The position numbers and the translations under genes were made by a program. From positions 43,374 through 107,373 of the forward strand of contig CAZKFD010000011.1 of NCBI GenBank assembly GCA_964551995.1: DNA of 64,000 bases, given 5' to 3'. This stretch comes from an uncultured Eubacteriales bacterium. GTDB lineage: Bacteria > Acidobacteriota > Aminicenantia > Aminicenantales > Saccharicenantaceae. A model generated the notes under the pieces. That model saw nothing but the letters and a program-made list of their open reading frames with translations, made no database searches and was not told the DNA's origin. This document shows positions 1 to 64,000 of this stretch, one piece after another (position 1 is the first letter of the stretch; every line of letters starts with the position of its first letter).

Positions 1-341
1 CCGAGAAACAGAAGCTTGCGGCAGGTATGAGGCCGCCCTGTCCGGCACTGGTCGCAGGTCCCGCAGGAGACGGCCGGCTCGATGACGACCGCGCTCCCGG
101 GCTTGACTCGAGTGACGCCCCGGCCGGCGGCTTCGACGACGCCGGCACACTCGTGTCCGGGGATGAACGGGTAGCGCACCCGGTCTGCGCCGACGGAATC
201 CGAGAGGTAGTAATGCAGGTCGCTGCCGCAGATCCCGACCGCCCGGTTGCGGACGAGGACAGCGTCGTCTCCCCCGATCTGCGGCTCCGGGACGTCCCGG
301 ACCTCGACTTTTCCCGGCCCGGTGAGGACGGCGGCTTTCAT
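1..341 (-). CDS. Zn-dependent medium-chain alcohol/polyol dehydrogenase, 5' part only (rest lies beyond the window edge)
   Basis: Minus-strand translation from the ATG at 341..339 gives MKAAVLTGPGKVEVRDVPEPQ...GICGSDLHYY...PGHECAGVVEA...CGTCDQCRTG. This shows the GroES-like N-domain, the catalytic-Zn GHE motif and the structural-Zn Cys cluster typical of sorbitol/xylitol/threonine dehydrogenases. The plus-strand ORF 27..434 in the track is its antisense. Confidence 0.8.
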   Translation of the reverse strand, partial: MKAAVLTGPGKVEVRDVPEPQIGGDDAVLVRNRAVGICGSDLHYYLSDSVGADRVRYPFIPGHECAGVVEAAGRGVTRVKPGSAVVIEPAVSCGTCDQCRTGRPHTCRKLLFL

Positions 342-469
342 GGCTCCATTATTATAGAACATCGGGGTCGGCTTCGAAAGGCCGGCTGTCCCCTGTCGCG
401 TCCGCCCCGGCGGGACGCGCCGGACGGAGACTAGGATTTTTCGGGAGAATATGGTAAGCAGTAAACGCA

Positions 470-1744
470 ATGGTCGAAGATCATGACGAAGCGGCCGCGC
501 CCGGCCCCCCGCCGCCGTCGCTCGTCTCCGCGGTCCCGGGGCTTACGGGCCGGTTAGCGGCCCTTTGGCTGGAAGACGGCGGCCGGCCGGACCTCGGGCG
601 GACTTTCGCCGGTCGCGAGCGAAAGCCGCGAGAAAAAGCCCTGGCCGTCTTCCTCGATGCCGTTCTGGCGGAGACGAAGCGGCCGCCGCTCGCGCCGACC
701 GATCGCGAGGCCGCTCAAAGGCGGATCTTCGAGGCCTTCGAACGGTTCGCGCGGACGGCCCTGGACTGGGAGGACCGGCACATCGATATCCTTCTCTCCG
801 GCGGCTTCGGCCGGGCGGCGAATGAATTTGTCCGCAAAGCGAAGGATTTCGATGCGGCCCTCCGCTCGCAGGACATCTTCCAGGCTTGCCGGAACGTCTG
901 GGTGGCGAACGGCCTCCAGCGCCTTCTCGGCCGGCCGGTCCGGCTGACGCCGGCGATCTTCGCCTACAGCCTTCTTTATCCCTATACGGACAATTATCTC
1001 GATGACCCGGAAACGGGGGAAGAAACGAAACGCTCTTTCAACGGCCGGCTCCGCTCCCGCCTCGAAGGCCGCGAGGTCGGGCCCGGGAACGGCCGGGAAA
1101 GGCGGATTTTCGATCTTGTGGCGATGATCGAGACTGAGCACGACCGGGCCCGTCATCCGCAGGTCTTCGAAAGCCTGCTCGCGATCCACGAGTCCCAGGT
1201 GAAGAGCCTCGGGCTGCTCCGTTCGGACCGGCCGGTCGGGGAGGCCGAAGCCGTGAAAATCGGCCTCGAAAAAGGCGGGACATCGGTCCTGGCGGATGGA
1301 TGCCTGGCCGCCGGCTTGCTGGCTCCCGGCGAGATCGCATTCCTGTTCGGCTTCGGGGCTTTTCTGCAGCTCATGGACGACCTCGAGGATGTCGAAGAAG
1401 ACGGGCGGGCGGGGCTTCAGACGGTCTTTTCCCGCTCTGCCGGGCGAGAGCCGCTCGACGCGGTCACGGACCGCACGTTCCGGCTCGGCGTGGCTGTCCT
1501 AGGAGGCCTTGATGGCTTCGGCGTCCCGGACGCCGAGCCCCTCAGGGAACTCATCCGTTCCAGCCTCGTCCAGGGTCTGGTCATGTCGGCAGGACGGTTT
1601 GGCAGGCTCTACAGCCGGGCCTACCTCAGGGCGCTCGAGGCGCACGCGCCGTTCCGCTTTTCCTTCCACAACAGAGAGCGGCGCAAGCTCACGCGCCGCC
1701 GGGCCGCGATCGGCCGCCTCTTCGAATCCTTCGCTAAGGCCTGA
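470..1744 (+). CDS. hypothetical protein with two Asp-rich motifs spaced like a trans-isoprenyl diphosphate synthase fold
   Basis: 424-aa ORF with ATG start. It contains YTDNYLDD (about residue 175) and GAFLQLMDDLED (about residue 310). The second resembles the GxxFQxxDDxxD second aspartate-rich motif of polyprenyl synthetases, and the two lie about 135 residues apart. No other recognisable family signature. Confidence 0.6.
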   Translation: MVEDHDEAAAPGPPPPSLVSAVPGLTGRLAALWLEDGGRPDLGRTFAGRERKPREKALAVFLDAVLAETKRPPLAPTDREAAQRRIFEAFERFARTALDWEDRHIDILLSGGFGRAANEFVRKAKDFDAALRSQDIFQACRNVWVANGLQRLLGRPVRLTPAIFAYSLLYPYTDNYLDDPETGEETKRSFNGRLRSRLEGREVGPGNGRERRIFDLVAMIETEHDRARHPQVFESLLAIHESQVKSLGLLRSDRPVGEAEAVKIGLEKGGTSVLADGCLAAGLLAPGEIAFLFGFGAFLQLMDDLEDVEEDGRAGLQTVFSRSAGREPLDAVTDRTFRLGVAVLGGLDGFGVPDAEPLRELIRSSLVQGLVMSAGRFGRLYSRAYLRALEAHAPFRFSFHNRERRKLTRRRAAIGRLFESFAKA

Positions 1745-1860
1745 TTCGGCTTGGAAGTACGTTCTTTTGCCGAAGATCAGGTGGGGACTGCTATGCGGGG
1801 CAGGAGGCCGCCCGACAAAAGGAAGCAAAAGAATCATACTCTCCTTAGGGATATTTACCA

Positions 1861-1893
1861 GAAGTGGAGCTCCGAGTAGCTCCGCTCCACTTC
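1861..1893. terminator. GC-rich hairpin (10-bp perfect stem) between convergent genes
   Basis: GAAGTGGAGC at 1861..1870 pairs with GCTCCACTTC at 1884..1893 around a 13-nt loop. No U-tract follows. It lies downstream of both the 470..1744 (+) and 2034..3512 (-) genes. Confidence 0.25.
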
Positions 1894-2033
1894 TGCCGGT
1901 CGCTCCTTAGAATCCGCTCCCTGCCGGAAGGGGACCCGGCGGGATTTTCGACGGGGGAGCCGGGACAGGTTTCTGGGGCCGGGCGATAAGGGTGGCCTTT
2001 ATTCCCGTTCTAACCGATACTCGAGAGCTTAGC

Positions 2034-3512
2034 CTAGAACGGATTTTCAGTCGGGTAGAGCATCCCGACGGGCTGGTTGAATGAGAGGTCGCCGATCCCG
2101 AGCATGCGCATGGCTGCCCAGAAGGCCGCCCCGGCGTGACGGAAGGCGACGGCCGTATGGTGCGGGAATCGCTTCCCGATAAGCACGTGCCGGTAGAACC
2201 GCCCCATCTCCCGGATGCCGATGACGCCGATGCCGCCGAACGATTTCGGGTCGATGTCGAGGACTTCCCCCTCGGCGATGTACGACCTCAGGACCGTGTC
2301 GGCCGTCGATTGGAGCCGGAAGATCGTGACCTCGCCGGTCCGGATCCGGCCTTCGAGCGTGCCGCGGGTAATATCCGGCGCCTTGCCCGGTTCGATGAGC
2401 CGGTGCATGATGAACTGGTAGCTCATCTGCGGATTCAGCATGCACGGGGCGGGAGTGTTGCCGCAGTGGAAGCCCATGAAAAGGTCCGTCGGCTTGTAGG
2501 CGCCAACGGCCTTCTTCGCGGTCCGGATCATGTCCGCCGGGACAGTGTTGTTGATGTCCAGAAGGGTCGCCGGGAGCTCCGTCGCGCACGTGCATATGTA
2601 TTCGCTCAGGGCGCCGTAGATGTCGACTTCGCAGGCCACGGGGATGCCCCGCGAGGCCAGCCGCGAGTTGACATAGCACGGCACGAAGCCGAAGAAGGAT
2701 TCGAAGGCCGGCCAGCACTTGTCGGCGAAGACGCCGTATTCGGAGTCGCCCAGATTCTTCTCCATGAACTCGAGGAGCGCCACCTCGAACTGGGCCAGCT
2801 TGGGCAGGAGGTCCGGAAACGGGTTCCCGCCGCCGAGCTCACGGGCCATGTCCCGGGCGACGGACTTGATGGAGGGGCGGCCCTTCGCCTTGAGGAAGAT
2901 GTCGTAAAGGTCGAGCTCGCTGTTTTCCATGATCTCGACGCCGAGGTCATAGAGCGGCTTGATGGGCGCGTTGCAGGCCAGGAAATCCTGTGGCCGGGGC
3001 CCGAAGGAAAAGATCTTGAGCCGGGCCAGGCCGAGGAGAACGCGGGCGACGGGCACGAAGTCCCGGATCATCCCGGCGACTTCTTCGGCGGCCCCGACCG
3101 GGGACTCGGGGATGTGGGTCCGGAGCCTGCGGAGTCCGGCGTTGTAGGATGTGTTGAGCAGGCCGCAGTAGGCGTCGCCACGGCCGCCGACGAGGTCCTT
3201 TCCGCTCTCTTCGGCCGCGGCGGCGAACATCACCGGCCCGCCGAACTTCTGGGCCAGCAGGGTCGTCGGACCCTCGGGCCCGAAGTTGCCGAGGTAAACG
3301 ACGAGGGCGTTGACGCCCCGCGTCCGGATCTCCTCGAGGCCCGCCCGGGCGTCGATCTCGTTCTCCACGGTCGTCTTGATCTCCGTGACCGGGAGCCCGG
3401 CCCTGCGGCACTCGGCCACGACGCGGGCGCGCCGTTTGCGCGACAGATCGACCGGGAAGCAGTCGCGGCTGACGGCCACAATGCCGAGTCTGACATTCGG
3501 GATGTTCTTCAT
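2034..3512 (-). CDS. L-fucose/L-arabinose isomerase family protein (COG2407-like); likely the L-arabinose isomerase of this operon
   Basis: Start ATG at 3512..3510 is preceded by an AAGGAGAG RBS and overlaps the araD stop as ATGA. The protein reads MKNIPNVRLGIVAVSRDCFPVDL... (493 aa) and resembles FucI-like sugar isomerases. The 123-aa N-terminal extension in the track ORF is not coding. Confidence 0.8.
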   Translation of the reverse strand: MKNIPNVRLGIVAVSRDCFPVDLSRKRRARVVAECRRAGLPVTEIKTTVENEIDARAGLEEIRTRGVNALVVYLGNFGPEGPTTLLAQKFGGPVMFAAAAEESGKDLVGGRGDAYCGLLNTSYNAGLRRLRTHIPESPVGAAEEVAGMIRDFVPVARVLLGLARLKIFSFGPRPQDFLACNAPIKPLYDLGVEIMENSELDLYDIFLKAKGRPSIKSVARDMARELGGGNPFPDLLPKLAQFEVALLEFMEKNLGDSEYGVFADKCWPAFESFFGFVPCYVNSRLASRGIPVACEVDIYGALSEYICTCATELPATLLDINNTVPADMIRTAKKAVGAYKPTDLFMGFHCGNTPAPCMLNPQMSYQFIMHRLIEPGKAPDITRGTLEGRIRTGEVTIFRLQSTADTVLRSYIAEGEVLDIDPKSFGGIGVIGIREMGRFYRHVLIGKRFPHHTAVAFRHAGAAFWAAMRMLGIGDLSFNQPVGMLYPTENPF

Positions 3513-4213
3513 TGGGACTCTCCTTTTTTCTGACCGTAATAGGCGTGGGGGCCGTGTTTCCTCTGATAATGCTTTTCCAGCAGGTAATCCTCGAGGGGGG
3601 GCTGATCGCCGCGGATTGCGAGCGTGCCGAAGGCCATCTTGGCCACCCGCTCCAGGATAATGTTGACGCGGACGGCCTCGCCGGGCGTCCGGCCCCAGGT
3701 GAACGGCCCGTGGCCGGCGACGAGGACGGCCGGGATGACGAGCGGGCTGAGGCCCCGGAAGCGGTCCACGATGACCCGGCCCGTATTGAGCTCGTAGTTC
3801 CCGCCGACCTCGGACTCCGTCAGCTGACGCGTCATCGGGACCGGCCCGTGGAACAGGTCGGCGTGGGTCGTGCCCAGGCACGGAATTTCCTTGCGGGCCT
3901 GGGCGAACATCGTCGCGTACTCGCTGTGCGTGTGGGAGACGCCTCCGATCTCGGGGAAGGCCTTGTAGAGCTCGATGTGGGTCGGCGTATCCGAGGAGGG
4001 ATTGAGCCCTCCCTCGACGACCCGGCCTTCGAGGTCGACGAGGACCATGTCTTCGACCTTCATCTCGTCATAGGGCATGCCGCTCGGTTTGATGGCCAGG
4101 ATGCCCCGTTTGCGGTCCAGGCCGCTGACGTTCCCGAAGGTCAGGATGACGAGCCCGGCCCGGGTGAGCTCGAGGTTGGCCGTCCAGACGAATTCCTTGA
4201 GTTCGGCGAGCAT
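3509..4213 (-). CDS. araD: L-ribulose-5-phosphate 4-epimerase (class II aldolase/adducin family)
   Basis: 234 aa starting MLAELKEFVWTANLELTRAGLVILTFGNVSG... and containing the GVSHTHSEYA metal-binding His motif. ATG is at 4213..4211. The upstream part of track ORF 3509..5455 is antisense to araB. Confidence 0.9.
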   Translation of the reverse strand: MLAELKEFVWTANLELTRAGLVILTFGNVSGLDRKRGILAIKPSGMPYDEMKVEDMVLVDLEGRVVEGGLNPSSDTPTHIELYKAFPEIGGVSHTHSEYATMFAQARKEIPCLGTTHADLFHGPVPMTRQLTESEVGGNYELNTGRVIVDRFRGLSPLVIPAVLVAGHGPFTWGRTPGEAVRVNIILERVAKMAFGTLAIRGDQPPLEDYLLEKHYQRKHGPHAYYGQKKGESQ

Positions 4214-4215
4214 GC

Positions 4216-5913
4216 TCAACTCCTCAGCTGGCGGTCCCGGATCGCCAGGAGCTCCTTCATGACCGGGAAGAGATGGCCCGCCCACTCCCGCGTCCCGAAG
4301 GCGTCGTGGAGCTCGCGGTAGAGCCGGTAGAGCCGGACGTATATTTCGTGGCGCTCCGGAGACGGCCTGTACGTCTTCTTCTTGAATCCGGACATGGCGG
4401 CCTGGGCCTCGGCGAAGGTGTCGTGGCCGCCGCCGGCTCTTCGGGCCGCCACGGCCCCGGCCATGGCCGCGCCGAGGGCGCAGGTCTGCGCCGAGCGGGC
4501 GATCTTCATCTCGAGGCCGATGACGTCGGCGTAGATCTGCATGACGAGCGGGTTCTTCTCGGCGATCCCGCCGCAGTTGACGACCTCGCGGATCTCGACG
4601 CCGAACTCGCGGAACCTCTGGATGATGGTCAGGGCGCCGAAGGCCGTGGCCTCGATGAGGGCCCTGTAGATCTCCTCGGGCCTGGTGTGGAGCGTCAGGC
4701 CGAGGATGAGGCCGGTCAGGCGCTGATCGACCAGGACCGTCCGGTTCCCGTTGTGCCAGTCGAGGGCGAGGAGGCCCGACGCGCCGGGCCTGAGGGCCGC
4801 GGCCTTCCGGGTCAGGGCCTCGTGGGAGCCCTTTTTCGGTCCGCCCGGTTCGATCTCGTTGACGAACCAGTTGAAGATGTCTCCGACGGCCGATTGGCCG
4901 GCCTCGAGTCCCAGGTATCCCGGCAGGACGGACCCGTCGACGATGCCGCAGAGGCCGGGAATGTCCGGCAGCTTCTCGCCGGCGGGCCAAACGCAGATGT
5001 CGCAGGTGCTCGTGCCGACGATCTTGACGAAGCGGCCCGTATCCACCCCCGAGCCGACCCCGCCCAGGTGTGCGTCGAAGGCCCCGACCGCGACGGGGAT
5101 GCCGGGCCTCAGTCCGAGGGCCTTGGCCCACTCCCGCGTCAGGGCGCCGGCCGGGGTGTCCGACGTATAGGTCTTCTTGTACAGGCGGTCGCGGAGCTCG
5201 CCGAGCCTCGGGTCGAGCCGGACCAGGAACTCCCGCGCGGGCAGGCCTCCCCAGGCGTCGTTGAACATCGCCTTGTGGCCGGCCGCGCAGCGGCTCCGCT
5301 TCATGAGCAAAGGGTCGGTCGTCCCCGTCAGGACCGCGGGGAGATAATCGGCGCATTCGACCCAGGAAAACGCGGCCGCCGAAACCTTCGGGTCGACGTG
5401 CAGGGCGTGGCGGATCTTGCTCCAGAACCATTCCGAGGAATACGTCCCGCCGCACTTGGCCAGATATTCGGGATGCTCCTTCGCCGCCAGGGCCGTAATC
5501 TCGGCGGCTTCGGCGTGGCCCGTGTGGTCTTTCCAGAGCCAGGCCTGGGCGTTCGGGTTTTTCCGGAACTCCCGATAGAGGGCCAGCGGCTTTCCGACGC
5601 GGTCCACGGGGAGCGGCGTCGAGCCCGTGGTGTCGATGCCGATCCCGATGACGTCCGCGGGATCGAACGTCCGGCTCTTCTTCCGGACCAACAGGACCGC
5701 CTCCCTCACCGTCGACCGGATTCCCGCCAACCAGTCGGCGGGATTCTGGCGGGCCAGATTAGGGTCCTTGGGATCGAGGATGATGCCGGCATGCCCCGTC
5801 AGATAGTCGAAGATGGCGGTTCCGACCTCGTTCCCGTTCCGGATGTCGACGATGAGGGCCCGGACCGAATTGGTCCCGAAATCGAGGCCGATGGCGTACT
5901 TGGATTTTCCCAT
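4216..5913 (-). CDS. araB: ribulokinase (FGGY carbohydrate kinase)
   Basis: MGKSKYAIGLDFGTNSVRALIVD... carries FGGY N- and C-domain signatures. ATG at 5913..5911 has GGAAAGGAG upstream. The track's MPDM start at 5922 is a TTG. Confidence 0.9.
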   Translation of the reverse strand: MGKSKYAIGLDFGTNSVRALIVDIRNGNEVGTAIFDYLTGHAGIILDPKDPNLARQNPADWLAGIRSTVREAVLLVRKKSRTFDPADVIGIGIDTTGSTPLPVDRVGKPLALYREFRKNPNAQAWLWKDHTGHAEAAEITALAAKEHPEYLAKCGGTYSSEWFWSKIRHALHVDPKVSAAAFSWVECADYLPAVLTGTTDPLLMKRSRCAAGHKAMFNDAWGGLPAREFLVRLDPRLGELRDRLYKKTYTSDTPAGALTREWAKALGLRPGIPVAVGAFDAHLGGVGSGVDTGRFVKIVGTSTCDICVWPAGEKLPDIPGLCGIVDGSVLPGYLGLEAGQSAVGDIFNWFVNEIEPGGPKKGSHEALTRKAAALRPGASGLLALDWHNGNRTVLVDQRLTGLILGLTLHTRPEEIYRALIEATAFGALTIIQRFREFGVEIREVVNCGGIAEKNPLVMQIYADVIGLEMKIARSAQTCALGAAMAGAVAARRAGGGHDTFAEAQAAMSGFKKKTYRPSPERHEIYVRLYRLYRELHDAFGTREWAGHLFPVMKELLAIRDRQLRS

Positions 5914-6124
5914 ATCAGGCAACTTCCGCTCCTTTCCGGCGGCCGCGCCGCTCGGACCGCTTTCTTATTATATCCAGCCGGGTGGGGAGGGCAATACGGC
6001 CGGAAAATAATCCCCGGCACTTCGGCGGCACGATCGAGAGCACATCTCCATCAGTGCCCGTCATTTGCGTTTCAGATGATCAAGAAGTGACTTGAGTGAA
6101 AGGCGCGCCTGGACGTCCATTGTG

Positions 6125-6232
6125 GAAAAAAATTGCTTATTTTCGCGCTTCACTATGATATATAATATATCAGCCCTGCAATGCCATGATATTTTTCACT
6201 CTTTTAGGAGAAATCCCTGTTTCATTGGAGGT
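6125..6232 (+). promoter_or_regulatory. AT-rich divergent promoter/operator region between araB and the BNR-protein gene
   Basis: A locally AT-rich island sits in a GC-rich genome and carries TATAAT-like boxes (gatatataatatat). Half-sites repeat as TTCACT-ATGATAT ... ATGATAT-TTTTCACT. A GGAGG RBS lies at 6227..6231. Confidence 0.35.
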
Positions 6233-6235
6233 CCG

Positions 6236-8980
6236 ATGAAATTCCGTCTGTTCGCCAAAACGGTCCTTTGCCTTGCGATCGCCGGCGTCGTCGCCGGCTC
6301 CGCAGCTTTCGGCCAGGGGCCCTCGACCGAGGCGCTTCTGGAAAACCTGACGTTCAGGAACATCGGCCCCTTCCGCGCCGGTTCCTGGGTGACGAGTTTC
6401 GCCGTGCCCGAAGCGCCGGAGAGGGCACACCTCTACACGCTCTATGTGGGCACGCGCAACGGCGGCGTATGGAAGACGACGAACAACGGCGTCACGTTCG
6501 AGCCCGTCTTCGACGGCCAGCCAAAGCTCTCGATCGGGGCCGTCGCCGTGGCGCCGTCGGACGGGAACATCGTCTGGGTGGGGACCGGCGAGGCCTACTG
6601 CGCCCGGAGCTCCAACAGCGGTGACGGCGTTTACAAGTCCGTCGACGGGGGAAAGACCTGGACGAATATGGGGCTGCGCGATTCCCAGCACATCGCCCGG
6701 ATCGTCATCCATCCTAAAGACCCGGACATCGTCTATGTGGCCGCCATGGGGCACCTGTTCTCGACGAACGCCGAACGGGGCGTGTTCAAAACGGCCGACG
6801 GCGGCCGGACCTGGCGGAAGGTCCTGTACGTCGATGACAGGATCGGGGCGATCGACCTCGCCCTCGTCCGGTCCGAGCCGGAGACGCTCTACGCGGCCAT
6901 GTACGACAAGGTCCGGCTGCCCTGGACCTACGAGATCGGCGGCCCCGAAAGCGCCATCTACAAGACGACCGACGGCGGCCGGATCTGGGCCCGGCTCGGC
7001 GGAGGTCTGCCGAAGGGCCGCATCGGACGGATCGGCTTGGACGTCTATCAGAAGAACCCGAAGGTTCTCTGCGCCGTCGTCGAAAACGGCAATCCGAGGC
7101 CGGCGACCGCCCAGGAGGCCGAGCAGGACAGACGCCGCGGCGGAACGCCGTCGGCCCGGACGGTCGGTAACGAGGTCTACCGGAGCGACGACGCGGGCAA
7201 GACCTGGCGCAAGATCAACCCCGGACATGAAGGGGACCTGAACAAGGCGCCCTATTCCTTCAACCAGCTCCGCCTCGACCCGGCCGACCCGGACGCGGTC
7301 TACATCACCGGTCAGTCGCTCTACAGCACCAACGACGCCGGCAGGACCTGGAAGGGCGTCACTTGGCCCCCGGACGGTGTTTTCCAGAACGCCTTCGGAG
7401 ACTTCCGGGCCATGTGGATTGACCCCCAGGACCACGACCGGATGATCTTCGGTTCCGACGGCGGGGTCTACGTTTCCTATGACCGGGGCAAGACCTGCAT
7501 CCACCTTTACAACATCCCGCTGGGTGAATTCTACGCCGTGGGCGTCGACATGGAGGATCCCTACAACATCTACGGCGGCCTGCAGGACCACGAATCGTGG
7601 AAGGGGCCGTCGAACGGCTGGGCGAGGCAGATCTCGCTCGCCGACTGGGTCACGGTCGGCGAGGGCGACGGGATGTACAACGTCGTCGACCCGACCGACA
7701 GCCGCTGGGTCTACAACAACCGCGAGATGGGGACCATGTGGCGGTTCGACCAGAAACTCGGCGTGCAGACCGAGATCACGCCGAAGCGCGGGGCCGGCGA
7801 GAAGCCTTGGCGGTTCAACTGGACGCCGCCGATCGCCCTTTCGCCGCACAACCCGGCCATCGTCTACACAGGGGCCCAGGTCCTTTTCCGCTCCCTCGAC
7901 CGCGGAGACCACTGGCAGGGAATCAGCCCGGACCTGACTACTGATGACATTTCCAGGGAGCACGGCGAGGGGAACGTCACGTACTGCACGCTGACCACGA
8001 TCGCCGAGTCGCCCGTCCAGCCCGGGCTTATCTGGACCGGGTCGGACGACGGCAAGGTCCAGGTCACGAACAACGGCGGCGCCACCTGGCTGGACCGGAC
8101 GGCGGCGCTGGGCGCTGCGGGCGCGCCCGTGAACTTCTGGGTCAGCAGGGTTTTCCCCTCGCCCCACGCGGCTGGGACATGTTTCGTCGCCAAGACGGGC
8201 TGGCGGTTCGACGAATTTGAGCCCCTTCTCTATAAGACGACGGACTACGGTGAAACCTGGACGTCGATCGCCGGCGACCTGCCGGCGGGCAAGGCCGTCA
8301 ACGCCGTCGTCCAGGACCGCAAGAACCCCGGCCTGCTGTTCGTCGGCACCGAGCAAGGAGTGTACGCGACACTCGACGGCGGGACAAGCTGGCTGCCCTT
8401 CAAAAACAACATGCCCTGGGTCAAGGTCACGGATCTCCTCATCCACCCGCGGCAGAACGACCTCGTCGTCGCTTCCTACGGCCGCGGCCTGTGGATCACG
8501 GATATCTCGCCGCTCCAGGAGATGACCGCCGAGATGCGGGCCGAGGACGTCCATCTTTTCGATATCAGGCCGCAGACCGAGCGGGTTTACGGCGGCATCG
8601 GCAACTATCAACTCTTCGGCGACAGCCATCTCCTGAGGCCTGATGAGCCCGACGCGGTCGCCGTGCGCTATTATCTGAAAGCAAAGACCTCGAGCCCGGT
8701 GAAGGTCACGGTCGCCGACCCCTACGGCCTGGTCCTGGGCGAGCTCGAGGGCAAGGGCGATGCGGGACTCAACACGGTACTCTGGTTCATGCGTGTCCAG
8801 AGGCCTGGACAGCCGGAGGGCGAATTCGAGGGCTCTTACGGCGGCCGGCTCGTGGATCCGGGTGAATACGTAGTGACGCTCGACGTGGCCGGCAGGAAGC
8901 TCTCGAAAAAAGCCCTCATCCGCGGGCGCCAGGGCTGGACCGTCGGGCCGGTTCCGATCGAGATCAGGTCCTCGCGGTGA
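6236..8980 (+). CDS. secreted BNR/Asp-box repeat protein (sortilin/GH74-like beta-propeller)
   Basis: N-terminus MKFRLFAKTVLCLAIAGVVAGSAAFGQ is a signal peptide. About ten S/TxDxGxTW Asp-box motifs are present (SVDGGKTW, TADGGRTW, TTDGGRIW, SDDAGKTW, TNDAGRTW and others). GGAGGT RBS is 4 nt upstream of the ATG. Confidence 0.85.
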   Translation: MKFRLFAKTVLCLAIAGVVAGSAAFGQGPSTEALLENLTFRNIGPFRAGSWVTSFAVPEAPERAHLYTLYVGTRNGGVWKTTNNGVTFEPVFDGQPKLSIGAVAVAPSDGNIVWVGTGEAYCARSSNSGDGVYKSVDGGKTWTNMGLRDSQHIARIVIHPKDPDIVYVAAMGHLFSTNAERGVFKTADGGRTWRKVLYVDDRIGAIDLALVRSEPETLYAAMYDKVRLPWTYEIGGPESAIYKTTDGGRIWARLGGGLPKGRIGRIGLDVYQKNPKVLCAVVENGNPRPATAQEAEQDRRRGGTPSARTVGNEVYRSDDAGKTWRKINPGHEGDLNKAPYSFNQLRLDPADPDAVYITGQSLYSTNDAGRTWKGVTWPPDGVFQNAFGDFRAMWIDPQDHDRMIFGSDGGVYVSYDRGKTCIHLYNIPLGEFYAVGVDMEDPYNIYGGLQDHESWKGPSNGWARQISLADWVTVGEGDGMYNVVDPTDSRWVYNNREMGTMWRFDQKLGVQTEITPKRGAGEKPWRFNWTPPIALSPHNPAIVYTGAQVLFRSLDRGDHWQGISPDLTTDDISREHGEGNVTYCTLTTIAESPVQPGLIWTGSDDGKVQVTNNGGATWLDRTAALGAAGAPVNFWVSRVFPSPHAAGTCFVAKTGWRFDEFEPLLYKTTDYGETWTSIAGDLPAGKAVNAVVQDRKNPGLLFVGTEQGVYATLDGGTSWLPFKNNMPWVKVTDLLIHPRQNDLVVASYGRGLWITDISPLQEMTAEMRAEDVHLFDIRPQTERVYGGIGNYQLFGDSHLLRPDEPDAVAVRYYLKAKTSSPVKVTVADPYGLVLGELEGKGDAGLNTVLWFMRVQRPGQPEGEFEGSYGGRLVDPGEYVVTLDVAGRKLSKKALIRGRQGWTVGPVPIEIRSSR

Positions 8981-8994
8981 GAGGAAGGGCGCCG

Positions 8995-11511
8995 ATGAAC
9001 CGCCGCTCAAGGGCCGGGATCGTCGTCTTCGCTTTGGTGCTTCTGTTTTCCCAGAGCTGCGTCCGGCGGGCGCCGAAAGCCGATTACCCTGTGAAGCCGG
9101 TGCCCTTCACGGACGTCCATCTCACCGATTCATTCTGGGCGCCGCGGCTCGAGACGAACCGGACGGTTACGATCCCCCATATCCTCAAGGAGGAAGAGGA
9201 CACCGGCCGGGTCAGGAATTTCGACCTGGCTCGGGAAGCGATTGCGGGCGAAACGAGCCTCAAGTTCTGCACGAGCTATCCGTTCGACGATTCCGACGTC
9301 TACAAGACGATCGAAGCTGCGTCCTACGCGATGGCTGTCCGCCCGGACCCCGGGCTCGACAAGTTTGTCGACGGGCTCATCGCCAAGATCGCCGCGGCCC
9401 AGGAGAAGGACGGATACCTCTACACCATCCGGACGATCGGCGGCCCCCCGCCCGTCGATTGGATGGGGAAGGAGCGGTGGTCTCACCTCTACATGAGCCA
9501 CGAGCTGTATAACCTTGGGCACCTCTTTGAGGCCGCCGTCGCGCACTACGAGGCCACGGGGAAAAAGACCCTCCTCGACGTCGCCCTGAAGAGCGCCGAT
9601 CTTGTCTGCCGGGAATTCGGTCCCGGCAAGCAGACAAACCCGCCGGGCCACGAAGAGATCGAGATCGGCCTGGTCAAGCTCTACCGGGCTACGGGGAGGA
9701 CCAAGTACCTCGACATGGCCCGTTTCTTCATCGACGCGCGGGGCAAGACCGAAGGCCGGGTCCCGTACCGCGGCAACAACGGCGAGCCGCTTCTCCTGTA
9801 CGGCGAGTATTCTCAGGACCACAAGCCCTTCGTCGAGCAGGACACGGCCGTCGGGCACGCCGTCCGAGCCGGGTACCTTTATGCGGGCGCGGCCGACGTC
9901 GCGGCCCTCACGGGGGACCGGGACTACGTCGTCGCCCTCGACAAGATCTGGGACGATGTCGTCGGCGCGAAGATCTACCTGACCGGCGGCATCGGGGCGG
10001 CGGGAGCCTGGGAGGGCTACGGCCCCCCTTATCGCCTCCCCAACGCCACGGCCTACGCCGAGACCTGCGCCAATATCGCCACGTTCCTCTGGAACTCGCG
10101 AATGTTCCGGCTGGAGGAGGACGCGAAGTACGTCGATGTCATGGAGCGCATCCTCTATAACGGCATCCTCTCCGGGCTCTCGCTCTCCGGCGACCGCTTC
10201 TTTTATTCGAATCCGTTGGCCTCTTTCGGCCAGCACGAGCGCGTGCCCTGGTTCGGCTGCGCTTGCTGCCCGCCGAACGCAGCCCGGATCCTGGCCTCCG
10301 TGCCCGGCTACGTCTATGCCGCGGATGCGGGCAAGGTCTATGTAAACCTCTTCGCTCAGGGGACGGCGCAGATCGCCGCCGGCGGGACGAGAGTCGAAAT
10401 CGCGCAGTCCACCGAATACCCGTGGAAGGGGAATATTCGTATCGACGTCCGGCCGGCGAAGCCGGTCGCGTTCGCCCTATGCGTCCGCATCCCCGGCTGG
10501 TCCCTTGGACGGCCCATCCCCTACGATCTCTACCGGTACGCGGACGAAAGCGCCGGTCTGGCGGGGGGAGAGAAGGGTCAGGGCGGGGAGACCGTCCCGG
10601 CGCCCGTCCTGAAGGAGATCGAAATGCCCATGGTCAAGGTCGACGGCCAGGCGGTCGACCTCAACCTCGATAAGGGATACGTCGTCCTGCGCCGGACCTG
10701 GCAGGCGGGCGATACCGTTGAGGTCAGTCTTCCGATGCCCGTCCGCCGCGTGGCGGCCAACGATAAGGTCGAGGCCGACCGCGGGCGGATCGCCGTCGAG
10801 CGCGGGCCGCTCGTCTACTGCGCGGAGGCCGTGGACAACGGCGGCCGCGTCTCGAACTTCGTCCTTCCTGACGGCGTTCCGCTCGCCGCCGCGATGCGTC
10901 CCGACCTTCTGGGCGGGGTCGTCTCGATCACGGGCGAGGCCGAAGCCCTGAGCGAGAAGGGCGGAGGGATCACCGCCGAAAAAAAGGCCGTCACCCTGAT
11001 TCCGTACTACGCCTGGGCCAACCGCGGGAAAGGGGAGATGGAGGTCTGGATCGCCCGCGAGCCCGCCAAAGCTCGGGTTGCGGCGGAGCCCGGGCTCGCC
11101 GCCCGGGCGATTGTCACCGCCTCCGAAGGAGCCAAAGGCATCAAGGGCGTCAACGACCAATATGAACCGGAAGCGTCCGACGACCCCGTCGGCTATATGC
11201 ACTGGTGGCCGAAGAAAGGCACGACGGAATGGGTCGAGTACGCCTTCCCGGAGCCCGTCCGCGTATCCCGGACGGCGGTCTACTGGTTTGACGACACGGG
11301 CGGCGGCGAATGCCGCGTGCCCGCGTCCTGGCGACTGCTCTACAAATCCGGCGGCAAATGGCTGCCCGTCGCCAACGCCCGTCCTTACGGGGTGGCCAAA
11401 GATGCCTGGAACACGGTGACCTTCGCCCCGGTCAGGACGACCGCCCTCCGGCTCGAAGTCGAGATGCAGAAAGAATGGTCCGCCGGCATCCATGAGTGGA
11501 AGCTCAGATAA
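8995..11511 (+). CDS. GH127 beta-L-arabinofuranosidase (DUF1680, HypBA1-like), secreted/lipoprotein
   Basis: MNRRSRAGIVVFALVLLFSQSC is a signal peptide. The conserved Cys-rich active-site motif WFGCACCPPN is present, along with GH127 N-terminal blocks (YPVKPVPFTDVHLTDSFW, SHELYNLGHLFEAA). GAGGAAG RBS. Confidence 0.9.
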   Translation: MNRRSRAGIVVFALVLLFSQSCVRRAPKADYPVKPVPFTDVHLTDSFWAPRLETNRTVTIPHILKEEEDTGRVRNFDLAREAIAGETSLKFCTSYPFDDSDVYKTIEAASYAMAVRPDPGLDKFVDGLIAKIAAAQEKDGYLYTIRTIGGPPPVDWMGKERWSHLYMSHELYNLGHLFEAAVAHYEATGKKTLLDVALKSADLVCREFGPGKQTNPPGHEEIEIGLVKLYRATGRTKYLDMARFFIDARGKTEGRVPYRGNNGEPLLLYGEYSQDHKPFVEQDTAVGHAVRAGYLYAGAADVAALTGDRDYVVALDKIWDDVVGAKIYLTGGIGAAGAWEGYGPPYRLPNATAYAETCANIATFLWNSRMFRLEEDAKYVDVMERILYNGILSGLSLSGDRFFYSNPLASFGQHERVPWFGCACCPPNAARILASVPGYVYAADAGKVYVNLFAQGTAQIAAGGTRVEIAQSTEYPWKGNIRIDVRPAKPVAFALCVRIPGWSLGRPIPYDLYRYADESAGLAGGEKGQGGETVPAPVLKEIEMPMVKVDGQAVDLNLDKGYVVLRRTWQAGDTVEVSLPMPVRRVAANDKVEADRGRIAVERGPLVYCAEAVDNGGRVSNFVLPDGVPLAAAMRPDLLGGVVSITGEAEALSEKGGGITAEKKAVTLIPYYAWANRGKGEMEVWIAREPAKARVAAEPGLAARAIVTASEGAKGIKGVNDQYEPEASDDPVGYMHWWPKKGTTEWVEYAFPEPVRVSRTAVYWFDDTGGGECRVPASWRLLYKSGGKWLPVANARPYGVAKDAWNTVTFAPVRTTALRLEVEMQKEWSAGIHEWKLR

Positions 11512-11516
11512 CCCGG

Positions 11517-12113
11517 CTAGACGTCCTGGAAGTAATGGCCGTCGCGGAAAAGTCTGAAGAAGCATCTGGCGCAGGCCTCGAGATCGTTCGCGGCGTCGTG
11601 AGCCCCCTCATAAGCGCGGCCGAAAAGGCACATATGGAGTTCCTCGAGGCTAGGCCATTTCAGGCCGAATCCCCCGGGTCTCGGCAGGCGGCAGATGCCA
11701 GTCGTCGTCTTCATCGTGCAGATCCCCGGCCGTTCGATGCAATCCAGCGGTCTGTCCAGACGAACGAGCTCGGCGGCGATGACGCCGCGATCGTAGTCGA
11801 GGTTGTGGGCGACGAGGACGATGTCCCCGCTCGCCGCCGCGCCCTCGAACTCGATCAGAACCTCCGCCAGGTCCCGTCCGACCCGGCGGGCCCGGGTGTG
11901 CGAGATCCCATGGATCGCCGTCGCCTCCGCCGGGATCCTGAACCCATCGGGGCGGACAATCCGGCAGCGCGTCTGTTCGGCGTGCCCCTTGGCGTCATAG
12001 ACGGCCCAGGCGACCTGGACGAGTCGGGGCCATGCGGAAACGTCTTCGACCGAGAAATAGCGGTGGCGCGGCAGCCCCGTCGTCTCGCAGTCGAAAAGCA
12101 GGAACCTGTTCAT
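11517..12113 (-). CDS. DnaQ-like 3'-5' exonuclease (DEDDh family)
   Basis: MNRFLLFDCETTGLP (Exo I motif), HNLDYDRGV (Exo II-like) and GAHDAANDLEA (Exo III-like). 198 aa. Confidence 0.85.
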   Translation of the reverse strand: MNRFLLFDCETTGLPRHRYFSVEDVSAWPRLVQVAWAVYDAKGHAEQTRCRIVRPDGFRIPAEATAIHGISHTRARRVGRDLAEVLIEFEGAAASGDIVLVAHNLDYDRGVIAAELVRLDRPLDCIERPGICTMKTTTGICRLPRPGGFGLKWPSLEELHMCLFGRAYEGAHDAANDLEACARCFFRLFRDGHYFQDV

Positions 12114-12393
12114 TTGCCCGTGCTTATGCGCGCCCGGGAGGAACGGCCCCTCCCGCCGGGGTCAAGGCTATCTCCGGCCCCGGCCCCGTGTCAAGCGCCG
12201 GCGCTCCGGTGTCAACGCAGCATGAGATTTTCCTGTTCTTAGCAACGCGAAGACTTCCTATTTTCATCGTAATCCCACAGCCACGGGCCCATGCTTCCAA
12301 GGATGGGCGGTCGAGGGACGGACTTAGGCGGCGGCCTCCGGACATTGTCCGATCGAACTCGAACAGCCGCCTTAAAAGGGGCGCCGGGGAGCG

Positions 12394-12422
12394 TTGACAG
12401 ACTCCCGGGGTCAGTGTACATT
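12394..12422 (+). promoter_or_regulatory. sigma70-like promoter for the GH51 gene
   Basis: TTGACA at 12394..12399, a 17-nt spacer, then TACATT at 12417..12422. It lies about 65 nt upstream of the ATG at 12489. Confidence 0.4.
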
Positions 12423-12488
12423 CCCCTCTGTCGGGCGGGCGTTCGGCGCCGCTTGGTGAGAGGCCCGGCACGCCCGGGAGGAGGAATC

Positions 12489-14897
12489 ATGACCGTGTCG
12501 CCCAGTCATCGTCCGCGCCACGCCGCGCTGCTTTTCGCCTGCGGACTGGCGCTTGTCCTCGGAGGCTGCAAATCCGGGCCGTCGAAGGCAGGAGACGAGC
12601 TCGCTGGCAGAACCCAATTCATCGCCAACCCGTCGTTCGAGGACATCGAGGGCGGACATCCCCGGGGATGGTCGCCGCGGACGTGGCAGGGGCAACCGGA
12701 CGCCGAATTCAAAGTCGATTCGCTCGCTCACACGGGCGCGCGTTCCGTCATGATCGCCTCCGCGAAGGGAGCCGATGCGTCGTGGGTCGAGGTCGTTCCC
12801 ATCCTGCCCTATTCCCGCTACCGTCTCAGCGGCTGGATCAGGACCGAGAACCTCGTCGCGGGCTCGGGCCGCGGGGCCCTGCTCAATGTGCACGGCGTCG
12901 AGGCCTGGCGAACTCCCGCCGTCACCGGCACCAAGGACTGGACGAAGGTCGAGGTCGAGTTTGACGCCGGCGCGAACGACGCCCTCGAGGTCACCTGCCT
13001 GTTCGGCGGCTGGGGCAAGGCAACGGGCAAGGCCTGGTTCGACGACCTCGCGCTCACCCGGCTCTCCGGGAAGGACCTCAGCCATCCGTCTGTCAGGATC
13101 GACTCCGGCAAGATCGGCGCGCTCCTGTCGAAATATATCTACGGCCAGTTCATCGAGCATCTCGGCCGCTGCATCTACCAGGGGATCTGGGCGGAAATGC
13201 TTGAGGACCGCAAGTTCTTCTGGTCCGTCGGACAGGGAGAGTCGCCCTGGAAGGCGGTGGGGGATCCGGCTCTGGTCAGGATGGACAGCGCCGCCCCGTT
13301 TACGGGGGAGCATTCGCCGCGGATCCGGCTCACGGGGAAAGCCGAGGGCGGGATCTTTCAAGGCTCCCTGGCCCTCGTCGAAGGCAAGGACTATGTCGGG
13401 CGCGTGATCCTCGCCGGCGACCGGAGCGCCGCGCCCGTCCGGGTCAGCCTCGTCTGGGGGCCCGGCGCGGACCAGAGGCAAACCATCGAGGTCAAGGGTC
13501 TCGCCTCCGGCTACAGGACCTTCCCCTTCTCGTTCCGGGCCGGAGCCTCGACCACCGACGCCAGGCTCGAGATCGTCTCCTCCGGCCGCGGTTCCTTCGC
13601 GGTCGGCACGGCCTCGATCATGCCCGCGGACAACGTTGACGGCTTCCGCCCCGATGTCCTGGCTCTCCTCAAGGAGCTTGACGCGCCCGTCTACCGCTGG
13701 CCGGGGGGGAACTTCGCCAGCGGCTATAACTGGCGCGACGGAATCGGCGACCGTGACAGGCGGCCGCCGCGCAAAAACCCCGCATGGCAGGGCGTCGAGC
13801 ACAATGACGTCGGCCTCCACGAGTTCCTCGATCTCATGCGGCTCCTCGGCGCCGAGGCGTACATCACGGTCAACAGCGGCCTGGGCGATGTCAAGATGGC
13901 CGTTGAGGAACTCCAGTACGTGAACGGCGCGGCGGACACCTCCATGGGGCGCCTCCGGGCCAAAAACGGGCACCCCGAGCCCTGGGGCGTCGAGTTCTGG
14001 TCCGTCGGCAACGAGATGTACGGGGACTGGCAGCTCGGCCACATACCGCTCGCGATGTACGTCCGGAAGCACATCCAGTTCGACGTGGCTATGAAAGCCA
14101 TGGACCCCTCGATCAAAATCACCGCCGTGGGGGCCTTGGGGAGATGGGACGAGAGGATGCTTGCCGAGGCCTCGAATCACATGGACTTCATCAGCGAACA
14201 CTTCTACGTCGGCGAAAAGCCGGGGCTTCTCAGCCACGTCAGCCAGGTCCCGGCCGAGATCCGGCGCATCGCCGAAGCCCACAGGGAATACCGCCGGACG
14301 ATCCCGACGCTCGCAAATCGCGTGATCCCGATCGCCCTCGACGAGTGGAACTACTGGTACGGGCCGGACCTCTACGGCGAGATCGGGGTGCGCTATTTTC
14401 TGAAGGACGCCCTGGGCATCGCGGCCGGGTTCAACGAGTACGCGCGGGAGAGCGACATGTTCGCCATGGCCAACTACGCCCAGACCGTCAACGTCATCGG
14501 CGCGATCAAGACGACCAAGACGGCGGCCGCGTTCGAGACGACAGGCCTGGCCCTCGATCTCTACCGGCACCACTTCGGGACGATTCCCGTCGAGGTCACG
14601 GGTGCGCCTGAGCCGCTGGATGTCATGGCCTGCTGGAAAGACGCCGCGAAGAAGGTGATGACCGTCTCGATCATCAACCCGACAAAGGCCCGGCAGACGA
14701 TCCGGCTCGATTTCGGTAAACTCGGCCTCTCGAGGACGGCGACCCTCTACCTCATCGCCGGCGACGACCCGGGGCTTTACAACGAGCCCGGCAAACCTCC
14801 GGCCGTGGTCATCCGGGAAAACGACGGCGCGCCCTTCGGCACGAAATTGACGGTCCCGCCGATCAGCGTTTCGTTGTACGAGGTGGCCGCAAGATAA
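12489..14897 (+). CDS. GH51 alpha-L-arabinofuranosidase with N-terminal carbohydrate-binding-like domain, lipoprotein
   Basis: GGAGGAGG RBS precedes MTVSPSHRPRHAALLFACGLALVLGGC (lipobox). GH51 blocks are present: PGGNFASGYNWRDGIG and WSVGNEMYG (acid/base Glu), plus C-terminal Alpha-L-AF_C-like sequence. Confidence 0.9.
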   Translation: MTVSPSHRPRHAALLFACGLALVLGGCKSGPSKAGDELAGRTQFIANPSFEDIEGGHPRGWSPRTWQGQPDAEFKVDSLAHTGARSVMIASAKGADASWVEVVPILPYSRYRLSGWIRTENLVAGSGRGALLNVHGVEAWRTPAVTGTKDWTKVEVEFDAGANDALEVTCLFGGWGKATGKAWFDDLALTRLSGKDLSHPSVRIDSGKIGALLSKYIYGQFIEHLGRCIYQGIWAEMLEDRKFFWSVGQGESPWKAVGDPALVRMDSAAPFTGEHSPRIRLTGKAEGGIFQGSLALVEGKDYVGRVILAGDRSAAPVRVSLVWGPGADQRQTIEVKGLASGYRTFPFSFRAGASTTDARLEIVSSGRGSFAVGTASIMPADNVDGFRPDVLALLKELDAPVYRWPGGNFASGYNWRDGIGDRDRRPPRKNPAWQGVEHNDVGLHEFLDLMRLLGAEAYITVNSGLGDVKMAVEELQYVNGAADTSMGRLRAKNGHPEPWGVEFWSVGNEMYGDWQLGHIPLAMYVRKHIQFDVAMKAMDPSIKITAVGALGRWDERMLAEASNHMDFISEHFYVGEKPGLLSHVSQVPAEIRRIAEAHREYRRTIPTLANRVIPIALDEWNYWYGPDLYGEIGVRYFLKDALGIAAGFNEYARESDMFAMANYAQTVNVIGAIKTTKTAAAFETTGLALDLYRHHFGTIPVEVTGAPEPLDVMACWKDAAKKVMTVSIINPTKARQTIRLDFGKLGLSRTATLYLIAGDDPGLYNEPGKPPAVVIRENDGAPFGTKLTVPPISVSLYEVAAR

Positions 14898-14934
14898 CCG
14901 TCGGGGCCGGCCAGGAGGCGAAAGAAGCCCGAAA

Positions 14935-15780
14935 ATGACCGCCGGGGAGAGATCGCCCGTCATCGACGGCCACGCCCATTCCGCCGGAGAGTTCTGCTTC
15001 GGCGAGGAGATCGTGCGGAGGCTGGACGAGCTCGGGGTCGAAAAGGTCGTCCTCTGTCCAGGTCCCGTTAATGAGCCGATCAAGTGGCCGGTCCCCAATC
15101 TGGCCAGCGTCTTCAAGTCCCGAGGCCCCGGCCTCGCCGGCAGCCGGGCGCTCCGTCTGACTGCCGGATATGTCGCCAAGCGCTTTGACTTCGCCGACAG
15201 CAACGCTTACGTGGCCGGGCTCGCCCGGCGCTTCCCCAGCCGCGTCATCCAGGCCTGCTGGGTCGACCCAGCGGACGCGGAGACGATGCGGGATCTCGGA
15301 GCGCGTCACAAAGAATGGAAATTCCGGGCGCTCAAGGTGCACCAGTGCTTCCAGCGCGTTCCTTCGGATTCCGTCCCCATGCGCGAGCTGGCCCGCTTCG
15401 CCGGTCGACGGGGCCTCGCGATCTTCATCCACCTGTATTCGAGAAGGGAGGCCGCGGGTCTCATGACTCTGGCCGCCGAGCACCCGGAAACGTCCTTCGT
15501 CGTCGCCCACCTGCTCGGGTTCGAAGTCTTCGCCGCGGCCGGGCGGGAGACGCCGGGCAACATCTCTTTCGACATCTCCCCGCCGAGCATGACTCCCCGG
15601 CAGCTGGTCATGAGGGCCGTCGCCGCGTTCGGGGCCGGCCGTCTTCTGATGGGCTCCGACACCCCGTACGGAAAAGACAACCTGAAAGAAGCCCTGGCTC
15701 TCGTCCGCGGCCTGGATATCCCGGAGGCGGACAAGCGCCTCATCCTCGGCGGGAACGCCCGCCGCGTCTATCATCTTTAG
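14935..15780 (+). CDS. amidohydrolase-2 family TIM-barrel metal-dependent hydrolase (possible sugar lactonase)
   Basis: PVIDGHAHSAGE is an N-terminal HxH metal motif. Later His/Asp residues (VAHLLGFE, LMGSDTPY) are conserved. It sits 38 nt downstream of GH51. Confidence 0.75.
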   Translation: MTAGERSPVIDGHAHSAGEFCFGEEIVRRLDELGVEKVVLCPGPVNEPIKWPVPNLASVFKSRGPGLAGSRALRLTAGYVAKRFDFADSNAYVAGLARRFPSRVIQACWVDPADAETMRDLGARHKEWKFRALKVHQCFQRVPSDSVPMRELARFAGRRGLAIFIHLYSRREAAGLMTLAAEHPETSFVVAHLLGFEVFAAAGRETPGNISFDISPPSMTPRQLVMRAVAAFGAGRLLMGSDTPYGKDNLKEALALVRGLDIPEADKRLILGGNARRVYHL

Positions 15781-15808
15781 TCCGGCCGCGCTTTCTGACC
15801 GCTTCAGA

Positions 15809-16831
15809 TCATTTGAGGGGGATCGGCCGGAATCCAGCCTTCTCTTTCAGCCGGGTCAGGAGGGCGTCGAAGGCGACGGCCTCTTTCTGTTCCTTGATCT
15901 GCGCCGCGATCTGGGCCTTGACCTCGTCGAGGGGCTTCGTCTCCTTCTTCCGGTTCTCGACTTTGATGATATGGTAGCCGTAGGCGGTCTCGACGATGCC
16001 GCTGATCCCGCCGACGGGGATGCTGAAGGCGGCGTCCTCGAACGGCTTAACCATCGTGCCCCGGGCAAAATCCTCGTAGAGGCCGCCGGTGGCCTTAGAG
16101 CCGGGGTCCTCGGAGTATTCCTTGGCCAGCGCGGCGAAGTCCTCGCCCTGTTTTGCCCGGGCCAGGATGCCTTCCATCTTCTTCCGGATCTCTGCCTTCT
16201 CCTGAGCGGATTTTCCCTGGGTCAGAAGAAGGATGTGGCGGACGGAGGCGGTCTTGTCCTCTCCGTAGACCTTCCGGATCTCCGCGTCCGTCACCCGAGC
16301 GTTTGAGGCCAGCGCTCCATCGAGGTATTTGCGGATAGTCATCGCCTCCGCCGCCCCCTTCCTGAAGGCCTCGACGCTGATCCCGTTTTCCTTTAGACTT
16401 TCCTCGACCTTAGCCTCGCCCCCCGCCTGGGCGTACTGGGCTTCGAGAGTCGCCTTGATCTCCTCCGGCGTGGCCTCTTTTTTCGCCTCGACGGCGGCGG
16501 CAAGGAGGAGCTTCCGCTCGCCGAGCTGGATTCCGAACTGCTCGATGACGGCTTTCAGGCGGTTGGCGTCAAGCCCCTTCAGCTGCTGGGCCTGGTTGCC
16601 GCTCGTCTCGAGGATGGCCTCGAGAACTTCGCCGGCCGACACGTCGAACCTCTTGGACGTGGCTATCAGTGTGACTTTATCGGGGGCGAGGGCCGGCACG
16701 GCCGCCGCCAGGTCCTTGGCCAGGGCGTAGGCGGGGGTACCCGCCGCGAGCTTCATGGGGGCCTCCTTCTTCGAAGAGCAGCCGCTGGCGGCCAAAACCA
16801 GGACCAGGCCGAGGATCGGGATTTTTTTCAT
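15809..16831 (-). CDS. peptidyl-prolyl cis-trans isomerase, PrsA/SurA-like parvulin lipoprotein
   Basis: [18 protein letters not shown] is a lipobox. The parvulin domain reads [11 protein letters not shown]...[43 protein letters not shown]. Confidence 0.85.
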
Positions 16832-17105
16832 GGGCGTCTCCTTGCGTGTGAGAAAGGACCTCTACTTCATCACATTCAGGGTGAAAATTCAAAGGATATT
16901 TGGCCCCGGGGGTATGAGATTTTCTTAAGCCGCCGAGGCGAACGTGCGGCCGGGTCGCGGCTCCCGCGCCGAGGGCCGGACGGGACTCAGGACCTGCCGG
17001 ACGGCGGAATGGCCGCGGAAACCGAGGAGATGGGAGAATGGAGAACGTGAGGGCCAGACGACGCAAATCGCGATACCTGGCCGGGGCCGCGGGACGGAAG
17101 AAAAC

Positions 17106-17291
17106 CTAGGCTGCTTCCGGGTTCTCGTTTTCGGGCGTTTGACCGCCCGGTTCCTGATCCGGCCCCGGTTCGCCCTCGGGCGGCTGGTGGTGACGGGCCA
17201 GGCGTTTCAGCCTTTTTTCTTCCTGTTTCTTCAGGCGGGCCAACTCGCGGATCCTTTTCGAACTCTTATAGGCTCTGCTGCTTTTTGCCAA
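17106..17291 (-). CDS. small K/R-rich hypothetical protein (61 aa), TTG start
   Basis: GGAGGT lies 4 nt upstream of TTG. Sequence is MAKSSRAYKSSKRIRELARLKKQEEKRLKRL... followed by an acidic/Pro-rich tail. No family assigned; small-ORF caution applies. Confidence 0.3.
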   Translation of the reverse strand: MAKSSRAYKSSKRIRELARLKKQEEKRLKRLARHHQPPEGEPGPDQEPGGQTPENENPEAA

Positions 17292-17417
17292 AAGACCTCC
17301 TTCCCGTTTTTTTCATCATATCATATTCGGGCGTTCGGGGCGAGTGGGGTCGGAGAAAAGATCAGCCGGCGCTGATTCCCTTTGCTGCGGCCGCGGGCCG
17401 CCCCTTTCGTCCCCCGC

Positions 17418-18020
17418 TCAGGCCGCCCCTTTGTCCGAGGCGCCGGGCTTTGTGACGGGCAAGCCTTTCTTGCAGAACGGGCAGGCGCCGGGCTCGAAGG
17501 CCTCGACCTTGAGGGCGAGGAGGCTCCCGACGGGCTTCCCTTCGATCGGCACGGCCCCGCCGGTCCGGTCGACCAGGACATAGATCCCCTCGATTGAAGC
17601 ATGCCGCTCCTTGAGGCAGGCGACGACCTCCTGGATCGAGCCTCCGGTCGTCAGGATGTCCTCGACGATGACGGTGCGGGAGCCGTCGAGTCCGGAAAAC
17701 CCCGGGCGGATGGACATCTTCTCGTCGACGCGCTGGCTGAAGGCGAACTTCTTGCCGAGCTTCAGGGCGGCCAGAAAGCCGATGGCGATGGCCCCATAGG
17801 CTGGCGAGACGACATAGTCGAATTCGGAGACTTCGGCCTCGATCTTCTCGACGAGGAGGTCCACGATCTTTTCCAGGGACGCCGGCTTCTCGATAAGGCG
17901 GATTTTTTCGAAGTACCACTCCGAGTGCTTCCCAGAGGTCAGCCTGAAATGGCCCTGGAGAAGGGCGTCGCATTCCTTGAAGAGGCTGAGGACCAGTTGC
18001 TCGCGGGGCGTTTCGGGCAT
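17418..18020 (-). CDS. pyrE: orotate phosphoribosyltransferase
   Basis: 200 aa. PRTase motif VIVEDILTTGGS and OPRTase N-terminal region (LLQGHFRLTSGKHSEWYF). Confidence 0.9.
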   Translation of the reverse strand: MPETPREQLVLSLFKECDALLQGHFRLTSGKHSEWYFEKIRLIEKPASLEKIVDLLVEKIEAEVSEFDYVVSPAYGAIAIGFLAALKLGKKFAFSQRVDEKMSIRPGFSGLDGSRTVIVEDILTTGGSIQEVVACLKERHASIEGIYVLVDRTGGAVPIEGKPVGSLLALKVEAFEPGACPFCKKGLPVTKPGASDKGAA

Positions 18021-18180
18021 CGGACCGCTCCTTCGGAAAAGCCGGATTGGCAGACCCGATTATATCGGGATCGCGGGCCGTGGACAAGACCCCGGGCGCG
18101 GCCCCGCTTGGGGGGCGCCGGAGGCCCCTCATACCCAACAGGCCCCGAAAAGAGTAACATGGTGCGGAGAGGAAAACGGC

Positions 18181-18585
18181 ATGAACTGGGAATTCGAGGA
18201 TAACGGGCGTTGCTTCGTTTGTGGCGCGAACAACCCGGACGGGCTGAGGCTCGGCTTTAGGATAGACCGGGAGCGGGGCGAAGCGAAAGCGGAGGTCGAG
18301 TTTCCCGAGCGCTTCCAGGGGTGGGAAAGAACCGTCCATGGCGGGCTCCTGGCCACAGTCCTCGACGAGGCGATGATCTACGCCGCCGGCGCGAGGGGCT
18401 TCCGCTGTGTGACCGGAGAAATTACCATCCGCTATGTCAAGCCTTTCCGGACCGGCGCCCCGGGCACGGTCAAAGGCCGCTTTCTCGGGGACAAGGGCCG
18501 GATCGTCATGGCCGAGAGCGAGGTTGCGGACGTGAAGGGCGTCATCGCGGCCAGGGCCACGGGAAAGCTCTTCAAGCTCGCCTGA
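18181..18585 (+). CDS. hotdog-fold acyl-CoA thioesterase (PaaI/YbgC-like)
   Basis: MNWEFEDNGRCFVCGANNPDGLRL... with the HGG motif (RTVHGGLLATVLDEA). ATG is at 18181 with GGAGAGG upstream. The track's 17977 start adds 68 aa of non-coding sequence. Confidence 0.8.
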   Translation: MNWEFEDNGRCFVCGANNPDGLRLGFRIDRERGEAKAEVEFPERFQGWERTVHGGLLATVLDEAMIYAAGARGFRCVTGEITIRYVKPFRTGAPGTVKGRFLGDKGRIVMAESEVADVKGVIAARATGKLFKLA

Positions 18586-18624
18586 CCCGAACCCGGACCG
18601 CGGGCGCTTCGCGGGTCTTTCGAA

Positions 18625-19092
18625 TCACTGAACGGTGATGTTCGTTACGGCCGTCAAGCCCGGGTCGGGGGGTTCGCTCGTTATCCAAGCCCAGGCCATG
18701 TAAGGCCCCGGGGCCGCGGGCCGCCCGTCGTTGTCCTTGAGGTCCCAGGAGGCCGGCAGGATGCGGGACTCGCCAGGCGCCAGGCTCATGGACGTAAGAA
18801 CCTGGAGAAAGCCCTTGTCATGCGACCAGGCCCAGATCGTGCGCCCCAGGCTGTCGGCGACTTTGATATCGAAGGTCTGCGAGCTGGAGAAATTCGCCGT
18901 GACCTCTCTCGTGCCTGTGTTTTTGAGCGTGATCTCAAAGCTCAGGCCGTCCGTCTCTTGTTCTCCTACGGCTAAGTAAAGTCGAAGTCCCTGGACATAC
19001 AGCGAGCCGCTCAGAGCCTGCCCGGATTGGGACCGGCAGCAGGCACAGGCGATAAGGAGGACAATGCTGACAGAGATCGCCGCTTTTTTAAT
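18625..19092 (-). CDS. BsuPI-type intracellular proteinase inhibitor domain lipoprotein; apparent ATT initiation codon
   Basis: Absent from the ORF track. Minus-strand translation gives (I/M)KKAAISVSIVLLIAC (lipobox), then ...LSFEITLKNTGTREVTANFSSSQTFDIKVADSLGRTIWAWSHDKGFLQVLTSMSLAPGESRILPASWDL, which matches the BsuPI fold pattern. The frame opens just after a TAA stop. GGAGGA sits 5 nt before the ATT at 19092..19090. No in-frame ATG, GTG or TTG occurs before the signal peptide. Confidence 0.65.
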   Translation of the reverse strand: MKKAAISVSIVLLIACACCRSQSGQALSGSLYVQGLRLYLAVGEQETDGLSFEITLKNTGTREVTANFSSSQTFDIKVADSLGRTIWAWSHDKGFLQVLTSMSLAPGESRILPASWDLKDNDGRPAAPGPYMAWAWITSEPPDPGLTAVTNITVQ

Positions 19093-19174
19093 GCTTTCCT
19101 CCGATTTACCGATTTTTCCCCCCGGCCGGTCACTTTAAAAATAGCGCCCGAAGGGGAAGTTGTCAAGGCGCCGC

Positions 19175-19960
19175 CTATAGGAAGAAGCGGACGGCGACGA
19201 AAATGAGGAACAGGCCGTAGAGGAGCTTGACCGTGGCCGAGCGGAGCCGGATAGTGATCAGGGCCCCGATGACCGTACCTATAAAGAGGCCCAGGGCGAC
19301 CCAGGCCGCCGCGCCGAGGGCGAGCGTTCCCTGGTGGTAGTAGACGAGGACACCCGGCAGTCCGAACGGGGGGAGGATCGCCCCGAGGGATGTGGCAATA
19401 GCCCGCTTGGCCGGATAGCCGAGGACGAGCGCGAGCAGGGGGACGATGATGTTGCCGCCGCCGATGCCGAACATCCCGGCCATCACCCCGGCCAGAACAC
19501 CGACGGCCACGAGCGCCAGGGTATGAGGATGGGGAGAAGCTTCGGGTTCGGGCCTGGGCGGGACGTCCAGGCCCATGAGATGCCTGAGGAGGCGGACGGG
19601 TTCGATGAAGTTCCAGCTGACATACAGGCAAAAGACGGCGAAAAGCCTCCTTATGATCCCTACCGGCAGCGAGTTGGCGAGCCAGGCGCCGAGGGCCACC
19701 GAAGCCAGGATCCCGGCGGCGATGAGGAGGGAGGCCCGGACGTCGATGATTTTCGCCCGGTAATAGGCGATCACGCCAAGGATGCCGACGGGAAGCATGA
19801 TGGCGGCCAGGGATGTTCCCGTCGCCTTCACCAGCGGAAAACCGGCGAAAAGGATGAGAGCGGGAACGATGATGATGCCGCCGCCGATCCCGAAAAGCCC
19901 GGCGAACACTCCCGCCGCGGCGCCGACGGAAATGAGCCAGGGGCCGGTCATGGCAGCCAT
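19175..19960 (-). CDS. TauE/SafE (DUF81) family sulfite-exporter-like membrane protein
   Basis: MAAMTGPWLISVGAAAGVFAGLFGIGGGIIIVP... A second GMFGIGGGNIIVPLL repeat is present, typical of the duplicated 4-TM TauE fold. ATG at 19960..19958. The longer track ORF is an upstream extension. Confidence 0.85.
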   Translation of the reverse strand: MAAMTGPWLISVGAAAGVFAGLFGIGGGIIIVPALILFAGFPLVKATGTSLAAIMLPVGILGVIAYYRAKIIDVRASLLIAAGILASVALGAWLANSLPVGIIRRLFAVFCLYVSWNFIEPVRLLRHLMGLDVPPRPEPEASPHPHTLALVAVGVLAGVMAGMFGIGGGNIIVPLLALVLGYPAKRAIATSLGAILPPFGLPGVLVYYHQGTLALGAAAWVALGLFIGTVIGALITIRLRSATVKLLYGLFLIFVAVRFFL

Positions 19961-20132
19961 TGTACTCGAAACGGGGCCGCGCCTCAATCGTTTATCAGAC
20001 GGCTCCCGCCCCGGCTTCGCTCCCGCGGGCAAAGTCCCTAAAACCCGGAGAAAAACGCTTCCGACGGCAACCCGGCCGTCCGCCGCGGGCTTTATTGTAT
20101 AATGGCTTATATCGTCGAACCGGAGGAATGGC

Positions 20133-22214
20133 ATGCCGCTCGTCAATAAGCTGGCCGGGGCGGCCGCTCTCGGCCTCGGAGTCGCCGCCGCGACCCTTCT
20201 CGCGCTCGCCGGAGGCGGACGCTCCCGGAGCTCGATGCCTCGGCTTCCCAGGGATTATCCCATCCGCCCGGTGGCCTTCACCGATGTCGGGATCACGGAC
20301 GCCTTCTGGGCGCCCCGGCTGGAGACGGACCGGACCGTTTCGGTCCCTTACGCCCTTCGGATGAACGAGGAAACGGGCCGTGTCGACAATTTCCGCAAGG
20401 CCGCCCGCCTGATAAGCGGGCCCTACACGGGCAAGCGCTACAACGACTCCGACGTCTATAAGGCGATGGAGGGCGCCGCGTACACGCTTATGCTCCATCC
20501 CGACCCGGCCCTCAAGAAGACCCTGGATGATCTCGTCGCCATCATCGCCAAGGCCCAGGAGCCGGACGGCTATCTCTACACGACGCGGACGATCGATCCC
20601 GCGCATCCCGCGCCCGGCGCCGGCTTGGAACGGTGGTCGAACCTCCGGGTCAGCCACGAGCTCTATAACGTCGGCCACATGTACGAGGCGGCCGTCGCCC
20701 ATTATCTCGCGACCGGCGAGCGCTCGTTCCTGGATATAGCCCTCAAGAACGCCGACCTCCTGGTCAGGACCTTCGGCCGCGGCCCGGGCCAGCGGCGGGG
20801 CTTCCCCGGCCACGAGGAGGTCGAAATCGGGCTGTCCAAGCTCTACCGGGTCACCGGCAACGAGGCCTATCTCACTCTGGCCAAATTCTTCCTCGACGAG
20901 CGGGGCCACTATTTCGGCGGTGAGAAGCACGGGCCGAACGACCCCTTCGCGGTCTACGATTCCGACGAATATCTGCAGAACCACAAGCCGGTGCTCGAGC
21001 AGGACGAGGCTGTGGGCCATGCCGTCCGCGCGATGTATCTCTATTCCGGCATGGCCGATGTCGCCGCTCTCGGCGGATATCCCGAATACGCCGCCGCCAT
21101 CGACCGGCTTTGGGAGAATGTCGTCGGCCGGAAGATGTACCTGACCGGCGGCGTGGGCTCGCGCGGCGAGATCGAGGGCTTCGGTCCGGACTGGGACCTG
21201 CCGAACAACGGTTACGCCGAGACCTGCGCGGCGGTGGGCAACGCCCTTTGGAACCATCGCTTGTTCCTGCTTCACGGCGAAGCGAAATACATCGACGTCA
21301 TGGAGCGGGTCATCTACAACGGCCTGCTCTCCGGCGTCTCGCTCCGCGGCGACCGGTTCTTCTATCAGAATCCGCTCGAATCGGCGGGCGGCTACGGCCG
21401 CAGTTCCTGGTTCGAGGTCGCCTGCTGCCCTGCGAACATCAACCGCTTCCTGCCGTCTCTGCCCGGGTACATCTACGCGGCGAAAGGCGATACGGTCTTC
21501 GTCAACCTCTTCGCAGGGAGCACGGCCCGGGTCGATGTCAACGGGCGGACAGTCGTGTTGACCCAAGAGACCCGCTATCCCTGGAATGGGGCTGTCAGGA
21601 TCGCGGTCAGCCCGGAAGGGGGCGGGGCCGGTTTCGAGATCGCGGTGCGCATTCCCGGCTGGGCGCGAAACGAGGCGGTTCCCGGCTCCCTCTACCGGTT
21701 CCTGGACCGGAACGATGCCAGGCCGAAGCTCCTCGTCAACGGCCAATCCGTCGGCCTGGCTCCCTCGTCCGGATACGCCCGGATCCGGCGGGACTGGAAG
21801 GCCGGCGATGTCATCGAACTTTCTCTCCCCATGCCCGTGCGGCGGGTCGTGGCGGACGAGCGCGTCAAGGCCGACTCCGGGCTGGTGGCTCTCGAGCGGG
21901 GCCCCATCGTTTTCTGCGCCGAGGCCGTGGATAACGGCGGCGACGTCTTCGACCTCGTGCTTCCCGACGCGGCCGAGCTTCAGTCCGTTTTCCGCTCCGA
22001 CCTGCTCAACGGCGTCGTCATTGTCACGGCGCAGGCCATAGGTTCGGTCAGGGGGAAAGACGGCTCGGTCCAGGACAGGACAGTGAAATTCCAGGCCGTG
22101 CCCTACTACGCGTGGGCGAACCGCGGCGCGGACCAGATGTCCGTCTGGCTGGCCCGGACCAAGGGCGCGATCAAGCCCCGCGAGGGCCGCGGAAGGATCG
22201 GTCCCATTTACTGA
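20133..22214 (+). CDS. GH127 beta-L-arabinofuranosidase paralog 2, secreted
   Basis: GGAGG RBS; MPLVNKLAGAAALGLGVAAATLLALA is a signal peptide. YPIRPVAFTDVGITDAFW and WFEVACCPANINRF Cys motif. About 45% identical by eye to the 8995..11511 protein. Confidence 0.9.
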   Translation: MPLVNKLAGAAALGLGVAAATLLALAGGGRSRSSMPRLPRDYPIRPVAFTDVGITDAFWAPRLETDRTVSVPYALRMNEETGRVDNFRKAARLISGPYTGKRYNDSDVYKAMEGAAYTLMLHPDPALKKTLDDLVAIIAKAQEPDGYLYTTRTIDPAHPAPGAGLERWSNLRVSHELYNVGHMYEAAVAHYLATGERSFLDIALKNADLLVRTFGRGPGQRRGFPGHEEVEIGLSKLYRVTGNEAYLTLAKFFLDERGHYFGGEKHGPNDPFAVYDSDEYLQNHKPVLEQDEAVGHAVRAMYLYSGMADVAALGGYPEYAAAIDRLWENVVGRKMYLTGGVGSRGEIEGFGPDWDLPNNGYAETCAAVGNALWNHRLFLLHGEAKYIDVMERVIYNGLLSGVSLRGDRFFYQNPLESAGGYGRSSWFEVACCPANINRFLPSLPGYIYAAKGDTVFVNLFAGSTARVDVNGRTVVLTQETRYPWNGAVRIAVSPEGGGAGFEIAVRIPGWARNEAVPGSLYRFLDRNDARPKLLVNGQSVGLAPSSGYARIRRDWKAGDVIELSLPMPVRRVVADERVKADSGLVALERGPIVFCAEAVDNGGDVFDLVLPDAAELQSVFRSDLLNGVVIVTAQAIGSVRGKDGSVQDRTVKFQAVPYYAWANRGADQMSVWLARTKGAIKPREGRGRIGPIY

Positions 22215-22254
22215 CGGCGGCGGCCGGCCCGCCGTCGGCCCGCCGGGTTGCTCG

Positions 22255-24221
22255 TCAATCTCTTTCCCGATGCTGGGGCGGCTTGGCCAGCTCCCAGTAG
22301 ATCGAGTACCTCTGGCCGAAGAGCTTGTAAAAAGGAATGAGAGTGACGTCGTAGGGCTTTCCGGCGTTCACGGTTTGGAAGGTCAGCGGCTTCCCGGGGA
22401 CGGGCTTGATCCATTTTTCCAGGGGGACCTCGTCATGCCTCTCGAACGAAGGCACGGGCACGGGGTTGCCCTCCGGTCCGTACTGGCCGTAAACCTTGTC
22501 CCGGGTCAGCGCCTCGCCTCCGCCCAGCTCGCCCGCCAGGACGATCGGCCCGTAAAGGATGGCCGCGATGTCCCGCCGGTCGGGAAGTCGCTCGAGGTGG
22601 AGCGACATGGGCAGTGAGACCTCGACCCGGTCTCCGTTTTTCCAGACGCGGTCGACGGTAAGATAGCTCGACGGGCTTGAGAACTGGGCGAGTCTCTGGC
22701 CGTTGGCTTTCACGAAGCCGCCCTCCGCGATCCATTCGGGGATCCGGATGCGGAGCGCCAAGCGGACAGGTTTCGCCGCTGAGAACACGAGCGTCGTCCC
22801 AGGCTCCTCGGGGAACCGAGTCTCTTGGCGGACCTTGAGGCCCTTCTCCGTCCAGTTGAGCTCGGAGGCAATGAAGAGGTTGACGAAGAGCCCGTCCGCG
22901 TCGTGAAAATAGATGCTGTCGCCGTACTTGGCGTGGTTCTCCATGCCCGTCCCCGTGCAGCACCAGAACGAATCGTACGGGCTCATGAAGGTCCTGTACA
23001 TGCCCGGCATCATGGGGACGTAATACATCATCATGCCGTCCTCCGGATTTTGGGAGGAAAGAATCCCGTTCCACAGGGCCCGCTCGTAGAAGTCGGCGTA
23101 CCTCGCGGAGGCCTCCCAGCTGAAAAGGTGCCGGGTGAGCTTCAGCATGTTGTATGTGCAGCAGGACTCGTGGCTGTCCTTGCCGAGCTCGCCGAACATC
23201 TGAAACGGGCCGGCTTCCCAATGCTCGTTGTTGCTCGTCCCGCCCGTGGCGAAGCTCCGGGCTCCCGCGACCTCGTTCCAGAAGAACTCCGCGCTCCCGC
23301 GGAGGACGGGGTCGCCGGTCATCTCGTATTCGCGCGCCGCGCCGATCACGTTGGGAATGAAGGAGTTGGCATGCTCGCCCTCGAGCTTGTCCACGGAGTG
23401 CGCGAGCGGCTCGGTGTAATGCCTCTCGTCGAAGCGGCGGGCCGTGGCCAGGTATTCGGGGTTGCCGGTGATCGAGTAGAGATTCGACAGGACCTCGTTC
23501 ATTCCGCCCTGCTCGGTGAAGTCGAGCACGCGCTCCATGTGGACCGCGTCGGACTTCGCCGTGAACGATTTGACCCAGCGGGCCATGCCCTCGACGATCT
23601 CCAGGGCCTGGCTGTTCCCGCAGTATTCGTACATGTCGGTGAGGCCGGCCATGATCTTGTGGATCGTATAGAAGGGCGCCCAGACCGTGCGGATCGAGTC
23701 GACGCGGTCGAAGAAGGTCTCCGGGAAGGCGCTCAGGTAGCCGCTCGGGCCGAGGGCCTTCTGGCACTTGGCGAGCTCAGCGACGACGGCGTCCGCCTTG
23801 GCCCTGACTTTTTCATCGCCCGTCGCCGCGTACATGAGCGCGGACGCGGACAGGAAGTGGCCGGTCGTATGGCCCCGCAGCTCGACGTCCGGCCTCTCCC
23901 AGCCCCCGTAGGCCTCAGCCGGCGCCGGCAGACCGGCCGTGACGCGGAACATATGGAGGAGGCGGTCTGATTCAAGGCTCATCATATATTTGAGGTCACG
24001 CTCCATGGCCTGCCGGAACGGGCCTCGAGCAGCCGGACATCCTTCAGGTTGAAGGGGTAGGCACGGATCCCGGCCTTGGGCGCGACCGAGATCTCCGGAA
24101 ACATCGTGTCGTTCAGGGCCGCCCGGTGCCGGGACGGCCCCGTCGCGCCGACGGCCACAACCGGCGACAGCACGGAGAGAACTGCCGCCGCGATTGTGAG
24201 CATGTGGCTTCTTTTTCTCAT
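22255..24221 (-). pseudogene. GH127 (DUF1680) paralog 3 interrupted by a single-nucleotide frameshift (pseudogene or sequencing error)
   Basis: The N-terminal exon (24221 down to 23982, MRKRSHMLTIAAAVLSVLSPVVAVGATG...YPFNLKDVRLLEA) ends at a stop. The main body (24006 down to 22255, ...PFRQAMERDLKYMMSLESDRLLHMFRV... with CCTGTG Cys motifs) continues in the +1 frame. The two frames join at the GAGGCCCG run near 24019..24025. RBS GAGGGAG lies before the ATG at 24221. Confidence 0.7.
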
Positions 24222-24486
24222 GGATTCTCCCTCGTTCAATGAAATCGGGAATAACCTAGCACCCGGGAGCGGGAGCGTCAAGCGAAGCCAGGCGAGGCCC
24301 GCAGGATTCTCCCCCGGCCCGGTGCTGCGCGGGCTTCCGCCTCTTTTGTGGATTCCGGTTTGTGCCGGATCGCGGATTCCCGCAAGGGAAAACCGGGCTC
24401 GACCTCCCGCCGGTTGCTTTTCCGGGGCCTTCGGACTAATCTTCCTTATGGCCTTTAGCGGGGCCGCCCCGCGGAAAGCAAGCACG

Positions 24487-27369
24487 ATGAAGGAGGCGCC
24501 GGTGAGCCAGCGCGGACTGGTCCGTCTGATTCTGGGGATGTTCGGCATCCTGGCCGTGTCCGTCCTTTCGGGCGCCCGCCCGCCGCAGGAGAACGCCCCG
24601 GCGCTCGTGAACGAGAACCTCAGGGCGGATTTCAACGACCACGGCCTCGTCTCCCTCACGGGCGTCAGGACGAACCGGAAAATCGTTCTCTCCGGCGATC
24701 CCTCCGCCGTGACCGTCGACGGGGCGAGGCTGGAGATCTCGAGCCTCGGCCTGGCCGAAATGGAGATCAAACCGTCCCGTCTGACCTATCGCTACGTCAA
24801 GGACCCCTATACGATCGAAGTCGTCTATGAGCTCCGGCCGGGCTGGGGGTTCCTGAGCAAGCAGATCGTGCTGTCCTCGGCCGCGGGTGCGGCCTTCCAT
24901 GTCAGCGAGGTCTCGGAGCTCGAGACCTCGCTCGATGTCCCGGTCCTCGACGAGCTCAGGATCGCCGAGGGGAAATGGGGCTCCTTCTGCCGTTTCAACG
25001 CCGGCGGGTCGGCCGCGGCTCCCCCCGTCTGGGGGGCTTTTTTTGTCCTTCAGAACCCGTTCATGGTCTGGAAGAGGGACGGCCGGAACATCTCCGCCTC
25101 CTATGCCCCGGACATGGACTGGAGTCCGGACGACGGGCCTTTCGCCGCCGACCGCCTCTGCGTCGGGATGTACGAGCTCAGCGGGGTCCGGTTTCCGGCC
25201 AAGGCCGTCCCCGAATGGAAGTACGTCCCGGACTACGACCGGCTCCTCCGCGAGGTCCCGACGATCGACCTCAACGAGGTCGATGCGCTGTCCGACTGCG
25301 TTCGCTCCTTCTTGCTCTATTTTCCCGGCCGGACGCGCGTCCATATCCCCTGGTGCGAGAACGACTACCAGATCGACGTCGGGACCCCGGAAGGCGTCGA
25401 GGAGTACAAGCGGATCATGGACCGGGCGGCGGAGCTCGGCTGCCGAGACGTCCTTTATACGCCGGCCAACAGCGGGCTTTCCCGCGTCGAGGACAACGCG
25501 GACGCCTGGGGGTGGGAGAACGTCCTTTGGTTCGGGCTTGGCCAGAAGATCCGTCTGGGCGAGTGGGATCCTGACCGGGACGATGTCCCCGACGGAATCA
25601 AGGCGATGCTGGACTACGCGGCTACCAGGGGGCTCAAGCTCATGGGCTACGCCTATCCGTCCCTGCCGTTCCTCCAGAACCCGGCGTGGACGAAATGGGC
25701 CGGGACCAAGGTTGGGGGATACACGGGTGCCGACACCGGGCTCCGCAGCTTCCAGGACTGGTGGCTCGAGAAGCTCCTGTCCTTCGCCCGCAAGACCGGC
25801 GCGGGCGGGTTTTCCTTCGATCACTGGTGGATCGCCTACGACAACGCCTCCAGCAAGTACGCGCAATGGTTCGGCTGCCGCCGCATCCTGGAAACCCTGC
25901 GTCGGGAGCTCCCGGATATCGTCATCGACGGACGGCAGCAGTATCAGAACTTCGGCCCCTGGACCTGGCTCGCGGGCTCCTATCCCCACCCGACGCTGAC
26001 CGACGAACAGCCGGAAAGCTTCACCGCCTTTCCCGATCTCCACACGGACAGGGTCTCGGCCGACCGGCAGAGGTTCGCCGCCTGGACCTACCGGGTGGAG
26101 CGCTTCGCCCCGCCGGAGATCGTGCCGGGCTTCATCACCCACCAGTCGGAGAGGTCCGACGAAAAGGGCGTGATGCGCCGCGACCGGTTCCGGCCGCGCG
26201 ACTGTGATTATCTGGGCTGGAAATACTCGGTCCTGTCCTCGGTCGGAACGGCCCCGTTCAACCACGTCGTCAACTTCATCCCGGCCCGCGACCCCGAGGA
26301 ATTCAAGGCTTTCTCGGATGAGGATAAGGCTTGGTTCCGCCGCTGGCTCGACTGGACCGACGAGAACCGGCGGTTCCTGCATGCGCTGCGGCCCATTATC
26401 GGCCCTCCCATGATTGGCCGGGCCGACGGCACCGCGGCGATCGTCGAGGACCGCGGCTTTATTTTCCTCTTCAATCCCAACCCCGGCCCGGTCGAGGCCC
26501 GTTTCCGGCTGGACGGCTCGATCGGTCTCACGAAGGGCGACCGATTCATCATCCGGGAGATCCACCCCGAGGAGGGGCGGTTCGTCGGCTCGCCCGAGGG
26601 CTTCTGGAAAGCCGGCAGCGAGGTCGCCGTCCCGATGTCCGGGGCGGACGCCCGGGTCTTCGAGATCTTCCCCGCCCCGGCCGAGCTCGGTGAAGCCGTG
26701 CTCTTCAACGTCGCCGGCTCGGCGGCGCTCAGGGACGGGCGGCTTGTACTCAGCATCACGGGCGAGACCGGGACCGTCCGTGACGGCCTGATCCTTCTGC
26801 CGGCGGGCGCGAGGGTCCGCGCCATGTCCGTAAACGGCGTGCCCTATCCGTTCAGGCAGGAAGGAGCGCTCGTCCCCTTCACGACGCGGTTTGCCGGCCG
26901 GGCCTTCGGGCGGCTCGAGCGCGCGGGAACGGCCGATCCGGCCTTCGCCGGCGGGACCTTCAAGGCGAAATTCTCGGTCCCCGGCAGGGTTTTCAGGCAG
27001 CTTGCCGAGCGGAAAAAGGAATGGCCCGTGACCTATACGGAAGACGATCTCCGGGCGCCCTGGCTCGGCCCCTGGCGGCTTCTCCTGTTTATTGCGGTCG
27101 CCGAGCCGGCCGAATCCATGGACGTCGCCGTGAGGATCGACGGCCGGCCCGTCACGGTCATGAGGGCATACAACAGCGTTTACCCGCATTCGTCCGAGCG
27201 GACCTTCCTGGGGAGCTACGTCGACCTGTCCGCTCTCCAGCCGGACCGGGCCTACGAGATCGAGGTGGCCCTGCCGCCCCTCGCGCCCGGCCGCTTCATG
27301 GGCCTGTTCTTCGAGAACGTCGAGCCGGAATTCAGCCAGGCGATCCTCGCCCCCCGTCCCCTCCGCTGA
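24487..27369 (+). CDS. large secreted hypothetical protein, putative TIM-barrel glycoside-hydrolase-like enzyme (family not identified)
   Basis: 960 aa from the ATG at 24487 (MKEAPVSQRGLVRLILGMFGILAVSVLSG is a signal peptide). The central region (WCENDYQIDVG...GFSFDHWWIAYD...) looks like a glycosidase TIM barrel. The 137-aa upstream extension in the track overlaps the GH127 pseudogene on the antisense strand. Confidence 0.7.
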   Translation: MKEAPVSQRGLVRLILGMFGILAVSVLSGARPPQENAPALVNENLRADFNDHGLVSLTGVRTNRKIVLSGDPSAVTVDGARLEISSLGLAEMEIKPSRLTYRYVKDPYTIEVVYELRPGWGFLSKQIVLSSAAGAAFHVSEVSELETSLDVPVLDELRIAEGKWGSFCRFNAGGSAAAPPVWGAFFVLQNPFMVWKRDGRNISASYAPDMDWSPDDGPFAADRLCVGMYELSGVRFPAKAVPEWKYVPDYDRLLREVPTIDLNEVDALSDCVRSFLLYFPGRTRVHIPWCENDYQIDVGTPEGVEEYKRIMDRAAELGCRDVLYTPANSGLSRVEDNADAWGWENVLWFGLGQKIRLGEWDPDRDDVPDGIKAMLDYAATRGLKLMGYAYPSLPFLQNPAWTKWAGTKVGGYTGADTGLRSFQDWWLEKLLSFARKTGAGGFSFDHWWIAYDNASSKYAQWFGCRRILETLRRELPDIVIDGRQQYQNFGPWTWLAGSYPHPTLTDEQPESFTAFPDLHTDRVSADRQRFAAWTYRVERFAPPEIVPGFITHQSERSDEKGVMRRDRFRPRDCDYLGWKYSVLSSVGTAPFNHVVNFIPARDPEEFKAFSDEDKAWFRRWLDWTDENRRFLHALRPIIGPPMIGRADGTAAIVEDRGFIFLFNPNPGPVEARFRLDGSIGLTKGDRFIIREIHPEEGRFVGSPEGFWKAGSEVAVPMSGADARVFEIFPAPAELGEAVLFNVAGSAALRDGRLVLSITGETGTVRDGLILLPAGARVRAMSVNGVPYPFRQEGALVPFTTRFAGRAFGRLERAGTADPAFAGGTFKAKFSVPGRVFRQLAERKKEWPVTYTEDDLRAPWLGPWRLLLFIAVAEPAESMDVAVRIDGRPVTVMRAYNSVYPHSSERTFLGSYVDLSALQPDRAYEIEVALPPLAPGRFMGLFFENVEPEFSQAILAPRPLR

Positions 27370-27436
27370 CGCCGCCCGGGCAGACCGTCGGTCTTTCTTC
27401 CGGCGCCGCGCCTCCCGGAGAACGTCCCGGATGCTC

Positions 27437-27465
27437 TTGACTCCGGTTGCGGTGTTGCATATTCT
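27437..27465 (+). promoter_or_regulatory. sigma70-like promoter upstream of the GntR regulator gene
   Basis: TTGACT at 27437..27442, a 17-nt spacer, then TATTCT at 27460..27465. It is 35 nt upstream of the ATG at 27500. Confidence 0.35.
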
Positions 27466-27499
27466 AATTTTTTAAGGACGCGCGAGCGGAGGGATTCCC

Positions 27500-28186
27500 A
27501 TGGACCGAAAACCCATCCTGAACCTGAAGTCGCTCAAAGAACAAGTCTACGAATATCTCCGCGAGCAGATGCGCACGGGGGCGATCCTGCCGGGGTCGGT
27601 CATCGATATGGAGGAAACCTCCACAAAGCTCGGCGTGAGCAAAACCCCCCTCCGGGACGCTCTCCTCCAGCTCGAGATGGAGGACTTCGTCACCATCCTG
27701 CCGCGGCGGAAGGTCGTGGTCAACGTTCTGACCGAGCGGGACATCCGGAATTTCTACGACATCATCGGAGCCTTGGAGAGCATCGCCCTGCGCAACGCCT
27801 TCGACTGCCTCCGGCCGTCCGACATCGACGCCATGCACTCGCTGAACGAAGCCATGGAGAAGGCCATCGACGCCAACAATTTCGATCTCTATTATGAAAA
27901 GAACCTCGCCTTCCACAACACGTTCCTTCATCTCTGCGGCAACGAGAGCCTGATCAAGATCGTCACGACGCTCAAGAAAAGGCTCTATGATTTCCCCCGT
28001 TCCAAGGGGTTCGTCAAGGAGTGGGAGCAGGCCAGCATCGGCGAGCACCAGACCCTCGTCGACCTCATCCGCCAGGGGAAGCGCGAGGCCGCGGCCGACC
28101 ACATCCGGGACGTGCACTGGTCCTTCAAGATCCAGGAACCCTACATTCACAAGTATTACGCGCACATCGCCAAGAGCCTGGCATGA
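27500..28186 (+). CDS. GntR family transcriptional regulator (FadR/FCD subfamily)
   Basis: N-terminal wHTH reads LKEQVYEYLREQMRTGAILPGSVIDMEETSTKLGVSKTPLRDAL. The C-terminal region is an all-helical FCD domain. 228 aa. Confidence 0.9.
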   Translation: MDRKPILNLKSLKEQVYEYLREQMRTGAILPGSVIDMEETSTKLGVSKTPLRDALLQLEMEDFVTILPRRKVVVNVLTERDIRNFYDIIGALESIALRNAFDCLRPSDIDAMHSLNEAMEKAIDANNFDLYYEKNLAFHNTFLHLCGNESLIKIVTTLKKRLYDFPRSKGFVKEWEQASIGEHQTLVDLIRQGKREAAADHIRDVHWSFKIQEPYIHKYYAHIAKSLA

Positions 28187-28224
28187 CGCCGGCGTCCCTT
28201 GCCCCCCGATAGCGAGGCGGAGAG

Positions 28225-29283
28225 ATGCGCCGGGAAACGATGTCGCCGCGCGAGCGATGGCAGGCTGTCCTCCGGAGGGAAAAGCCCGACCGGGTTCCCA
28301 TGGACTTCTGGGGCACGGACGAGGCGGTCGCGTCGCTGGCGAAGCATCTCGGCTGCGGCGGCAAGCGGGAGGCCCTTGAGAGGCTCCATGTCGATTTCGT
28401 GGTCAAGGCGATCCCCTCTTACGTCGGCCCTCCTCTCGCGCCCGGCTCCGACCCCTTCGGGCGTCTGTACAGGAAAGTAGCCTTCGGCGGCGGCGTCTAT
28501 GACGAGTGCGTCAACAGCCCTCTTGCGGCTTACGGCTCTGTCGAGGAGATCGAACGGGGCTACGCCTGGCCGAGCCCGGATTGGTGGGATTACGGCTCCC
28601 TGGCCGCCCGGCTCGAAGGGCTTGAGCGATACCCCGTCCAGGGGGGCGGCTCCGAACCTTTCCTGATCTACAAAGACCTCCGCGGCCAGGAGCAGGCCTT
28701 TGTCGACCTCGTCGAGAACCCTGAGATGGTCGATTACTGCCTGGACAAACTCTTCGCCCTAGCCTATGAGGACACCCTGCGGACGCTCGGGGCCCTTCCC
28801 GGCCGCGTCCTGTTCACGTATGTGGCCGAGGACATGGGCGGCCAGAACGATCTGATGCTCTCCGTCACCCATATCCGCAGCTTCCTCCTCCCCCGGATGA
28901 AGCGGATCATCGACCTCTCACACGACGGCGGCGCCTACGTCTTCCACCACAACGACGGCGCGATCCGCCGCATCATCCCGGACATGATCGAGGCCGGAAT
29001 CGACCTCCTCAACCCGATCCAATGGCGGTGCGGCGGCATGGACAGGGAGGTCCTGAAGAGGGATTTCGGCTCCCGGGTCGTTTTCCACGGCGGCATCGAC
29101 AATCAGCAGACGCTGCCCTTCGGGAGCGCGTCCGAAGTCCGGCGGGAGGTGCTCGACAACCTGAGGATCCTGGGCCGGGACGGCGGCTACATCCTGGCGC
29201 CCTGTCACAATATCCAGGCCCTGACCCCGCCCGAAAACATCGTGGCCGTGTACGAAACAGGCTATGAGAACGGCTGGAGCTGA
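28225..29283 (+). CDS. uroporphyrinogen decarboxylase (URO-D)-like family protein (MtaA/CmuA-like TIM barrel)
   Basis: 352 aa with URO-D family-like blocks (RVPMDFWGTDEA, GGQNDLMLSV..., VFHGGIDNQQTLPFGS). Start is ambiguous between the ATGs at 28225 and 28240. Confidence 0.8.
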   Translation: MRRETMSPRERWQAVLRREKPDRVPMDFWGTDEAVASLAKHLGCGGKREALERLHVDFVVKAIPSYVGPPLAPGSDPFGRLYRKVAFGGGVYDECVNSPLAAYGSVEEIERGYAWPSPDWWDYGSLAARLEGLERYPVQGGGSEPFLIYKDLRGQEQAFVDLVENPEMVDYCLDKLFALAYEDTLRTLGALPGRVLFTYVAEDMGGQNDLMLSVTHIRSFLLPRMKRIIDLSHDGGAYVFHHNDGAIRRIIPDMIEAGIDLLNPIQWRCGGMDREVLKRDFGSRVVFHGGIDNQQTLPFGSASEVRREVLDNLRILGRDGGYILAPCHNIQALTPPENIVAVYETGYENGWS

Positions 29284-29361
29284 GTCCGTCCCCCGGAGCC
29301 CGGGCGCCTCGGCCTCCGGCGGATGACCCGGGGGAGCGGCCGGGTTCATTAGGAGGACGAC

Positions 29362-29716
29362 ATGAGGACGAGACGAGCTGCCGTCTCTTGGCTGGTCATC
29401 GCCGCGGCGGGAGCGATCATCCTGACAGGAAAGGCACAAGCCTACGGATCGGAGCCCTCCCGTCTCGGCGGCGGGAGAGCGTCGTCCGCGGCCCCTTCCG
29501 ATCCCTGCACCAGCCTCTGGTATGCCCATCCCGCCGATAAGTGTGAGGACGGCTTTCCGGTCGGGAACTGACGGCTCGGGACCATGGTCCCCGGCAGGAC
29601 CGACGAAGAAGACATCTCGCTCAACGAAGAGACCTGCTGGTCGGGCGGTCCGCTTCATGTCGCTGGAAGTAGGCGTGACCGAGTTCGAAACCCGGCCGGC
29701 CAGAGCTTCCTCGTGA
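29362..29716 (+). pseudogene. remnant of a GH95 alpha-L-fucosidase gene (signal peptide plus about 40 aa of the conserved N-terminus), with in-frame TGA and 3' truncation
   Basis: AGGAGG RBS and signal peptide (MRTRRAAVSWLVIAAAGAIILTG). Then SLWYAHPADKCEDGFPVGN*RLGTMVPGRTDEEDISLNEETCWSGGP matches the GH95 N-terminal consensus LWYxxPAxxWxEALPIGNGRLGAMV...LNEDTLWSGGP. TGA (29569..29571) replaces the conserved Gly codon. Homology is lost after about 29650. Confidence 0.6.
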
Positions 29717-29926
29717 GAGCCCGGTGAGACGCCTGAGCGCGCCGGGGGGCCCACGGCCATTGAAGTTCGGCGCGAGAAGCGATATGTTGAGTCTCCTCCG
29801 CCGGCCAGGGGCCGGAGGCCCGAGGATGAGGCCGATTTCGGGCGTCCTCGGTCCCGGCGGGACGCCGGGCGGATGGAGCCGCCCCCGGGCGGACGATGAC
29901 GGATAAAAAAGAGGAGGCCAGCCGTG

Positions 29927-32200
29927 ATGAGAAAACGTTTCGTCCTGATCCTTCTCGTCGTATTGATGGCGGGACTCGGCGTGCCGCGCGTCGGCGCGGC
30001 CCCGGACAAGCCTGCGGACCCGATCTTGACGATCGACCGCATCTTCGCCTCGCGGGAATTCATCCCCGAGCGCTTCGGCCCGGCCCGCTGGATGAAGGAC
30101 GGAGAATCCTACACGACGCTCGAACCGAGCGCGGCGGCGAAGGGCGGACGGGACCTCGTCCTCCACGACGCCAAGACCGGGAAGCGGGATGTCCTTGTCT
30201 CCGCCGCCCGGCTCGTCCCCCCCGGCGCGTCTGAGCCGCTGTCCATCGAGAACTATGACTGGTCTCCCGACGGCAAGGTCCTGATCATCTTCTCGAACTC
30301 CAAGCGCGTCTGGCGCCAGAACACGCGCGGCGACTACTGGACCTTCGACCTCCGCTCGGGCCGACTCCACAAGCTCGGAGCGGAGTTCGAGGCGTCGACC
30401 CTCATGTTCGCCAAGCTCTCGCCGGACGGGCGGCTGGCGGCCTACGTCGTCCAGCATAATATCTATGACGAAGAGCTCGCGACGGGCTTGGTCCGGCAGC
30501 TCACGTTCGACGGCGACGCGGACACGGTCAACGGGACGTCCGACTGGGTCAACGAGGAGGAGCTCGACATCCGCGACGGGTTCCGCTGGAGCCCCGACAG
30601 CCAGTCCATCGCCTTCTGGCAGTTCAACACGCGCGGCGTCGGCCTCTTTTCGATGATCAACAACACGGATGCCGCGTACCCCGAGATCATCAGTTTCACG
30701 TACCCCGAGGCCGGGACCACGAACTCGGCGGTCCGGGTGGGCGTCGTCTCCGCCGGCGGGTCCGCGCCCGTCTGGATGAAGGCCCCCGGCGACCCCCGGA
30801 ACAATTATATCCCGAGGCTCGAGTGGGCCGGGAACTCCCGGGAGGTCATCTTCCAACAGCTCAACCGCCTGCAGAACACGGACAGGGTCTTCATCGGAGA
30901 GGCCGCGACCGGCGACGTGCGGCCGATCTTCACGGACAGGGACGAAGCCTGGGTCGACATCATGCCCGAGTTCATCTGGCTGGCCGGCGGAGAAAGCCTT
31001 CTCTGGTTGAGCGAGAGGGACGGCTGGAGACACGTTTACGCCGTGCCCCGCGCCGAAGGGGACATCAAGTTGCTGACGCCGGGCGACTACGATGTCGTAA
31101 GCATCGACGGCCTGGATGAAAGGGGGGGCCGGCTCTATATCACGGCGTCGCCCGATGACGGCACGAAGCGCTTCATCTACTGCGTCCGGCTGGACGGCCG
31201 GGGAAAGCCGGAGCGCGTCGGCCCGGCGAACCAAACGGGCGTCCACCGCATAGACGTCTCCCCTTCGGGCCGCTGGGCATTCCATACCTGGTCGAGTCTG
31301 GATACCCCTCCCGAGACCGAACTCGTACGCTTTCCCGGGGGGGAGAGCGTCCGCGTTCTCGCCGCCGATAAGGAGCTCCGGGCCAAGGTGGACGCGCTCA
31401 AGCGGAACAGGGTCGAGTTCTTCAAGCTCGCGATCGGCGGCGGCGTCCGGGTGGACGGCTGGCGCATCCTGCCGCCGGATTTCGATCCGGCCAAAAGGTA
31501 CCCGCTGTTCGTCTATGTCTACGGGGAGCCGGCCGGCCAGACCGTCCAGGACGGCTGGGGAGGGAACACCTACCTCTGGCATCTGATGCTTGCCCAGCGG
31601 GGATACATCATCGCCAGCTTCGACAACCACGGGACGCCGGCGCCGCGCGGCCGGGCTTGGCGCAAGAGCATCTACCGGCAGGTCGGCATCCTCGCCTCGG
31701 CGGACCAGGCCGCGGCGGCCCGGGCGGCCATCGCCGCTTGGCCGTTCGTCGATCCCGATCGGGTCGGGATCTGGGGCTGGAGCGGGGGCGGCTCGATGAC
31801 CCTCAACGCCATGTTCCGCTACCCCGGCCTCTACAAGACGGGGATCTCCGTCGCCGCCGTGCCGGACATGCGGCTCTACGATACGATCTACCAGGAACGC
31901 TATATGGGACTCCCGCAGGAGAACGAGGAGGGGTACCGCGACGGTTCGCCGATCACTTTCGCGAAGCAGCTTGAGGGGCGGCTCCTGATCGTTCACGGCA
32001 CGGGCGACGACAACGTCCATTACCAGGGCTTCGAGAGGCTGATCAACGAGCTTGTGGCCCATATCAAGCCGTTCACGATGATGTCCTATCCTAACCGCAC
32101 CCACGGGATCTTCGAAGGCCAGGGCACAACGCGCCACCTTTACAATCTGTTTCTATGGTTTCTGGGCGAGAACCTGCCGCCGGGAGCCAGGGCGCATTGA
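29927..32200 (+). CDS. S9B family dipeptidyl-peptidase IV-like serine peptidase, secreted
   Basis: GAGGAGG is 9 nt upstream of the ATG at 29927 (the track's 29924 is a GTG). Signal peptide MRKRFVLILLVVLMAGLGVP. DPP4 beta-propeller region, then alpha/beta-hydrolase domain with GWSGGGSM (nucleophile Ser), and a C-terminal Asp/His. Confidence 0.9.
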   Translation: MRKRFVLILLVVLMAGLGVPRVGAAPDKPADPILTIDRIFASREFIPERFGPARWMKDGESYTTLEPSAAAKGGRDLVLHDAKTGKRDVLVSAARLVPPGASEPLSIENYDWSPDGKVLIIFSNSKRVWRQNTRGDYWTFDLRSGRLHKLGAEFEASTLMFAKLSPDGRLAAYVVQHNIYDEELATGLVRQLTFDGDADTVNGTSDWVNEEELDIRDGFRWSPDSQSIAFWQFNTRGVGLFSMINNTDAAYPEIISFTYPEAGTTNSAVRVGVVSAGGSAPVWMKAPGDPRNNYIPRLEWAGNSREVIFQQLNRLQNTDRVFIGEAATGDVRPIFTDRDEAWVDIMPEFIWLAGGESLLWLSERDGWRHVYAVPRAEGDIKLLTPGDYDVVSIDGLDERGGRLYITASPDDGTKRFIYCVRLDGRGKPERVGPANQTGVHRIDVSPSGRWAFHTWSSLDTPPETELVRFPGGESVRVLAADKELRAKVDALKRNRVEFFKLAIGGGVRVDGWRILPPDFDPAKRYPLFVYVYGEPAGQTVQDGWGGNTYLWHLMLAQRGYIIASFDNHGTPAPRGRAWRKSIYRQVGILASADQAAAARAAIAAWPFVDPDRVGIWGWSGGGSMTLNAMFRYPGLYKTGISVAAVPDMRLYDTIYQERYMGLPQENEEGYRDGSPITFAKQLEGRLLIVHGTGDDNVHYQGFERLINELVAHIKPFTMMSYPNRTHGIFEGQGTTRHLYNLFLWFLGENLPPGARAH

Positions 32201-32597
32201 ACGCGCCCTTCGGGGATGGAACGGAATCCTCATACCTCCGGTTGACGGGCGCGCTGGGAACGTATTCCGGGCTGTTCATGACCATCTTCCTGATGAGCAG
32301 GACCATGCGCTCTCCGAGCCCTCCCCCCGTATCGGCCACCAGGTACCGGACGGCCCGCATCGTATCGTCGAAAAAGAAGTCGCCGACCTTGCCCACGTCG
32401 CCGTCGGTGGCCACGATCTGGTAACCGAGAAGTTCCTTGACGCTTCTCAGCGCTTGATGAGCTTCTGCCTGAATAGGGGACGGAAGCCGGCCGCCGGTTC
32501 GCGCCCACTCTGCACCGTTCCCGGGAGACGGGAGCCGATTGAAAAGCCCCCGGCCGGGGCCTATAATGGCCGTGGGCCGTTCAGGGCCGTGATTCAT
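32091..32597 (-). CDS. PRC-barrel domain protein (tentative boundaries)
   Basis: SVKELLGYQIVATDGDVGKVGDFFFDDTMRAVRYLVADTGG is a clear PRC-barrel signature. The ATG at 32597 lacks an obvious RBS. The 3' end overlaps the S9B gene by about 110 nt, so the N- and C-termini are uncertain. Confidence 0.45.
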   Translation of the reverse strand: MNHGPERPTAIIGPGRGLFNRLPSPGNGAEWARTGGRLPSPIQAEAHQALRSVKELLGYQIVATDGDVGKVGDFFFDDTMRAVRYLVADTGGGLGERMVLLIRKMVMNSPEYVPSAPVNRRYEDSVPSPKGAFNAPWLPAAGSRPETIETDCKGGALCPGLRRSRGCG

Positions 32598-32619
32598 CCA
32601 TGGGCCGACGGAGGGGACG

Positions 32620-33387
32620 ATGGCAAAGTTATCCATGCGGAGGAACCTGGCGCTCGCGGCGACGGCCCTTCTCCTGATGCTGGCCGGGGGTCCGTTCCCG
32701 GCCCGCGGGCAGAACGCCGCATCCGACGAGGGCGTCCGTGCCCGGGTCGAACAGAAGTTCATGAAGGAGGGGCTCCTCGTCGGTAACGACATCCATGTGA
32801 CGGTCGAGAACCGGACCGTGACTCTGACCGGCAATGTCAGGACCCTGGCCCAGGCCGAGACGGCTCGGAAGGCCGCGGAGTCCGAGGCCAAAGGGTACAA
32901 AGTCATGAGCCGCCTCGAAGCGGCCGGGCCGGACCGGCCCATTCGGCAGATCGCCGAGAGCATCATGAGTGCTATCGATAAGTATCCCTCGTATTATATT
33001 TTCGATTCTGTCGGCGTCGGCATCGACGACGCGGGTGTGACCACTCTCAAGGGCTGGACGTATTATCCCTGGAGCGCCGAGGACTTCGTCAAGATCGCCG
33101 AGAACCAGCCGGGCGTCACGAAGATCAAGAACGAGATTACGCGGCTGATGAGCATGAGCTCCGACACGGCGCTACGCTTTCAGGTCGCCCGGCTGATCTA
33201 CAGGCGGCCGCTGGCCGCTTCTTTCGCCCGCATGAGCGGGCCGATCCACATCATCGTGAACAACAGCGTGGTCACGCTGGTGGGGACCGTCCGGAGTGAG
33301 AGCGACAGGAGCAGTTACGAACAGATGGTCCGCAGCAATACGGGGGCGCTTAACGTCATCAACGAGCTCCGGGTCAGCGGGAAGTGA
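32620..33387 (+). CDS. BON domain-containing secreted protein (OsmY-like, three BON repeats)
   Basis: Signal peptide MAKLSMRRNLALAATALLLMLAGGP. Repeated BON-like segments (VTVENRTVTLTGNV..., GVGIDDAGVTTLKGW..., IIVNNSVVTLVGTV...). Confidence 0.85.
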   Translation: MAKLSMRRNLALAATALLLMLAGGPFPARGQNAASDEGVRARVEQKFMKEGLLVGNDIHVTVENRTVTLTGNVRTLAQAETARKAAESEAKGYKVMSRLEAAGPDRPIRQIAESIMSAIDKYPSYYIFDSVGVGIDDAGVTTLKGWTYYPWSAEDFVKIAENQPGVTKIKNEITRLMSMSSDTALRFQVARLIYRRPLAASFARMSGPIHIIVNNSVVTLVGTVRSESDRSSYEQMVRSNTGALNVINELRVSGK

Positions 33388-33484
33388 CCGGGAGGCATTG
33401 GCGCCCGCAAGGGGGTCGCAGGAAACGGCGGGTCGTGGTATACTCGGGCAGCCCCGCGGCCGGCCGCCCCGGGCGCCGACGGTC

Positions 33485-34057
33485 ATGAAGAAACCGGGCT
33501 ATCTCAGGCAGTATATCGGCGACAAGGACGTCGGCGCCCTGCATCCGAGCTCTCACTTTCTCGTCCGGCGGCTCATCCGGTGCCTGCGTCCCGGGTCCAT
33601 CGGGACCCTGGTCGAGTTCGGTCCGGGGCCAGGCGTTTCGACCCGCCCGATCCTGGAGGTCATCCCCGAGTCGGCCCGCTACGTCGCCATCGAGAAGAAC
33701 CCCGCCTTCCTGGCGGCGCTGAGGTCGGAGATCACGGACCCCCGGCTCCTGGCCGTCGAGGGGGACGCCCGGTCGGCCGGCGACATCCTGTCGGGGCTGG
33801 GGATCGTGACCGCCGATGCCGTCATCGCCAGCATTCCGTTCTCGTTTTTATCCCGCGACGAGCGGGGGGCGATGCTCGACACGGTTTATTCGATCCTGGC
33901 CGACGACGGCGACTTCGTGATCTTCCACCAGTTCTCCCTCATGATGCGCTCGGAGTTGAAAGAGAGGTTTGCCGGCGTCCGGGTCCATTTCGAGCCGCGC
34001 AACGTCTTCCCCTGTTTCCTGCTCCACTGCAGAAAGCAGCCCCGGCGGGAGGTTTGA
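33485..34057 (+). CDS. small class I SAM-dependent methyltransferase
   Basis: MKKPGYLRQYIGDKDVGALHPS... with motif I LVEFGPGPGVST. 190 aa. An extended -10 (TGgTATACT at 33435..33443) lies upstream. The track's 33296 start adds 63 aa of non-coding sequence. Confidence 0.8.
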   Translation: MKKPGYLRQYIGDKDVGALHPSSHFLVRRLIRCLRPGSIGTLVEFGPGPGVSTRPILEVIPESARYVAIEKNPAFLAALRSEITDPRLLAVEGDARSAGDILSGLGIVTADAVIASIPFSFLSRDERGAMLDTVYSILADDGDFVIFHQFSLMMRSELKERFAGVRVHFEPRNVFPCFLLHCRKQPRREV

Positions 34058-34133
34058 ACGAATTTTTAGGAAAAGTTCAGTGGGGGAAGCCGGGAAGGGG
34101 TGATATCCTGCGGAGGAGCGAAAGGCCGACTCC

Positions 34134-34817
34134 TTGAACATCCTGGTTATAGAGGACGAAAAGAAAGTCGCTCAGGCCCTCAAGAAGGGGCTGACGGCCG
34201 AGCGCTACGAGGTCGAAGTCGCGCTAACGGGCGAAGAGGGCTTTCTCCTGGTCTGCTCAGAGACCTTCGACCTCATCATCCTGGACCTCATGTTGCCCGG
34301 CCGGGACGGCATGGAAATCCTTCGGGCGCTCCGCCAGAACAACGTTCGGACGCCCGTCCTGATCCTGACGGCCAGAGACGCCGTCGGTGACAAGATCCTC
34401 GGCCTGGACCTGGGGGCGGACGATTACCTCATCAAGCCTTTTGCCTTTCCCGAGCTGACGGCCAGGATCCGGGCCCTGCTGAGGCGGGGCCGCGGCGAGC
34501 CGCCGACGAAGCTGGGCCTCGCCGACCTCGAAATGGACCTCCTCGAGCGGACGGTCCTGCGCGCCAAGCAGGTCATCTCGCTGACGGTCAAGGAATTCGA
34601 GCTGCTCGAGTTCCTCCTCCGCAATCAGGGGCATGTCGTCACGCGGGAGATGCTGGCCCGGGACGTCTGGAAGGAAACAATGCGGGCGACCCCGCTGGAT
34701 AACGTGATCGATGTCCACATCGGCCGGCTGCGCAAGAAAATCGACGAGCCGTTCCCCCGGAGGCTGCTCCACACCGTGCGGGGGGTCGGGTTCATCCTTT
34801 CGGAGAAAGCATCGTGA
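34134..34817 (+). CDS. OmpR-family response regulator
   Basis: Receiver domain (MNILVIEDE...DLIILDLMLPGRDG...LTARD) plus a winged-helix trans_reg_C domain (LTVKEFELLEFLLRNQGHVVTRE). Confidence 0.9.
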   Translation: MNILVIEDEKKVAQALKKGLTAERYEVEVALTGEEGFLLVCSETFDLIILDLMLPGRDGMEILRALRQNNVRTPVLILTARDAVGDKILGLDLGADDYLIKPFAFPELTARIRALLRRGRGEPPTKLGLADLEMDLLERTVLRAKQVISLTVKEFELLEFLLRNQGHVVTREMLARDVWKETMRATPLDNVIDVHIGRLRKKIDEPFPRRLLHTVRGVGFILSEKAS

Positions 34818-36172
34818 GCTTCCGTCCCTCGAGCGTGCGCGTCCGGCTGACCCTCTGGTATACCCTAATCCTGGCGGGCATCGTCGTCGTCTTTTCGCTC
34901 GTCGTCTTCTACTTCGTCAGGGCCAGCCTCTACCGTCAGCTTGACCGTCAGCTGGACGCGTATTTCCAGGAGATCTCCCAGGCCTCGTCCGAGGAGCCGG
35001 GCAAGATCCCCGACTTTGAAACCCAGGGTGCCACGGAGTTTTTTCAGCTCGTCAAAGGCGGAAAGCTCTTCTTCGAGACTCCGGCCTACGGGAGGTCCGG
35101 CCTGCCGGTCTTCGGCCCGTCGTCCGCCTCCGGCACCCGGACGCTCCGGTCCCCGGCCGGCGCCCGGTTCCGCTTGAAGACGGGGCCGGCCGCAGGGGAA
35201 GTTCGTCTCACGGTCGCCGTCGAAGCTGGGCCCGTGCGGACGGCTCTCCAAACGCTTGCCGTCATCCTCTTGCTCGTCCTCCCCGCCGCTCTCGTTCTGG
35301 CGGCTTTCGGGGGATATGTCATGGCCGGACGCCTCCTGAAACCCGTCGCTGGCCTGGCCGCCCGGGCTGACAAAATCTCGGCCGAGAACCTGTCGGCGCG
35401 GCTGCCGGTGGAAAATCCGCGCGACGAGTTCGGGCAGCTGGCAGGCGTCTTCAACCGCACCTTGTCCCGCCTGGAGGACTCCTTCGAGCGGCTGCGCCGC
35501 TTCACGGCCGACGCGTCCCATGAGCTGAGGACGCCCCTGACGATGATCCGGAGCGTCGGGGAAGTCGCGCTCGAGGAGGACCTGGACCCGGCCGCCTACC
35601 GTGACCGGATCGGCAGCATGCTTGAAGACGTCAGCCGGCTGACCCGCCTCGTCGACGACCTCCTGACGCTCACGCGGGGCGATTCCCGGGCTGTGGAGCT
35701 TCGGCGTCGTGAGGCCGATGTCGGCCGCCTGGTTGAACGAGCGGTTGAAGATATGCGCCCCCTGGCCGAGGAAAAAAACCAGAGCCTGATCCTGCCACCG
35801 GAAGGGCCGGCCGCGATTCTTGCGGACGAGGCGACGCTGAGGCTGGCGCTGGTCAACCTTTTGGACAATGCCATCAAATACACTCCCGAGGCGGGCGAGA
35901 TCACGGTCCGTTCCCGTGTCCGCGGAGACGAGGTCCTTATCGAAGTCGCGGACACGGGCCCCGGCATCCCACCCGGATACGGAGACCGGATATTCGACCG
36001 GTTTTACCGGGTCGAAAGGGGCCGGTCAAGTCCGTCCGGAGGAGCCGGGCTGGGCCTGTCCATCGCCAAGTGGGCGGTGGAAGCGAACGGCGGGCGGATT
36101 GAATGGGAATCCCGGGAGGGAGAAGGAACCACCTTCCGCCTCGTCTTTCCCGTTATTCCCAAGAGAACCTGA
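34814..36172 (+). CDS. sensor histidine kinase (2 TM, HAMP, HisKA, HATPase_c)
   Basis: GTG start overlaps the response-regulator stop by 4 nt. H-box FTADASHELRTPLT, N-box LVNLLDNAIKYT, G-boxes DTGPGIP and GGAGLGLSI. Confidence 0.9.
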   Translation: MSFRPSSVRVRLTLWYTLILAGIVVVFSLVVFYFVRASLYRQLDRQLDAYFQEISQASSEEPGKIPDFETQGATEFFQLVKGGKLFFETPAYGRSGLPVFGPSSASGTRTLRSPAGARFRLKTGPAAGEVRLTVAVEAGPVRTALQTLAVILLLVLPAALVLAAFGGYVMAGRLLKPVAGLAARADKISAENLSARLPVENPRDEFGQLAGVFNRTLSRLEDSFERLRRFTADASHELRTPLTMIRSVGEVALEEDLDPAAYRDRIGSMLEDVSRLTRLVDDLLTLTRGDSRAVELRRREADVGRLVERAVEDMRPLAEEKNQSLILPPEGPAAILADEATLRLALVNLLDNAIKYTPEAGEITVRSRVRGDEVLIEVADTGPGIPPGYGDRIFDRFYRVERGRSSPSGGAGLGLSIAKWAVEANGGRIEWESREGEGTTFRLVFPVIPKRT

Positions 36173-36184
36173 GAGGAGGAAATC

Positions 36185-36559
36185 ATGCGTCGTTGCGCCG
36201 TCCCATCCGTCCTGGCGGGTGCGTTCGTCTTCGTTCTGTCGTTGGCGGCGCCGTCCCCATCTGCCGGCCGGCAGGGCCACGAACGCGGAACTGGAGGGGA
36301 GACGCATATGCCTCCCGCCGTGGCCCGGGCGGTCGAGGCCAACTGCGGTCGCAACGGTCAATCAGGTCGAGAAATCCGAGGTCCGGGCCGAAATCCGCAA
36401 GGCAGGCAAAAAGGGCACCATCGCCAAGCTCGTTCCCCCGAAGCATGTCTATGAGGCGGAACTGGTCAAGGGAGAGCGCAGGGGTGAAGTTCAGGTGTCG
36501 CCCGACGGCAAGATTGTCGAAGGCGCCAAATGGGGTGCCGGGGATTTCCCAAGTCGGTA
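36185..36559 (+). pseudogene. small secreted PepSY-like protein, apparently frameshifted
   Basis: A strong RBS (GAGAGGAGGAAATC-ATG) and signal peptide (MRRCAVPSVLAGAFVFVLSLAAPSPSA) lie in one frame and stop at 36454. The PepSY-like body (PTAVATVNQVEKSEVRAEIRKAGKKGTIAKLVPPKHVYEAELVKGERRGEVQVSPDGKIVE) is in the +1 frame and ends at 36559. The junction falls between about 36270 and 36340, at a G4 run (36296..36299) or the CCCGGG run. Confidence 0.5.
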
Positions 36560-36630
36560 GCGCGGCAAGGAATAAGCGGATAGAATAGTGGGGACATAAA
36601 CGCTCGCGAGGAGTCCCGGAAGAGAGGTCC

Positions 36631-37887
36631 ATGGTCCCCGATGCCGCCGTTCCCGGAGTGACGCCGCCCGCCGTTGCCAGGAGATCTGCCGCGGCCGGTT
36701 ATTTCGTGCCTGCCGTTCTGGCCATCTGCCTGCTGTTTTCGATCGTGATGGCCATCCGGAAGCCCATCCCCCACGGCCACCAGTATGAGCTGGCTGTTTT
36801 TCTGTATGCAAACTTGATCTTTGTTTGGTTCCTCTATGCGGTCCGGCCGGCGTGGATCTTCCGGAAAGCGCTCCTCATCGGCATCCTCGCGATCGGACTC
36901 GTCTTCGGCGCTTGGGGTCTGGCCCGGATGGACCCGCACCCGGAAGTCGTTTCCGTATACGGCTCCGTCTTCGAGGCGCTCAAGAACGGCCAGAACCCCT
37001 ATACGTGTGGAACGATCTTCCATTGGGCTGAGTTCCGCCGCGTCGTCTACGGGAATTTCAATTACATGCCGATGGAAATCTACCCCTATTATGCGGCCCG
37101 GCTCATTGCCGGCCGGTGGAACCTTGCCGTGCTGACCATCGCCATCCTACTCTTCCAGGCGATCGCGTGTCTCGTCCTTGTCCGGACGTTTCCGAAGATC
37201 AGGCTGGCCTATCTCTGGCCCCTCTTCCCGTTGTTCATCTTTGGCGAGTTCCGGACGAACTCGGCCGTGACGCTCCTCATGGCGGCCCTGATCCTCTGGG
37301 CCATCAAAAAGGAGCGCGACATGCCCGGCAAAGGCTACCGCTATCTCGTTGCCGTCCTGTTCGGGATCGGGCTGACGACCAAGTTCCTGATCATCCCCTT
37401 CTTCGCGGCCTACTATTGGAACAAGTTCGACGCGAAGAGGCTCCGTTCGCTCTTCGACATCGCCGTCGAGGCCGGCATCGGCTTGGCGACGGCGCTCCTC
37501 ATCATCGTGCCCTACGGCGTGAAGGCCGTGGTGAAGAGCACCGTCCTCTTTAACCTCGTCCTGAAGGACCGGGACGCGGAGACGACCTTTTTTCCGAACG
37601 TCCTGTCGGGGGCCTTCAGTTGGGCCGGACTCTCGGCGTGGTATCCCTACATCGCCCTGGCCGTCTTCGCCGCCGCAATTTTGGTCGCGCCCAGGCTCAA
37701 TGTCTTCTCGGCCATGCTGGCCGCGACTTTCGCTTTCTTGATCGCCTCGCCCACGCCGAGATCGCAGTTCCTGAGCACTGTCATCTACCTGGCCGTTGCC
37801 GGGATCTATATGAACGCGGAGCGAATGGGGACATTGCCCGCGAAGGTTTGGAGGGCCGGATGCGCCGCAGAGGCCGGCCCAGCCTGA
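36631..37887 (+). CDS. GT-C fold integral-membrane glycosyltransferase, DUF2029/PimE-like (paralog 1)
   Basis: 418 aa with about 10 predicted TM helices by hydrophobicity. An N-terminal loop with conserved acidic/aromatic residues follows TM1-2 (FEALKNGQNPYTCGTIFHWAEF). Confidence 0.75.
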   Translation: MVPDAAVPGVTPPAVARRSAAAGYFVPAVLAICLLFSIVMAIRKPIPHGHQYELAVFLYANLIFVWFLYAVRPAWIFRKALLIGILAIGLVFGAWGLARMDPHPEVVSVYGSVFEALKNGQNPYTCGTIFHWAEFRRVVYGNFNYMPMEIYPYYAARLIAGRWNLAVLTIAILLFQAIACLVLVRTFPKIRLAYLWPLFPLFIFGEFRTNSAVTLLMAALILWAIKKERDMPGKGYRYLVAVLFGIGLTTKFLIIPFFAAYYWNKFDAKRLRSLFDIAVEAGIGLATALLIIVPYGVKAVVKSTVLFNLVLKDRDAETTFFPNVLSGAFSWAGLSAWYPYIALAVFAAAILVAPRLNVFSAMLAATFAFLIASPTPRSQFLSTVIYLAVAGIYMNAERMGTLPAKVWRAGCAAEAGPA

Positions 37888-38810
37888 GGGACCGTGGCGC
37901 GGAGACGGCCTCGTCCGTATGGAAGGCCGGCGGAAAACCACGGAGGGGCGTGAGAAAGAATATCGCCGGGGGGCCGGACGCGCCGCGGGTCGCAGATCTC
38001 GAGACCGTCGTTTCCTTTTACACCGTCGCCGACGAGAAAAGCCGGCTGGTCACGGGCCTGGGCCGCGTCGAATTCGCCCGGACCAAGGACATCGTCAAAA
38101 GATACCTGCCGCCCCCGCCCCGCGTGCTCCTCGACGTCGGAGGGGCCGTCGGCCGCTACTCCTGCTGGCTGGCCAAGGAAGGTTATGAGGTGCACCTCTT
38201 CGATCCCGTGCCGGCCCTCGTGGATGAGGCCCGGAAGGCCTCCCTGGAACAGCCGGAAGCCCCGGTCGCAAGTCTTCACGTCGGCGATGCCCGGGCTCTG
38301 GATTTTCCCGACGCGACGGCGGACGCCGTCCTCATGTTCGGACCGCTTTACCATCTCACGAGCGCCGGCGACAGGCACAGGGCGCTCCGGGAGGCCCACC
38401 GGGTCATGAAGCCGGGCGGATACCTTTTCGCCGCCGGCATCTCGAGGTTCGCCTCGGCTCTCGAGGCGGTCATCAACGGCTTTCTCGATGACGGAGATTT
38501 CTTCGGGATCGTGCTCCGGGATCTCCGCGACGGACAGCACCGGAACGACACGGCGAACCTGACGTATTTCACGGACGCTTATTTTCACCGCCCTGGGGAA
38601 CTGAGGCGGGAAATCCAGGAGGCGGGGTTCGCCCCGCTGGATTTTGTCATGGTCGACCCGTTCGCCTACTCTTTCAAGAACATCGACAAGTATTGGGAGG
38701 ATCCCGTCCGGCGGGAACGGTTGATGGATATCCTCCGGAGGCTGGAAAGCGAGCCGGCCCTCATGGGGGCCGGGCCTCATCTGATGTGTGTGGCTTACAA
38801 AGCCCGGTGA
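37860..38810 (+). CDS. class I SAM-dependent methyltransferase
   Basis: Motif I VLLDVGGAVGRYSCWLAKEG, motif II-like FDPVP, and post-I acidic residues (DAVLMFGPLYHL). ATG at 37860 has GGAGGG upstream and overlaps the preceding gene by 28 nt. The start may be further downstream. Confidence 0.75.
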   Translation: MRRRGRPSLRDRGAETASSVWKAGGKPRRGVRKNIAGGPDAPRVADLETVVSFYTVADEKSRLVTGLGRVEFARTKDIVKRYLPPPPRVLLDVGGAVGRYSCWLAKEGYEVHLFDPVPALVDEARKASLEQPEAPVASLHVGDARALDFPDATADAVLMFGPLYHLTSAGDRHRALREAHRVMKPGGYLFAAGISRFASALEAVINGFLDDGDFFGIVLRDLRDGQHRNDTANLTYFTDAYFHRPGELRREIQEAGFAPLDFVMVDPFAYSFKNIDKYWEDPVRRERLMDILRRLESEPALMGAGPHLMCVAYKAR

Positions 38811-38873
38811 CCCGCCGTCCGCGGTCAGGAAGGATGGAGTCCGGAGAGGAGGGACGGCTGTGAAGTTGACAGG

Positions 38874-40274
38874 ATGGCCCACGGCGTGACCGCGTCGGCT
38901 CCCTTTTCCGGGCAGTCTCCTCTCGACAGAGGCCGGGAACAGCTCCCCCCGCTGGTTGTCCTCTATTTCATCGTCCTGGCCCTCGTGTTGCTGCTCACGC
39001 ACGGCCACTTCACGACCGGGGGGCTGCTCATCACGACCCTGGCCTTTCTGGCCTATCTCGCCTCTCCGTGGCGGGCGGGACGAAAACCGGACCGTCCGTG
39101 GCTGACCCTGGAAACGGTGTTCTGCGTCCTCTGGCTGGCCTTTTCGGCCGCCCTGATGATCCGCAACGGGCTCATGTACCCCCAGATGAACCTATGGTTC
39201 GTCCTCCTCAGGACCGCTCTGGCCCTGAACTTCGTCTGCGCGGCCGCCACCGCCGTCCTGCTGTTCTCGAGCGGCAAAATGCCGCGGGCCGCGAGGGTCC
39301 TGCTCCCCGCCGCGCTCGTCCTCGTGGCCTCCTGCTTTGTCCTGACCCTGAAAGCGTCGCCCGCGCCCCATATCGATGTCTTCACGATCTGCTCCAAGGC
39401 CGTAGATTTGCTCCGCGCCGGCCACAATCCCTACGACTTCCTTTACGCGGACATTTACGGGGGGAAATACACCTACCACCCCCGGCTCATGTATTGGCCC
39501 GTCGTAACCTACATGATCACGCTCGGCAAGCTGCTCGCGGGAGACGTCCGGTTTGGCTATGTGCTCGCCCAGTTCGCGGCGGCCGCCGGCCTGTGCCTCC
39601 TGGGCCGCCGCCGTGGATGGAGTCTCGAGAAGACCTTTCTGGCCGTCCTGGTCTGGTTCACTTTCCCCGTCTCTTTTTTCGTCCTGGAACAGTCCTGGGT
39701 GGAGGGGCTCCTCATGCCCGCGCTGGTCTTCTTTGTCTATTTCACGGAACGGCGGCAATGGGCGGCCGCGGCGGTGATGGCCGGGCTGGCGTGCGCGACG
39801 AAGCAATATATGATCTTCTTTGCGGTTTTTTCGTTCGTGTATGTCTGGAGGAAAGCAGGCCGGGGCAAGGCCTTCGGATACGCCGGCATCGCCTCCCTCA
39901 CGACGATGGCGACCATGGTCCCTTTTCTGGTCTGGAACTGGCGCGTCCTTCTGGACCGTACCGTCTTCGAGATCCTGCGTTACGACATCCGGACGGAATC
40001 GCTGTCCTGGATCGCCTTCTCGATCAACCGGCTGCGCGTTCCGTTCAACGCTTCGCTCTCTTTGGCGCTGACGGTCCTGCTGAGCGTCCCGGCCCTGGCG
40101 GTGATCCTCCGAAGGGGAGAGGTCCGGCCGGCCGACCTGATGTTTACCCAGGCCTCCGTCTTTTCCGCGGTTTTTCTCTTCGGCAACCAGGCCCTGTGCA
40201 ATTATTACTATTTCCTGAGCTTCCTCGTCTTCCTCCACCTCGTTCTCGTGGACGGAACCGGGAGTGAAGCGTAA
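38874..40274 (+). CDS. GT-C fold integral-membrane glycosyltransferase, DUF2029/PimE-like (paralog 2)
   Basis: 466 aa, multi-pass. The loop CSKAVDLLRAGHNPYDFLYADIYG is equivalent to paralog 1's FEALKNGQNPYTCG. Confidence 0.75.
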   Translation: MAHGVTASAPFSGQSPLDRGREQLPPLVVLYFIVLALVLLLTHGHFTTGGLLITTLAFLAYLASPWRAGRKPDRPWLTLETVFCVLWLAFSAALMIRNGLMYPQMNLWFVLLRTALALNFVCAAATAVLLFSSGKMPRAARVLLPAALVLVASCFVLTLKASPAPHIDVFTICSKAVDLLRAGHNPYDFLYADIYGGKYTYHPRLMYWPVVTYMITLGKLLAGDVRFGYVLAQFAAAAGLCLLGRRRGWSLEKTFLAVLVWFTFPVSFFVLEQSWVEGLLMPALVFFVYFTERRQWAAAAVMAGLACATKQYMIFFAVFSFVYVWRKAGRGKAFGYAGIASLTTMATMVPFLVWNWRVLLDRTVFEILRYDIRTESLSWIAFSINRLRVPFNASLSLALTVLLSVPALAVILRRGEVRPADLMFTQASVFSAVFLFGNQALCNYYYFLSFLVFLHLVLVDGTGSEA

Positions 40275-40299
40275 AATCGAACAGGAGGTAAAAAAAGAG

Positions 40300-41334
40300 A
40301 TGAAAACGTTTCGTCTCGGCTTGGCCGTTCTCTTAGCTGTGGCTATGGCGGGTTCTGCGCCGGTCCGGGCCCAGGACACGGGCGGCTACCGCCTCCTCAA
40401 GACATATACGCTCGGCGGGGAGGGCTTCTGGGACTACATGGCCTTGGATGCCGGAGCGCGCCTCCTCTATGTGACGCACGGCACCGCCGTCGAGATCCTG
40501 AACGTCGACACGGGCGTCAAGGGCGCGCCGATCACCGGCCTCAAGGGCATTCACGGTGTGGCCTTCGCCCCGGACAGGAACCGGGGTTACATTTCCAACG
40601 GAGGCGGAGACTGCGTGACCGTCTTCGACCTCAAGACGCATCAGGTTATCGTGGAAGTGCCGACCACGGGAAAAAATCCCGACGCCATCCTGTATGACCC
40701 GTTTTCGGGGCGCGTCTTCACTTTCAACGGGCGGAGCGGCAATGCCACGGCCATCGACGCTTCGACGGACAAGGCCGTCGGGACGGTCGACATCGGCGGC
40801 AAGCCCGAGTTCGCGGCCACGGACGGCGCGGGCACGATCTTCGTCAACGTCGAGGACAAGAGCGAGATCGTGGGTTTCGGCGCCAGGTCCCTCCAGGTCA
40901 TGAAAAGATGGTCGATCGCGCCCGGAGAAGGCCCGAGCGGGCTGGCCATCGACCCCGAGCACAAGCGCCTGTTCAGCGTCTGCGATAAGCTCATGGTCGT
41001 GTCGGATTTCGAGAGCGGTAAGGTCGTCGCCACGGTCCCGATCGGCAACGGCCCGGACGCGGTCCGGTACGACGCGGGCACGGGGCTCGTCTTCTCCTCC
41101 AACGGGGAAGGGACGCTGACCGTCGTCAAGCAGGATTCCGCAGACACGTACGAGGTCCTCGAGACGGTGAAGACGGCTCGCGGCGCCCGGACCATGGCCC
41201 TGGATCCCGAGACGCACCACGTCTTCGTCGTGACCGCGGACTTCGGCCCGGCCCCGGCGCCAACCAAAGACCACCCGAGGCCCCGCCCGACGGTCGTTCC
41301 GGGCTCGTTCAGGGTGCTCGAGTTCGGCAGATAA
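40300..41334 (+). CDS. secreted YVTN-family beta-propeller repeat protein
   Basis: AGGAGGT is 9 nt upstream of the ATG. Signal peptide MKTFRLGLAVLLAVAMAGSAPVRAQD. Repeated about 40-aa units have the G-x-x-P-x-G-hydrophobic-A-x-D pattern (GIHGVAFAPD, GKNPDAILYDP, GGKPEFAATDG, GEGPSGLAIDP, GNGPDAVRYD). Confidence 0.85.
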   Translation: MKTFRLGLAVLLAVAMAGSAPVRAQDTGGYRLLKTYTLGGEGFWDYMALDAGARLLYVTHGTAVEILNVDTGVKGAPITGLKGIHGVAFAPDRNRGYISNGGGDCVTVFDLKTHQVIVEVPTTGKNPDAILYDPFSGRVFTFNGRSGNATAIDASTDKAVGTVDIGGKPEFAATDGAGTIFVNVEDKSEIVGFGARSLQVMKRWSIAPGEGPSGLAIDPEHKRLFSVCDKLMVVSDFESGKVVATVPIGNGPDAVRYDAGTGLVFSSNGEGTLTVVKQDSADTYEVLETVKTARGARTMALDPETHHVFVVTADFGPAPAPTKDHPRPRPTVVPGSFRVLEFGR

Positions 41335-41398
41335 GGCCCGAGGGCGCCCGAAGAAGCGCCCGGAGCAGACCCGCGGGCGGAGAGGCTTTCCGGCCGCG

Positions 41399-44300
41399 TC
41401 ACTCCGTCGCGCGGCGGCGGACCATCAGATAATAGAGCGTCGGCGTGGCGATGAGGGAGAGCAGGACCGAGATGCAGAGAGCGCCGATGACCGCCACGGC
41501 CAGGGGCTTCAACATGTCGGCGCCCGAGCCGACGCCGTAGGCCAGGGGCAGCATCCCGAGCGCGGCGGCCAGCGACGTCATCAGGACGGGACGGAGCCTG
41601 CGGAGCCCCGAGCGCACGACGGCCTCGGCCAGATTCAGGCCTTCGGCGCGGAGCTCCTTGACGAAATCTAGCATCAGGATGCCGTTCTTGGCGACGATGC
41701 CGATGCCGATGATGACCCCCAGCAGGGAGACGATGTTCAGCGACGTCCCCGTGATCCAGAGGGCAAGGACCGTTCCGAAGAGAGCCAGAACGGCGCCGAA
41801 CATGATGGCCACGGGCTCGTAAAAGGACCCGAACTCGAGGAGCAGCACGGTGAAGACCAGGAAGATGGCCATGCCCAGGACCATCATCAGATTGCGGAAC
41901 GACTCCTGCTGCTGCTCGTAGGTTCCTCCGTACTCGATCGCTCCCGGCGGCAGGGTCGGGTCCTTGCCGAGCGTCGCGCGGATTTCCGCCATGGCGCTTC
42001 CCATGTCGCGGCCTTCGAGGCGCGCCGAGACGGCCACGTCCTGACGGAAGCCGTCGCGCCGCAGCTCGAGCTGGCCGGGCTCCTCGACGACGTCGACGAC
42101 CTGGGAGAGCTGGACCAGCTGCCCGTCGGCGGTCCTCAGCGGGAGATGGCGGAGCTTCTCCACGCGGTCGATGTCGGAGGGCTCGGCCTTGACGCGGACG
42201 GCGACGACCCGGTCCCCTTCGAGTACTGTGGAGGCGGTCTCGCCGATCATCGCCGCGTTGACGGCCGAGGCAATGTCGTTGGCGGTCAGGCCGAACCGCT
42301 CGGCGTCGACATAGCACACCCGGAAGCTGATGGCGGGGCCGCAGTAGACCAGGCCGTTGAAGACGTCGACGACGCCCCTGATCTTGTCCAGTCGTTCCGC
42401 GATCTGGGGCGCCTTCTCCTTCAGATAGGCCGTGTCGGTGGAGAAGAGCTTGACCTCGATCGGCTGGGGCGCGTACATCAGGTCGCCGATGAGGTCGCTT
42501 AGGATGCCGGGGAATTCCCAGATGACGTCGGGCAGGGCGGCGTTGAGCCTGTGGCGCAGCTCGGTCAGGACCTCTTCGGTCGAGCGCTTGCGGTCGGGGC
42601 GCAGCTTCAGCAGGAAGTCGCCGTTGTTCGGTTCGGTGATGAAGAGGCCCAGCTGGGCGCCGGTGCGCCGGGAGTAGCTCTCAAGCTCCGGGACCGACCG
42701 GATGATGTCTTCGGCGTACTTGAGCTGGCGGTCGGTCTCGGCAAGGCTCGTCCCTGGCGGAGTGAGGTAGTCGATGACGAAGCCGCCCTCATCCATCGGC
42801 GGCAGGAACTCGCTTTCCAGGCTCTTATAGATGAAGGCCGAGAGGAAAAGGACGGCGGCGCAGGCGGCGATCGTCGGCCCGCCGTGCCGCAGGGCCGTCC
42901 GTACGCCTTTTTCGTAGATCCCTGTGACGCGCCGCAGCAAGCGGCCGCCCTGTTCCTTCGAAACCTCTCCGCCCGCCGGCTCACCTGGCTTCAGCAGCCA
43001 GGCGGCCAGGGACGGCGTCAGGGTCCCGGCCAGGGCCAGTGAGGTCAGCAGGGCGACGACCATGGTCATGGCCAGGGCGCGGAAGAAGACCCCGGGGATG
43101 CCCGTCAGGAAGGCCAGCGGGATGAAGACGACCACGGGGGTCAGGGTCGAGCCGATGAGGGGACGGAAGATCTCGCCGAGGCCCTCCCGGATGGCCGCCA
43201 GGGGACCGAGCCCGGCCGTCCGCTTGGTGTGGATGGCTTCGACGACGACGATGGCGTCGTCGATGACGAGACCGATGGCGGCGGCGATCCCGCCCAGGGT
43301 CATCAGGTTGAACGACATCCCGGCCGCCTTGATGGAGATCAGCGTGACGAGGACGGTGACGGGGATGACGAGGATGGCCACAAACGTCGTCCTCCAGCTC
43401 TTGAGGAAAAAGTACAGGATCAGGACGGACAGGATGAGCCCGAAGATGATGGCCTCCCAGACGCTGTGGACCGAAGCGCGGACGAGCAGGGACTGATCAT
43501 AAAAGAACGCCAGCCTCAGGTCGGGCGGCAACTCGTTCTTCAGGATTTTCAGCTCCTCCCGGAGGCGCCGGGCGATGTCGAGGGTGCTCCCGTCCGGCTG
43601 GCTGTAGATGTTGACGAGCACGGCCACTTTGCCGTCGGCGGTGACGATATTGAAGACCGGCTCGGGGCCCCGCACGACCCGCGCGAAATCGCGGACGAGG
43701 ACCGGGTGCTTGCCGGAGACCGTCACCGGGAAGTTCTCGATGTCCCGGATCGAGTGCACGCGGCCGTCGACCACGGCCAGATAGAGCATACGGTTCTCTT
43801 CGTGGAGTCCCGTCGACGCGACGAGGTTGTTCTTGTTGAGCGCGTCCGTGACTTCGGACAGGGTGAGGCCGGCCGCCTGGAGGCGGAGCGGGTCGACGAC
43901 GATGTGGTATTCGGGCGTGCGGCCGCCCACGAGGTCGGCGCGGGCGACGCCCGGGATCTGCAGGAACCGCGGCTTGAGCTGGTAGCGGGCGATCTCCCAG
44001 AGATCGATCAGGTTGCGCTTGGGGCTGGTCAGGCTGATGCCGATGATGGGGAAGTTCGAGAAGGTCACCCGGTAGACCTGGGCCTCGGCCGTGGCGGGGA
44101 GAGAGGCGCGGATCTGGGACAGCCGGCCGAGGACGTAGAGCTCCGACCGGATCATGTCGACCTTCCAGTTGAAGAAGATGTTGACCTCCGCCGAACCGCG
44201 CCCCGTGGCCGAACGGATCGTCGTCACCCCAGGAATGTCTTTCATGCTCTCTTCGATCGGCCGGGTGATGGTCGCCATCATCTCGTCGGCTGGCATCACT

Positions 44301-44476
44301 CCGTTGTCGACGAGAATGACGACGCGGGGGAAATTCGTCTGCGGGAAGACCGACGACGGGATGGTCAGGGCCGAGTAGACGCCGCCCAGGCAGAGGGCGA
44401 TGCTGATGAAGACGATGGGCAAAGCGTGACGCGTCGCGAACCGGCCGACGGCGGAATCTTTGGCCATGAACGTCAC
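41399..44476 (-). CDS. RND family efflux permease (CzcA/CusA-like, HME subgroup likely)
   Basis: 1025 aa with 12 TM helices and two large periplasmic loops. Typical AcrB/CzcA blocks are present. GTG start overlaps the upstream stop as GTGA. Confidence 0.9.
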   Translation of the reverse strand: MTFMAKDSAVGRFATRHALPIVFISIALCLGGVYSALTIPSSVFPQTNFPRVVILVDNGVMPADEMMATITRPIEESMKDIPGVTTIRSATGRGSAEVNIFFNWKVDMIRSELYVLGRLSQIRASLPATAEAQVYRVTFSNFPIIGISLTSPKRNLIDLWEIARYQLKPRFLQIPGVARADLVGGRTPEYHIVVDPLRLQAAGLTLSEVTDALNKNNLVASTGLHEENRMLYLAVVDGRVHSIRDIENFPVTVSGKHPVLVRDFARVVRGPEPVFNIVTADGKVAVLVNIYSQPDGSTLDIARRLREELKILKNELPPDLRLAFFYDQSLLVRASVHSVWEAIIFGLILSVLILYFFLKSWRTTFVAILVIPVTVLVTLISIKAAGMSFNLMTLGGIAAAIGLVIDDAIVVVEAIHTKRTAGLGPLAAIREGLGEIFRPLIGSTLTPVVVFIPLAFLTGIPGVFFRALAMTMVVALLTSLALAGTLTPSLAAWLLKPGEPAGGEVSKEQGGRLLRRVTGIYEKGVRTALRHGGPTIAACAAVLFLSAFIYKSLESEFLPPMDEGGFVIDYLTPPGTSLAETDRQLKYAEDIIRSVPELESYSRRTGAQLGLFITEPNNGDFLLKLRPDRKRSTEEVLTELRHRLNAALPDVIWEFPGILSDLIGDLMYAPQPIEVKLFSTDTAYLKEKAPQIAERLDKIRGVVDVFNGLVYCGPAISFRVCYVDAERFGLTANDIASAVNAAMIGETASTVLEGDRVVAVRVKAEPSDIDRVEKLRHLPLRTADGQLVQLSQVVDVVEEPGQLELRRDGFRQDVAVSARLEGRDMGSAMAEIRATLGKDPTLPPGAIEYGGTYEQQQESFRNLMMVLGMAIFLVFTVLLLEFGSFYEPVAIMFGAVLALFGTVLALWITGTSLNIVSLLGVIIGIGIVAKNGILMLDFVKELRAEGLNLAEAVVRSGLRRLRPVLMTSLAAALGMLPLAYGVGSGADMLKPLAVAVIGALCISVLLSLIATPTLYYLMVRRRATE

Positions 44477-45546
44477 TTGTCCCCGATGATGTGGATCTTC
44501 GTCTCCCCGGTGATGTTGTAGGCGTCCGTGGTGACGATGACCAGGCCCTCCTTGAGCCCTTCGCCCTCGACCTCGGCCAGGCCGGCGTCGCGGAGGCCGG
44601 CCTTGACGGGCCTGGGGATGGCCTTGTCGCCTTCGACGACCATCAGCACGGTCCCGCCGGCGGGGCTGGGAACGACGCTCTCTTCGGGGACGGCGAGGAC
44701 GTCGCGGCGCTCCTCCGAGACGATCCTGACGCTCAGGAACTGGCCAGGCTTGAATTGCGCCCTCACCGGCAGGGACGTTCGGACGAGCACCGTATCGGTC
44801 TTCGGGTCGATGTCCTTGCCGACGAGTATCAACGTTCCGTATCCCTGGACCCCGGGGCCGAAATCGACCGGCTGCCCGGTTTTGAGCGGGCCTGCGTCGC
44901 GGCTCGGGATCTGGGCCGTGAGCACGAGGCGGCTGAAGGCTATGACCTCGGCCAGGACCGCGCTCGGGTCGACGGTCTGGCCGATGCGGGCGTTGATCCG
45001 GACCACCGTCCCGGAAAGAGGCGCTTTGATCTCGAGATAGGACAAGTCTGTCCGTGCCGCGGCGAGGTCGTTCCGGGCCGCCTGGAGGGCGAGAGCTGCT
45101 TCCTGGACGGCCTTCTCCGAGGTCCCGCCGGCCGGGAGCAGTTTCTTCTGCCGTTCGTAGGTCTTTTCGGCGAAATCCAGCGCCTTTTCGGCCTTGGCCA
45201 CGGCGACTTCGGCCAAGCGCGTGTCGAGGCGGAAGAGGATTTCGCCGCGTTCGACGCGCTGCCCCTCCGTGCAGCGGATCTCGGTCAGGATGCCGCCCAG
45301 CGGAAACGACAGGTCGGCTCCCGCCGCGGGCCGCCCCTCGGACGGCGGCTCGGGCTCGACGGTTCCGTAGGCCGTAACGTAGTTCCGGAGAGTCGCCCGG
45401 GTGATCTTCCCGACATGAACGGCCACGTCGGTGACGACTTCCTCTTCCTCGCCGGCCTTGTGCCCCAGGCCCTTGATGAGGACGAGAACGGCCGCCGCGG
45501 CGACCGCCAGAACGATCAACGCGGTTATGGCCCTGCGTTTATTCAT
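44473..45546 (-). CDS. RND efflux membrane fusion protein (HlyD/CzcB family)
   Basis: N-terminal TM anchor, coiled-coil hairpin (VAVAKAEKALDFAEKTYERQKKLL...), then lipoyl and beta-barrel domains. Confidence 0.9.
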   Translation of the reverse strand: MNKRRAITALIVLAVAAAAVLVLIKGLGHKAGEEEEVVTDVAVHVGKITRATLRNYVTAYGTVEPEPPSEGRPAAGADLSFPLGGILTEIRCTEGQRVERGEILFRLDTRLAEVAVAKAEKALDFAEKTYERQKKLLPAGGTSEKAVQEAALALQAARNDLAAARTDLSYLEIKAPLSGTVVRINARIGQTVDPSAVLAEVIAFSRLVLTAQIPSRDAGPLKTGQPVDFGPGVQGYGTLILVGKDIDPKTDTVLVRTSLPVRAQFKPGQFLSVRIVSEERRDVLAVPEESVVPSPAGGTVLMVVEGDKAIPRPVKAGLRDAGLAEVEGEGLKEGLVIVTTDAYNITGETKIHIIGDK

Positions 45547-46969
45547 CCTCGCGCTCCTTCTCGGGACCGGACTGCCCCGGCGCTTTCGTGTAAATCCAGT
45601 CCTTCACCTCGAGGGGGCTCTGGGCCGCGTTCTCGAGCCTCCCGACGGACTGCTGGGCTTGAACCAAAGCCTCCAGTCGGGCCTGCTCGCCGGCGTTGAG
45701 CTCGAGCTCGACGGTCAGAAGCTCGAGCGTCGAGATCTCGCCGAGCTCGTGTTTGGCCGCGGCTGCCTTCGCCTGCGCGGCGAGGTTGGCCCGGAGGTCG
45801 TCCGCCGCCTGAGCTTTCCGGAGGGCCGAGCGGCAGTCCTCGACGGCGGCGTCGAGCTCGCCGATGACTTGGGACTGAAGGGCGAGGAACGCGGCCGCGC
45901 TCGCGGCGCGTTGAGCCTCAGCCTCGGCGATCGGGCCCCGGTTGCGGCTGAAGATGGGAAGCTCGAGCGCCAGGCCGAGGGTCCATTTGCTGTCGGTCTG
46001 GTCGAGCTGGTAGTCGGGCGAGAGGCGGATGTCCGGATATTGCTTGGCGATTTCCAGGCGCAGGGCCGACTCGCTGGCCGCATATTCCGAAAGGGCGGCC
46101 AGGAGGTCGGAGCGGTTCAGGACCGCGTGGCGGCGGACCTCGCCCTCCGGGAAGTCCGGCGAGGGCGGGCGGAAGTCCTCGTAGGAAATCTGTACCCCGT
46201 CCAGGGCCTTCCTGGGGAGGCCGATCGCGGCGGCCAGCCCGGCCATCGCTTCTTCCTTGGCTCGGGCGGCCTCGATCGCGGCCAGACGGCTTCCGTCGAG
46301 CGCAACCCGCGCCTGGGAAACCTCGTAGGCCGAAACCTCTCCGGCCTCATGCTGGACATCAAGAAGCCGAACCGTTTCCCGTTGGAGTCTCTCCGCCTCG
46401 GCGAGGAGGGACTCCCGCTCGCCGGCCGCATAGGTCTCGAGCAGGGTGCTGCGCAGGCGGCTGCGCATGTCCCAGGCGGCTTTGAGGATATCCCAGCGCG
46501 CCGCCTCGGAGAGGTGCCTGGCCTCGGCAATCCTCAGGCCGCGCTTGCCGGCCGTCTCGATCGGGATCTCCAGGAGGATCTCCGGGATCCAGGGCGTCAT
46601 CAGGCTCACCGGGGTCGTGCTGTTGTATCCGACCAGGGGGTTCAGGGTCGGGTTGGGACGTTCGCCGGCCGTGATCCGGCCCGCCCGGGCCACCCCCCAC
46701 TGGGCGCGGGCGACGTCCATATCGGGATTGTAATACAGCGCGGCCAGGGTCAGAGACTTGAGATCCCATACCGCCGGCGGCCAGTCCTTGACGTCGCCGT
46801 TCTGGAGAAGGAAATCTTTGAGTTCCGTCGAGGTGAGCCTCCGGGCCTCGAACGCGTCCATGGCTTTGGCCGGTTCGATGGGCTGGGGATGGTAGCGGAC
46901 GCAGGCCGGCGTCATCGAGAGGGCAAGAGCCACGCCGATGACCATGAACAGCGCACGTGATCTCATCAT
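45539..46969 (-). CDS. outer membrane efflux protein (CzcC/TolC family lipoprotein)
   Basis: Lipobox ALSMTPAC. Duplicated OEP repeats have the typical alpha-helical-barrel periodicity. It forms a C-B-A gene order with the two downstream genes. Confidence 0.9.
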   Translation of the reverse strand: MMRSRALFMVIGVALALSMTPACVRYHPQPIEPAKAMDAFEARRLTSTELKDFLLQNGDVKDWPPAVWDLKSLTLAALYYNPDMDVARAQWGVARAGRITAGERPNPTLNPLVGYNSTTPVSLMTPWIPEILLEIPIETAGKRGLRIAEARHLSEAARWDILKAAWDMRSRLRSTLLETYAAGERESLLAEAERLQRETVRLLDVQHEAGEVSAYEVSQARVALDGSRLAAIEAARAKEEAMAGLAAAIGLPRKALDGVQISYEDFRPPSPDFPEGEVRRHAVLNRSDLLAALSEYAASESALRLEIAKQYPDIRLSPDYQLDQTDSKWTLGLALELPIFSRNRGPIAEAEAQRAASAAAFLALQSQVIGELDAAVEDCRSALRKAQAADDLRANLAAQAKAAAAKHELGEISTLELLTVELELNAGEQARLEALVQAQQSVGRLENAAQSPLEVKDWIYTKAPGQSGPEKEREDE

Positions 46970-46989
46970 GCCGCATTCCCCAGTCCGGC

Positions 46990-47001
46990 GTCTCCGGAGA
47001 C
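46990..47001. promoter_or_regulatory. perfect 12-bp palindrome GTCTCCGGAGAC in the 5' leader of the czcC-like operon
   Basis: The sequence equals its own reverse complement. It lies 21 nt upstream of the ATG at 46969. Confidence 0.3.
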
Positions 47002-47240
47002 CGCGCCGCCCGTCCCCCGCAGACGACGGGACGGCCCGGAATCCTCCGGATCCGAATATCCGCTATAGGGACGACGCGAAACGCGGTTTCCTTCCCGAAG
47101 TTCCCGGTTTAAGAGGTTTCTGATCATGAGGTTGTCAGGAACGGTATTATCATTCCCGGGCGGGGAGGCTTTCAACTGAATTTTCCGTCAGATAGGAACC
47201 TGTTTTTGGCCCGGCGGCCAGGGATCTTTCTATGTCGCGG

Positions 47241-47465
47241 CTAGGCGGGATTCCTCTTGTAGAATAGCCGTTTGACGACCTCGGCCGCGGCGCCGTCGCG
47301 GACGGCCGTGGCCTTGACCCGGACGAGGGAGATGGGCCTGCGCACGGCGTCGGCCGCCCCCTTCTCCTGCCAGAAGCCGAGGAGGCTGCTGGCCAGGATG
47401 ATGAACAGGATGATGGAGGCGTCCGTTTCGGACAGGCTCCAGAAGCCCCGGAGGTCTCCGGCCAT
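47241..47465 (-). pseudogene. 74-aa ORF that is a fragment of a P-type cation ATPase (TM2/actuator junction), remnant
   Basis: MAGDLRGFWSLSETDASIILFIILASSLLGFWQEKGAADAVRRPISLVRVKATAVRDG matches the P-type ATPase segment ...VDAIVILxxVxxNAxIGFVQEYRAEKAxEALKKLSAPxAxVxRDG. Homology stops abruptly and the ORF ends at KRLFYKRNPA*. GGGAGG RBS precedes the ATG. An atypical AT-richer spacer lies downstream (47000..47240). Confidence 0.5.
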
Positions 47466-47476
47466 CGAGCCTCCCG

Positions 47477-48163
47477 TCAGTTGTTCTTTTCGATCTCGCG
47501 GCGGATGCTGGGCTCCAGGTCTTCGGGGTGGGCCCGGCAGTGGTATTCGATCCCGCTCGCCGAACGATGGGCCTTGAAATAGGGCCAGCCAAGACTCATC
47601 AGGTGCCGTTCGTGGAGCTCGTGCAGGAGCACGAACTTCCGGTCGCCGGGGCTGAGGTCATCGTCCAGCCAGACCTCTTCCTTCGGGACGAAGTGATAGA
47701 CCTTGTCGTGGCCGCCCTCGGTGAAGTCGATGAAATAAAGGCTCCGCACGAGCTCTCCCCGGATGATCCAGACCTTGACCCGCCCGCTGTATTTCTTGAG
47801 GAGCCTTTTATGGATGGAGGCGACGATGGTTTTCCGGCCCAGGGACGCGACCTGGCGGATCATCTCCGACTTCCGGCGCTCCCTCTTCTCCACGGCGTCG
47901 GCCTTCTCCAGGGCGTCGTCGTAGGGCATGCCGCCGGCCATCAGCCGGTGCTCGACGAGCAGGTGGTCGATGAAGAACTGCTCCTCCCCCGGGCCGTACT
48001 CCTTGTCGATCCAGAATTCGTTGCGGGGGATGAACCGGAAGCGGAAGTGCTGGCCGAAATTCGTGAATTCCTCGTCGATGCTTTTCCGGACGTAGCGGCC
48101 GTCGACGATCCAGACCGTGAAGCCGCCGACCTCGTCGAACTTCCTGAGATAGGGTTTTTTCAT
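47477..48163 (-). CDS. hypothetical protein composed of two tandem copies of an uncharacterised about 75-aa domain
   Basis: MKKPYLRKFDEVGG... Repeat 1 is FTVWIVDGRYVRKSIDEEFTNFGQHFRFRFIPRNEFWIDKEYGPGEEQFFIDHLLVEHRLMAGGMPYDDA. Repeat 2 is VKVWIIRGELVRSLYFIDFTEGGHDKVYHFVPKEEVWLDDDLSPGDRKFVLLHELHERHLMSLGWPYFKA. AAGAGGG RBS; the start overlaps the upstream S9 peptidase stop as ATGA. The first 148 aa of the track ORF are antisense to the peptidase gene. Confidence 0.7.
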   Translation of the reverse strand: MKKPYLRKFDEVGGFTVWIVDGRYVRKSIDEEFTNFGQHFRFRFIPRNEFWIDKEYGPGEEQFFIDHLLVEHRLMAGGMPYDDALEKADAVEKRERRKSEMIRQVASLGRKTIVASIHKRLLKKYSGRVKVWIIRGELVRSLYFIDFTEGGHDKVYHFVPKEEVWLDDDLSPGDRKFVLLHELHERHLMSLGWPYFKAHRSASGIEYHCRAHPEDLEPSIRREIEKNN

Positions 48164-50199
48164 GAGCCCTCTTTCTTCAGGTACTTGTCGTACCAGGCCA
48201 CATACCGTTCGTAGTGGTCGCGGACGTAGCTCGGGGTCGTGAGGCCGTGGAACTGGCCCGGGTAGATGACGAGTTCGGTGTCCACCCCCAGGCTCTTGAG
48301 TGCCTCGTACATTTGCTCGCCGCCGATGAGGGGCACGTTGAAATCCTTGTCGCCGCCCATGAAGAGCGTCGGCGTCCGGATGCGGTCGGCGTGAAAGAAC
48401 GGATAGGAAATCTTGAGCCACAGGTCCGTCGTCTTCCAGGGGGCCCCGATCTCGAGATCGTATTGCCGGATGTATTCGTCGTGCCCGTACATCGAGAGCT
48501 GAAGGGCGCTGCCCGCCCCGCTGATTGCCGCCTTGAAGCGGCTGTCGGTAGCGATGGTGTAGTCCGTCAGGATTCCGCCGTAGCTCCAGCCGCCGATGCC
48601 GAGCCACTGCGGGTCGGCGATGCCCGCCGCCACGGCTCCGTCGACCGCGCCGAGAAGGTCCATGACTTCCTTGTGCCCCCAGTCGGCGAAAATGGCCTTC
48701 TGGAACGCCGAGCCGCGGCCCGAGCTGCCGCGGTAGTTGACCGCCAGGACGACGTAGCCGTTCGCGGCCAGGAACTGGTGCTCGAAGCTGAAGCTGTATT
48801 CATCCTGGCCGATCGGCCCGCCGTGGATCCGGAGCAGCAGAGGGTAGCGCCGGCCCGGGGCGAAGGAGGCCGGCTTCACGATGAGGCCGTGAACGACGGT
48901 GCCGTCCTTGCTCTTCGAGGAGAAATCCTCCGTCGTCGCCAGCTCGAGCCCGGAGAGCAGGGCGTCGTTCTGGTGGGTCAGCCGCCTGAGCGTTCCGGCC
49001 TCGAGCGCGTCAACCTCGGCGAGCTCAACGGCCGTGCCCGAAAGCAGCGTCAGGGCGCCGTCGGCGCCGAGCGAAATACTGGAGACCGTCCGCCGGCCGG
49101 TGGTTAGCTTCTCGACCGGCCCTCCAGAGAAAGCGGTCTCGCCGACATAGACGACTCGATCATCCTCGACAAGGAAGATCAGGTTCTTCCCGTCCGCGGT
49201 CCAGAGGATAGGGCCGACAACAGCCCGGTCTAGCGCTTCCGTCAGGATCTTCTGCTCGCCGCCCGCCGCCGGGACGACGGCCAGCTTGTTAAGATTGTAC
49301 GCGGAAAAGCGCGGGGGATCGCCGCTGAGGAAGGCGATCCATTGCCCGTCGGGGCTCCAGGCCGGACGGCTCCCTTCGGGGCCTTCCCGGCTCGTGAGGC
49401 GCTTGGACTCCGCCCCGGGCCTGGCTTCGACAACGAAAACGGCGGTGTCCGGATTCCGGTCCGGGTCTGACCCGCAGTCGCTGATGAAGGCGACCCGGCT
49501 TCCGTCCGGCGACCAGGCCGGCCGCACGTCATCCCACGATCCCGACGTGAGGGGCTCGGCTTTTTTTCGGGCCGCCACGTCGAAGAGCCACAGGTGCGAA
49601 TACAGCCGCTTGAGATATCCTTCCCGGTCCTCCTTGAAATGGTAGCGGTCGATGACCATCGGCGCCGGCGTCTTCCGCTTCCAACCCTCCAGCTTTTCCG
49701 GCTCGTCCGCCGGGTCCTGGTCGCTCGTAACGATGACCAGCCGCCGGCCGTCCGGAGACCAAGCGTAATCGCTGACGCCGCCTTTGATGTCCGTCAACCG
49801 CTGCGCTTCGCCGCCCCTCCTGTCGAGAAGCCAGACCTGGGGGCCGAGCTTCTTCTCCTCCTCGGTGCCGCGGGAGGCAAGGAAGGACAGGAAGCGCCCG
49901 TCCGGACTCCAGCGGGGAGAGGTCTCGCTGTCCGGATCGGATGTCAGGCGGACCTCCTGAGAACCGTCCCAGCTCGCCATCCAGATATCGCTGTCGCTCT
50001 TATCCTTTTCGAAGTCTGTCGTGCCGACGGTATACGCCACCCATTTCCCGTCCGGCGAGCGCTGGGGATCACCGACCATGCGGATCCTGGCCAAGTCGTC
50101 AAGCGTGATGGCGCGCTTGGCCGCTTTCGCCGGGCCGGCCTGCCCGGCGGCTGCGGCCACACCGATTGCCACGAAGACGATCCCGAGACGACGCAACAT
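48160..50199 (-). CDS. S9 family serine peptidase (prolyl oligopeptidase/acylaminoacyl-peptidase type) with N-terminal TolB-like beta-propeller, secreted
   Basis: Signal peptide MLRRLGIVFVAIGVAAAAGQAGPAKA. Beta-propeller blades (SPDGKWVAY, SPDGRFLSF, SPDGRRLVI, SPDGSRVAF, SPDGQWIAF). Catalytic GGWSYGG (Ser), then Asp and His in the C-terminal hydrolase domain. Start is chosen at the ATG at 50199; earlier in-frame ATG and TTG codons lack signal-peptide logic. Confidence 0.85.
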   Translation of the reverse strand: MLRRLGIVFVAIGVAAAAGQAGPAKAAKRAITLDDLARIRMVGDPQRSPDGKWVAYTVGTTDFEKDKSDSDIWMASWDGSQEVRLTSDPDSETSPRWSPDGRFLSFLASRGTEEEKKLGPQVWLLDRRGGEAQRLTDIKGGVSDYAWSPDGRRLVIVTSDQDPADEPEKLEGWKRKTPAPMVIDRYHFKEDREGYLKRLYSHLWLFDVAARKKAEPLTSGSWDDVRPAWSPDGSRVAFISDCGSDPDRNPDTAVFVVEARPGAESKRLTSREGPEGSRPAWSPDGQWIAFLSGDPPRFSAYNLNKLAVVPAAGGEQKILTEALDRAVVGPILWTADGKNLIFLVEDDRVVYVGETAFSGGPVEKLTTGRRTVSSISLGADGALTLLSGTAVELAEVDALEAGTLRRLTHQNDALLSGLELATTEDFSSKSKDGTVVHGLIVKPASFAPGRRYPLLLRIHGGPIGQDEYSFSFEHQFLAANGYVVLAVNYRGSSGRGSAFQKAIFADWGHKEVMDLLGAVDGAVAAGIADPQWLGIGGWSYGGILTDYTIATDSRFKAAISGAGSALQLSMYGHDEYIRQYDLEIGAPWKTTDLWLKISYPFFHADRIRTPTLFMGGDKDFNVPLIGGEQMYEALKSLGVDTELVIYPGQFHGLTTPSYVRDHYERYVAWYDKYLKKEGS

Positions 50200-50270
50200 G
50201 ATTTTGGCGCTTTTCTCAAGCATAGAAAATTTATACTGTCGGGCCGCTGTCATGTCAAGGCGGCCGGAAA

Positions 50271-50299
50271 TTGATTCTGGTGCCGGGTTCACTTATAAT
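50271..50299 (+). promoter_or_regulatory. strong sigma70-like promoter for the gamma-glutamyl cyclotransferase-like gene
   Basis: TTGATT at 50271..50276, a 17-nt spacer, then TATAAT at 50294..50299. It is 40 nt upstream of the ATG at 50340. Confidence 0.45.
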
Positions 50300-50339
50300 C
50301 GAGGGCGAGTGGATCGAACCTGGCCGCAAGGGGTGTGCG

Positions 50340-50777
50340 ATGCTCTACTTCGCCTACGCTTCGAATATGAACCACGCGCAGATGAAAGAGAGGTGTCCCG
50401 GAGGGCGCTTTCTGAAGCCCGCCGTCCTCAGCGGCTACCGATTCGTCTACGACGGCTATTCCGTGGCGCGCCAGGGTGCGACGGCCAACATCGTGAATTC
50501 GGGTGTCGACAGGGTCTTAGGGGCGCTCTTTGAGATTACGGAGAAGGACCGGCTTGAGCTGGACGCCTACGAAGGCTACCCCAAGGCCTACGACAGAAAA
50601 GACGTCGAGGTTAGGGACGGTGAGGGAAAGGCCTATAAAGCGATGGCCTATTTCCGGACCGGGCGGGCCCTCGGGAAGCCGCACCCCGACTACGAGAAAG
50701 TCGTCCTCGAGGGGGCGAAAGACTGCGGGCTGCCCGAGGACTACGTGGACAAGTACCTGCGCGTGATCCGGCTCTGA
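50340..50777 (+). CDS. gamma-glutamyl cyclotransferase-like (AIG2/GGCT fold) protein
   Basis: MLYFAYASNMNHAQMKERCPG is the YGSNM-type N-terminal motif of GGCT/AIG2-like proteins. 145 aa. Confidence 0.8.
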   Translation: MLYFAYASNMNHAQMKERCPGGRFLKPAVLSGYRFVYDGYSVARQGATANIVNSGVDRVLGALFEITEKDRLELDAYEGYPKAYDRKDVEVRDGEGKAYKAMAYFRTGRALGKPHPDYEKVVLEGAKDCGLPEDYVDKYLRVIRL

Positions 50778-50789
50778 GCCCGCGCGGCG

Positions 50790-50827
50790 CCCCGGAGAGA
50801 GACGCATCCGGGGTCCGGCCCTTTTTT
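50790..50827 (+). terminator. putative intrinsic terminator after the GGCT-like gene
   Basis: GC-rich inverted repeats (CCCCGGA...TCCGGGG and CCGG-GGT-CCGG) are followed by CCCTTTTTT (T6 at 50822..50827). Confidence 0.35.
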
Positions 50828-51065
50828 GGCGACTTCTTGACGATTTTTTCGCGGACCCGTGACACCTTTGTCCTCCGACTGGACCATTATTCTCTTGCCG
50901 GGCGGAAGCCGGGAGGCTTCCGGGATCTCTGCTCCAGGCAAAGGCCGAAGCTCTGCCTCCGGGAACGGATGAGTTGCTTTCCCGCCGGCTCCGCTGATCG
51001 CCCGAAGAACCGTCTGTCGAGGAACCGCCGGGGTCCCGGTTCCGGTAGGTTTTCCGGAAGACTCT

Positions 51066-51074
51066 TGGTATAAT
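51066..51074 (+). promoter_or_regulatory. extended -10 promoter element (TGgTATAAT) upstream of the CE4 deacetylase gene
   Basis: TG at 51066..51067, then TATAAT at 51069..51074. It is 40 nt upstream of the ATG at 51114. Confidence 0.35.
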
Positions 51075-51113
51075 GAGACCTCGCCGGAGCGGCTCCGGCC
51101 CCCGTGGGAGACG

Positions 51114-51929
51114 ATGAAAATCAAAATCGCTTTGGCCGCGACGGGAGTGTCCCTGGCCGTCATGGCGCTTCCGGCCTGGGCGCTCGCTTCGCTCTGGAGC
51201 GCCGGGCCGGCCTTTCAGGTCTGGTGGGGGATCCTGGCTTTGGCCGCCGACGGGGTCATTCTCGACGGCGTTTTCCGCCATCACGCGCCCGTTTTCGGCC
51301 GAGTCTTCTGGCGGGGAGACGAAGACCTCCGGGCCGTAGCGCTGACGTTCGATGACGGCCCTAACGGTCCCCACACCTCGCGCATCCTGGACGTGCTCGG
51401 CGCGGCGGGCGTCAAGGCGACATTCTTTCTCCTCGGCCGTAACGTTCGGCGTTTTCCGGATCTCGTGGCGAGGATCGCGGGCGAGGGGCATGAGATCGGG
51501 AACCACGGGCTTAGCCACAGCCCTCTTGCACTCAAGTCTCTGGCCGACGTCCGCCGGGAGATCCGGACGACGGCCGCCCTCATCCGGGAGGCGTCCGGCG
51601 GGGCGGAGGCCCGGCTCTTCCGGGCCCCACACGGCTGGAGGAATCCCTGGACGAACGCCGCCGTCCGCGCCGAAGGATGTCTCCCCGTGTCCTGGACATT
51701 CGGCGTCTGGGACACGTCCCGCCCAGGGGCGGAGGTGATCGTCCGCCGCACGCTGCGGGGTCTCGGAAACGGCTGCGTCTTCCTTTTCCATGACGGGCGG
51801 GGCACGGAAGAGGCTGCGGACTCGAGCCAGCTGGCCGAGGCCCTGCCCGAGATCATCGCCGAGATCCGTAGACGAGGATATGATTTCCTGACTCTTTCCG
51901 AGATGATGACGAGGTCGCGGCGGGCATGA
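51114..51929 (+). CDS. polysaccharide deacetylase (NodB homology domain, CE4) with N-terminal membrane anchor
   Basis: N-terminal hydrophobic segments, then TFDDGP (motif 1 Asp-Asp), HEIGNHGLSH (His-His metal ligands), RAPHGW (motif 3) and LFHDG. Confidence 0.85.
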   Translation: MKIKIALAATGVSLAVMALPAWALASLWSAGPAFQVWWGILALAADGVILDGVFRHHAPVFGRVFWRGDEDLRAVALTFDDGPNGPHTSRILDVLGAAGVKATFFLLGRNVRRFPDLVARIAGEGHEIGNHGLSHSPLALKSLADVRREIRTTAALIREASGGAEARLFRAPHGWRNPWTNAAVRAEGCLPVSWTFGVWDTSRPGAEVIVRRTLRGLGNGCVFLFHDGRGTEEAADSSQLAEALPEIIAEIRRRGYDFLTLSEMMTRSRRA

Positions 51930-52903
51930 ACCGGCGCCGGGTCGTTTCGCTCATCTCGCTCGCGGCGTCGTTGGCCGTTCTCCTCCTTCTGTTCTCCCGC
52001 ATGAACCTGGCGCTGGCGGCCCGCTCCCTGACCGAGATCCGCTGGGGCTGGGTCCTGGCGCTGGCCCTGCTGAACATCGTTCACACGTGGGTCGAGGCGG
52101 AGCGATGGAACCTGATCATCTCGTCGGTCAAACCGGACTCCCGAGTGCCGCAGGCCTTCGCGGCCATCCTGGTCGGCGTCCTCGGCAACATCCTCCTGCC
52201 CCTCAGGCTGGGGGACGGCGCGAGAGCCCTCTTCCTGGCCAGGAAGCAGAAGATGCGGTTTTCGGGCGCCCTGTCCACGGTCGTCCTCGACCGGGTCGTC
52301 GATATCGCCTTTTTCCTGGCTCTTGTCGGCGTCACAGCCCTCTTTTTCCCGTTCTCGTCGTCCCAGAGGAGGACCTTCGCCGTCTCCGCCCTCGCTCTGG
52401 CCGTGGTGGTGGCCGTCCTCATTCTCCTCGCCAAGGGCAGCCTGAGCGCAAAAGTGAGGTCTCTCGGAAAGCCGGGCCGGGCGGTGAGCGATCAGATCGC
52501 GCACCTGAGGATTGGGGTCTCGGCCCTGAGGAACGCGGGCATCATGCTCCCGACCGGAGCCCTGGCCGCCCTGTCGTGGATCATGCGGGCGACGCTCGTC
52601 TGGATGATGTTCCGAGCTTTCCGGCTGGATCTGCCGGTTTTGGACGCCGCCGTGACGCTGATCCTGCTGAACGTGGGCACAGCCGCGGTCAACACGCCGG
52701 CCAACGTCGGCGGCTTCGAGCTTTCGGTGGTGGCCGCTCTGGCCCTCTTCGGCGTCGAGACGGAAAGAGCCCTGAGTTTCGCCGTGCTTCTTCACGCCGC
52801 GGAGATCATCCCCGTGGTCTTCCTCGGGCTCGGCGTCCTCTGGCTGACGGGCTTCCGCATCGAGGCCCCGGGGCCGGGCGTTAATTCAGAGAAAACCGGA
52901 TAG
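51926..52903 (+). CDS. flippase-like integral membrane protein (lysylphosphatidylglycerol synthase TM-domain / UPF0104 family)
   Basis: 325 aa, about 8 TM. The start overlaps the CE4 stop (ATGA). Family-typical conserved Arg/Glu residues in TM2-3 (WVEAERWNL) and a G-rich LGNILLPLRLGDG loop. Confidence 0.8.
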   Translation: MNRRRVVSLISLAASLAVLLLLFSRMNLALAARSLTEIRWGWVLALALLNIVHTWVEAERWNLIISSVKPDSRVPQAFAAILVGVLGNILLPLRLGDGARALFLARKQKMRFSGALSTVVLDRVVDIAFFLALVGVTALFFPFSSSQRRTFAVSALALAVVVAVLILLAKGSLSAKVRSLGKPGRAVSDQIAHLRIGVSALRNAGIMLPTGALAALSWIMRATLVWMMFRAFRLDLPVLDAAVTLILLNVGTAAVNTPANVGGFELSVVAALALFGVETERALSFAVLLHAAEIIPVVFLGLGVLWLTGFRIEAPGPGVNSEKTG

Positions 52904-54086
52904 GGTTCGCGGCGTCGCGCGTCCCATCCCATTGTTGGGGCGGACGGCCGAGCGGATTCTGTTCCGGGCGTTCTGCAGGCCGCTTGAGTGCGCGCCTGTA
53001 GACATCGGCGATGCGCTCGGCGATCCTCGGCCAGGCGAATTCCTGGGCCTTCCTCAGTCCGGCCTGCCGCATGACCCAGCGGTAGGCGGGGTCGTCGATC
53101 AGGTTCACGATCGCCCGGGTCCAGGCCTCCGTGTTGAAGGGGGGGACCATGACGGCCTCTCTTCCGCCGGCGATGAGTTCCCGGAATCCGATGATGTCGG
53201 AGGCGACGATCGGGGTGCCGCAGGCCATGGCCTCCAGAAGCGTGATCCCGAACGAGGCCCGCGTGGTCGGGCAGAGATACAGGTCCGAGCTGCCGTAGCA
53301 GTCCGGGCGCTCTTCGAAAACGTGCCCCATGAACTTGACGCTGGCCCCGAGGTCGCGAGCCTTCCGCTCGTAGTGGGAACGGAGAGGCCCGTCCCCGGCG
53401 ACGACCAGCTCCGCGTTCGAGTACCGGGCCAGCACCCCGGGCATGGCATCGAGAATCGTTTGGAGGCCGTTGCGGGGGTCGAGACGGCCGAGAAACAGGA
53501 GTCTCGGCCCTTGCTTGAGGGCGTCGTTCGGCTGCCGGCCGTTGGGATGAAAATATCTCACCTCGATCCCGTTCGGGATGATCTCCCAGTCGGCCCGGAA
53601 ATAGCGGGAGTGGGCCTGGATCACGGGTTCGCTGACGGCGATCTTGACGGCGATCGCATCCATGAGGATCTGCATGGGCTTTTGAAGAAGACGATAAGGG
53701 GGAGATCCCGGAAACCAGGAATGGAACGTGGCGACGACCGGAAGACGAAGCCTGTAGGCCGCCCATTGACCGACCATCCCCAGCGTGGGGGCCAGGGCAC
53801 CGTGAAGATGGATGAGCTCGATGCGGTCCTCGCGGAGAATCCGTTCGATGTCCCTCAGGAGCGTCCGGCCGGTGCTCACACGGGCGAAAGATCCGTTGCT
53901 GTAGATCAGCCGGCTCTTCCCGACGCGGCGGACGAACGGCTCGTCCCCGCTCTCGCCGGCCATGTGGGACGTGATGATCGTCGCCGAGTGGCCCATCGCC
54001 CTGAGCTCGCGGGCAAGGTGATGCACGTGCTCGGTCACGCCGCCGAGGTGCGGATAATAGAATTCGGTGATGAGCGCGATGCGCAT
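52881..54086 (-). CDS. GT4 family retaining glycosyltransferase
   Basis: MRIALITEFYYPHLGGVTEHVHHLAREL is the GT4 N-terminal motif. The C-terminal EX7E-type region reads FGITLLEAMACGTPIVASDIIGFRELI. Convergent with the flippase-like gene (23-nt overlap). Confidence 0.9.
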   Translation of the reverse strand: MRIALITEFYYPHLGGVTEHVHHLARELRAMGHSATIITSHMAGESGDEPFVRRVGKSRLIYSNGSFARVSTGRTLLRDIERILREDRIELIHLHGALAPTLGMVGQWAAYRLRLPVVATFHSWFPGSPPYRLLQKPMQILMDAIAVKIAVSEPVIQAHSRYFRADWEIIPNGIEVRYFHPNGRQPNDALKQGPRLLFLGRLDPRNGLQTILDAMPGVLARYSNAELVVAGDGPLRSHYERKARDLGASVKFMGHVFEERPDCYGSSDLYLCPTTRASFGITLLEAMACGTPIVASDIIGFRELIAGGREAVMVPPFNTEAWTRAIVNLIDDPAYRWVMRQAGLRKAQEFAWPRIAERIADVYRRALKRPAERPEQNPLGRPPQQWDGTRDAANPIRFSLN

Positions 54087-54147
54087 TCTCTTCCCCTCTT
54101 GTCTAAAAACGATATCTTCCGAACATGATCTCGGGAGACGACTCGTG

Positions 54148-54510
54148 TCACTTTATGATTTTGATGAACGTGGCCTCGTTGACGCCTTCGGCCGTTGTCG
54201 TGTAGCGCACCCGGACCTCTTCGCCTTTGACAACCTTGTCCAGGGTCAATGGTTTCCCTTTCGCGTCGTAGATCGTGGTCGTGGGCTTGACTAGGAACAT
54301 CAGTTTGGCGTTGGTTTTGTTGATGACCGTGATCTCGGATTTCGTCGCCGCGTCCGCGTCCGCCAGCGTCACCGCATCGACGGTCCCGACGACGCCCTTC
54401 GTCGGGACGTGGGGCGGCTTCGGCGCCGGGTTGGACTGCTGGCTGAAGCCCAGGAATGCAAATCCCGCCACGAACAGGATTGATGCCAGAGTCACGGCAA
54501 ACTTTCTCAT
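54148..54510 (-). CDS. small secreted beta-rich hypothetical protein (OB-fold/CusF-like topology, no metal ligands evident)
   Basis: GGGAGG RBS. Signal peptide MRKFAVTLASILFVAGFAFLGFSQQ. Mature region is about 95 aa (KGVVGTVDAVTLADADAATKSEITVINKTNAKLMFLVKPTTTIYDAKGKPLTLDKVVKGEEVRVRYTTT...). The 10 N-terminal residues of the track ORF are excluded. Confidence 0.6.
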   Translation of the reverse strand: MRKFAVTLASILFVAGFAFLGFSQQSNPAPKPPHVPTKGVVGTVDAVTLADADAATKSEITVINKTNAKLMFLVKPTTTIYDAKGKPLTLDKVVKGEEVRVRYTTTAEGVNEATFIKIIK

Positions 54511-54727
54511 CTTCGCCTCCCGCACGGATTCGCTCTCCATTCCTGTCGGTGACGTCTCGCGCCTCCACCGCTCCCTCGGTTCTCACCTCCCCAGATTTCC
54601 GCGCCCATCATACGCCGGAGCGCGTTACAGGCCGATTAAAATAAGATTAAAAAATTCTCATCTTTCGGCATCGACGGCCGGAGAGAGGCGAACCGGGCGG
54701 GGCGCCCGGCCGGAGACGAGCTGCCGG

Positions 54728-56209
54728 TCAATGGGAGGAGGGAAGGTGGACGGTGAAAGCCGTCCCTTTTCCGACCCGGGTGGAGACCTCGATTCTCCCC
54801 CCGTGGGCTTCCGCGATGGCTTTGGCGATGGTCAGGCCCAGACCGAATCCCGCCGGCCCACGCTTTCTCTCGGCCCGGTAGAAGCGGTCGAAGATATGGG
54901 GCAGGTCCCGGTCGGAGATCCCCGGCCCCGTGTCGCCGATAGTGATCTTGGCGCCGCCGGCGTCCCGGCCGACGGTGGCGGTCACGGTGCCACCCGGGGG
55001 AGTGTATTTCAGGGCGTTATCCAGCAGGTTCAGGAACAGCTGCTTGAGCCGGGACCTGTCGGCGCGGACGATGATCCCCTCGGGGGCCGTGATCCCGAGG
55101 CCGATGCTCTTCTGCTCCGCCGAGACCGTGAGGTCGGCCCCGATCTCGCCAACGAGCTGCCCGACGTCGACCGAGCTCTTGTCGAGCGTCATGGTGTTAC
55201 TGTCGTAGCGGGCCGCCGTCAGCAGGTTTTCGGAGAGAGTCGCCATCCTGTCGACCTCCTCGAGGCCGCTGCGCAGGATCTCCTCGTACTCCTCGGGCGA
55301 GCGGCTCTTCATGAGCGCCACTTCGATCTCGCCCTTGAGGACCGAGAGCGGCGTCCGGAGCTCGTGGGACAGGTCCTCGACGAACTGGCGCTGGCTCGAG
55401 AACGAACGTTCGAGCCGGTCGAGCATGCCGTTGAACGTCTCGGCCAGCCTGCGGATCTCATCTTCCGCCGCCGTTTTCGGCAGGCCGATGCGGGCCTTGA
55501 GGTTCTCGGCCGTGATGCCCCGGATCGTGTTGATCATCCGGTCGACCGGATTCAGGGTGATCTTGGCGAGAAAGACGCCGACGAGCCCACTGGCGACCAT
55601 GAGGGCGGGGAAGAGCAGGAACAGCAAGAGCTTCAAGTGGTTGAGGGTTGCGGAAAGCGACGTCAGCGGCGAGATCACCTGGATGGCGTAGGCCGGCCGC
55701 CCGTCTTCCAGGGCCAGCAAGGAGAAGGCCCTCAGCTTGACGCTCCGGCCGGGAACTGTCTCAGCGGACATGTCCGTCAAGCGGCCCGCCGGGCCCAGGC
55801 TCGAGACCGGCTCCCTGAGCGGGACGTCCCCGGCCGACGGAATCTTGCGGGAGGATGCAATCAGGGCCCCGTCGGCGTCCAGGATCCGGACGTCGATATT
55901 CAGCAGCACGGGATCGTCGATCTTCTCGAGCAGCCAGCGCTGGACGATCCGGTTGAAGTTCAGGTTGTGGATCTTGGTCAGGCCGGCGGGAGGCACGCCG
56001 GCCCGCACGGCGTCCGCCTTCTCGGCCTCCCAGAAGGCGTTGATGGAATCCCGGATCCCGCTGGCCTTGGAGGAGAGGAGGTCATTGATGTCGTCCTGAA
56101 GGTTCTGGTTAACGTAGTGATAGAGCACGGTGCCGAACACCACAAAGGTCAATGACAGCACGGCCAGATACCAGAGGACGATCCGCGTGCGGAGCGAGGT
56201 CAGCGCCAT
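54728..56209 (-). CDS. sensor histidine kinase (2 TM, HAMP, HisKA, HATPase_c)
   Basis: H-box VEDLSHELRTPLS, N-box LNLLDNALKYT, G-boxes DTGPGIS and GFGLGLTIA. Confidence 0.9.
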   Translation of the reverse strand: MALTSLRTRIVLWYLAVLSLTFVVFGTVLYHYVNQNLQDDINDLLSSKASGIRDSINAFWEAEKADAVRAGVPPAGLTKIHNLNFNRIVQRWLLEKIDDPVLLNIDVRILDADGALIASSRKIPSAGDVPLREPVSSLGPAGRLTDMSAETVPGRSVKLRAFSLLALEDGRPAYAIQVISPLTSLSATLNHLKLLLFLLFPALMVASGLVGVFLAKITLNPVDRMINTIRGITAENLKARIGLPKTAAEDEIRRLAETFNGMLDRLERSFSSQRQFVEDLSHELRTPLSVLKGEIEVALMKSRSPEEYEEILRSGLEEVDRMATLSENLLTAARYDSNTMTLDKSSVDVGQLVGEIGADLTVSAEQKSIGLGITAPEGIIVRADRSRLKQLFLNLLDNALKYTPPGGTVTATVGRDAGGAKITIGDTGPGISDRDLPHIFDRFYRAERKRGPAGFGLGLTIAKAIAEAHGGRIEVSTRVGKGTAFTVHLPSSH

Positions 56210-56210
56210 A

Positions 56211-56879
56211 TCAGCCTTTCAGTGTGTAGCCGCGGCCCCGGAGCGTGCTGATGAGCGGCTTCGAGCGGTTCTGGTCGACCTTTTTCCGGAGATAATTGAT
56301 GTAGACGTCGATGACGTTTGAAAAGGAGTCGAAGTTCATGTCCCAGACGTGTTCGGCGATCATCGTCCGGGTGACGACAGTGCCCTCGTTCCGCATCAGG
56401 TATTCCAGGAGGGCGAATTCCTTCGGTGTGAGGGCGACCTCCTCCCCGCCGCGGGTTACGCGATGGGTCACGACGTCCATCACGAGGTCGTCGACCTGGA
56501 GCTTCGTCGCGTCCCGGGAATCCTTCTTTCGCAAAAGAGCCCGGCAGCGGGCCAGGAACTCCTCGAAGGCGAAGGGCTTGGTCAGGTAATCGTCCGCTCC
56601 CGCGTCCAGCCCGACGACCTTGTCCCGCACCCTGTCTTTGGCCGTGAGCATGAGGATGGGGACGGCGAGGCCCTTTTCGCGCAGATTCCGGCACAGGCTC
56701 AGGCCGTCCATCTTGGGGAGCATCAGGTCGAGCACGATGAGATCGTATTTCTCCGTGGTGGCCAGGAAATACCCCTGCTCCCCGTCGTCGGCGACATCGA
56801 CGCTGTAGCCTTCTTCCTTGAGACCCCGCCTGACGAAGGAAGCGATCTTGGCTTCGTCCTCGATGACAAGAACTCTCAC
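56211..56879 (-). CDS. OmpR-family response regulator
   Basis: MRVLVIEDE...DLIVLDLMLPKMDG...LTAKD receiver domain plus a winged-helix output domain. Confidence 0.9.
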   Translation of the reverse strand: MRVLVIEDEAKIASFVRRGLKEEGYSVDVADDGEQGYFLATTEKYDLIVLDLMLPKMDGLSLCRNLREKGLAVPILMLTAKDRVRDKVVGLDAGADDYLTKPFAFEEFLARCRALLRKKDSRDATKLQVDDLVMDVVTHRVTRGGEEVALTPKEFALLEYLMRNEGTVVTRTMIAEHVWDMNFDSFSNVIDVYINYLRKKVDQNRSKPLISTLRGRGYTLKG

Positions 56880-56914
56880 CGGGAGCTTCTCCCCATACGG
56901 ATCGGCTGTTTGAT

Positions 56915-56947
56915 GGCCCGGCGCGATGTCCCGGATCGCGCCGGGCC
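56915..56947 (-). terminator. 13-bp perfect GC-rich stem-loop downstream of the MerR-family gene
   Basis: GGCCCGGCGCGAT (56915..56927) pairs with ATCGCGCCGGGCC (56935..56947) around a 7-nt loop. No U-tract follows. It lies between the merR-like stop and the response-regulator start. Confidence 0.35.
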
Positions 56948-56961
56948 GACCCTATTATACG

Positions 56962-57711
56962 CTACTTTTTCTTCGCCGCGGCATGGGCCTTCTTGATGAA
57001 GTCCCAGACCTCGGGGCCGAACATGCGGCGGTCCTCCGGGATCGCACCCGCCGTATAGGCCTGCCCGATCCTGGCCTTGAGCCCGGGATGGTTGCCGTAG
57101 GCTTCGTCGAGCAGGTCTTGCCAACGCTTCGCCAGAGATTGGGCGGTCTGGCCAGCCGGATCGGCGCCGAGGTTCTTTTTGACCTCGGCGATGAGCGCGG
57201 CCCAGCGGCGCTCGTACTCTGCCATGGCCGCGGGGGTGTAAGCCTTACCGATCTCCTGGAACTCCCGGAGCTCCTCCTTTGTGAAGAATTTCTCCTGCCA
57301 TGCCTTCTTGACGTCTTCGCCCATTTGAATGACCTCCATGATCTGAATGAGTTTTTTCCGGTTGATCCGGCCGTCCGTCTCGAGACGCTTCAGGACCTGA
57401 TCGATGGCCCGGGAGGCCCGCCTGAGCCGGCCGATCTCGTCCTTCACCGCCTCGCCCTGAATCTTCAGGGACCTGACGACTTCGAAGCCCTTGAGGTCGA
57501 GCAGGTCGCGGATCCGGGCAAGGGGGAAGCGCATGAACTTCAGCGTCACGATCTGCTGGAGACGAAGGAGGTCTGCCTCGCCGTAGACGCGGTACCCGTT
57601 GGGCTTCTGGAAGCTCGGCTTGAGCAGGCCGATCTGGTCGTAGTAATGGAGTGTCCTGACCGTGACCTTCGTCAGATCGGCGAACTCCTTGACGAGATAG
57701 GTTTGTTTCAT
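56962..57711 (-). CDS. MerR family transcriptional regulator with TipAS-like C-terminal effector domain (TipAL/Mta-like)
   Basis: MKQTYLVKEFADLTKVTVRTLHYYDQIGLLKP... is the MerR HTH. A coiled-coil linker is followed by a roughly 140-aa helical C-terminal domain, as in TipAL/SkgA/Mta. Confidence 0.9.
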   Translation of the reverse strand: MKQTYLVKEFADLTKVTVRTLHYYDQIGLLKPSFQKPNGYRVYGEADLLRLQQIVTLKFMRFPLARIRDLLDLKGFEVVRSLKIQGEAVKDEIGRLRRASRAIDQVLKRLETDGRINRKKLIQIMEVIQMGEDVKKAWQEKFFTKEELREFQEIGKAYTPAAMAEYERRWAALIAEVKKNLGADPAGQTAQSLAKRWQDLLDEAYGNHPGLKARIGQAYTAGAIPEDRRMFGPEVWDFIKKAHAAAKKK

Positions 57712-57729
57712 GCTCTTATCCCGGCCCCC

Positions 57730-57760
57730 ATTATCAACTATGACGTAACGTCAAAGTCAA
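57730..57760 (-). promoter_or_regulatory. MerR-type promoter: -35 TTGACT, 19-bp spacer containing the dyad TGACGT-a-ACGTCA, -10 GATAAT
   Basis: On the minus strand the sequence reads cTTGACT-ttgacgttacgtcatagt-tGATAAT. The 6-1-6 perfect palindrome (plus-strand 57741..57753) sits inside the 19-bp spacer. It is about 18 nt upstream of the merR-like ATG. Confidence 0.55.
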
Positions 57761-57892
57761 GAGTTTCCGCGGCTGCCGGCGTTTCACGGCCGGAATGAGA
57801 GGGGCCGGTGTTCCGGACGATGCCTCCGCTCTCTCCCCCCGAAGGCCATTCCTCCGGAAACGGCGGCCGGGAAGCGTCCCGATGGGGGCCGG

Positions 57893-59206
57893 TCAGTCGG
57901 TCACGGGCAGGCCCGTCGCCCGGTCGAGGGCCGTCTGGCTCAGGACAAACTCGTAGAGGGCCCGGAGCTTGAGGAACTGGGCCTCGACGAAGGCGTCTTC
58001 GGTGTCCAGAAGATCCAGGTTCGTGATGGTGCCGGCTTCGTAGCGGGCTCTGGCGAACTCCAGGGCTTTTTTGGCCTGCTCGATGTCGACCTCCACGGAG
58101 CGGAGTTTTTCTTCGCTGGCTTTCACGTCGGAAACCGCTTGCAGGACTTCGGACCGGATCAGGTCGTCGAGCTCGCGCGTCCGGTTTTTGATAGCCGTGA
58201 GCCCGGCTTCCGCTTCCGCCTTCAGGCTTCGAGTGAGGCCGCCGTCAAAGATGGGAACATCGACCTGGACGGCGGCCACGTAATCGAGCTTCCAGGTGTT
58301 GACGTTGGGGATATAGCCGTTCTTCGTTCCGCCGAGGATGTTCAGGCTGACCGAGGGCCGGTCGCGGAGACCGGCGACGCGAACCTGGAGGTCGGCCGTC
58401 CGGATCAGGTTCTGGAGGGCCCGGGCCTCCGGCCGCTTCTGCCACGCGTCCTTGATAAGCGCGTCGGGGTCGAGGGCCATCTCGCGGTAGGTGAATTCGC
58501 CGCGGAGCTTGAGCGGGGCGACGGATTCAAAGCCCATCAGGCGGCGCAGGGCAAGCTCCTGCTTTTCCATGCTGTTCTCGAGGTCGACGATCTGGTTCTG
58601 GGCCGCGACGAGCCGGACCTGCGTATTGAGCACCTCGAGCTCGGTCGCCGTTCCGATGGCCAGCTTCTTGCGGCTGATCTGGATGTGGTCGTTGAGGTCC
58701 CGGACGTGGTCGTTTTCGACGCGGATGCTCTCCTGGAGGAAGAGAATGGCGTCGAAGAGTTGGGCGGTCTCGAACGCGAGATCGCGCTTCATCAAGTCCC
58801 TGTGGTCCTCGGCCGTCGCCACTTCGGACGTGGAAAGTCTGACCGATTCCTTGGTCCGTCCGCCGTCGTAGATCAGCTGGCGGAGGCCGGCGTGGAGGTC
58901 GAAATTATTGGCCGGGTACAGTTCGAAGGTGCCGAGGCCGGGGACGGCCAGGACTTCCAGCGGCCCGATCCGGGTGTATGAGAGGCTGCCGGCGAAGTTG
59001 GGCTTGAGGGCCGTGCGGGATTCATCGACGCGGGCCAGGGAGACGGCCACGGAATCCGAGGCCTCCTTGAGGGCGGGGTTGTGGGCCAGCACGATCCGCA
59101 CCGCATCCTCGAGGCTGAGCGAGTCGGCTTCGGATGTCTGGGGGAATGCCGACAGGGGGAGAAAAAGGACCAGAAGAATCAAAATGTTCACGCGAAGATG
59201 TCTCAT
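57893..59206 (-). CDS. TolC-family outer membrane efflux protein
   Basis: Signal peptide MRHLRVNILILLVLFLPLSAFPQ. Two OEP repeats with the typical heptad pattern. 437 aa. Confidence 0.85.
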   Translation of the reverse strand: MRHLRVNILILLVLFLPLSAFPQTSEADSLSLEDAVRIVLAHNPALKEASDSVAVSLARVDESRTALKPNFAGSLSYTRIGPLEVLAVPGLGTFELYPANNFDLHAGLRQLIYDGGRTKESVRLSTSEVATAEDHRDLMKRDLAFETAQLFDAILFLQESIRVENDHVRDLNDHIQISRKKLAIGTATELEVLNTQVRLVAAQNQIVDLENSMEKQELALRRLMGFESVAPLKLRGEFTYREMALDPDALIKDAWQKRPEARALQNLIRTADLQVRVAGLRDRPSVSLNILGGTKNGYIPNVNTWKLDYVAAVQVDVPIFDGGLTRSLKAEAEAGLTAIKNRTRELDDLIRSEVLQAVSDVKASEEKLRSVEVDIEQAKKALEFARARYEAGTITNLDLLDTEDAFVEAQFLKLRALYEFVLSQTALDRATGLPVTD

Positions 59207-59289
59207 CGTCGTTCACCTTTCGGTCCGTCTTGTTACGGGATTCGCCCCGGCCGCGGCCCCGGCCGGCGGCGTCCCTGAACGATCGCCGG

Positions 59290-60321
59290 CTACTTGATCC
59301 GGATCTTGATCTCGACCGACATTCCGGGGCGCAGGGGAAATTCCCTCCGAAGCTCGGGGTTCATGTCGTCCAGGTAGATCCGCAGCGGCACCCGCTGCGT
59401 AATCTTGGTGAAATTGCCCGAGGCGTTGTCGGGTGGGATGAGTGAGAACTGGGCGGCCGTGTAATCGTAGATCAAACCGACCTTCCCGGTGAAGGTCCGG
59501 CCGGGATAGGTGTCGATCGTGACCGTCGCCGGATCCTGCAGCCTGATGTGGCCGAGCTTGGTCTCTTCGAGGTTGGCCGTCACCCAGATGCGCTCGGTCT
59601 CGTAGATCGTGAAGACGGGCTGCCCGGGCTGGACGATATCCCCCTCCATCAGCCAGCGCTTCGAAACGATCCCGTCGAAAGGGGCCACGACGGTCATGTT
59701 CTGCAGCTGCGTCTCGGCGACGCCCAGCTGGGCCTTGGCCACACCGATTCGGGACACGGCGATGGCATATTCCGCCCGGGCCGCGTCCAGGGTCTGTTGG
59801 GCGTGGATATGCTGCTCCTTGGTGATGACCGAATTCTTGTATTGCAGATCCGCCCTTTCGAAATCGTCCGAGGCCCGGTCGACGTTGACCTTGGCCAGCT
59901 CGAGGCTGTTCTCGGCCAGGCTGAGACCGGCCCTGGCCTGCTCCACCTGGGCCCGGACGTCCGTGTCGTCGAGCTGGATCAGCAGCTGGCTCCTCTTCAC
60001 CGCGCCCCCCTCGTCAACCGTCAGCCGGACGATCCGGCCGAGGACCTTGGTGCTGATCGAAACCCGGTCGGCGTCCAGGTAGGCGTCGTCCGTGGAAACG
60101 TAGTTGAGCAGGTTCTTGTACCAGTACCAGGCCCCGAGAGCCATGGCCAGGACGAGGAGAAAGAAGGGAATGAGAACCCGCTTCTTCCGGTAGAGGGGGA
60201 CATGATTGATCGCTTCGTTGTCCTCGCCGCCGTTCGGCGGCGTCGCGGCATCCGGCGGAGGATCGGCCGGCCCGGTGCTGGCCCGGCCAGCGGGCCTAGG
60301 CTCTTTCGGTCCCTGTTCCAT
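59290..60321 (-). CDS. HlyD-family membrane fusion / secretion protein (EmrA-like)
   Basis: Low-complexity cytoplasmic N-terminus, one TM (VLIPFFLLVLAMALGAWYWY), a long coiled-coil (VRAQVEQARAGLSLAENSLELAKVNVDR...), then lipoyl/beta-barrel domains. The true start may lie downstream of 60321. Confidence 0.85.
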   Translation of the reverse strand: MEQGPKEPRPAGRASTGPADPPPDAATPPNGGEDNEAINHVPLYRKKRVLIPFFLLVLAMALGAWYWYKNLLNYVSTDDAYLDADRVSISTKVLGRIVRLTVDEGGAVKRSQLLIQLDDTDVRAQVEQARAGLSLAENSLELAKVNVDRASDDFERADLQYKNSVITKEQHIHAQQTLDAARAEYAIAVSRIGVAKAQLGVAETQLQNMTVVAPFDGIVSKRWLMEGDIVQPGQPVFTIYETERIWVTANLEETKLGHIRLQDPATVTIDTYPGRTFTGKVGLIYDYTAAQFSLIPPDNASGNFTKITQRVPLRIYLDDMNPELRREFPLRPGMSVEIKIRIK

Positions 60322-60766
60322 AAGTGGATCTCCTTCGTTCGAGGTTCGCCCGGATATGCTCCAGAAGCCGCCGCAGCAACTTTTTCTCTTCTCCCGTCAG
60401 ACCCGACAGCAGCCGCCTCTCCTGGCTGCGCCAGACACGGAGAACGGGGCCCTCCAGCACCCGGCCTTTCCGCGTCGCATAAACCCGCGTCACCCGGGCG
60501 TCGTCCTTGTCGGGGCGGCGCCCGACGAGGCCGGCTTTAGCCATGCGCCGGAGCATAATGCTGACTGTGGCCTGTTCCACACCGAGCCGTTCCGCCAGCT
60601 GCCCCTGGGATAGGCTATGGCCGGCACAAAGGTGGATGAGCAGGAGCTCCTGTCCGACGCGCAGTCCGAGCCGTCCGAGCGCCCTTTCTCCCTCCTGACG
60701 AAAGGCCTTGTGGGCCATGACGAATTCGATGCCCACGAAGCCCGCAAGTTGCTTGACGGTCGTCAT
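60296..60766 (-). CDS. MarR family transcriptional regulator
   Basis: 156 aa. wHTH region reads LSQGQLAERLGVEQATVSIMLRRMAKAGLVGRRPDKDDARVTRVYATRKG. Confidence 0.85.
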   Translation of the reverse strand: MTTVKQLAGFVGIEFVMAHKAFRQEGERALGRLGLRVGQELLLIHLCAGHSLSQGQLAERLGVEQATVSIMLRRMAKAGLVGRRPDKDDARVTRVYATRKGRVLEGPVLRVWRSQERRLLSGLTGEEKKLLRRLLEHIRANLERRRSTYGTGTERA

Positions 60767-60882
60767 GCGGGTCTGTCGCCTCCGGAGGAACAGTCAACTG
60801 ATTAGACGTCAAAGCATTATCGTTCGATCGCCGCGGGCTGTCAAGAACGAGGAGAAATTTTTTTCCGCTGGGGCCCGGTGTT

Positions 60883-62196
60883 TCACCGCCAGCGGTAGCC
60901 CGTTGTGAACTCGAAAGCGCTGCGCGTGAGGTTCGCGTCGCTCGTCCGGGAAAACTGGAATTCGAGCCGGACGTTCCGGAAGATATACCAGGTGACCCCG
61001 GCCGCGTAGATGTTGCCCGGGGTGGGGAGCAGGTCCTGGATGGTCAGGTCCTCGAGCAGCCGGGTGCCGTGGCCGTAGCCGACCGAAATGAAGTTGTCGG
61101 TCGAAAAATACCGCCGGAGGTTGAGGACCCAGGAAAAGGTGGCGTTTCCATTTTCGGAGCCGTAATTCAGGCGGACGTAGGGATAGTAGTTCCCCAGATA
61201 ATAACCCACGGAGCCCAGGACGAGCGTCATCGGCCGGTCCACGAAGCTCATGTGCCAGACGCCGACCGACACCTCCGCCGCGGATAGGATCCCCTGATAG
61301 ATTTCAATGAGCGCGGATAGCCTCGGGTAATAGACGGCTTCGGGCGAATAACTCAGGTCGATCCGGGCATAGGCTTTCGTCCAGAGCCGCGGATAGGCTT
61401 CGGCCTCGAACTGACGGTCCGTCTCGGCATAGCGGTGGGTCTGGTTGTATTTCAGGGCCATGACGCCGGTATCGCCGGGGAGGCCGAAGAGCACCGCGAC
61501 CTGATCGTCCTGGAAATCCGCCCGGCCGTCGCTCCAATCGTCCACCTCGTGGCCGTAACGGACCTCGAGCCTCGGCTCCAGCCGCGGCGTCGACGACGTC
61601 AGGAAGATCTTGTAGTCGTCGTTCGCCGGGTCGAGAGCGGCGGCTTTCTCGAAGTCTTCCCGGGCCCGACCCCGGTTCCCCTGCCACTGCTCGACGAGTC
61701 CGAGATGGAAATAGGCGTCCGCGTTCCGAGGGTCGCGGGCGAGCACTTTCTGAAGGATGGTCCGGGCCTCGGCGAAGTCCCCGCGCCGCGCCGCGATGTC
61801 GGCAGTGCCGACCAGGGCCCCCTCGTTGGCCGGGTCGAATCCGAGAACCTCGCGGTACCGGGCGAGGGCGTCGGCATACCGCCCCTTCCAGGTGAGGAGC
61901 CTCGCCATGAACAGGAGGACGTCCCCGTTCCTGGGGAAGAGGGCGTTCATCCTCTCGAGCCGGGACAGGGCCTTGTCTCTTTCTCCGGAGCGGGAATAGG
62001 CCTGGACGAGAAGGAAGTTGACGTCGTAATTAGCCGGCGCCGACTCGAGGAGGTCGAGGCAGATCGTGATCGTCGCCGCGTAATCCTTCTGCTGGAGGGC
62101 GCGCTGCGCCCGGTCGTACGGACGGTTGTCGTCGGCGGCCCACAGCTGAGAAATTCCGACCAAGAGAGCCAGTGCGATCGCGGTTGTTCTTTTCAT
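60883..62196 (-). CDS. YaiO-family outer membrane beta-barrel protein with N-terminal TPR repeats
   Basis: Signal peptide MKRTTAIALALLVGISQLWA. About four TPR units (AYSRSGERDKALSRLERMNALFP..., ADALARYREVLGFDP..., AEARTILQKVLARDP..., GRAREDFEKAAALDP). A C-terminal amphipathic beta-strand region ends in an aromatic-rich terminus (FTTGYRWR). ATG at 62196 overlaps the upstream gene's stop as ATGA. Confidence 0.75.
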   Translation of the reverse strand: MKRTTAIALALLVGISQLWAADDNRPYDRAQRALQQKDYAATITICLDLLESAPANYDVNFLLVQAYSRSGERDKALSRLERMNALFPRNGDVLLFMARLLTWKGRYADALARYREVLGFDPANEGALVGTADIAARRGDFAEARTILQKVLARDPRNADAYFHLGLVEQWQGNRGRAREDFEKAAALDPANDDYKIFLTSSTPRLEPRLEVRYGHEVDDWSDGRADFQDDQVAVLFGLPGDTGVMALKYNQTHRYAETDRQFEAEAYPRLWTKAYARIDLSYSPEAVYYPRLSALIEIYQGILSAAEVSVGVWHMSFVDRPMTLVLGSVGYYLGNYYPYVRLNYGSENGNATFSWVLNLRRYFSTDNFISVGYGHGTRLLEDLTIQDLLPTPGNIYAAGVTWYIFRNVRLEFQFSRTSDANLTRSAFEFTTGYRWR

Positions 62197-63614
62197 GGCT
62201 GTTCGTGCTCCAGCGTGAACCCCTTCTTTTCCATTGTCCCCCACTCATTCCGGCCGCAGGCCAGGTCCCAGAAGGCCTTGACCCGGACGGCGGCGAGCCA
62301 CTGCCGATACACGAGATTTTCCAGGATGCCGAAGACCGTGATGGTGATGACATCCACCAGGCGCGGATAGCGCTGCAGGGAGTATTCCTCGAGGAGGATG
62401 GCCGTGAGCGAGAGGAGCATTCCATAGACGACGGCCAGGAGAAAGAAGCGAACGGCGAACGGAGAGTCGACTTGGCCGGTGACGATGAAATAGAGGAAAA
62501 GGATGTAGCCAAGGATCTCAATAGGAGGTCCCAACATCTCAAAGATCATGTAGAACGGCATGGCGACCATCCCGGTCGCCCCGTAGCGGGGATTGAACAT
62601 CATCCTCAGGTTCCGGGTGAGGACATCGACGAGTCCCCGGTGCCAGCGGTTCCTCTGCCGGGCCAGGGTCTTGAAGTTTTCTGGGGCTTCGGTCCAGCAA
62701 ATGGGGTCGGGGATGAAGGTGATGCGATAGGGAATCCTCCGCTCGTGGAGGTGCCGGCGGAGGCGGACGACCAAATCCATGTCCTCGCCGATAGTCTCCT
62801 TCCTGTAGCCGCCGATCTGAAGTGCCATATCCTTTCGGAATAGGCCGAAGGCTCCGGAGATGATGAGGAGGCAGTTCATCATGCTCATCCCCATCCTTCC
62901 GCCGAGGAAGGCCCTCAGGTATTCGAGGATCTGGAAGCGGGCCAGGGCGTTGCGCGGCATCCCGATCCTGTGGACTTGACCGCTCTTGATCACGCATCCG
63001 TTGCTCAGCCGCACGACTCCCCCGACGCCGACAGTCCGCTCGGGGTCTTCGTGAAAGGGCCGGACGACCTTGAGGAGGGCATCGCGGTCGAGAATGGAGT
63101 CCGCGTCGATCGCGCAGAACAGCGGGTAGCGAGCGATATTGAGACCGGCATTCAGCGCGTCCGCCTTTTTGCCGTTGACTTTGTCTACGACGACGAGCTT
63201 GGGCTCCTGGGGCGACATGTAGATTCCGTGGACAGGCGCCGTCTCGATGGATTTGCGGAAGACCCGGCTTGTTTTTTTCAGGTCAAAGGCGCGGATGAGT
63301 ATGTCGAGCGTGGCATCGGTCGACCCGTCATTGACGATAATGACCTCGTAGAGCGGGTATTCGAGGGTCAGAAGCGACCGGACGCTCTCGATAATGCCCT
63401 GCTCTTCGTTGTAGGCCGGGGCGATGATTGAGATCGGTTTGGCCAGCGGGAGGGTGAAGATCTCGTTCAGCCGGACATAGCTGGTCAGCCTCTGGTAGCG
63501 CAGGATGCCCACAAGCGAGAGGAGGACGAAGAGCAGATAGAAACTGTTGATCAGGAGGAAATAGACCAGGATGGAATCGGAGACGAGGCGGAAAAGAAAG
63601 TCGAGCACGTTCAC
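62193..63614 (-). CDS. GT2 family processive membrane glycosyltransferase (PgaC/IcaA/YaiP-like synthase)
   Basis: N-terminal TMs, then a GT-A domain with DGSTD, DAD (CAIDADS) and QRNRWHRG (QxxRW) motifs. C-terminal TM helices follow. Confidence 0.9.
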   Translation of the reverse strand: MNVLDFLFRLVSDSILVYFLLINSFYLLFVLLSLVGILRYQRLTSYVRLNEIFTLPLAKPISIIAPAYNEEQGIIESVRSLLTLEYPLYEVIIVNDGSTDATLDILIRAFDLKKTSRVFRKSIETAPVHGIYMSPQEPKLVVVDKVNGKKADALNAGLNIARYPLFCAIDADSILDRDALLKVVRPFHEDPERTVGVGGVVRLSNGCVIKSGQVHRIGMPRNALARFQILEYLRAFLGGRMGMSMMNCLLIISGAFGLFRKDMALQIGGYRKETIGEDMDLVVRLRRHLHERRIPYRITFIPDPICWTEAPENFKTLARQRNRWHRGLVDVLTRNLRMMFNPRYGATGMVAMPFYMIFEMLGPPIEILGYILFLYFIVTGQVDSPFAVRFFLLAVVYGMLLSLTAILLEEYSLQRYPRLVDVITITVFGILENLVYRQWLAAVRVKAFWDLACGRNEWGTMEKKGFTLEHEQP

Positions 63615-63616
63615 CC

Positions 63617-64000
63617 TCAGTCCCCTTGCGAATACGAGAAGTCCTCCAGAGCCATGACCGCCATGTCCGAGGCGAAACGGTCAGCTTTCTGCCTTGCCAC
63701 TTCCTTCAGCCTGCGGAAGCCGAGGGGGCCGAGGTTGAGGAGCCCTTCCCGGGCATTGTACCGTACGTGCCAGATGGGAGAATACAGACCCCGCGTCAGG
63801 ATGACCAGGGCAGAGGGGTTCTTCAGGTTTCCCAAGCCCTTGAGTGCCTGTGCCTGGACCTCCCATTCCCGGTCTCCGGCCATCTGCTCCAAGGTGTCGT
63901 ATGATTCGGGGATCAGAAGCCGGCTTAGGGCTCTGGCGACCTTGATCCTGACCTCTTTCTCGGGGTGACTCGCGTAGGCTTTGATCTCGGGATACAGAGC
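63617..64000 (-). CDS. HEAT/PBS-lyase-type repeat protein, 3' part (5' end lies beyond the window)
   Basis: The frame stays open up to the window edge (...ALYPEIKAYASHPEKEVRIKVARALSRLLIPESYDTLEQMAGDREWEVQAQALKGLGNLKN...). Its stop lies 2 nt before the GT2 start. Confidence 0.65.
   Translation of the reverse strand, partial: ALYPEIKAYASHPEKEVRIKVARALSRLLIPESYDTLEQMAGDREWEVQAQALKGLGNLKNPSALVILTRGLYSPIWHVRYNAREGLLNLGPLGFRRLKEVARQKADRFASDMAVMALEDFSYSQGD

Follow-up and report, generated by a model that had tools for sequence, protein, structure and literature searches.

The locus lies in a 64 kb stretch of DNA (hereafter the window) and holds three adjacent genes. The first, D (51114..51929, plus strand, 271 aa), encodes a NodB/CE4 metal-dependent de-N-acetylase with a predicted N-terminal two-helix membrane hairpin, and the second, F (51926..52903, plus strand, 325 aa), a UPF0104 integral membrane protein resembling the flippase domain of MprF. 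The third, S (52881..54086, minus strand, 401 aa), encodes a PimA-like GT4 of type-A lineage, a predicted lipid-headgroup HexNAc transferase, and is inverted relative to D and F. Pfam matches and a GC3 of 0.80-0.87, a strong coding signal, bear out the three ORFs and the families assigned to them in the preliminary description. The ATG of F overlaps the TGA of D in GGCATGAACC (ATGA), and this 4-nt overlap is consistent with the translational coupling that had been proposed for the pair. As had also been described, the GT4 gene is convergent with the flippase gene, the 3' ends of the two sharing 23 nt on opposite strands. Purifying selection acts on each of the three in the window's lineage (dN/dS 0.15-0.22, with 0.15 for the GT4 gene and 0.17-0.20 for the CE4 gene), and the 64 kb window contains neither a further copy nor a remnant of any of them.

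The deacetylase matches a single Pfam family, PF01522 Polysacc_deac_1 (E 2.4e-30, 105 bits). Its catalytic and metal-binding residues D80, D81, H131, H135, R170 and H226 are invariant across orthologues, as are the motifs that contain them in alignment A3, namely TFDD (80-81), H131-x3-H135, R170-x-P and H226-D227. The defining residues of the CE4/NodB class in motifs 1, 2, 3 and 5 are thus all present, from the catalytic Asp and the metal-binding Asp-His-His triad to the conserved Arg and His. Compared with solved structures, the family profile retrieves chitin and peptidoglycan GlcNAc deacetylases with up to 165 bits. Two hydrophobic segments are found at the N-terminus (residues 1-19 and 36-54), from which the enzyme is predicted to be membrane-anchored, in agreement with the earlier proposal. 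In 112 homologues, the N-terminal tail carries Lys or Arg residues, no charge is found in the loop that joins the helices, and a RR..R..R pattern is conserved after the second helix. By the positive-inside rule, this charge distribution predicts a cytoplasmic catalytic domain, which would favour the order of events that had been put forward, in which a sugar is added, de-N-acetylated and then flipped.

The second protein contains at least seven hydrophobic segments and matches PF03706 LPG_synthase_TM (E 1.3e-45) and TIGR00374. Sequence-only searches of the PDB returned no match for it. An AlphaFold model (pLDDT 84.5) was compared with the PDB by Foldseek, and the good matches were to MprF only (7duw, 9j8s and 6lvf; probability 1.0, TM-score normalised to query length 0.51-0.56), the best other matches reaching 0.28 or less on the same scale. 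As modelled, F has the fold of the N-terminal transmembrane (flippase) domain of MprF, and lipid translocation by F is predicted. A relationship to both HpnL and MprF had been raised; the MprF side of it is upheld by the fold, and on the HpnL side the HpnL-specific NCBIfam model gave no match, the generic TIGR00374 being the sole match at E<=0.01.

The glycosyltransferase carries the Pfam domains Glyco_transf_4 and Glycos_transf_1, and it has no transmembrane segment. PimA is by a wide margin its top solved relative: the single sequence scores 151 bits and the family profile 246, over a full-length alignment at about 30% identity. BshA comes next with 123 bits, and the PimA score is twice those of BshA and MshA. 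A grouping of this enzyme with soluble-acceptor GT4s, which would have spoken against a lipid pathway, was therefore not seen, the nearest enzyme being one that acts on a phospholipid headgroup. With residue roles taken from work on PimA (PMC9202250), the acceptor side is kept in the family, including the phosphate-binding R68, H118, R196, R201 and the lipid-binding 59-70 loop, and an aromatic residue is retained at the position of Y9. By contrast, the residues of PimA's GDP-mannose site are not kept, namely K202, E199, E274 (which opens the EX7E motif) and R228 and D253, which contact the guanine. In 86 of 86 family sequences E274 is replaced by Ala (or a gap), K202 by Asn, and E199 is deleted (PimA numbering); R228 has become Asp in 81 of the 86 and the D253 position is variable. 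The UDP-GlcNAc enzyme BshA keeps the equivalents of both Lys202 and Glu274, so that their absence here leaves the donor and the catalytic details of the GT4 uncertain. The obligate linkage to a de-N-acetylase suggests a HexNAc donor. The automatic JGI name of these GT4s, 'phosphatidylinositol alpha-mannosyltransferase', is probably wrong, since the GDP-mannose residues are replaced, the pgsA1/patA context is missing and the de-N-acetylase is obligately linked.

The surroundings of the three genes suggest two separate transcription units. A terminator-like hairpin (50810-50822) closes the upstream GGACT gene, and a candidate extended -10 promoter, TGGTATAATGAG (51066..51077, plus strand), is found some 40 nt before the CE4 start codon; it is conserved in L102 and L010, two relatives, in the form TG(G/C)TATAATGAG. 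D and F would thus keep their own promoter. On the other strand, the GT4 gene is preceded by a gene for a small exported protein (54148..54510, minus strand; a Sec-type signal followed by about 95 aa, beta-rich), then by genes for a HAMP/HisKA/HATPase sensor histidine kinase (54728..56209, minus strand) and an OmpR-family response regulator with receiver and Trans_reg_C domains (56211..56879, minus strand), both recognised by Pfam and kept in synteny in L010-L012. The gene of the small protein has a GC3 of 0.81, a dN/dS of 0.26 and 62% identity to a syntenic ORF in L010; its product has no Pfam or NCBIfam match and is possibly an accessory to the module. A candidate response-regulator box, formed by the direct repeat TTTTAATC-N3-TTTTAATC (54634..54652, minus strand), overlaps the place where the -35 of a TATGAT -10 (54607-54612) would lie. 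The 11-bp repeat spacing is typical for OmpR/PhoB-type sites. The octamer TTTTAATC occurs twice in the 64 kb window, both times in this box, and the repeat is conserved in L010. Since the GT4 gene sits behind the two-component system and the small exported protein, its committed step appears to be controlled in this lineage by the adjacent OmpR-type system. No promoter motif shared by the GT4 and D-F units was found. Elsewhere in the window, a PgaC/chitin-synthase-like GT2 and a TPR/YaiO barrel protein are encoded 7-10 kb away (60883-63614), and domain annotation of the window revealed no hopanoid or Arn genes.

Whether the three genes are conserved together in relatives had been set as a decisive question, and the answer is affirmative. 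A co-directional GT4-CE4-flippase operon with 4-nt overlaps is present in nine unrelated metagenome contexts (L004, L007, L009, L013, L015, L097, L099 from an Acidobacteria MAG, L100 from a Syntrophobacteraceae MAG, and L101). Relatives in such operons, with overlapping stop and start codons, share 59, 50 and 48% identity with the flippase, 65, 63 and 61% with the GT4 and about 50% with the CE4. In the same way, the operon is found in 48 of the 80 best-matching GTDB genome loci, two further loci being cut by contig ends. The 29 exceptions among the 80 all fall in a single sub-clade that is recognised by an upstream alpha/beta-hydrolase gene and that also holds L044 and L056, two triad-linked loci. 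Chance falls far short of explaining the clustering, as the same three families adjoin in many unrelated neighbourhoods. A glycosyltransferase, a de-N-acetylase and a UPF0104/MprF-like protein are thus encoded together and co-inherited, which is what characterizes the synthase-deacetylase-flippase (S-D-F) class. The family is frequent in major phyla of uncultured bacteria from soil, peat and sediment, with carriers in the Gemmatimonadota, Acidobacteriota, Desulfobacterota, Krumholzibacteriia and Eisenbacteria; single MAG matches carry the labels Binatia, Dormiibacterota and Bacteroidota. Some neighbours recur: the module is bordered by two-component genes in the window and L010, L097 and L100, and by RND efflux genes in the window, L004 and L101. 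Apart from such recurrences, the neighbourhoods are unrelated from locus to locus, which points to an endogenous lipid of wide occurrence as the acceptor.

The copy in the window departs from the canonical operon, with the GT4 gene inverted, placed outside the D-F operon and behind the two-component system. The window GT4 falls within the operon-linked type-A clade (100% bootstrap), of Gemmatimonadota type, and D and F fall with type-B, the clade of Acidobacteriota/Desulfobacterota type; this split in subtype between the GT4 and D and F has bootstrap values of 100%, 88% and 93%. Judged by these clades, the module is an evolutionary hybrid of a type-A GT4 with a type-B deacetylase and flippase. 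Because the GT4 is inverted and of another subtype, the case for its partnership with D and F here is one of adjacency and complementarity. The juxtaposition is retained in relatives at 71-84% identity, and both clades are otherwise found in complete S-D-F operons, so that each half alone would be incomplete.

Taken together, these comparative-genomic data favour, with a probability of roughly 70%, an S-D-F module that makes an amino-sugar membrane lipid. A peripheral PimA-like GT4 would act at the cytoplasmic face of the inner membrane, where it would link an N-acetyl-hexosamine (most likely GlcNAc, with a UDP-sugar as donor) to the polyol of an anionic phospholipid headgroup; phosphatidylglycerol is the most likely acceptor and phosphatidylinositol a possible one. 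The hairpin-anchored CE4, its catalytic domain in the cytoplasm, would then strip the N-acetyl group to yield a protonatable amine; the enzyme class is clear and the substrate and sidedness are what we infer. Finally, the MprF-flippase-like protein, whose fold is recognised and whose flipping activity is predicted, would carry the lipid, by then zwitterionic, to the outer leaflet. The membrane surface is expected to become less negative in this way, as it does with Lys-PG, Ala-PG and GlcN-PG, and the cell to be protected from cationic or membrane-active compounds.

Two bacterial systems of this logic have been described with lipidomic proof. In Pseudomonas aeruginosa, GpgSDF (2025; PA14_56030-56050) combines a GT4, a deacetylase and a UPF0104 protein to produce GlcN-PG (PMC12713373). 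In Clostridioides difficile, HexSDF (2023), which is controlled by the adjacent HexRK, makes aminohexosyl-hexosyl-diradylglycerol and plays a role in resistance to membrane-active antibiotics (PMC10128005). GpgS is a GT4, HexD a polysaccharide deacetylase, and both GpgF and HexF are UPF0104/MprF-like putative flippases (PMC12713373, PMC10128005), so that the suggestion that such logic might be unprecedented in these families does not hold. The window module resembles GpgSDF in its three-step logic, in the S-D-F gene order seen in the window's relatives, in a predicted cytoplasmic GT4 acting on a phospholipid headgroup, in a deacetylase predicted to act on the cytoplasmic side and in a UPF0104 (COG0392) F protein, an assignment that for the window F follows from PF03706, TIGR00374 and the MprF fold. 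However, GpgD is soluble and of COG3233 type (PMC12713373, Table 2), unlike the membrane-anchored PF01522 NodB enzyme of the window. Moreover, against the 480-bit cut-off of NCBIfam NF053787, the GlcNAc-PG synthase equivalog, the window GT4 scores 61 bits, L013 66, L004 63 and PimA itself 65. The window family matches no curated equivalog. With HexSDF, the module shares a NodB-type polysaccharide deacetylase, an F protein with the MprF-like domain only (HexD and HexF being compared by annotation) and an adjacent two-component system. It differs in that HexS is annotated as MGDG-synthase-type (PMC10128005), a type outside which the window GT4 falls, and in that HexSDF has a glycolipid acceptor in a Gram-positive membrane. 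In addition, flipping before extracellular deacetylation is favoured by the authors of the HexSDF study (PMC10128005), whereas the topology predicted here points to cytoplasmic deacetylation.

Other systems share parts of the scheme. MprF, the lysyl-/alanyl-phosphatidylglycerol synthase-flippase, has in common with the module the fold and Pfam family of F and the predicted outcome, an amine on an anionic lipid exposed at the outer leaflet; unlike MprF, the module has no aminoacyl-tRNA-dependent synthase domain, and the amine would come from a deacetylated sugar through two separate enzymes. PimA (2GEJ, 4N9W), the mycobacterial phosphatidylinositol alpha-mannosyltransferase, shares the GT-B GT4 fold and is a peripheral enzyme glycosylating a phospholipid polyol, as predicted for the window enzyme, whose gene however lies outside a pgsA1/patA context and is obligately tied to a de-N-acetylase. 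In the early steps of GPI synthesis, the PIG-A GT4 complex adds GlcNAc to a phospholipid polyol and PIG-L de-N-acetylates it, both at the cytoplasmic face, before translocation. The chemistry, and the predicted order and sidedness, are the same as for the window module. PIG-L belongs however to the LmbE family rather than to CE4, the flippase of the GPI pathway is not related to MprF, and these bacteria are not known to produce PI or to elongate the glucosamine. HpnI/HpnK/HpnL and ArnC/ArnD/ArnEF likewise combine glycosyl transfer to a lipid, amino-sugar deacylation and a dedicated translocator, and HpnL shares its Pfam family with F, just as ArnD shares the NodB fold with D; they use however GT2 instead of GT4, on hopanoid or undecaprenyl phosphate acceptors.

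Several other explanations have to be considered. The same architecture could serve a non-phospholipid acceptor, either a neutral glycolipid or a polyprenyl-phosphate-linked sugar destined for LPS or an envelope polymer in an Arn-like manner. ArnD is a NodB-fold enzyme that deformylates a lipid-linked sugar, undecaprenyl-phosphate-Ara4FN, before flipping, and PglA, PglH and PglJ, to which the GT4 has weak NCBIfam matches, are GT4 enzymes acting on Und-PP-glycans. HexS, for its part, acts on a glycolipid, monohexosyl-diradylglycerol (PMC10128005). This reading is nevertheless unlikely: conservation of the phosphate-binding Arg and of the PimA lipid loop fits a phospholipid headgroup, and the genes conserved beside the module in the loci examined include no initiating phosphoglycosyltransferase, no GT-C transferase and no polymerase or ligase. 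The unrelated neighbourhoods, too, speak for a widely occurring endogenous lipid. A soluble glucosaminide pathway of the low-molecular-weight-thiol type, with the membrane protein as exporter, is very improbable. Mycothiol (MshA/MshB) and bacillithiol (BshA/BshB) synthesis does proceed by a GT4 followed by a de-N-acetylase, and MshA and BshA are among the weaker matches of the window enzyme; the doubled PimA score, the membrane anchor of the deacetylase and the MprF fold of F are at odds with it, and neither a cysteine ligase nor any other downstream gene is conserved.

The remaining alternatives concern the association itself. The GT4 might have another, two-component-regulated role in this genome, leaving D and F as an orphan pair served by a glycosyltransferase encoded elsewhere, as its opposite strand, separate transcription unit, different subtype and lack of a shared promoter motif would allow. 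The complete operons known for both clades argue against it, together with the conserved juxtaposition, the purifying selection and the lack of any other GT4, CE4 or flippase gene in the 64 kb, and it is regarded as improbable. It would be more surprising still if the CE4 were an exopolysaccharide deacetylase, for instance for the PgaC-like locus, with the GT4 and the UPF0104 protein as unrelated neighbours. That GT2/TPR locus has no deacetylase of its own in the window and the nearest solved CE4s act on chitin or peptidoglycan. However, the CE4 gene is apparently coupled in translation to the flippase gene and lies between the GT4 and flippase genes in every relative examined, the GT2/TPR locus is absent nearby in all of these relatives, and the predicted cytoplasmic catalytic domain would be on the wrong side for a PgaB-like role.

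Within the preferred S-D-F reading, it is a long shot that the acceptor is phosphatidylinositol and the product glucosaminyl-PI, which would give bacteria an equivalent of the three opening steps of GPI-anchor synthesis. If true, a PimA-derived GT4 would carry out these steps together with a NodB deacetylase and a flippase of MprF type, the pathway would be widespread among the Gemmatimonadota, Acidobacteriota and Desulfobacterota, and the invariant loss of the canonical Lys and Glu would mark a new donor-site solution in GT4.

S-D-F modification of lipids with amino sugars has so far been shown in two pathogens only, and the window family would be a third, non-orthologous version. Most likely, the logic is the one already known, and the enzyme family that carries it here is uncharacterised and widespread in uncultured soil bacteria. 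The widespread automatic annotation of these GT4s as phosphatidylinositol alpha-mannosyltransferases would be corrected by this reading, and the subfamily would provide a case of GT4 enzymes working without two residues thought to be canonical. The pairing of a type-A synthase with a type-B deacetylase and flippase may in addition be seen as a natural experiment in module swapping. Finally, the analysis predicts that a class of zwitterionic glycophospholipids would be present in environmental lipidomes.

The three genes under study are real and their coordinates exact, as judged from the third-position GC coding signal (the window has ~65% GC) and from family matches. D encodes a NodB/CE4 deacetylase of 271 aa (51114-51929, plus strand; PF01522, E 2.4e-30) with two N-terminal hydrophobic segments and all its catalytic and metal-binding residues. 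It is followed by F (51926-52903, plus strand), which encodes a UPF0104/LPG_synthase_TM flippase-like protein of 325 aa (PF03706, E 1.3e-45; TIGR00374) and whose ATG overlaps the stop codon of the CE4 gene (ATGA). The synthase gene S (52881-54086, minus strand) encodes a GT4 glycosyltransferase of 401 aa without TM segment; this gene and that of the flippase are convergent and share 23 nt at their 3' ends.

The preliminary description proposed that the GT4 adds a GlcNAc-type sugar to a lipid, which is then de-N-acetylated by the CE4 and flipped. Co-conservation of this S-D-F triad was borne out by co-directional GT4→CE4→flippase operons lying amid differing flanking genes. Such operons were observed, with overlapping stops and starts, around flippase relatives of 59, 50 and 48% identity (loci L004, L007 and L009), and also around GT4 relatives of 65, 63 and 61% identity (L013, L015 and L097). 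In the same way, CE4 relatives of ~50% identity belong to this operon in an Acidobacteria MAG, a Syntrophobacteraceae MAG and a 2.4-Mb contig (L099-L101). The flanking genes are different at each of these loci. A scan of GTDB (one genome per species) with the GT4 alignment gave at least 569 loci, and neighbourhoods were counted in the best 80 of them. These best 80 come mostly from Gemmatimonadota; Candidatus Eisenbacteria contributes a few MAGs, and the labels Krumholzibacteriia, Binatia, Dormiibacterota and Bacteroidota occur on one MAG each. The best match to the window GT4 has 64% identity. CE4 and flippase genes directly follow the GT4 gene in 48 of the 80, and 2 further loci end at contig edges. 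At 29 neither partner is present, and all 29 fall within one GT4 sub-clade. In a complete Gemmatimonadales MAG chromosome (L042; OY970192.1, 6001-7787), adjacent GT4 and CE4 genes are followed by an M16 peptidase gene without a flippase gene; this is the only such locus among those with sufficient flanking sequence.

The GT4 does not cluster with soluble-acceptor GT4s. By far its nearest solved structure is the mycobacterial phosphatidylinositol mannosyltransferase PimA (151 bits with the single sequence, 246 bits with the family profile), the next being BshA at 123 bits. PimA residues that have been functionally tested (PMC9202250) were mapped onto 86 members of the GT4 family. On the acceptor side, R68, H118, R196 and R201 are retained, as is most of the lipid loop at 59-70 (PimA numbering). 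The donor side is altered, with E274 replaced by Ala, K202 by Asn and R228 by Asp, E199 deleted and D253 variable. Two canonical residues are missing from all 86 proteins, the beta-phosphate Lys (PRNG for PRKG) and the first Glu of EX7E (ASFG for ESFG). Both residues are kept by PimA and, in the same alignment, by BshA. Since BshA is a UDP-GlcNAc enzyme, a mere GDP/UDP switch does not account for the K202/E274 change, which is peculiar to this subfamily. Above cut-off, the GT4 matched no NCBIfam equivalog. The GpgS model scores 61-66 bits against the family for a cut-off of 480, and PimA itself scores the same; at 61 bits, the window GT4 was rejected as a GpgS orthologue.

The Gemmatimonadota sub-clade with these 29 loci is defined by a gene for an alpha/beta-hydrolase lying just ahead of the GT4 gene. 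The hydrolase gene is present in 28 of the 29 triad-less loci (L040, L046-L048, L050-L053, L055, L057, L058, L060, L062, L063, L065-L067, L071, L074, L076-L078, L081, L083, L085, L086, L092 and L094) as well as in L044 and L056, and in no other triad locus. While 28 of the 29 form a single core clade, L094 stands beside the triad-linked L044 and L056, which are basal members that retain a hydrolase-GT4-CE4-flippase order. Derived members have lost both CE4 and flippase and basal ones have kept them. An aromatic residue at the position of PimA Y9 is restricted to the 55 operon-linked (non-hydrolase) GT4s; in the 31 hydrolase-linked ones Asp takes its place, and Pro stands at the position of Q18. 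The hydrolase-linked GT4 could be a paralogue that has neofunctionalised towards another acceptor. In 3 MAGs the hydrolase-GT4 pair was found together with a canonical triad.

The module exists in a Gemmatimonadota-type subtype (type A) and an Acidobacteriota/Desulfobacterota-type subtype (type B), and the window combines both. In bootstrapped NJ trees, the GT4 of the window and of its close syntenic relative L010 falls within the type-A (Gemmatimonadota/Krumholzibacteria-type) clade (bootstrap 100%). On the contrary, their CE4 and flippase group with type-B L004 (88% and 93%, respectively) and lie outside the type-A D/F clade (100%). Identities to type A and type B are 63-65% versus 38-42% for the window GT4, 39-43% versus 47-58% for the CE4 and 21-22% versus 37-56% for the flippase. 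As trees and identities agree, they indicate that in this lineage a type-A synthase gene lies next to a type-B D-F pair, in inverted orientation and behind a two-component system. Relatives at 71-84% identity keep this arrangement, and purifying selection acts on all its genes (dN/dS 0.15-0.22). A further copy of GT4, CE4 or flippase, intact or decayed, would have explained the hybrid, but a search of the 64-kb window found neither copy nor remnant. Because type-A S and type-B D-F otherwise occur only in complete operons, the two halves of the hybrid are most probably partners. Their probable cooperation suggests in turn that types A and B produce the same kind of lipid.

With the family profile of the CE4, GlcNAc de-N-acetylases of chitin and peptidoglycan score up to 165 bits. 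Among 112 type-B homologues, Lys or Arg is found at the extreme N-terminus, an uncharged loop separates the two hydrophobic helices and a conserved RR..R..R follows the second one. From this charge pattern and the positive-inside rule, the protein is predicted to form a membrane hairpin with a cytoplasmic catalytic domain. Of these features, type-A CE4s retain only the basic stretch and the second hydrophobic segment, a pattern that would agree with a cytoplasmic domain as well. As to the flippase-like protein, good fold matches of its AlphaFold model (pLDDT 84.5) were to MprF structures only (probability 1.0; query-length-normalised TM-score 0.51-0.56). This resemblance emerged from the fold search alone, as sequence-only searches of the PDB with the single sequence or a 12-sequence profile returned nothing. 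Membership of HpnL was rejected for want of a specific NCBIfam match.

Upstream of the GT4 gene, all on the minus strand, lie genes for a small exported protein (54148-54510; a signal peptide and ~95 beta-rich residues), for a two-component pair made up of a HAMP histidine kinase (54728-56209) and an OmpR-type response regulator (56211-56879), and for a MerR/TipAS regulator. The small protein matched no Pfam or NCBIfam family and is kept between kinase and GT4 in L010 (62% identity, dN/dS 0.26). An AT-rich island between the kinase gene and the small ORF contains a direct repeat, TTTTAATC-N3-TTTTAATC (54634-54652, minus strand), whose octamer has just these two copies in the 64 kb. The relative L010, at 78% identity, has conserved this repeat, and a TATGAT -10 (54607-54612, minus strand) follows 21 nt downstream of it. 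The repeat looks like an OmpR/PhoB-type box in place of a -35 element and is a candidate site through which the adjacent OmpR-type regulator might drive the small ORF and the GT4 gene. Ahead of the CE4 gene are a GGACT-family gene, which has a terminator-like hairpin, and a conserved candidate extended -10, TGGTATAATGAG (51066-51077, plus strand). No promoter motif common to the CE4 upstream region and those of the small ORF, GT4 or response regulator was found. An Rfam scan of 47-58 kb gave only a sub-threshold PrrB/RsmZ match (23 bits for a gathering score of 44), treated as chance, and a tRNA scan found none.

Two-component genes adjoin the module in the window and L010, in L097 and in L100. 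In L097 (9773-12743), a histidine kinase and a sigma-54-dependent regulator are directly downstream of the flippase, and L100 has a hybrid receiver/HisKA_3 kinase (7886-8968). RND-type efflux genes are found beside it in three independent contexts, namely L004 (1-5478), L101 (1-4442) and the window, where they lie on both sides of the module region (41399-46969 and 57893-60766, both minus strand). Together with the accompanying MerR/TipAS and MarR regulators, the window RND genes hint at a shared envelope-defence neighbourhood. Since two-component genes and RND pumps recur beside the module, a role in envelope stress or resistance would fit.

Elsewhere in the window, a synthase-type exopolysaccharide locus (60883-63892, minus strand) comprises a PgaC/chitin-synthase-like GT2 (62193-63614), a TPR and YaiO beta-barrel protein (60883-62244) and a HEAT-repeat ORF (63617-63892), with no deacetylase of its own visible within the window. 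A PgaB-like role of the CE4 for this GT2/TPR locus was rejected on synteny and topology. Positions 2034-24006 resemble a plant-glycan utilisation region, with three GH127 beta-L-arabinofuranosidase genes (8977-11511, 20133-22214 and 22255-24006), an alpha-L-arabinofuranosidase-C-domain protein (12291-14897), a BNR/Sortilin protein (6092-8980), an FGGY sugar kinase and a fucose-isomerase-like gene. Taken with the type-B relatives, the GH127, BNR/Sortilin and RND-pump genes might, as no more than a guess, point to Acidobacteriota or Desulfobacterota. The contig comes from an uncultured organism and also occurs in ENA and JGI metagenomes. Finally, four plus-strand ORFs with strong coding signal, of 1097 aa (24076-27369), 418 aa (36631-37887), 466 aa (38874-40274) and 424 aa (470-1744), had no Pfam match at E<=1e-5.

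The lipid amino-sugar reading is supported both by the co-inheritance of the triad and by the affinities of the GT4. In the proposed mechanism, the GT4 would add a HexNAc to a phospholipid headgroup in the cytoplasmic leaflet. Phosphatidylglycerol (PG) is the most likely acceptor by analogy with GpgS, and the PimA-like acceptor site makes phosphatidylinositol a possibility. The membrane-tethered CE4 would then de-N-acetylate the HexNAc-lipid on the same face, and the MprF-like protein would present the resulting zwitterionic lipid at the outer leaflet, making the surface charge less negative. Families and folds, intact catalytic residues, close co-inheritance and purifying selection are established here, and from them the sugar, the lipid, sidedness, flipping, the physiological role and two-component control are inferred. 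The earlier claim of an unprecedented logic was overstated, as HexSDF with HexRK yields aminohexosyl-hexosyl-diradylglycerol in C. difficile (PMC10128005), and GpgSDF yields GlcN-PG in P. aeruginosa and also upon expression in E. coli (PMC12713373). The window family shares with GpgSDF a GT4 as S but is not orthologous to it at the S or D level; with HexSDF it shares a NodB deacetylase and an adjacent two-component system but no orthology at the S level. It parallels early GPI steps and MprF, and is neither an HpnL-type nor an Arn-type system. No description of this family was found in the literature searched, and a search on Gemmatimonas polar lipids yielded nothing usable. The module is therefore a widespread, uncharacterised variant of an S-D-F logic that is itself already established. 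Its interest lies in the non-canonical active site of the GT4, in a NodB deacetylase predicted to act on a lipid in the cytoplasm and, in the window, in a hybrid arrangement apparently wired to a two-component system.

Follow-up and report, generated by a model that had tools for sequence, protein, structure and literature searches.

[quoted passage not shown] With a spacer of 19 bp the -10 element is misplaced by ~7 Angstrom and ~72 degrees, and the two hexamers are realigned when the activated dimer, bound to the spacer, introduces a kink and untwists the DNA (PMC9909328). The TipA class departs from the classical MerR switch from repressor to activator, since its apo form is autoinhibited and the ligand increases its affinity for DNA. 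The C-terminal domain of the apo protein occludes the DNA-binding domain, and the ligand raises the affinity for the promoter ~12-fold (PMC7762955). TipA binds thiostrepton covalently through a cysteine of the C-terminal domain and also gives rise, from an alternative start, to a short ligand-binding product (PMC7762955). Binding of TipAL, Mta and SkgA was measured with 26-bp duplexes that begin at the -35 element, namely ptipA (TTGCACCTCACGTCACGTGAGGAGGC), pmta (TTGACCCTAACGTTGCGTGATTGTTT) and pskgA (TTGACCCTCACGCCACGTCAGACCTG) (PMC7762955). Tighter binding by the N-terminal domain was reported for TipAN (PMC7762955).

For AlbA of Klebsiella oxytoca, a TipAS-type protein that binds albicidin, the half-site ACNCTNACG, which spans the end of the -35 element, was obtained by SELEX, and the 19-bp spacer is centred at -24 (10.64898/2026.09.21.753095). 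AlbA contacts bases at -33 and -15, just beyond the palindrome, kinks the DNA at the central pair (-24) and compresses the spacer, so that its 19 bp occupy the length of 17 bp. The protein stimulated the 19-bp promoter, and a promoter variant with a 17-bp spacer showed raised basal transcription. As for TipA, a short ligand-binding product is made from an alternative start (10.64898/2026.09.21.753095).

Here we analysed a stretch of 64 kb, from here on the window, which contains a site of this type in front of a MerR-family regulator gene. We consider it very likely that through this site, as promoter and operator, a TipA-class regulator of Candidatus Aminicenantes controls its own gene; the class consists of MerR-family proteins of the drug-sensor type with a TipAS domain.

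Promoter architecture

On the minus strand, the sequence from 57760 to 57709 reads TTGACT-TTGACGTTACGTCATAGTT-GATAAT-GGGGGCCGGGATAAGAGC-ATG (Table 1). The preliminary description of this DNA had placed TTGACT and GATAAT 19 bp apart, with a perfect 6-1-6 dyad inside the spacer; both statements proved exact, with the promoter on the minus strand at 57760..57730 and the dyad at spacer positions 2-14. Hexamers at the alternative distances of 17 and 18 bp (TTGATA and TGATAA) match TATAAT at just 2/6 positions, so that 19 bp is the sole sensible spacing. A standard sigma-70 promoter scan of positions 56800-58100 yielded no promoter, which is uninformative here because the scan permits spacers of 16-18 bp only. 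The extended operator, a 21-bp pseudo-palindrome, contains a single mismatched pair, and its left arm reaches three bases into the end of the -35 hexamer.

The ATG of the regulator gene is located at 57711, 18 bp past the -10 element, and the predicted transcription start would leave a leader of only about 11-13 nt. In the leaders of the orthologues GTGGACAAGGCC takes the place of the GGGATAAGAGC of the window. No RNA family was found in an Rfam scan of positions 56700-58100, and we therefore assume neither a riboswitch nor a leader RNA.

Table 1. Positions of the promoter, operator, regulator gene and neighbouring features in the window
Feature	Position	Strand	Basis or remark
-35 hexamer TTGACT	57755..57760	minus	5/6 matches to consensus; read from sequence
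Spacer TTGACGTTACGTCATAGTT, exactly 19 bp	57736..57754	minus	read from sequence
-10 hexamer GATAAT	57730..57735	minus	5/6 matches, with A2 and T6
Core operator dyad TGACGT-N-ACGTCA, perfect 6-1-6	57741..57753	both	spacer positions 2-14
Extended 21-bp pseudo-palindromic operator ACTtTGACGT-T-ACGTCAtAGT	57737..57757	both	read from sequence
Predicted transcription start, 6-9 nt after the -10 element	57721..57724	minus	from the position of the -10 element
Short 5' leader with weak ribosome-binding site (GGGATAAGAGC before ATG)	57712..57723	minus	sequence; moderately conserved leader
Gene for the 249-aa regulator (MerR winged helix-turn-helix joined by a coiled coil to a TipAS-type ligand-binding domain)	56962..57711	minus	open reading frame, profile search
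Internal Shine-Dalgarno motif GGAGG, 8 nt before the in-frame ATG of Met130	57333..57337	minus	sequence
Predicted short isoform Met130-Lys249, 120 aa, ligand-binding domain alone	56962..57324	minus	sequence signature
MarR-HlyD-OEP operon	60766..57893	minus	upstream of the regulator gene, co-oriented
OmpR-type response regulator and histidine kinase	56879..54728	minus	downstream; response-regulator GTG at 56879
G+C hairpin, perfect 13-bp stem, 7-nt loop, no U tract	56915..56947	minus	15 nt past the stop codon

The regulator

An independent gene call yielded the same 249-aa product, located between the OEP gene and the response-regulator gene, and a 100% identical protein is present in public assemblies (P0001). 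Named homologues and related genome records stem largely from Candidatus Aminicenantes metagenome-assembled genomes (MAGs). The profiles PF13411 (MerR_1) and PF00376 (MerR) matched at 57.7 bits (cut-off 21.6) and 50.5 bits, respectively, over residues 5-72. PF07739 (TipAS) matched residues 134-222 at 39.6 bits (curated cut-off 23.8, E = 8.6e-10), a moderate match that covers profile positions 5-92 of 117.

Among proteins of solved structure, the best relatives were SkgA (7CLA, E = 1.1e-21), Lmo0526 (3QAO), TipAN (2VZ4) and MtaN (1JBG/1R8D). For this reason, and with MerR_1 and TipAS matches in the gene directly downstream of the promoter, the label "TipAL/Mta-like" that the regulator had been given from its letters is correct. 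The N-terminal domain matched MtaN at E = 1.5e-17. When the C-terminal 120 residues were compared with the sequences of the PDB, only AlbA was matched (E = 6.7e-08) and TipAS was not recovered.

The regulator thus has what characterizes the TipA class, an N-terminal MerR winged helix-turn-helix followed by a coiled coil and a C-terminal PF07739 domain. It has its own 19-bp-spacer promoter holding the operator, and the sequence and register of this operator are those of tipA, mta, skgA and albA. The spacer length and the long internal palindrome also agree with the definition of distortion-activated MerR-type promoters (PMC9909328). The 249 residues include 0 cysteines. The reactive C-terminal-domain cysteine by which a thiopeptide-responsive TipA binds thiostrepton covalently is therefore missing, and covalent thiopeptide capture in the manner of TipA is excluded. 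The thiopeptide or cationic-drug inducers named in the preliminary description were guesses.

Conservation of the promoter

In the genome collection the regulator gene was found at 45 loci, and 40 of these have a recognisable site. The comparison comprised 41 promoters, i.e. that of the window, those of 39 loci from MAGs of Aminicenantes or allied lineages and one gammaproteobacterial locus. The encoded proteins are mostly 64-77% identical to the regulator of the window; identity is 38% for the gammaproteobacterial homologue.

When anchored on the dyad, the 41 promoters could be aligned without a gap from the -35 to the -10 element. The spacer measures 19 bp in 41/41 promoters, with no variants of 17 or 18 bp. 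TTGACT is present in 37/41 and TTGAC in 39/41. The dyad is near-invariant; among its rare deviations are two in L004 that preserve the symmetry (TAACGT-T-ACGTTA). The TAG that follows the dyad is kept across the 41 promoters, which is to be expected if this triplet is the counterpart of the ACT in the -35 hexamer. The -10 hexamer is variable (CACAAT in 11 promoters, GATAAT in 10, GACAAT in 5, also TATACT and others), with A2 and T6 retained in 41/41. The same plan is visible in distant loci, such as L038 (49% identity; TTGCAT-ATGACGTAACGTCATATTT-TATACT) and the gammaproteobacterial L044 (38% identity; TTGAAC-CTAACGTTACGTTATGTTG-TATATT). Beyond ~25 bp upstream of the -35 element there is essentially no conserved information.

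In most of the orthologous promoters (L001-L041), the region just in front of the -35 element, about -45 to -60 from the predicted start, is rich in A/T and partly palindromic (GAAAATATTTTC-like, or A runs). This tract resembles an UP element but might also provide another site for protein binding. The equivalent region of the window (57765-57790) is G+C-rich instead, and since the upstream A/T-rich, UP-like tract is absent, this copy of the promoter may be weaker.

Comparison with experimentally defined operators

The sequence TTGACTTTGACGTTACGTCATAGTTG of the window aligns gaplessly and in the same register with ptipA, pmta and pskgA. All four follow a common plan of -35 element, one base, 6-1-6 dyad and five bases, and T1, T2, G3, T8, A10, C11, G12, C16, G17 and T18 are invariant. 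The core of the dyad is CGT-N-(A/G)CGT throughout and ACGT-N-ACGT in the window and ptipA. As the register of the class operator we used the -35 element, 1 nt and T-N-ACGT-N-ACGT-N-A, with the half-site ACNCTNACG.

Against the AlbA SELEX motif ACNCTNACG, the Aminicenantes consensus ACTCTGACG matches at 9/9 positions and the left half of the window operator, ACTTTGACG, at 8/9. The window differs from both the orthologue and the AlbA consensus by a T for C at the first spacer base, about -31. With the centre of the dyad at -24, the C of TTGACT falls on -33 and the G of TAGT on -15, which are the symmetric contacts of AlbA. The gapless alignment of 41 promoters, the register shared with the tipA, mta and skgA probes and the AlbA SELEX motif bear out the initial view of a MerR-type autoregulatory promoter, a sequence-based assignment from which we infer autoregulation.

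A close counterpart is TipAL/TipAS of Streptomyces lividans, with the same architecture of MerR winged helix-turn-helix and TipAS domain and with a matching operator register (TTGCAC-C-TCACGT-C-ACGTGA at tipA, TTGACT-T-TGACGT-T-ACGTCA in the window). The tipA gene is autoregulated, as would be the regulator of the window, and has a second in-frame start that yields the ligand-binding domain alone, of which the window shows the sequence signature. The two differ in that TipA attaches thiostrepton covalently whereas the window protein is cysteine-free, in their origin (an actinomycete versus the candidate phylum Aminicenantes) and in the -35 and -10 hexamers, which in the window, unlike in the tipA promoter, are close to the E. 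coli-type consensus.

Mta of Bacillus subtilis (MtaN-DNA structure 1R8D) belongs to the same class, acts by DNA distortion and has the operator register TTGACC-C-TAACGT-T-GCGTGA. However, Mta also activates the efflux genes bmr and blt (PMC9909328), whereas the window has no second site despite the adjoining efflux operon. SkgA of Caulobacter crescentus (7CLA), the best match of solved structure, has the register TTGACC-C-TCACGC-C-ACGTCA but is tied to the stationary-phase regulation of katG, and no such target is visible in the window. In case of AlbA, both the SELEX half-site ACNCTNACG and the 19-bp spacer match the Aminicenantes sites, and by sequence AlbA is the solved structure most similar to the C-terminal domain of the window protein. 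AlbA also upregulates its own expression, and alternative translation gives a shorter product, AlbAS. The ligand-binding domain of AlbA, however, is duplicated in tandem, whereas the window protein has a single domain of ~120 aa. With the 19-20-bp-spacer promoters of MerR, BmrR and CueR the site shares the over-long spacer, the internal palindrome and the logic of activation by distortion, but these regulators differ in operator sequence and effector domain. Moreover, classical merR is divergent from its target, whereas in the window the regulated gene is that of the regulator itself.

[quoted passage not shown] The regulator could then be a pure auto-repressor acting by steric occlusion, with a 19-bp promoter that is merely weak and not activated by distortion. 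Such an arrangement would, however, hardly explain why the 19-bp spacing is invariant in 41/41 promoters unless this length is functionally required. Members that bind in the same register, TipAL, Mta and AlbA, are activators, and AlbA stimulated the 19-bp promoter whereas the 17-bp variant raised basal transcription (10.64898/2026.09.21.753095). We therefore judge pure auto-repression to be improbable and favour activation by spacer distortion as the likely mode.

The operator in metagenomes

Metagenome contigs were scanned for exact matches to the pattern TTGACNCTGACGTNACGTCA, which yielded at least 121 sites on at least 120 contigs. Among the matches listed, a MerR homologue starts on the same strand within 200 nt downstream at 95 of the 121 sites (at least 79%); in the best aligned segment these homologues are 25-81% identical to the window protein, with a median of 34% for the matches listed. 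The matches listed also included 68 complete regulators with 20-76% identity to the window protein. A MerR domain was detected in 68/68 and a TipAS domain in 60/68 (61/69 with the window). The operator is therefore a signature of the whole class, which overwhelmingly marks the regulator's own promoter.

The other 26 sites among the matches listed include 11 that end at a contig edge. Three sites that looked MerR-less were considered as other targets and rejected, since all of them head DUF2268-merR operons and are thus still autoregulatory. In these two-gene operons (L068:3522-5154, L098:1081-2677 and L149, minus strand, about 4326-5609) the operator promoter is followed first by the gene for the DUF2268 protein, a predicted zinc protease (~304 aa), and then by that of the MerR/TipA-class regulator. 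L084 is probably a fourth such operon, incomplete at the contig end. Another 11 sites among the matches listed precede unrelated or no detectable genes. Operators without a nearby MerR gene were observed before genes for a PhyH-family dioxygenase (L076), a BrkB/YihY-family membrane protein (L079/L088) and a HEAT-repeat protein (L148), and these may be true non-self targets of the class in other lineages or chance matches. L133 (5289-5360) has a promoter of the Aminicenantes type together with the conserved leader GGAGGCGTGGACAAGGCC and an ATG, but no MerR frame follows; a lipoprotein-like open reading frame of 302 aa with a weak DUF6263 match starts ~210 nt downstream. This promoter may be a remnant after loss of the regulator gene.

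The dyad might alternatively be the site of a different or an additional transcription factor, with the TipA-like protein regulating other genes. The A/T-rich element of the orthologues (GAAAATATTTTC-like, about -45 to -60) could indeed bind another factor, but this element is absent from the window. The dyad itself is the same as the sites to which TipAL, Mta, SkgA and AlbA bind in vitro, and in unrelated contexts it accompanies MerR/TipAS genes with 20-76% identity, which makes recognition by another protein highly unlikely. The evidence thus favours the TipA-class regulator as the protein that would act on its own promoter.

Signal and chance in the window

The dyad by itself proves nothing because palindromes of this kind occur at chance frequency. 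In the window, the composition of which is 64.7% G+C, 28 perfect 6-1-6 palindromes were counted, compared with 30 +/- 5 in first-order Markov simulations, and for the exact dyad, when up to 2 mismatches are allowed, the expectation is 1.15 occurrences per window. The palindrome alone was consequently rejected as a significant feature. Sites with a 19-bp spacer and at least 5/6 matches in both hexamers (with A2 and T6) occur twice, versus an expectation of 0.11, and the composite of such a promoter with a dyad of at least 6-bp arms in its spacer appeared in 0/150 simulated windows. By a weight matrix derived from the operators of the 40 orthologous loci, the operator of the window was given 38.1 bits out of a possible 41.9. 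Elsewhere in the 64 kb the highest score was 1.5 bits, which is within the span of the maxima of simulated windows (0 to 7.1).

The decisive evidence is the conservation across orthologous promoters. It largely refutes the reading that hexamers and dyad are a chance or non-functional combination and that expression comes by read-through from the MarR-HlyD-OEP operon, a reading with very little left to recommend it: it can point to the chance frequency of perfect 6-1-6 palindromes and to the stretch from the OEP stop (57893) to the promoter, in which no terminator was detected, but the composite did not arise in 150 simulations, the promoter precedes the orthologous gene at 39 other MAG loci without the efflux and two-component neighbours of the window (one distant HlyD/OEP pair aside), and the motif is tied to TipAS regulators across phyla.

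A predicted short isoform

Codons 125-130 of the regulator gene read ATG GAG GTC ATT CAA ATG (57339..57322), which places GGAGG in front of the codon for Met130. Met130 lies four residues before the start of the TipAS match (residue 134, profile position 5). Met130-Gly131 would correspond to the Met-Gly start of S. lividans TipAS, a correspondence that we do not count as evidence. Codon choice at this site was compared among 32 coding sequences, comprising 31 orthologues and the window. Glu126 is encoded by GAG in 32/32 sequences (527/680 elsewhere in the same genes), Gln129 by CAA in 31/32 (45/335 elsewhere), Ile128 by ATT in 24/32 (12/433 elsewhere) and Glu132 by GAA in 31/31 (153/680 elsewhere). 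The rare codons ATT and CAA keep the spacer between GGAGG and ATG A/T-rich. Because rare A/T-ending codons are kept around a Shine-Dalgarno motif and an ATG, an internal translation start is predicted.

Met130 is invariant in a protein alignment of 14 sequences. Among 69 regulators, 42 have an aligned Met, and 33 of those have a Shine-Dalgarno-like motif 4-11 nt upstream, including a subfamily of only about 30-37% identity. These signatures point to a probable second isoform of 120 aa that starts at Met130 and resembles TipAS and AlbAS, which fits the class.

Proposed mechanism and implications

In the mechanism that we infer for induction, the two hexamers would, for the housekeeping sigma factor, be 2 bp too distant and rotated out of phase by about 70-72 degrees, so that basal transcription would be low. 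A dimer of the regulator would bind the 21-bp pseudo-palindrome with its centre at about -24, each winged helix-turn-helix reading one half-site and the left half-site overlapping the end of the -35 element. A hydrophobic ligand in the C-terminal TipAS-type domain would relieve the autoinhibition of the DNA-binding domain, and the bound dimer would then kink and under-twist the spacer to bring the -35 and -10 elements into register. RNA polymerase could thereupon open the promoter, and the regulator would amplify its own synthesis. From GGAGG-N8-ATG, the same mRNA would probably yield a 120-aa ligand sponge or buffer, as with TipAS and AlbAS.

We tentatively suggest that in Aminicenantes, in allied MAGs and in many other lineages this gene could form a free-standing one-gene module, i.e. 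sensor, self-amplifier and, through its internal start, ligand sponge, that responds to and sequesters a non-thiopeptide natural product new to the class. A ligand other than a thiopeptide is suggested because the regulator is cysteine-free and its ligand pocket is closest to that of AlbA. We regard this wider proposal as a possibility, clearly less secure than the assignment of the promoter.

The promoter is a textbook TipA-class autoregulatory promoter, and what is new is the lineage, in which such a promoter had not been studied. The gain for basic understanding is little, since work on TipAL, Mta, SkgA and AlbA had established mechanism and operator before. For an uncultivated phylum, the analysis does permit regulator, promoter, operator and a probable second isoform to be annotated with confidence. 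TipA-class promoters are recognisable from sequence alone because the operator is conserved almost base-for-base across distant phyla. If the wider proposal is true, the near-universal operator TTGACnCTGACGTnACGTCA would let TipA-class regulons, for instance the recurrent DUF2268-merR operons, be read from metagenomes. The near-consensus promoter with its 19-bp spacer might also serve as a biosensor chassis once the ligand is found.

Regulon and neighbouring genes

The suggestion that the same dyad could mark further regulon members found no support, as neither the pattern (up to 2 mismatches) nor the orthologue weight matrix detected a second operator in the 64-kb window. There was likewise no second promoter-type site within ~4 kb on either side of the orthologous genes, as far as the contigs permitted. 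With no second operator in the window, only autoregulation is supported.

A link to the neighbouring genes was considered and rejected, as no response regulator, histidine kinase or MarR homologue adjoins the regulator gene at the 45 loci; the sole exception in the neighbourhood is a distant HlyD/OEP pair (22-27% identity) at L007. A terminator scan of positions 56800-58100 detected no canonical terminator between the regulator gene and either neighbour. The OEP gene has the same orientation, and in the absence of a detected terminator read-through from it could add to expression. The response-regulator gene lies 82 bp downstream of the regulator gene. The RNA of the 86-nt intergenic stretch folds at -41.9 kcal/mol (z = -3.0), and the hairpin at 56915..56947 is terminator-like and may be a transcript end or a stabilising structure.

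Further promoter-like sequences were observed in the window. A perfect TATAAT at 56954-56959 (minus strand), directly past the stop codon of the regulator gene and ~75 nt upstream of the response-regulator GTG, has no matching -35 element and may be the -10 element for the two-component genes. The MarR gene (60296-60766) shares 26 nt with the HlyD-family gene, and the OEP gene is next. Some 50 bp in front of the MarR gene, at 60816-60844 (minus strand), a near-consensus TTGACA-17 bp-GATAAT probably serves as promoter for a MarR-controlled efflux operon. On the plus strand, a strong promoter-like sequence, TTGAAA-17 bp-TATAAT, is located at 32539-32567, and its G+C-rich spacer AGCCCCCGGCCGGGGCC contains a palindrome with 6-bp arms.
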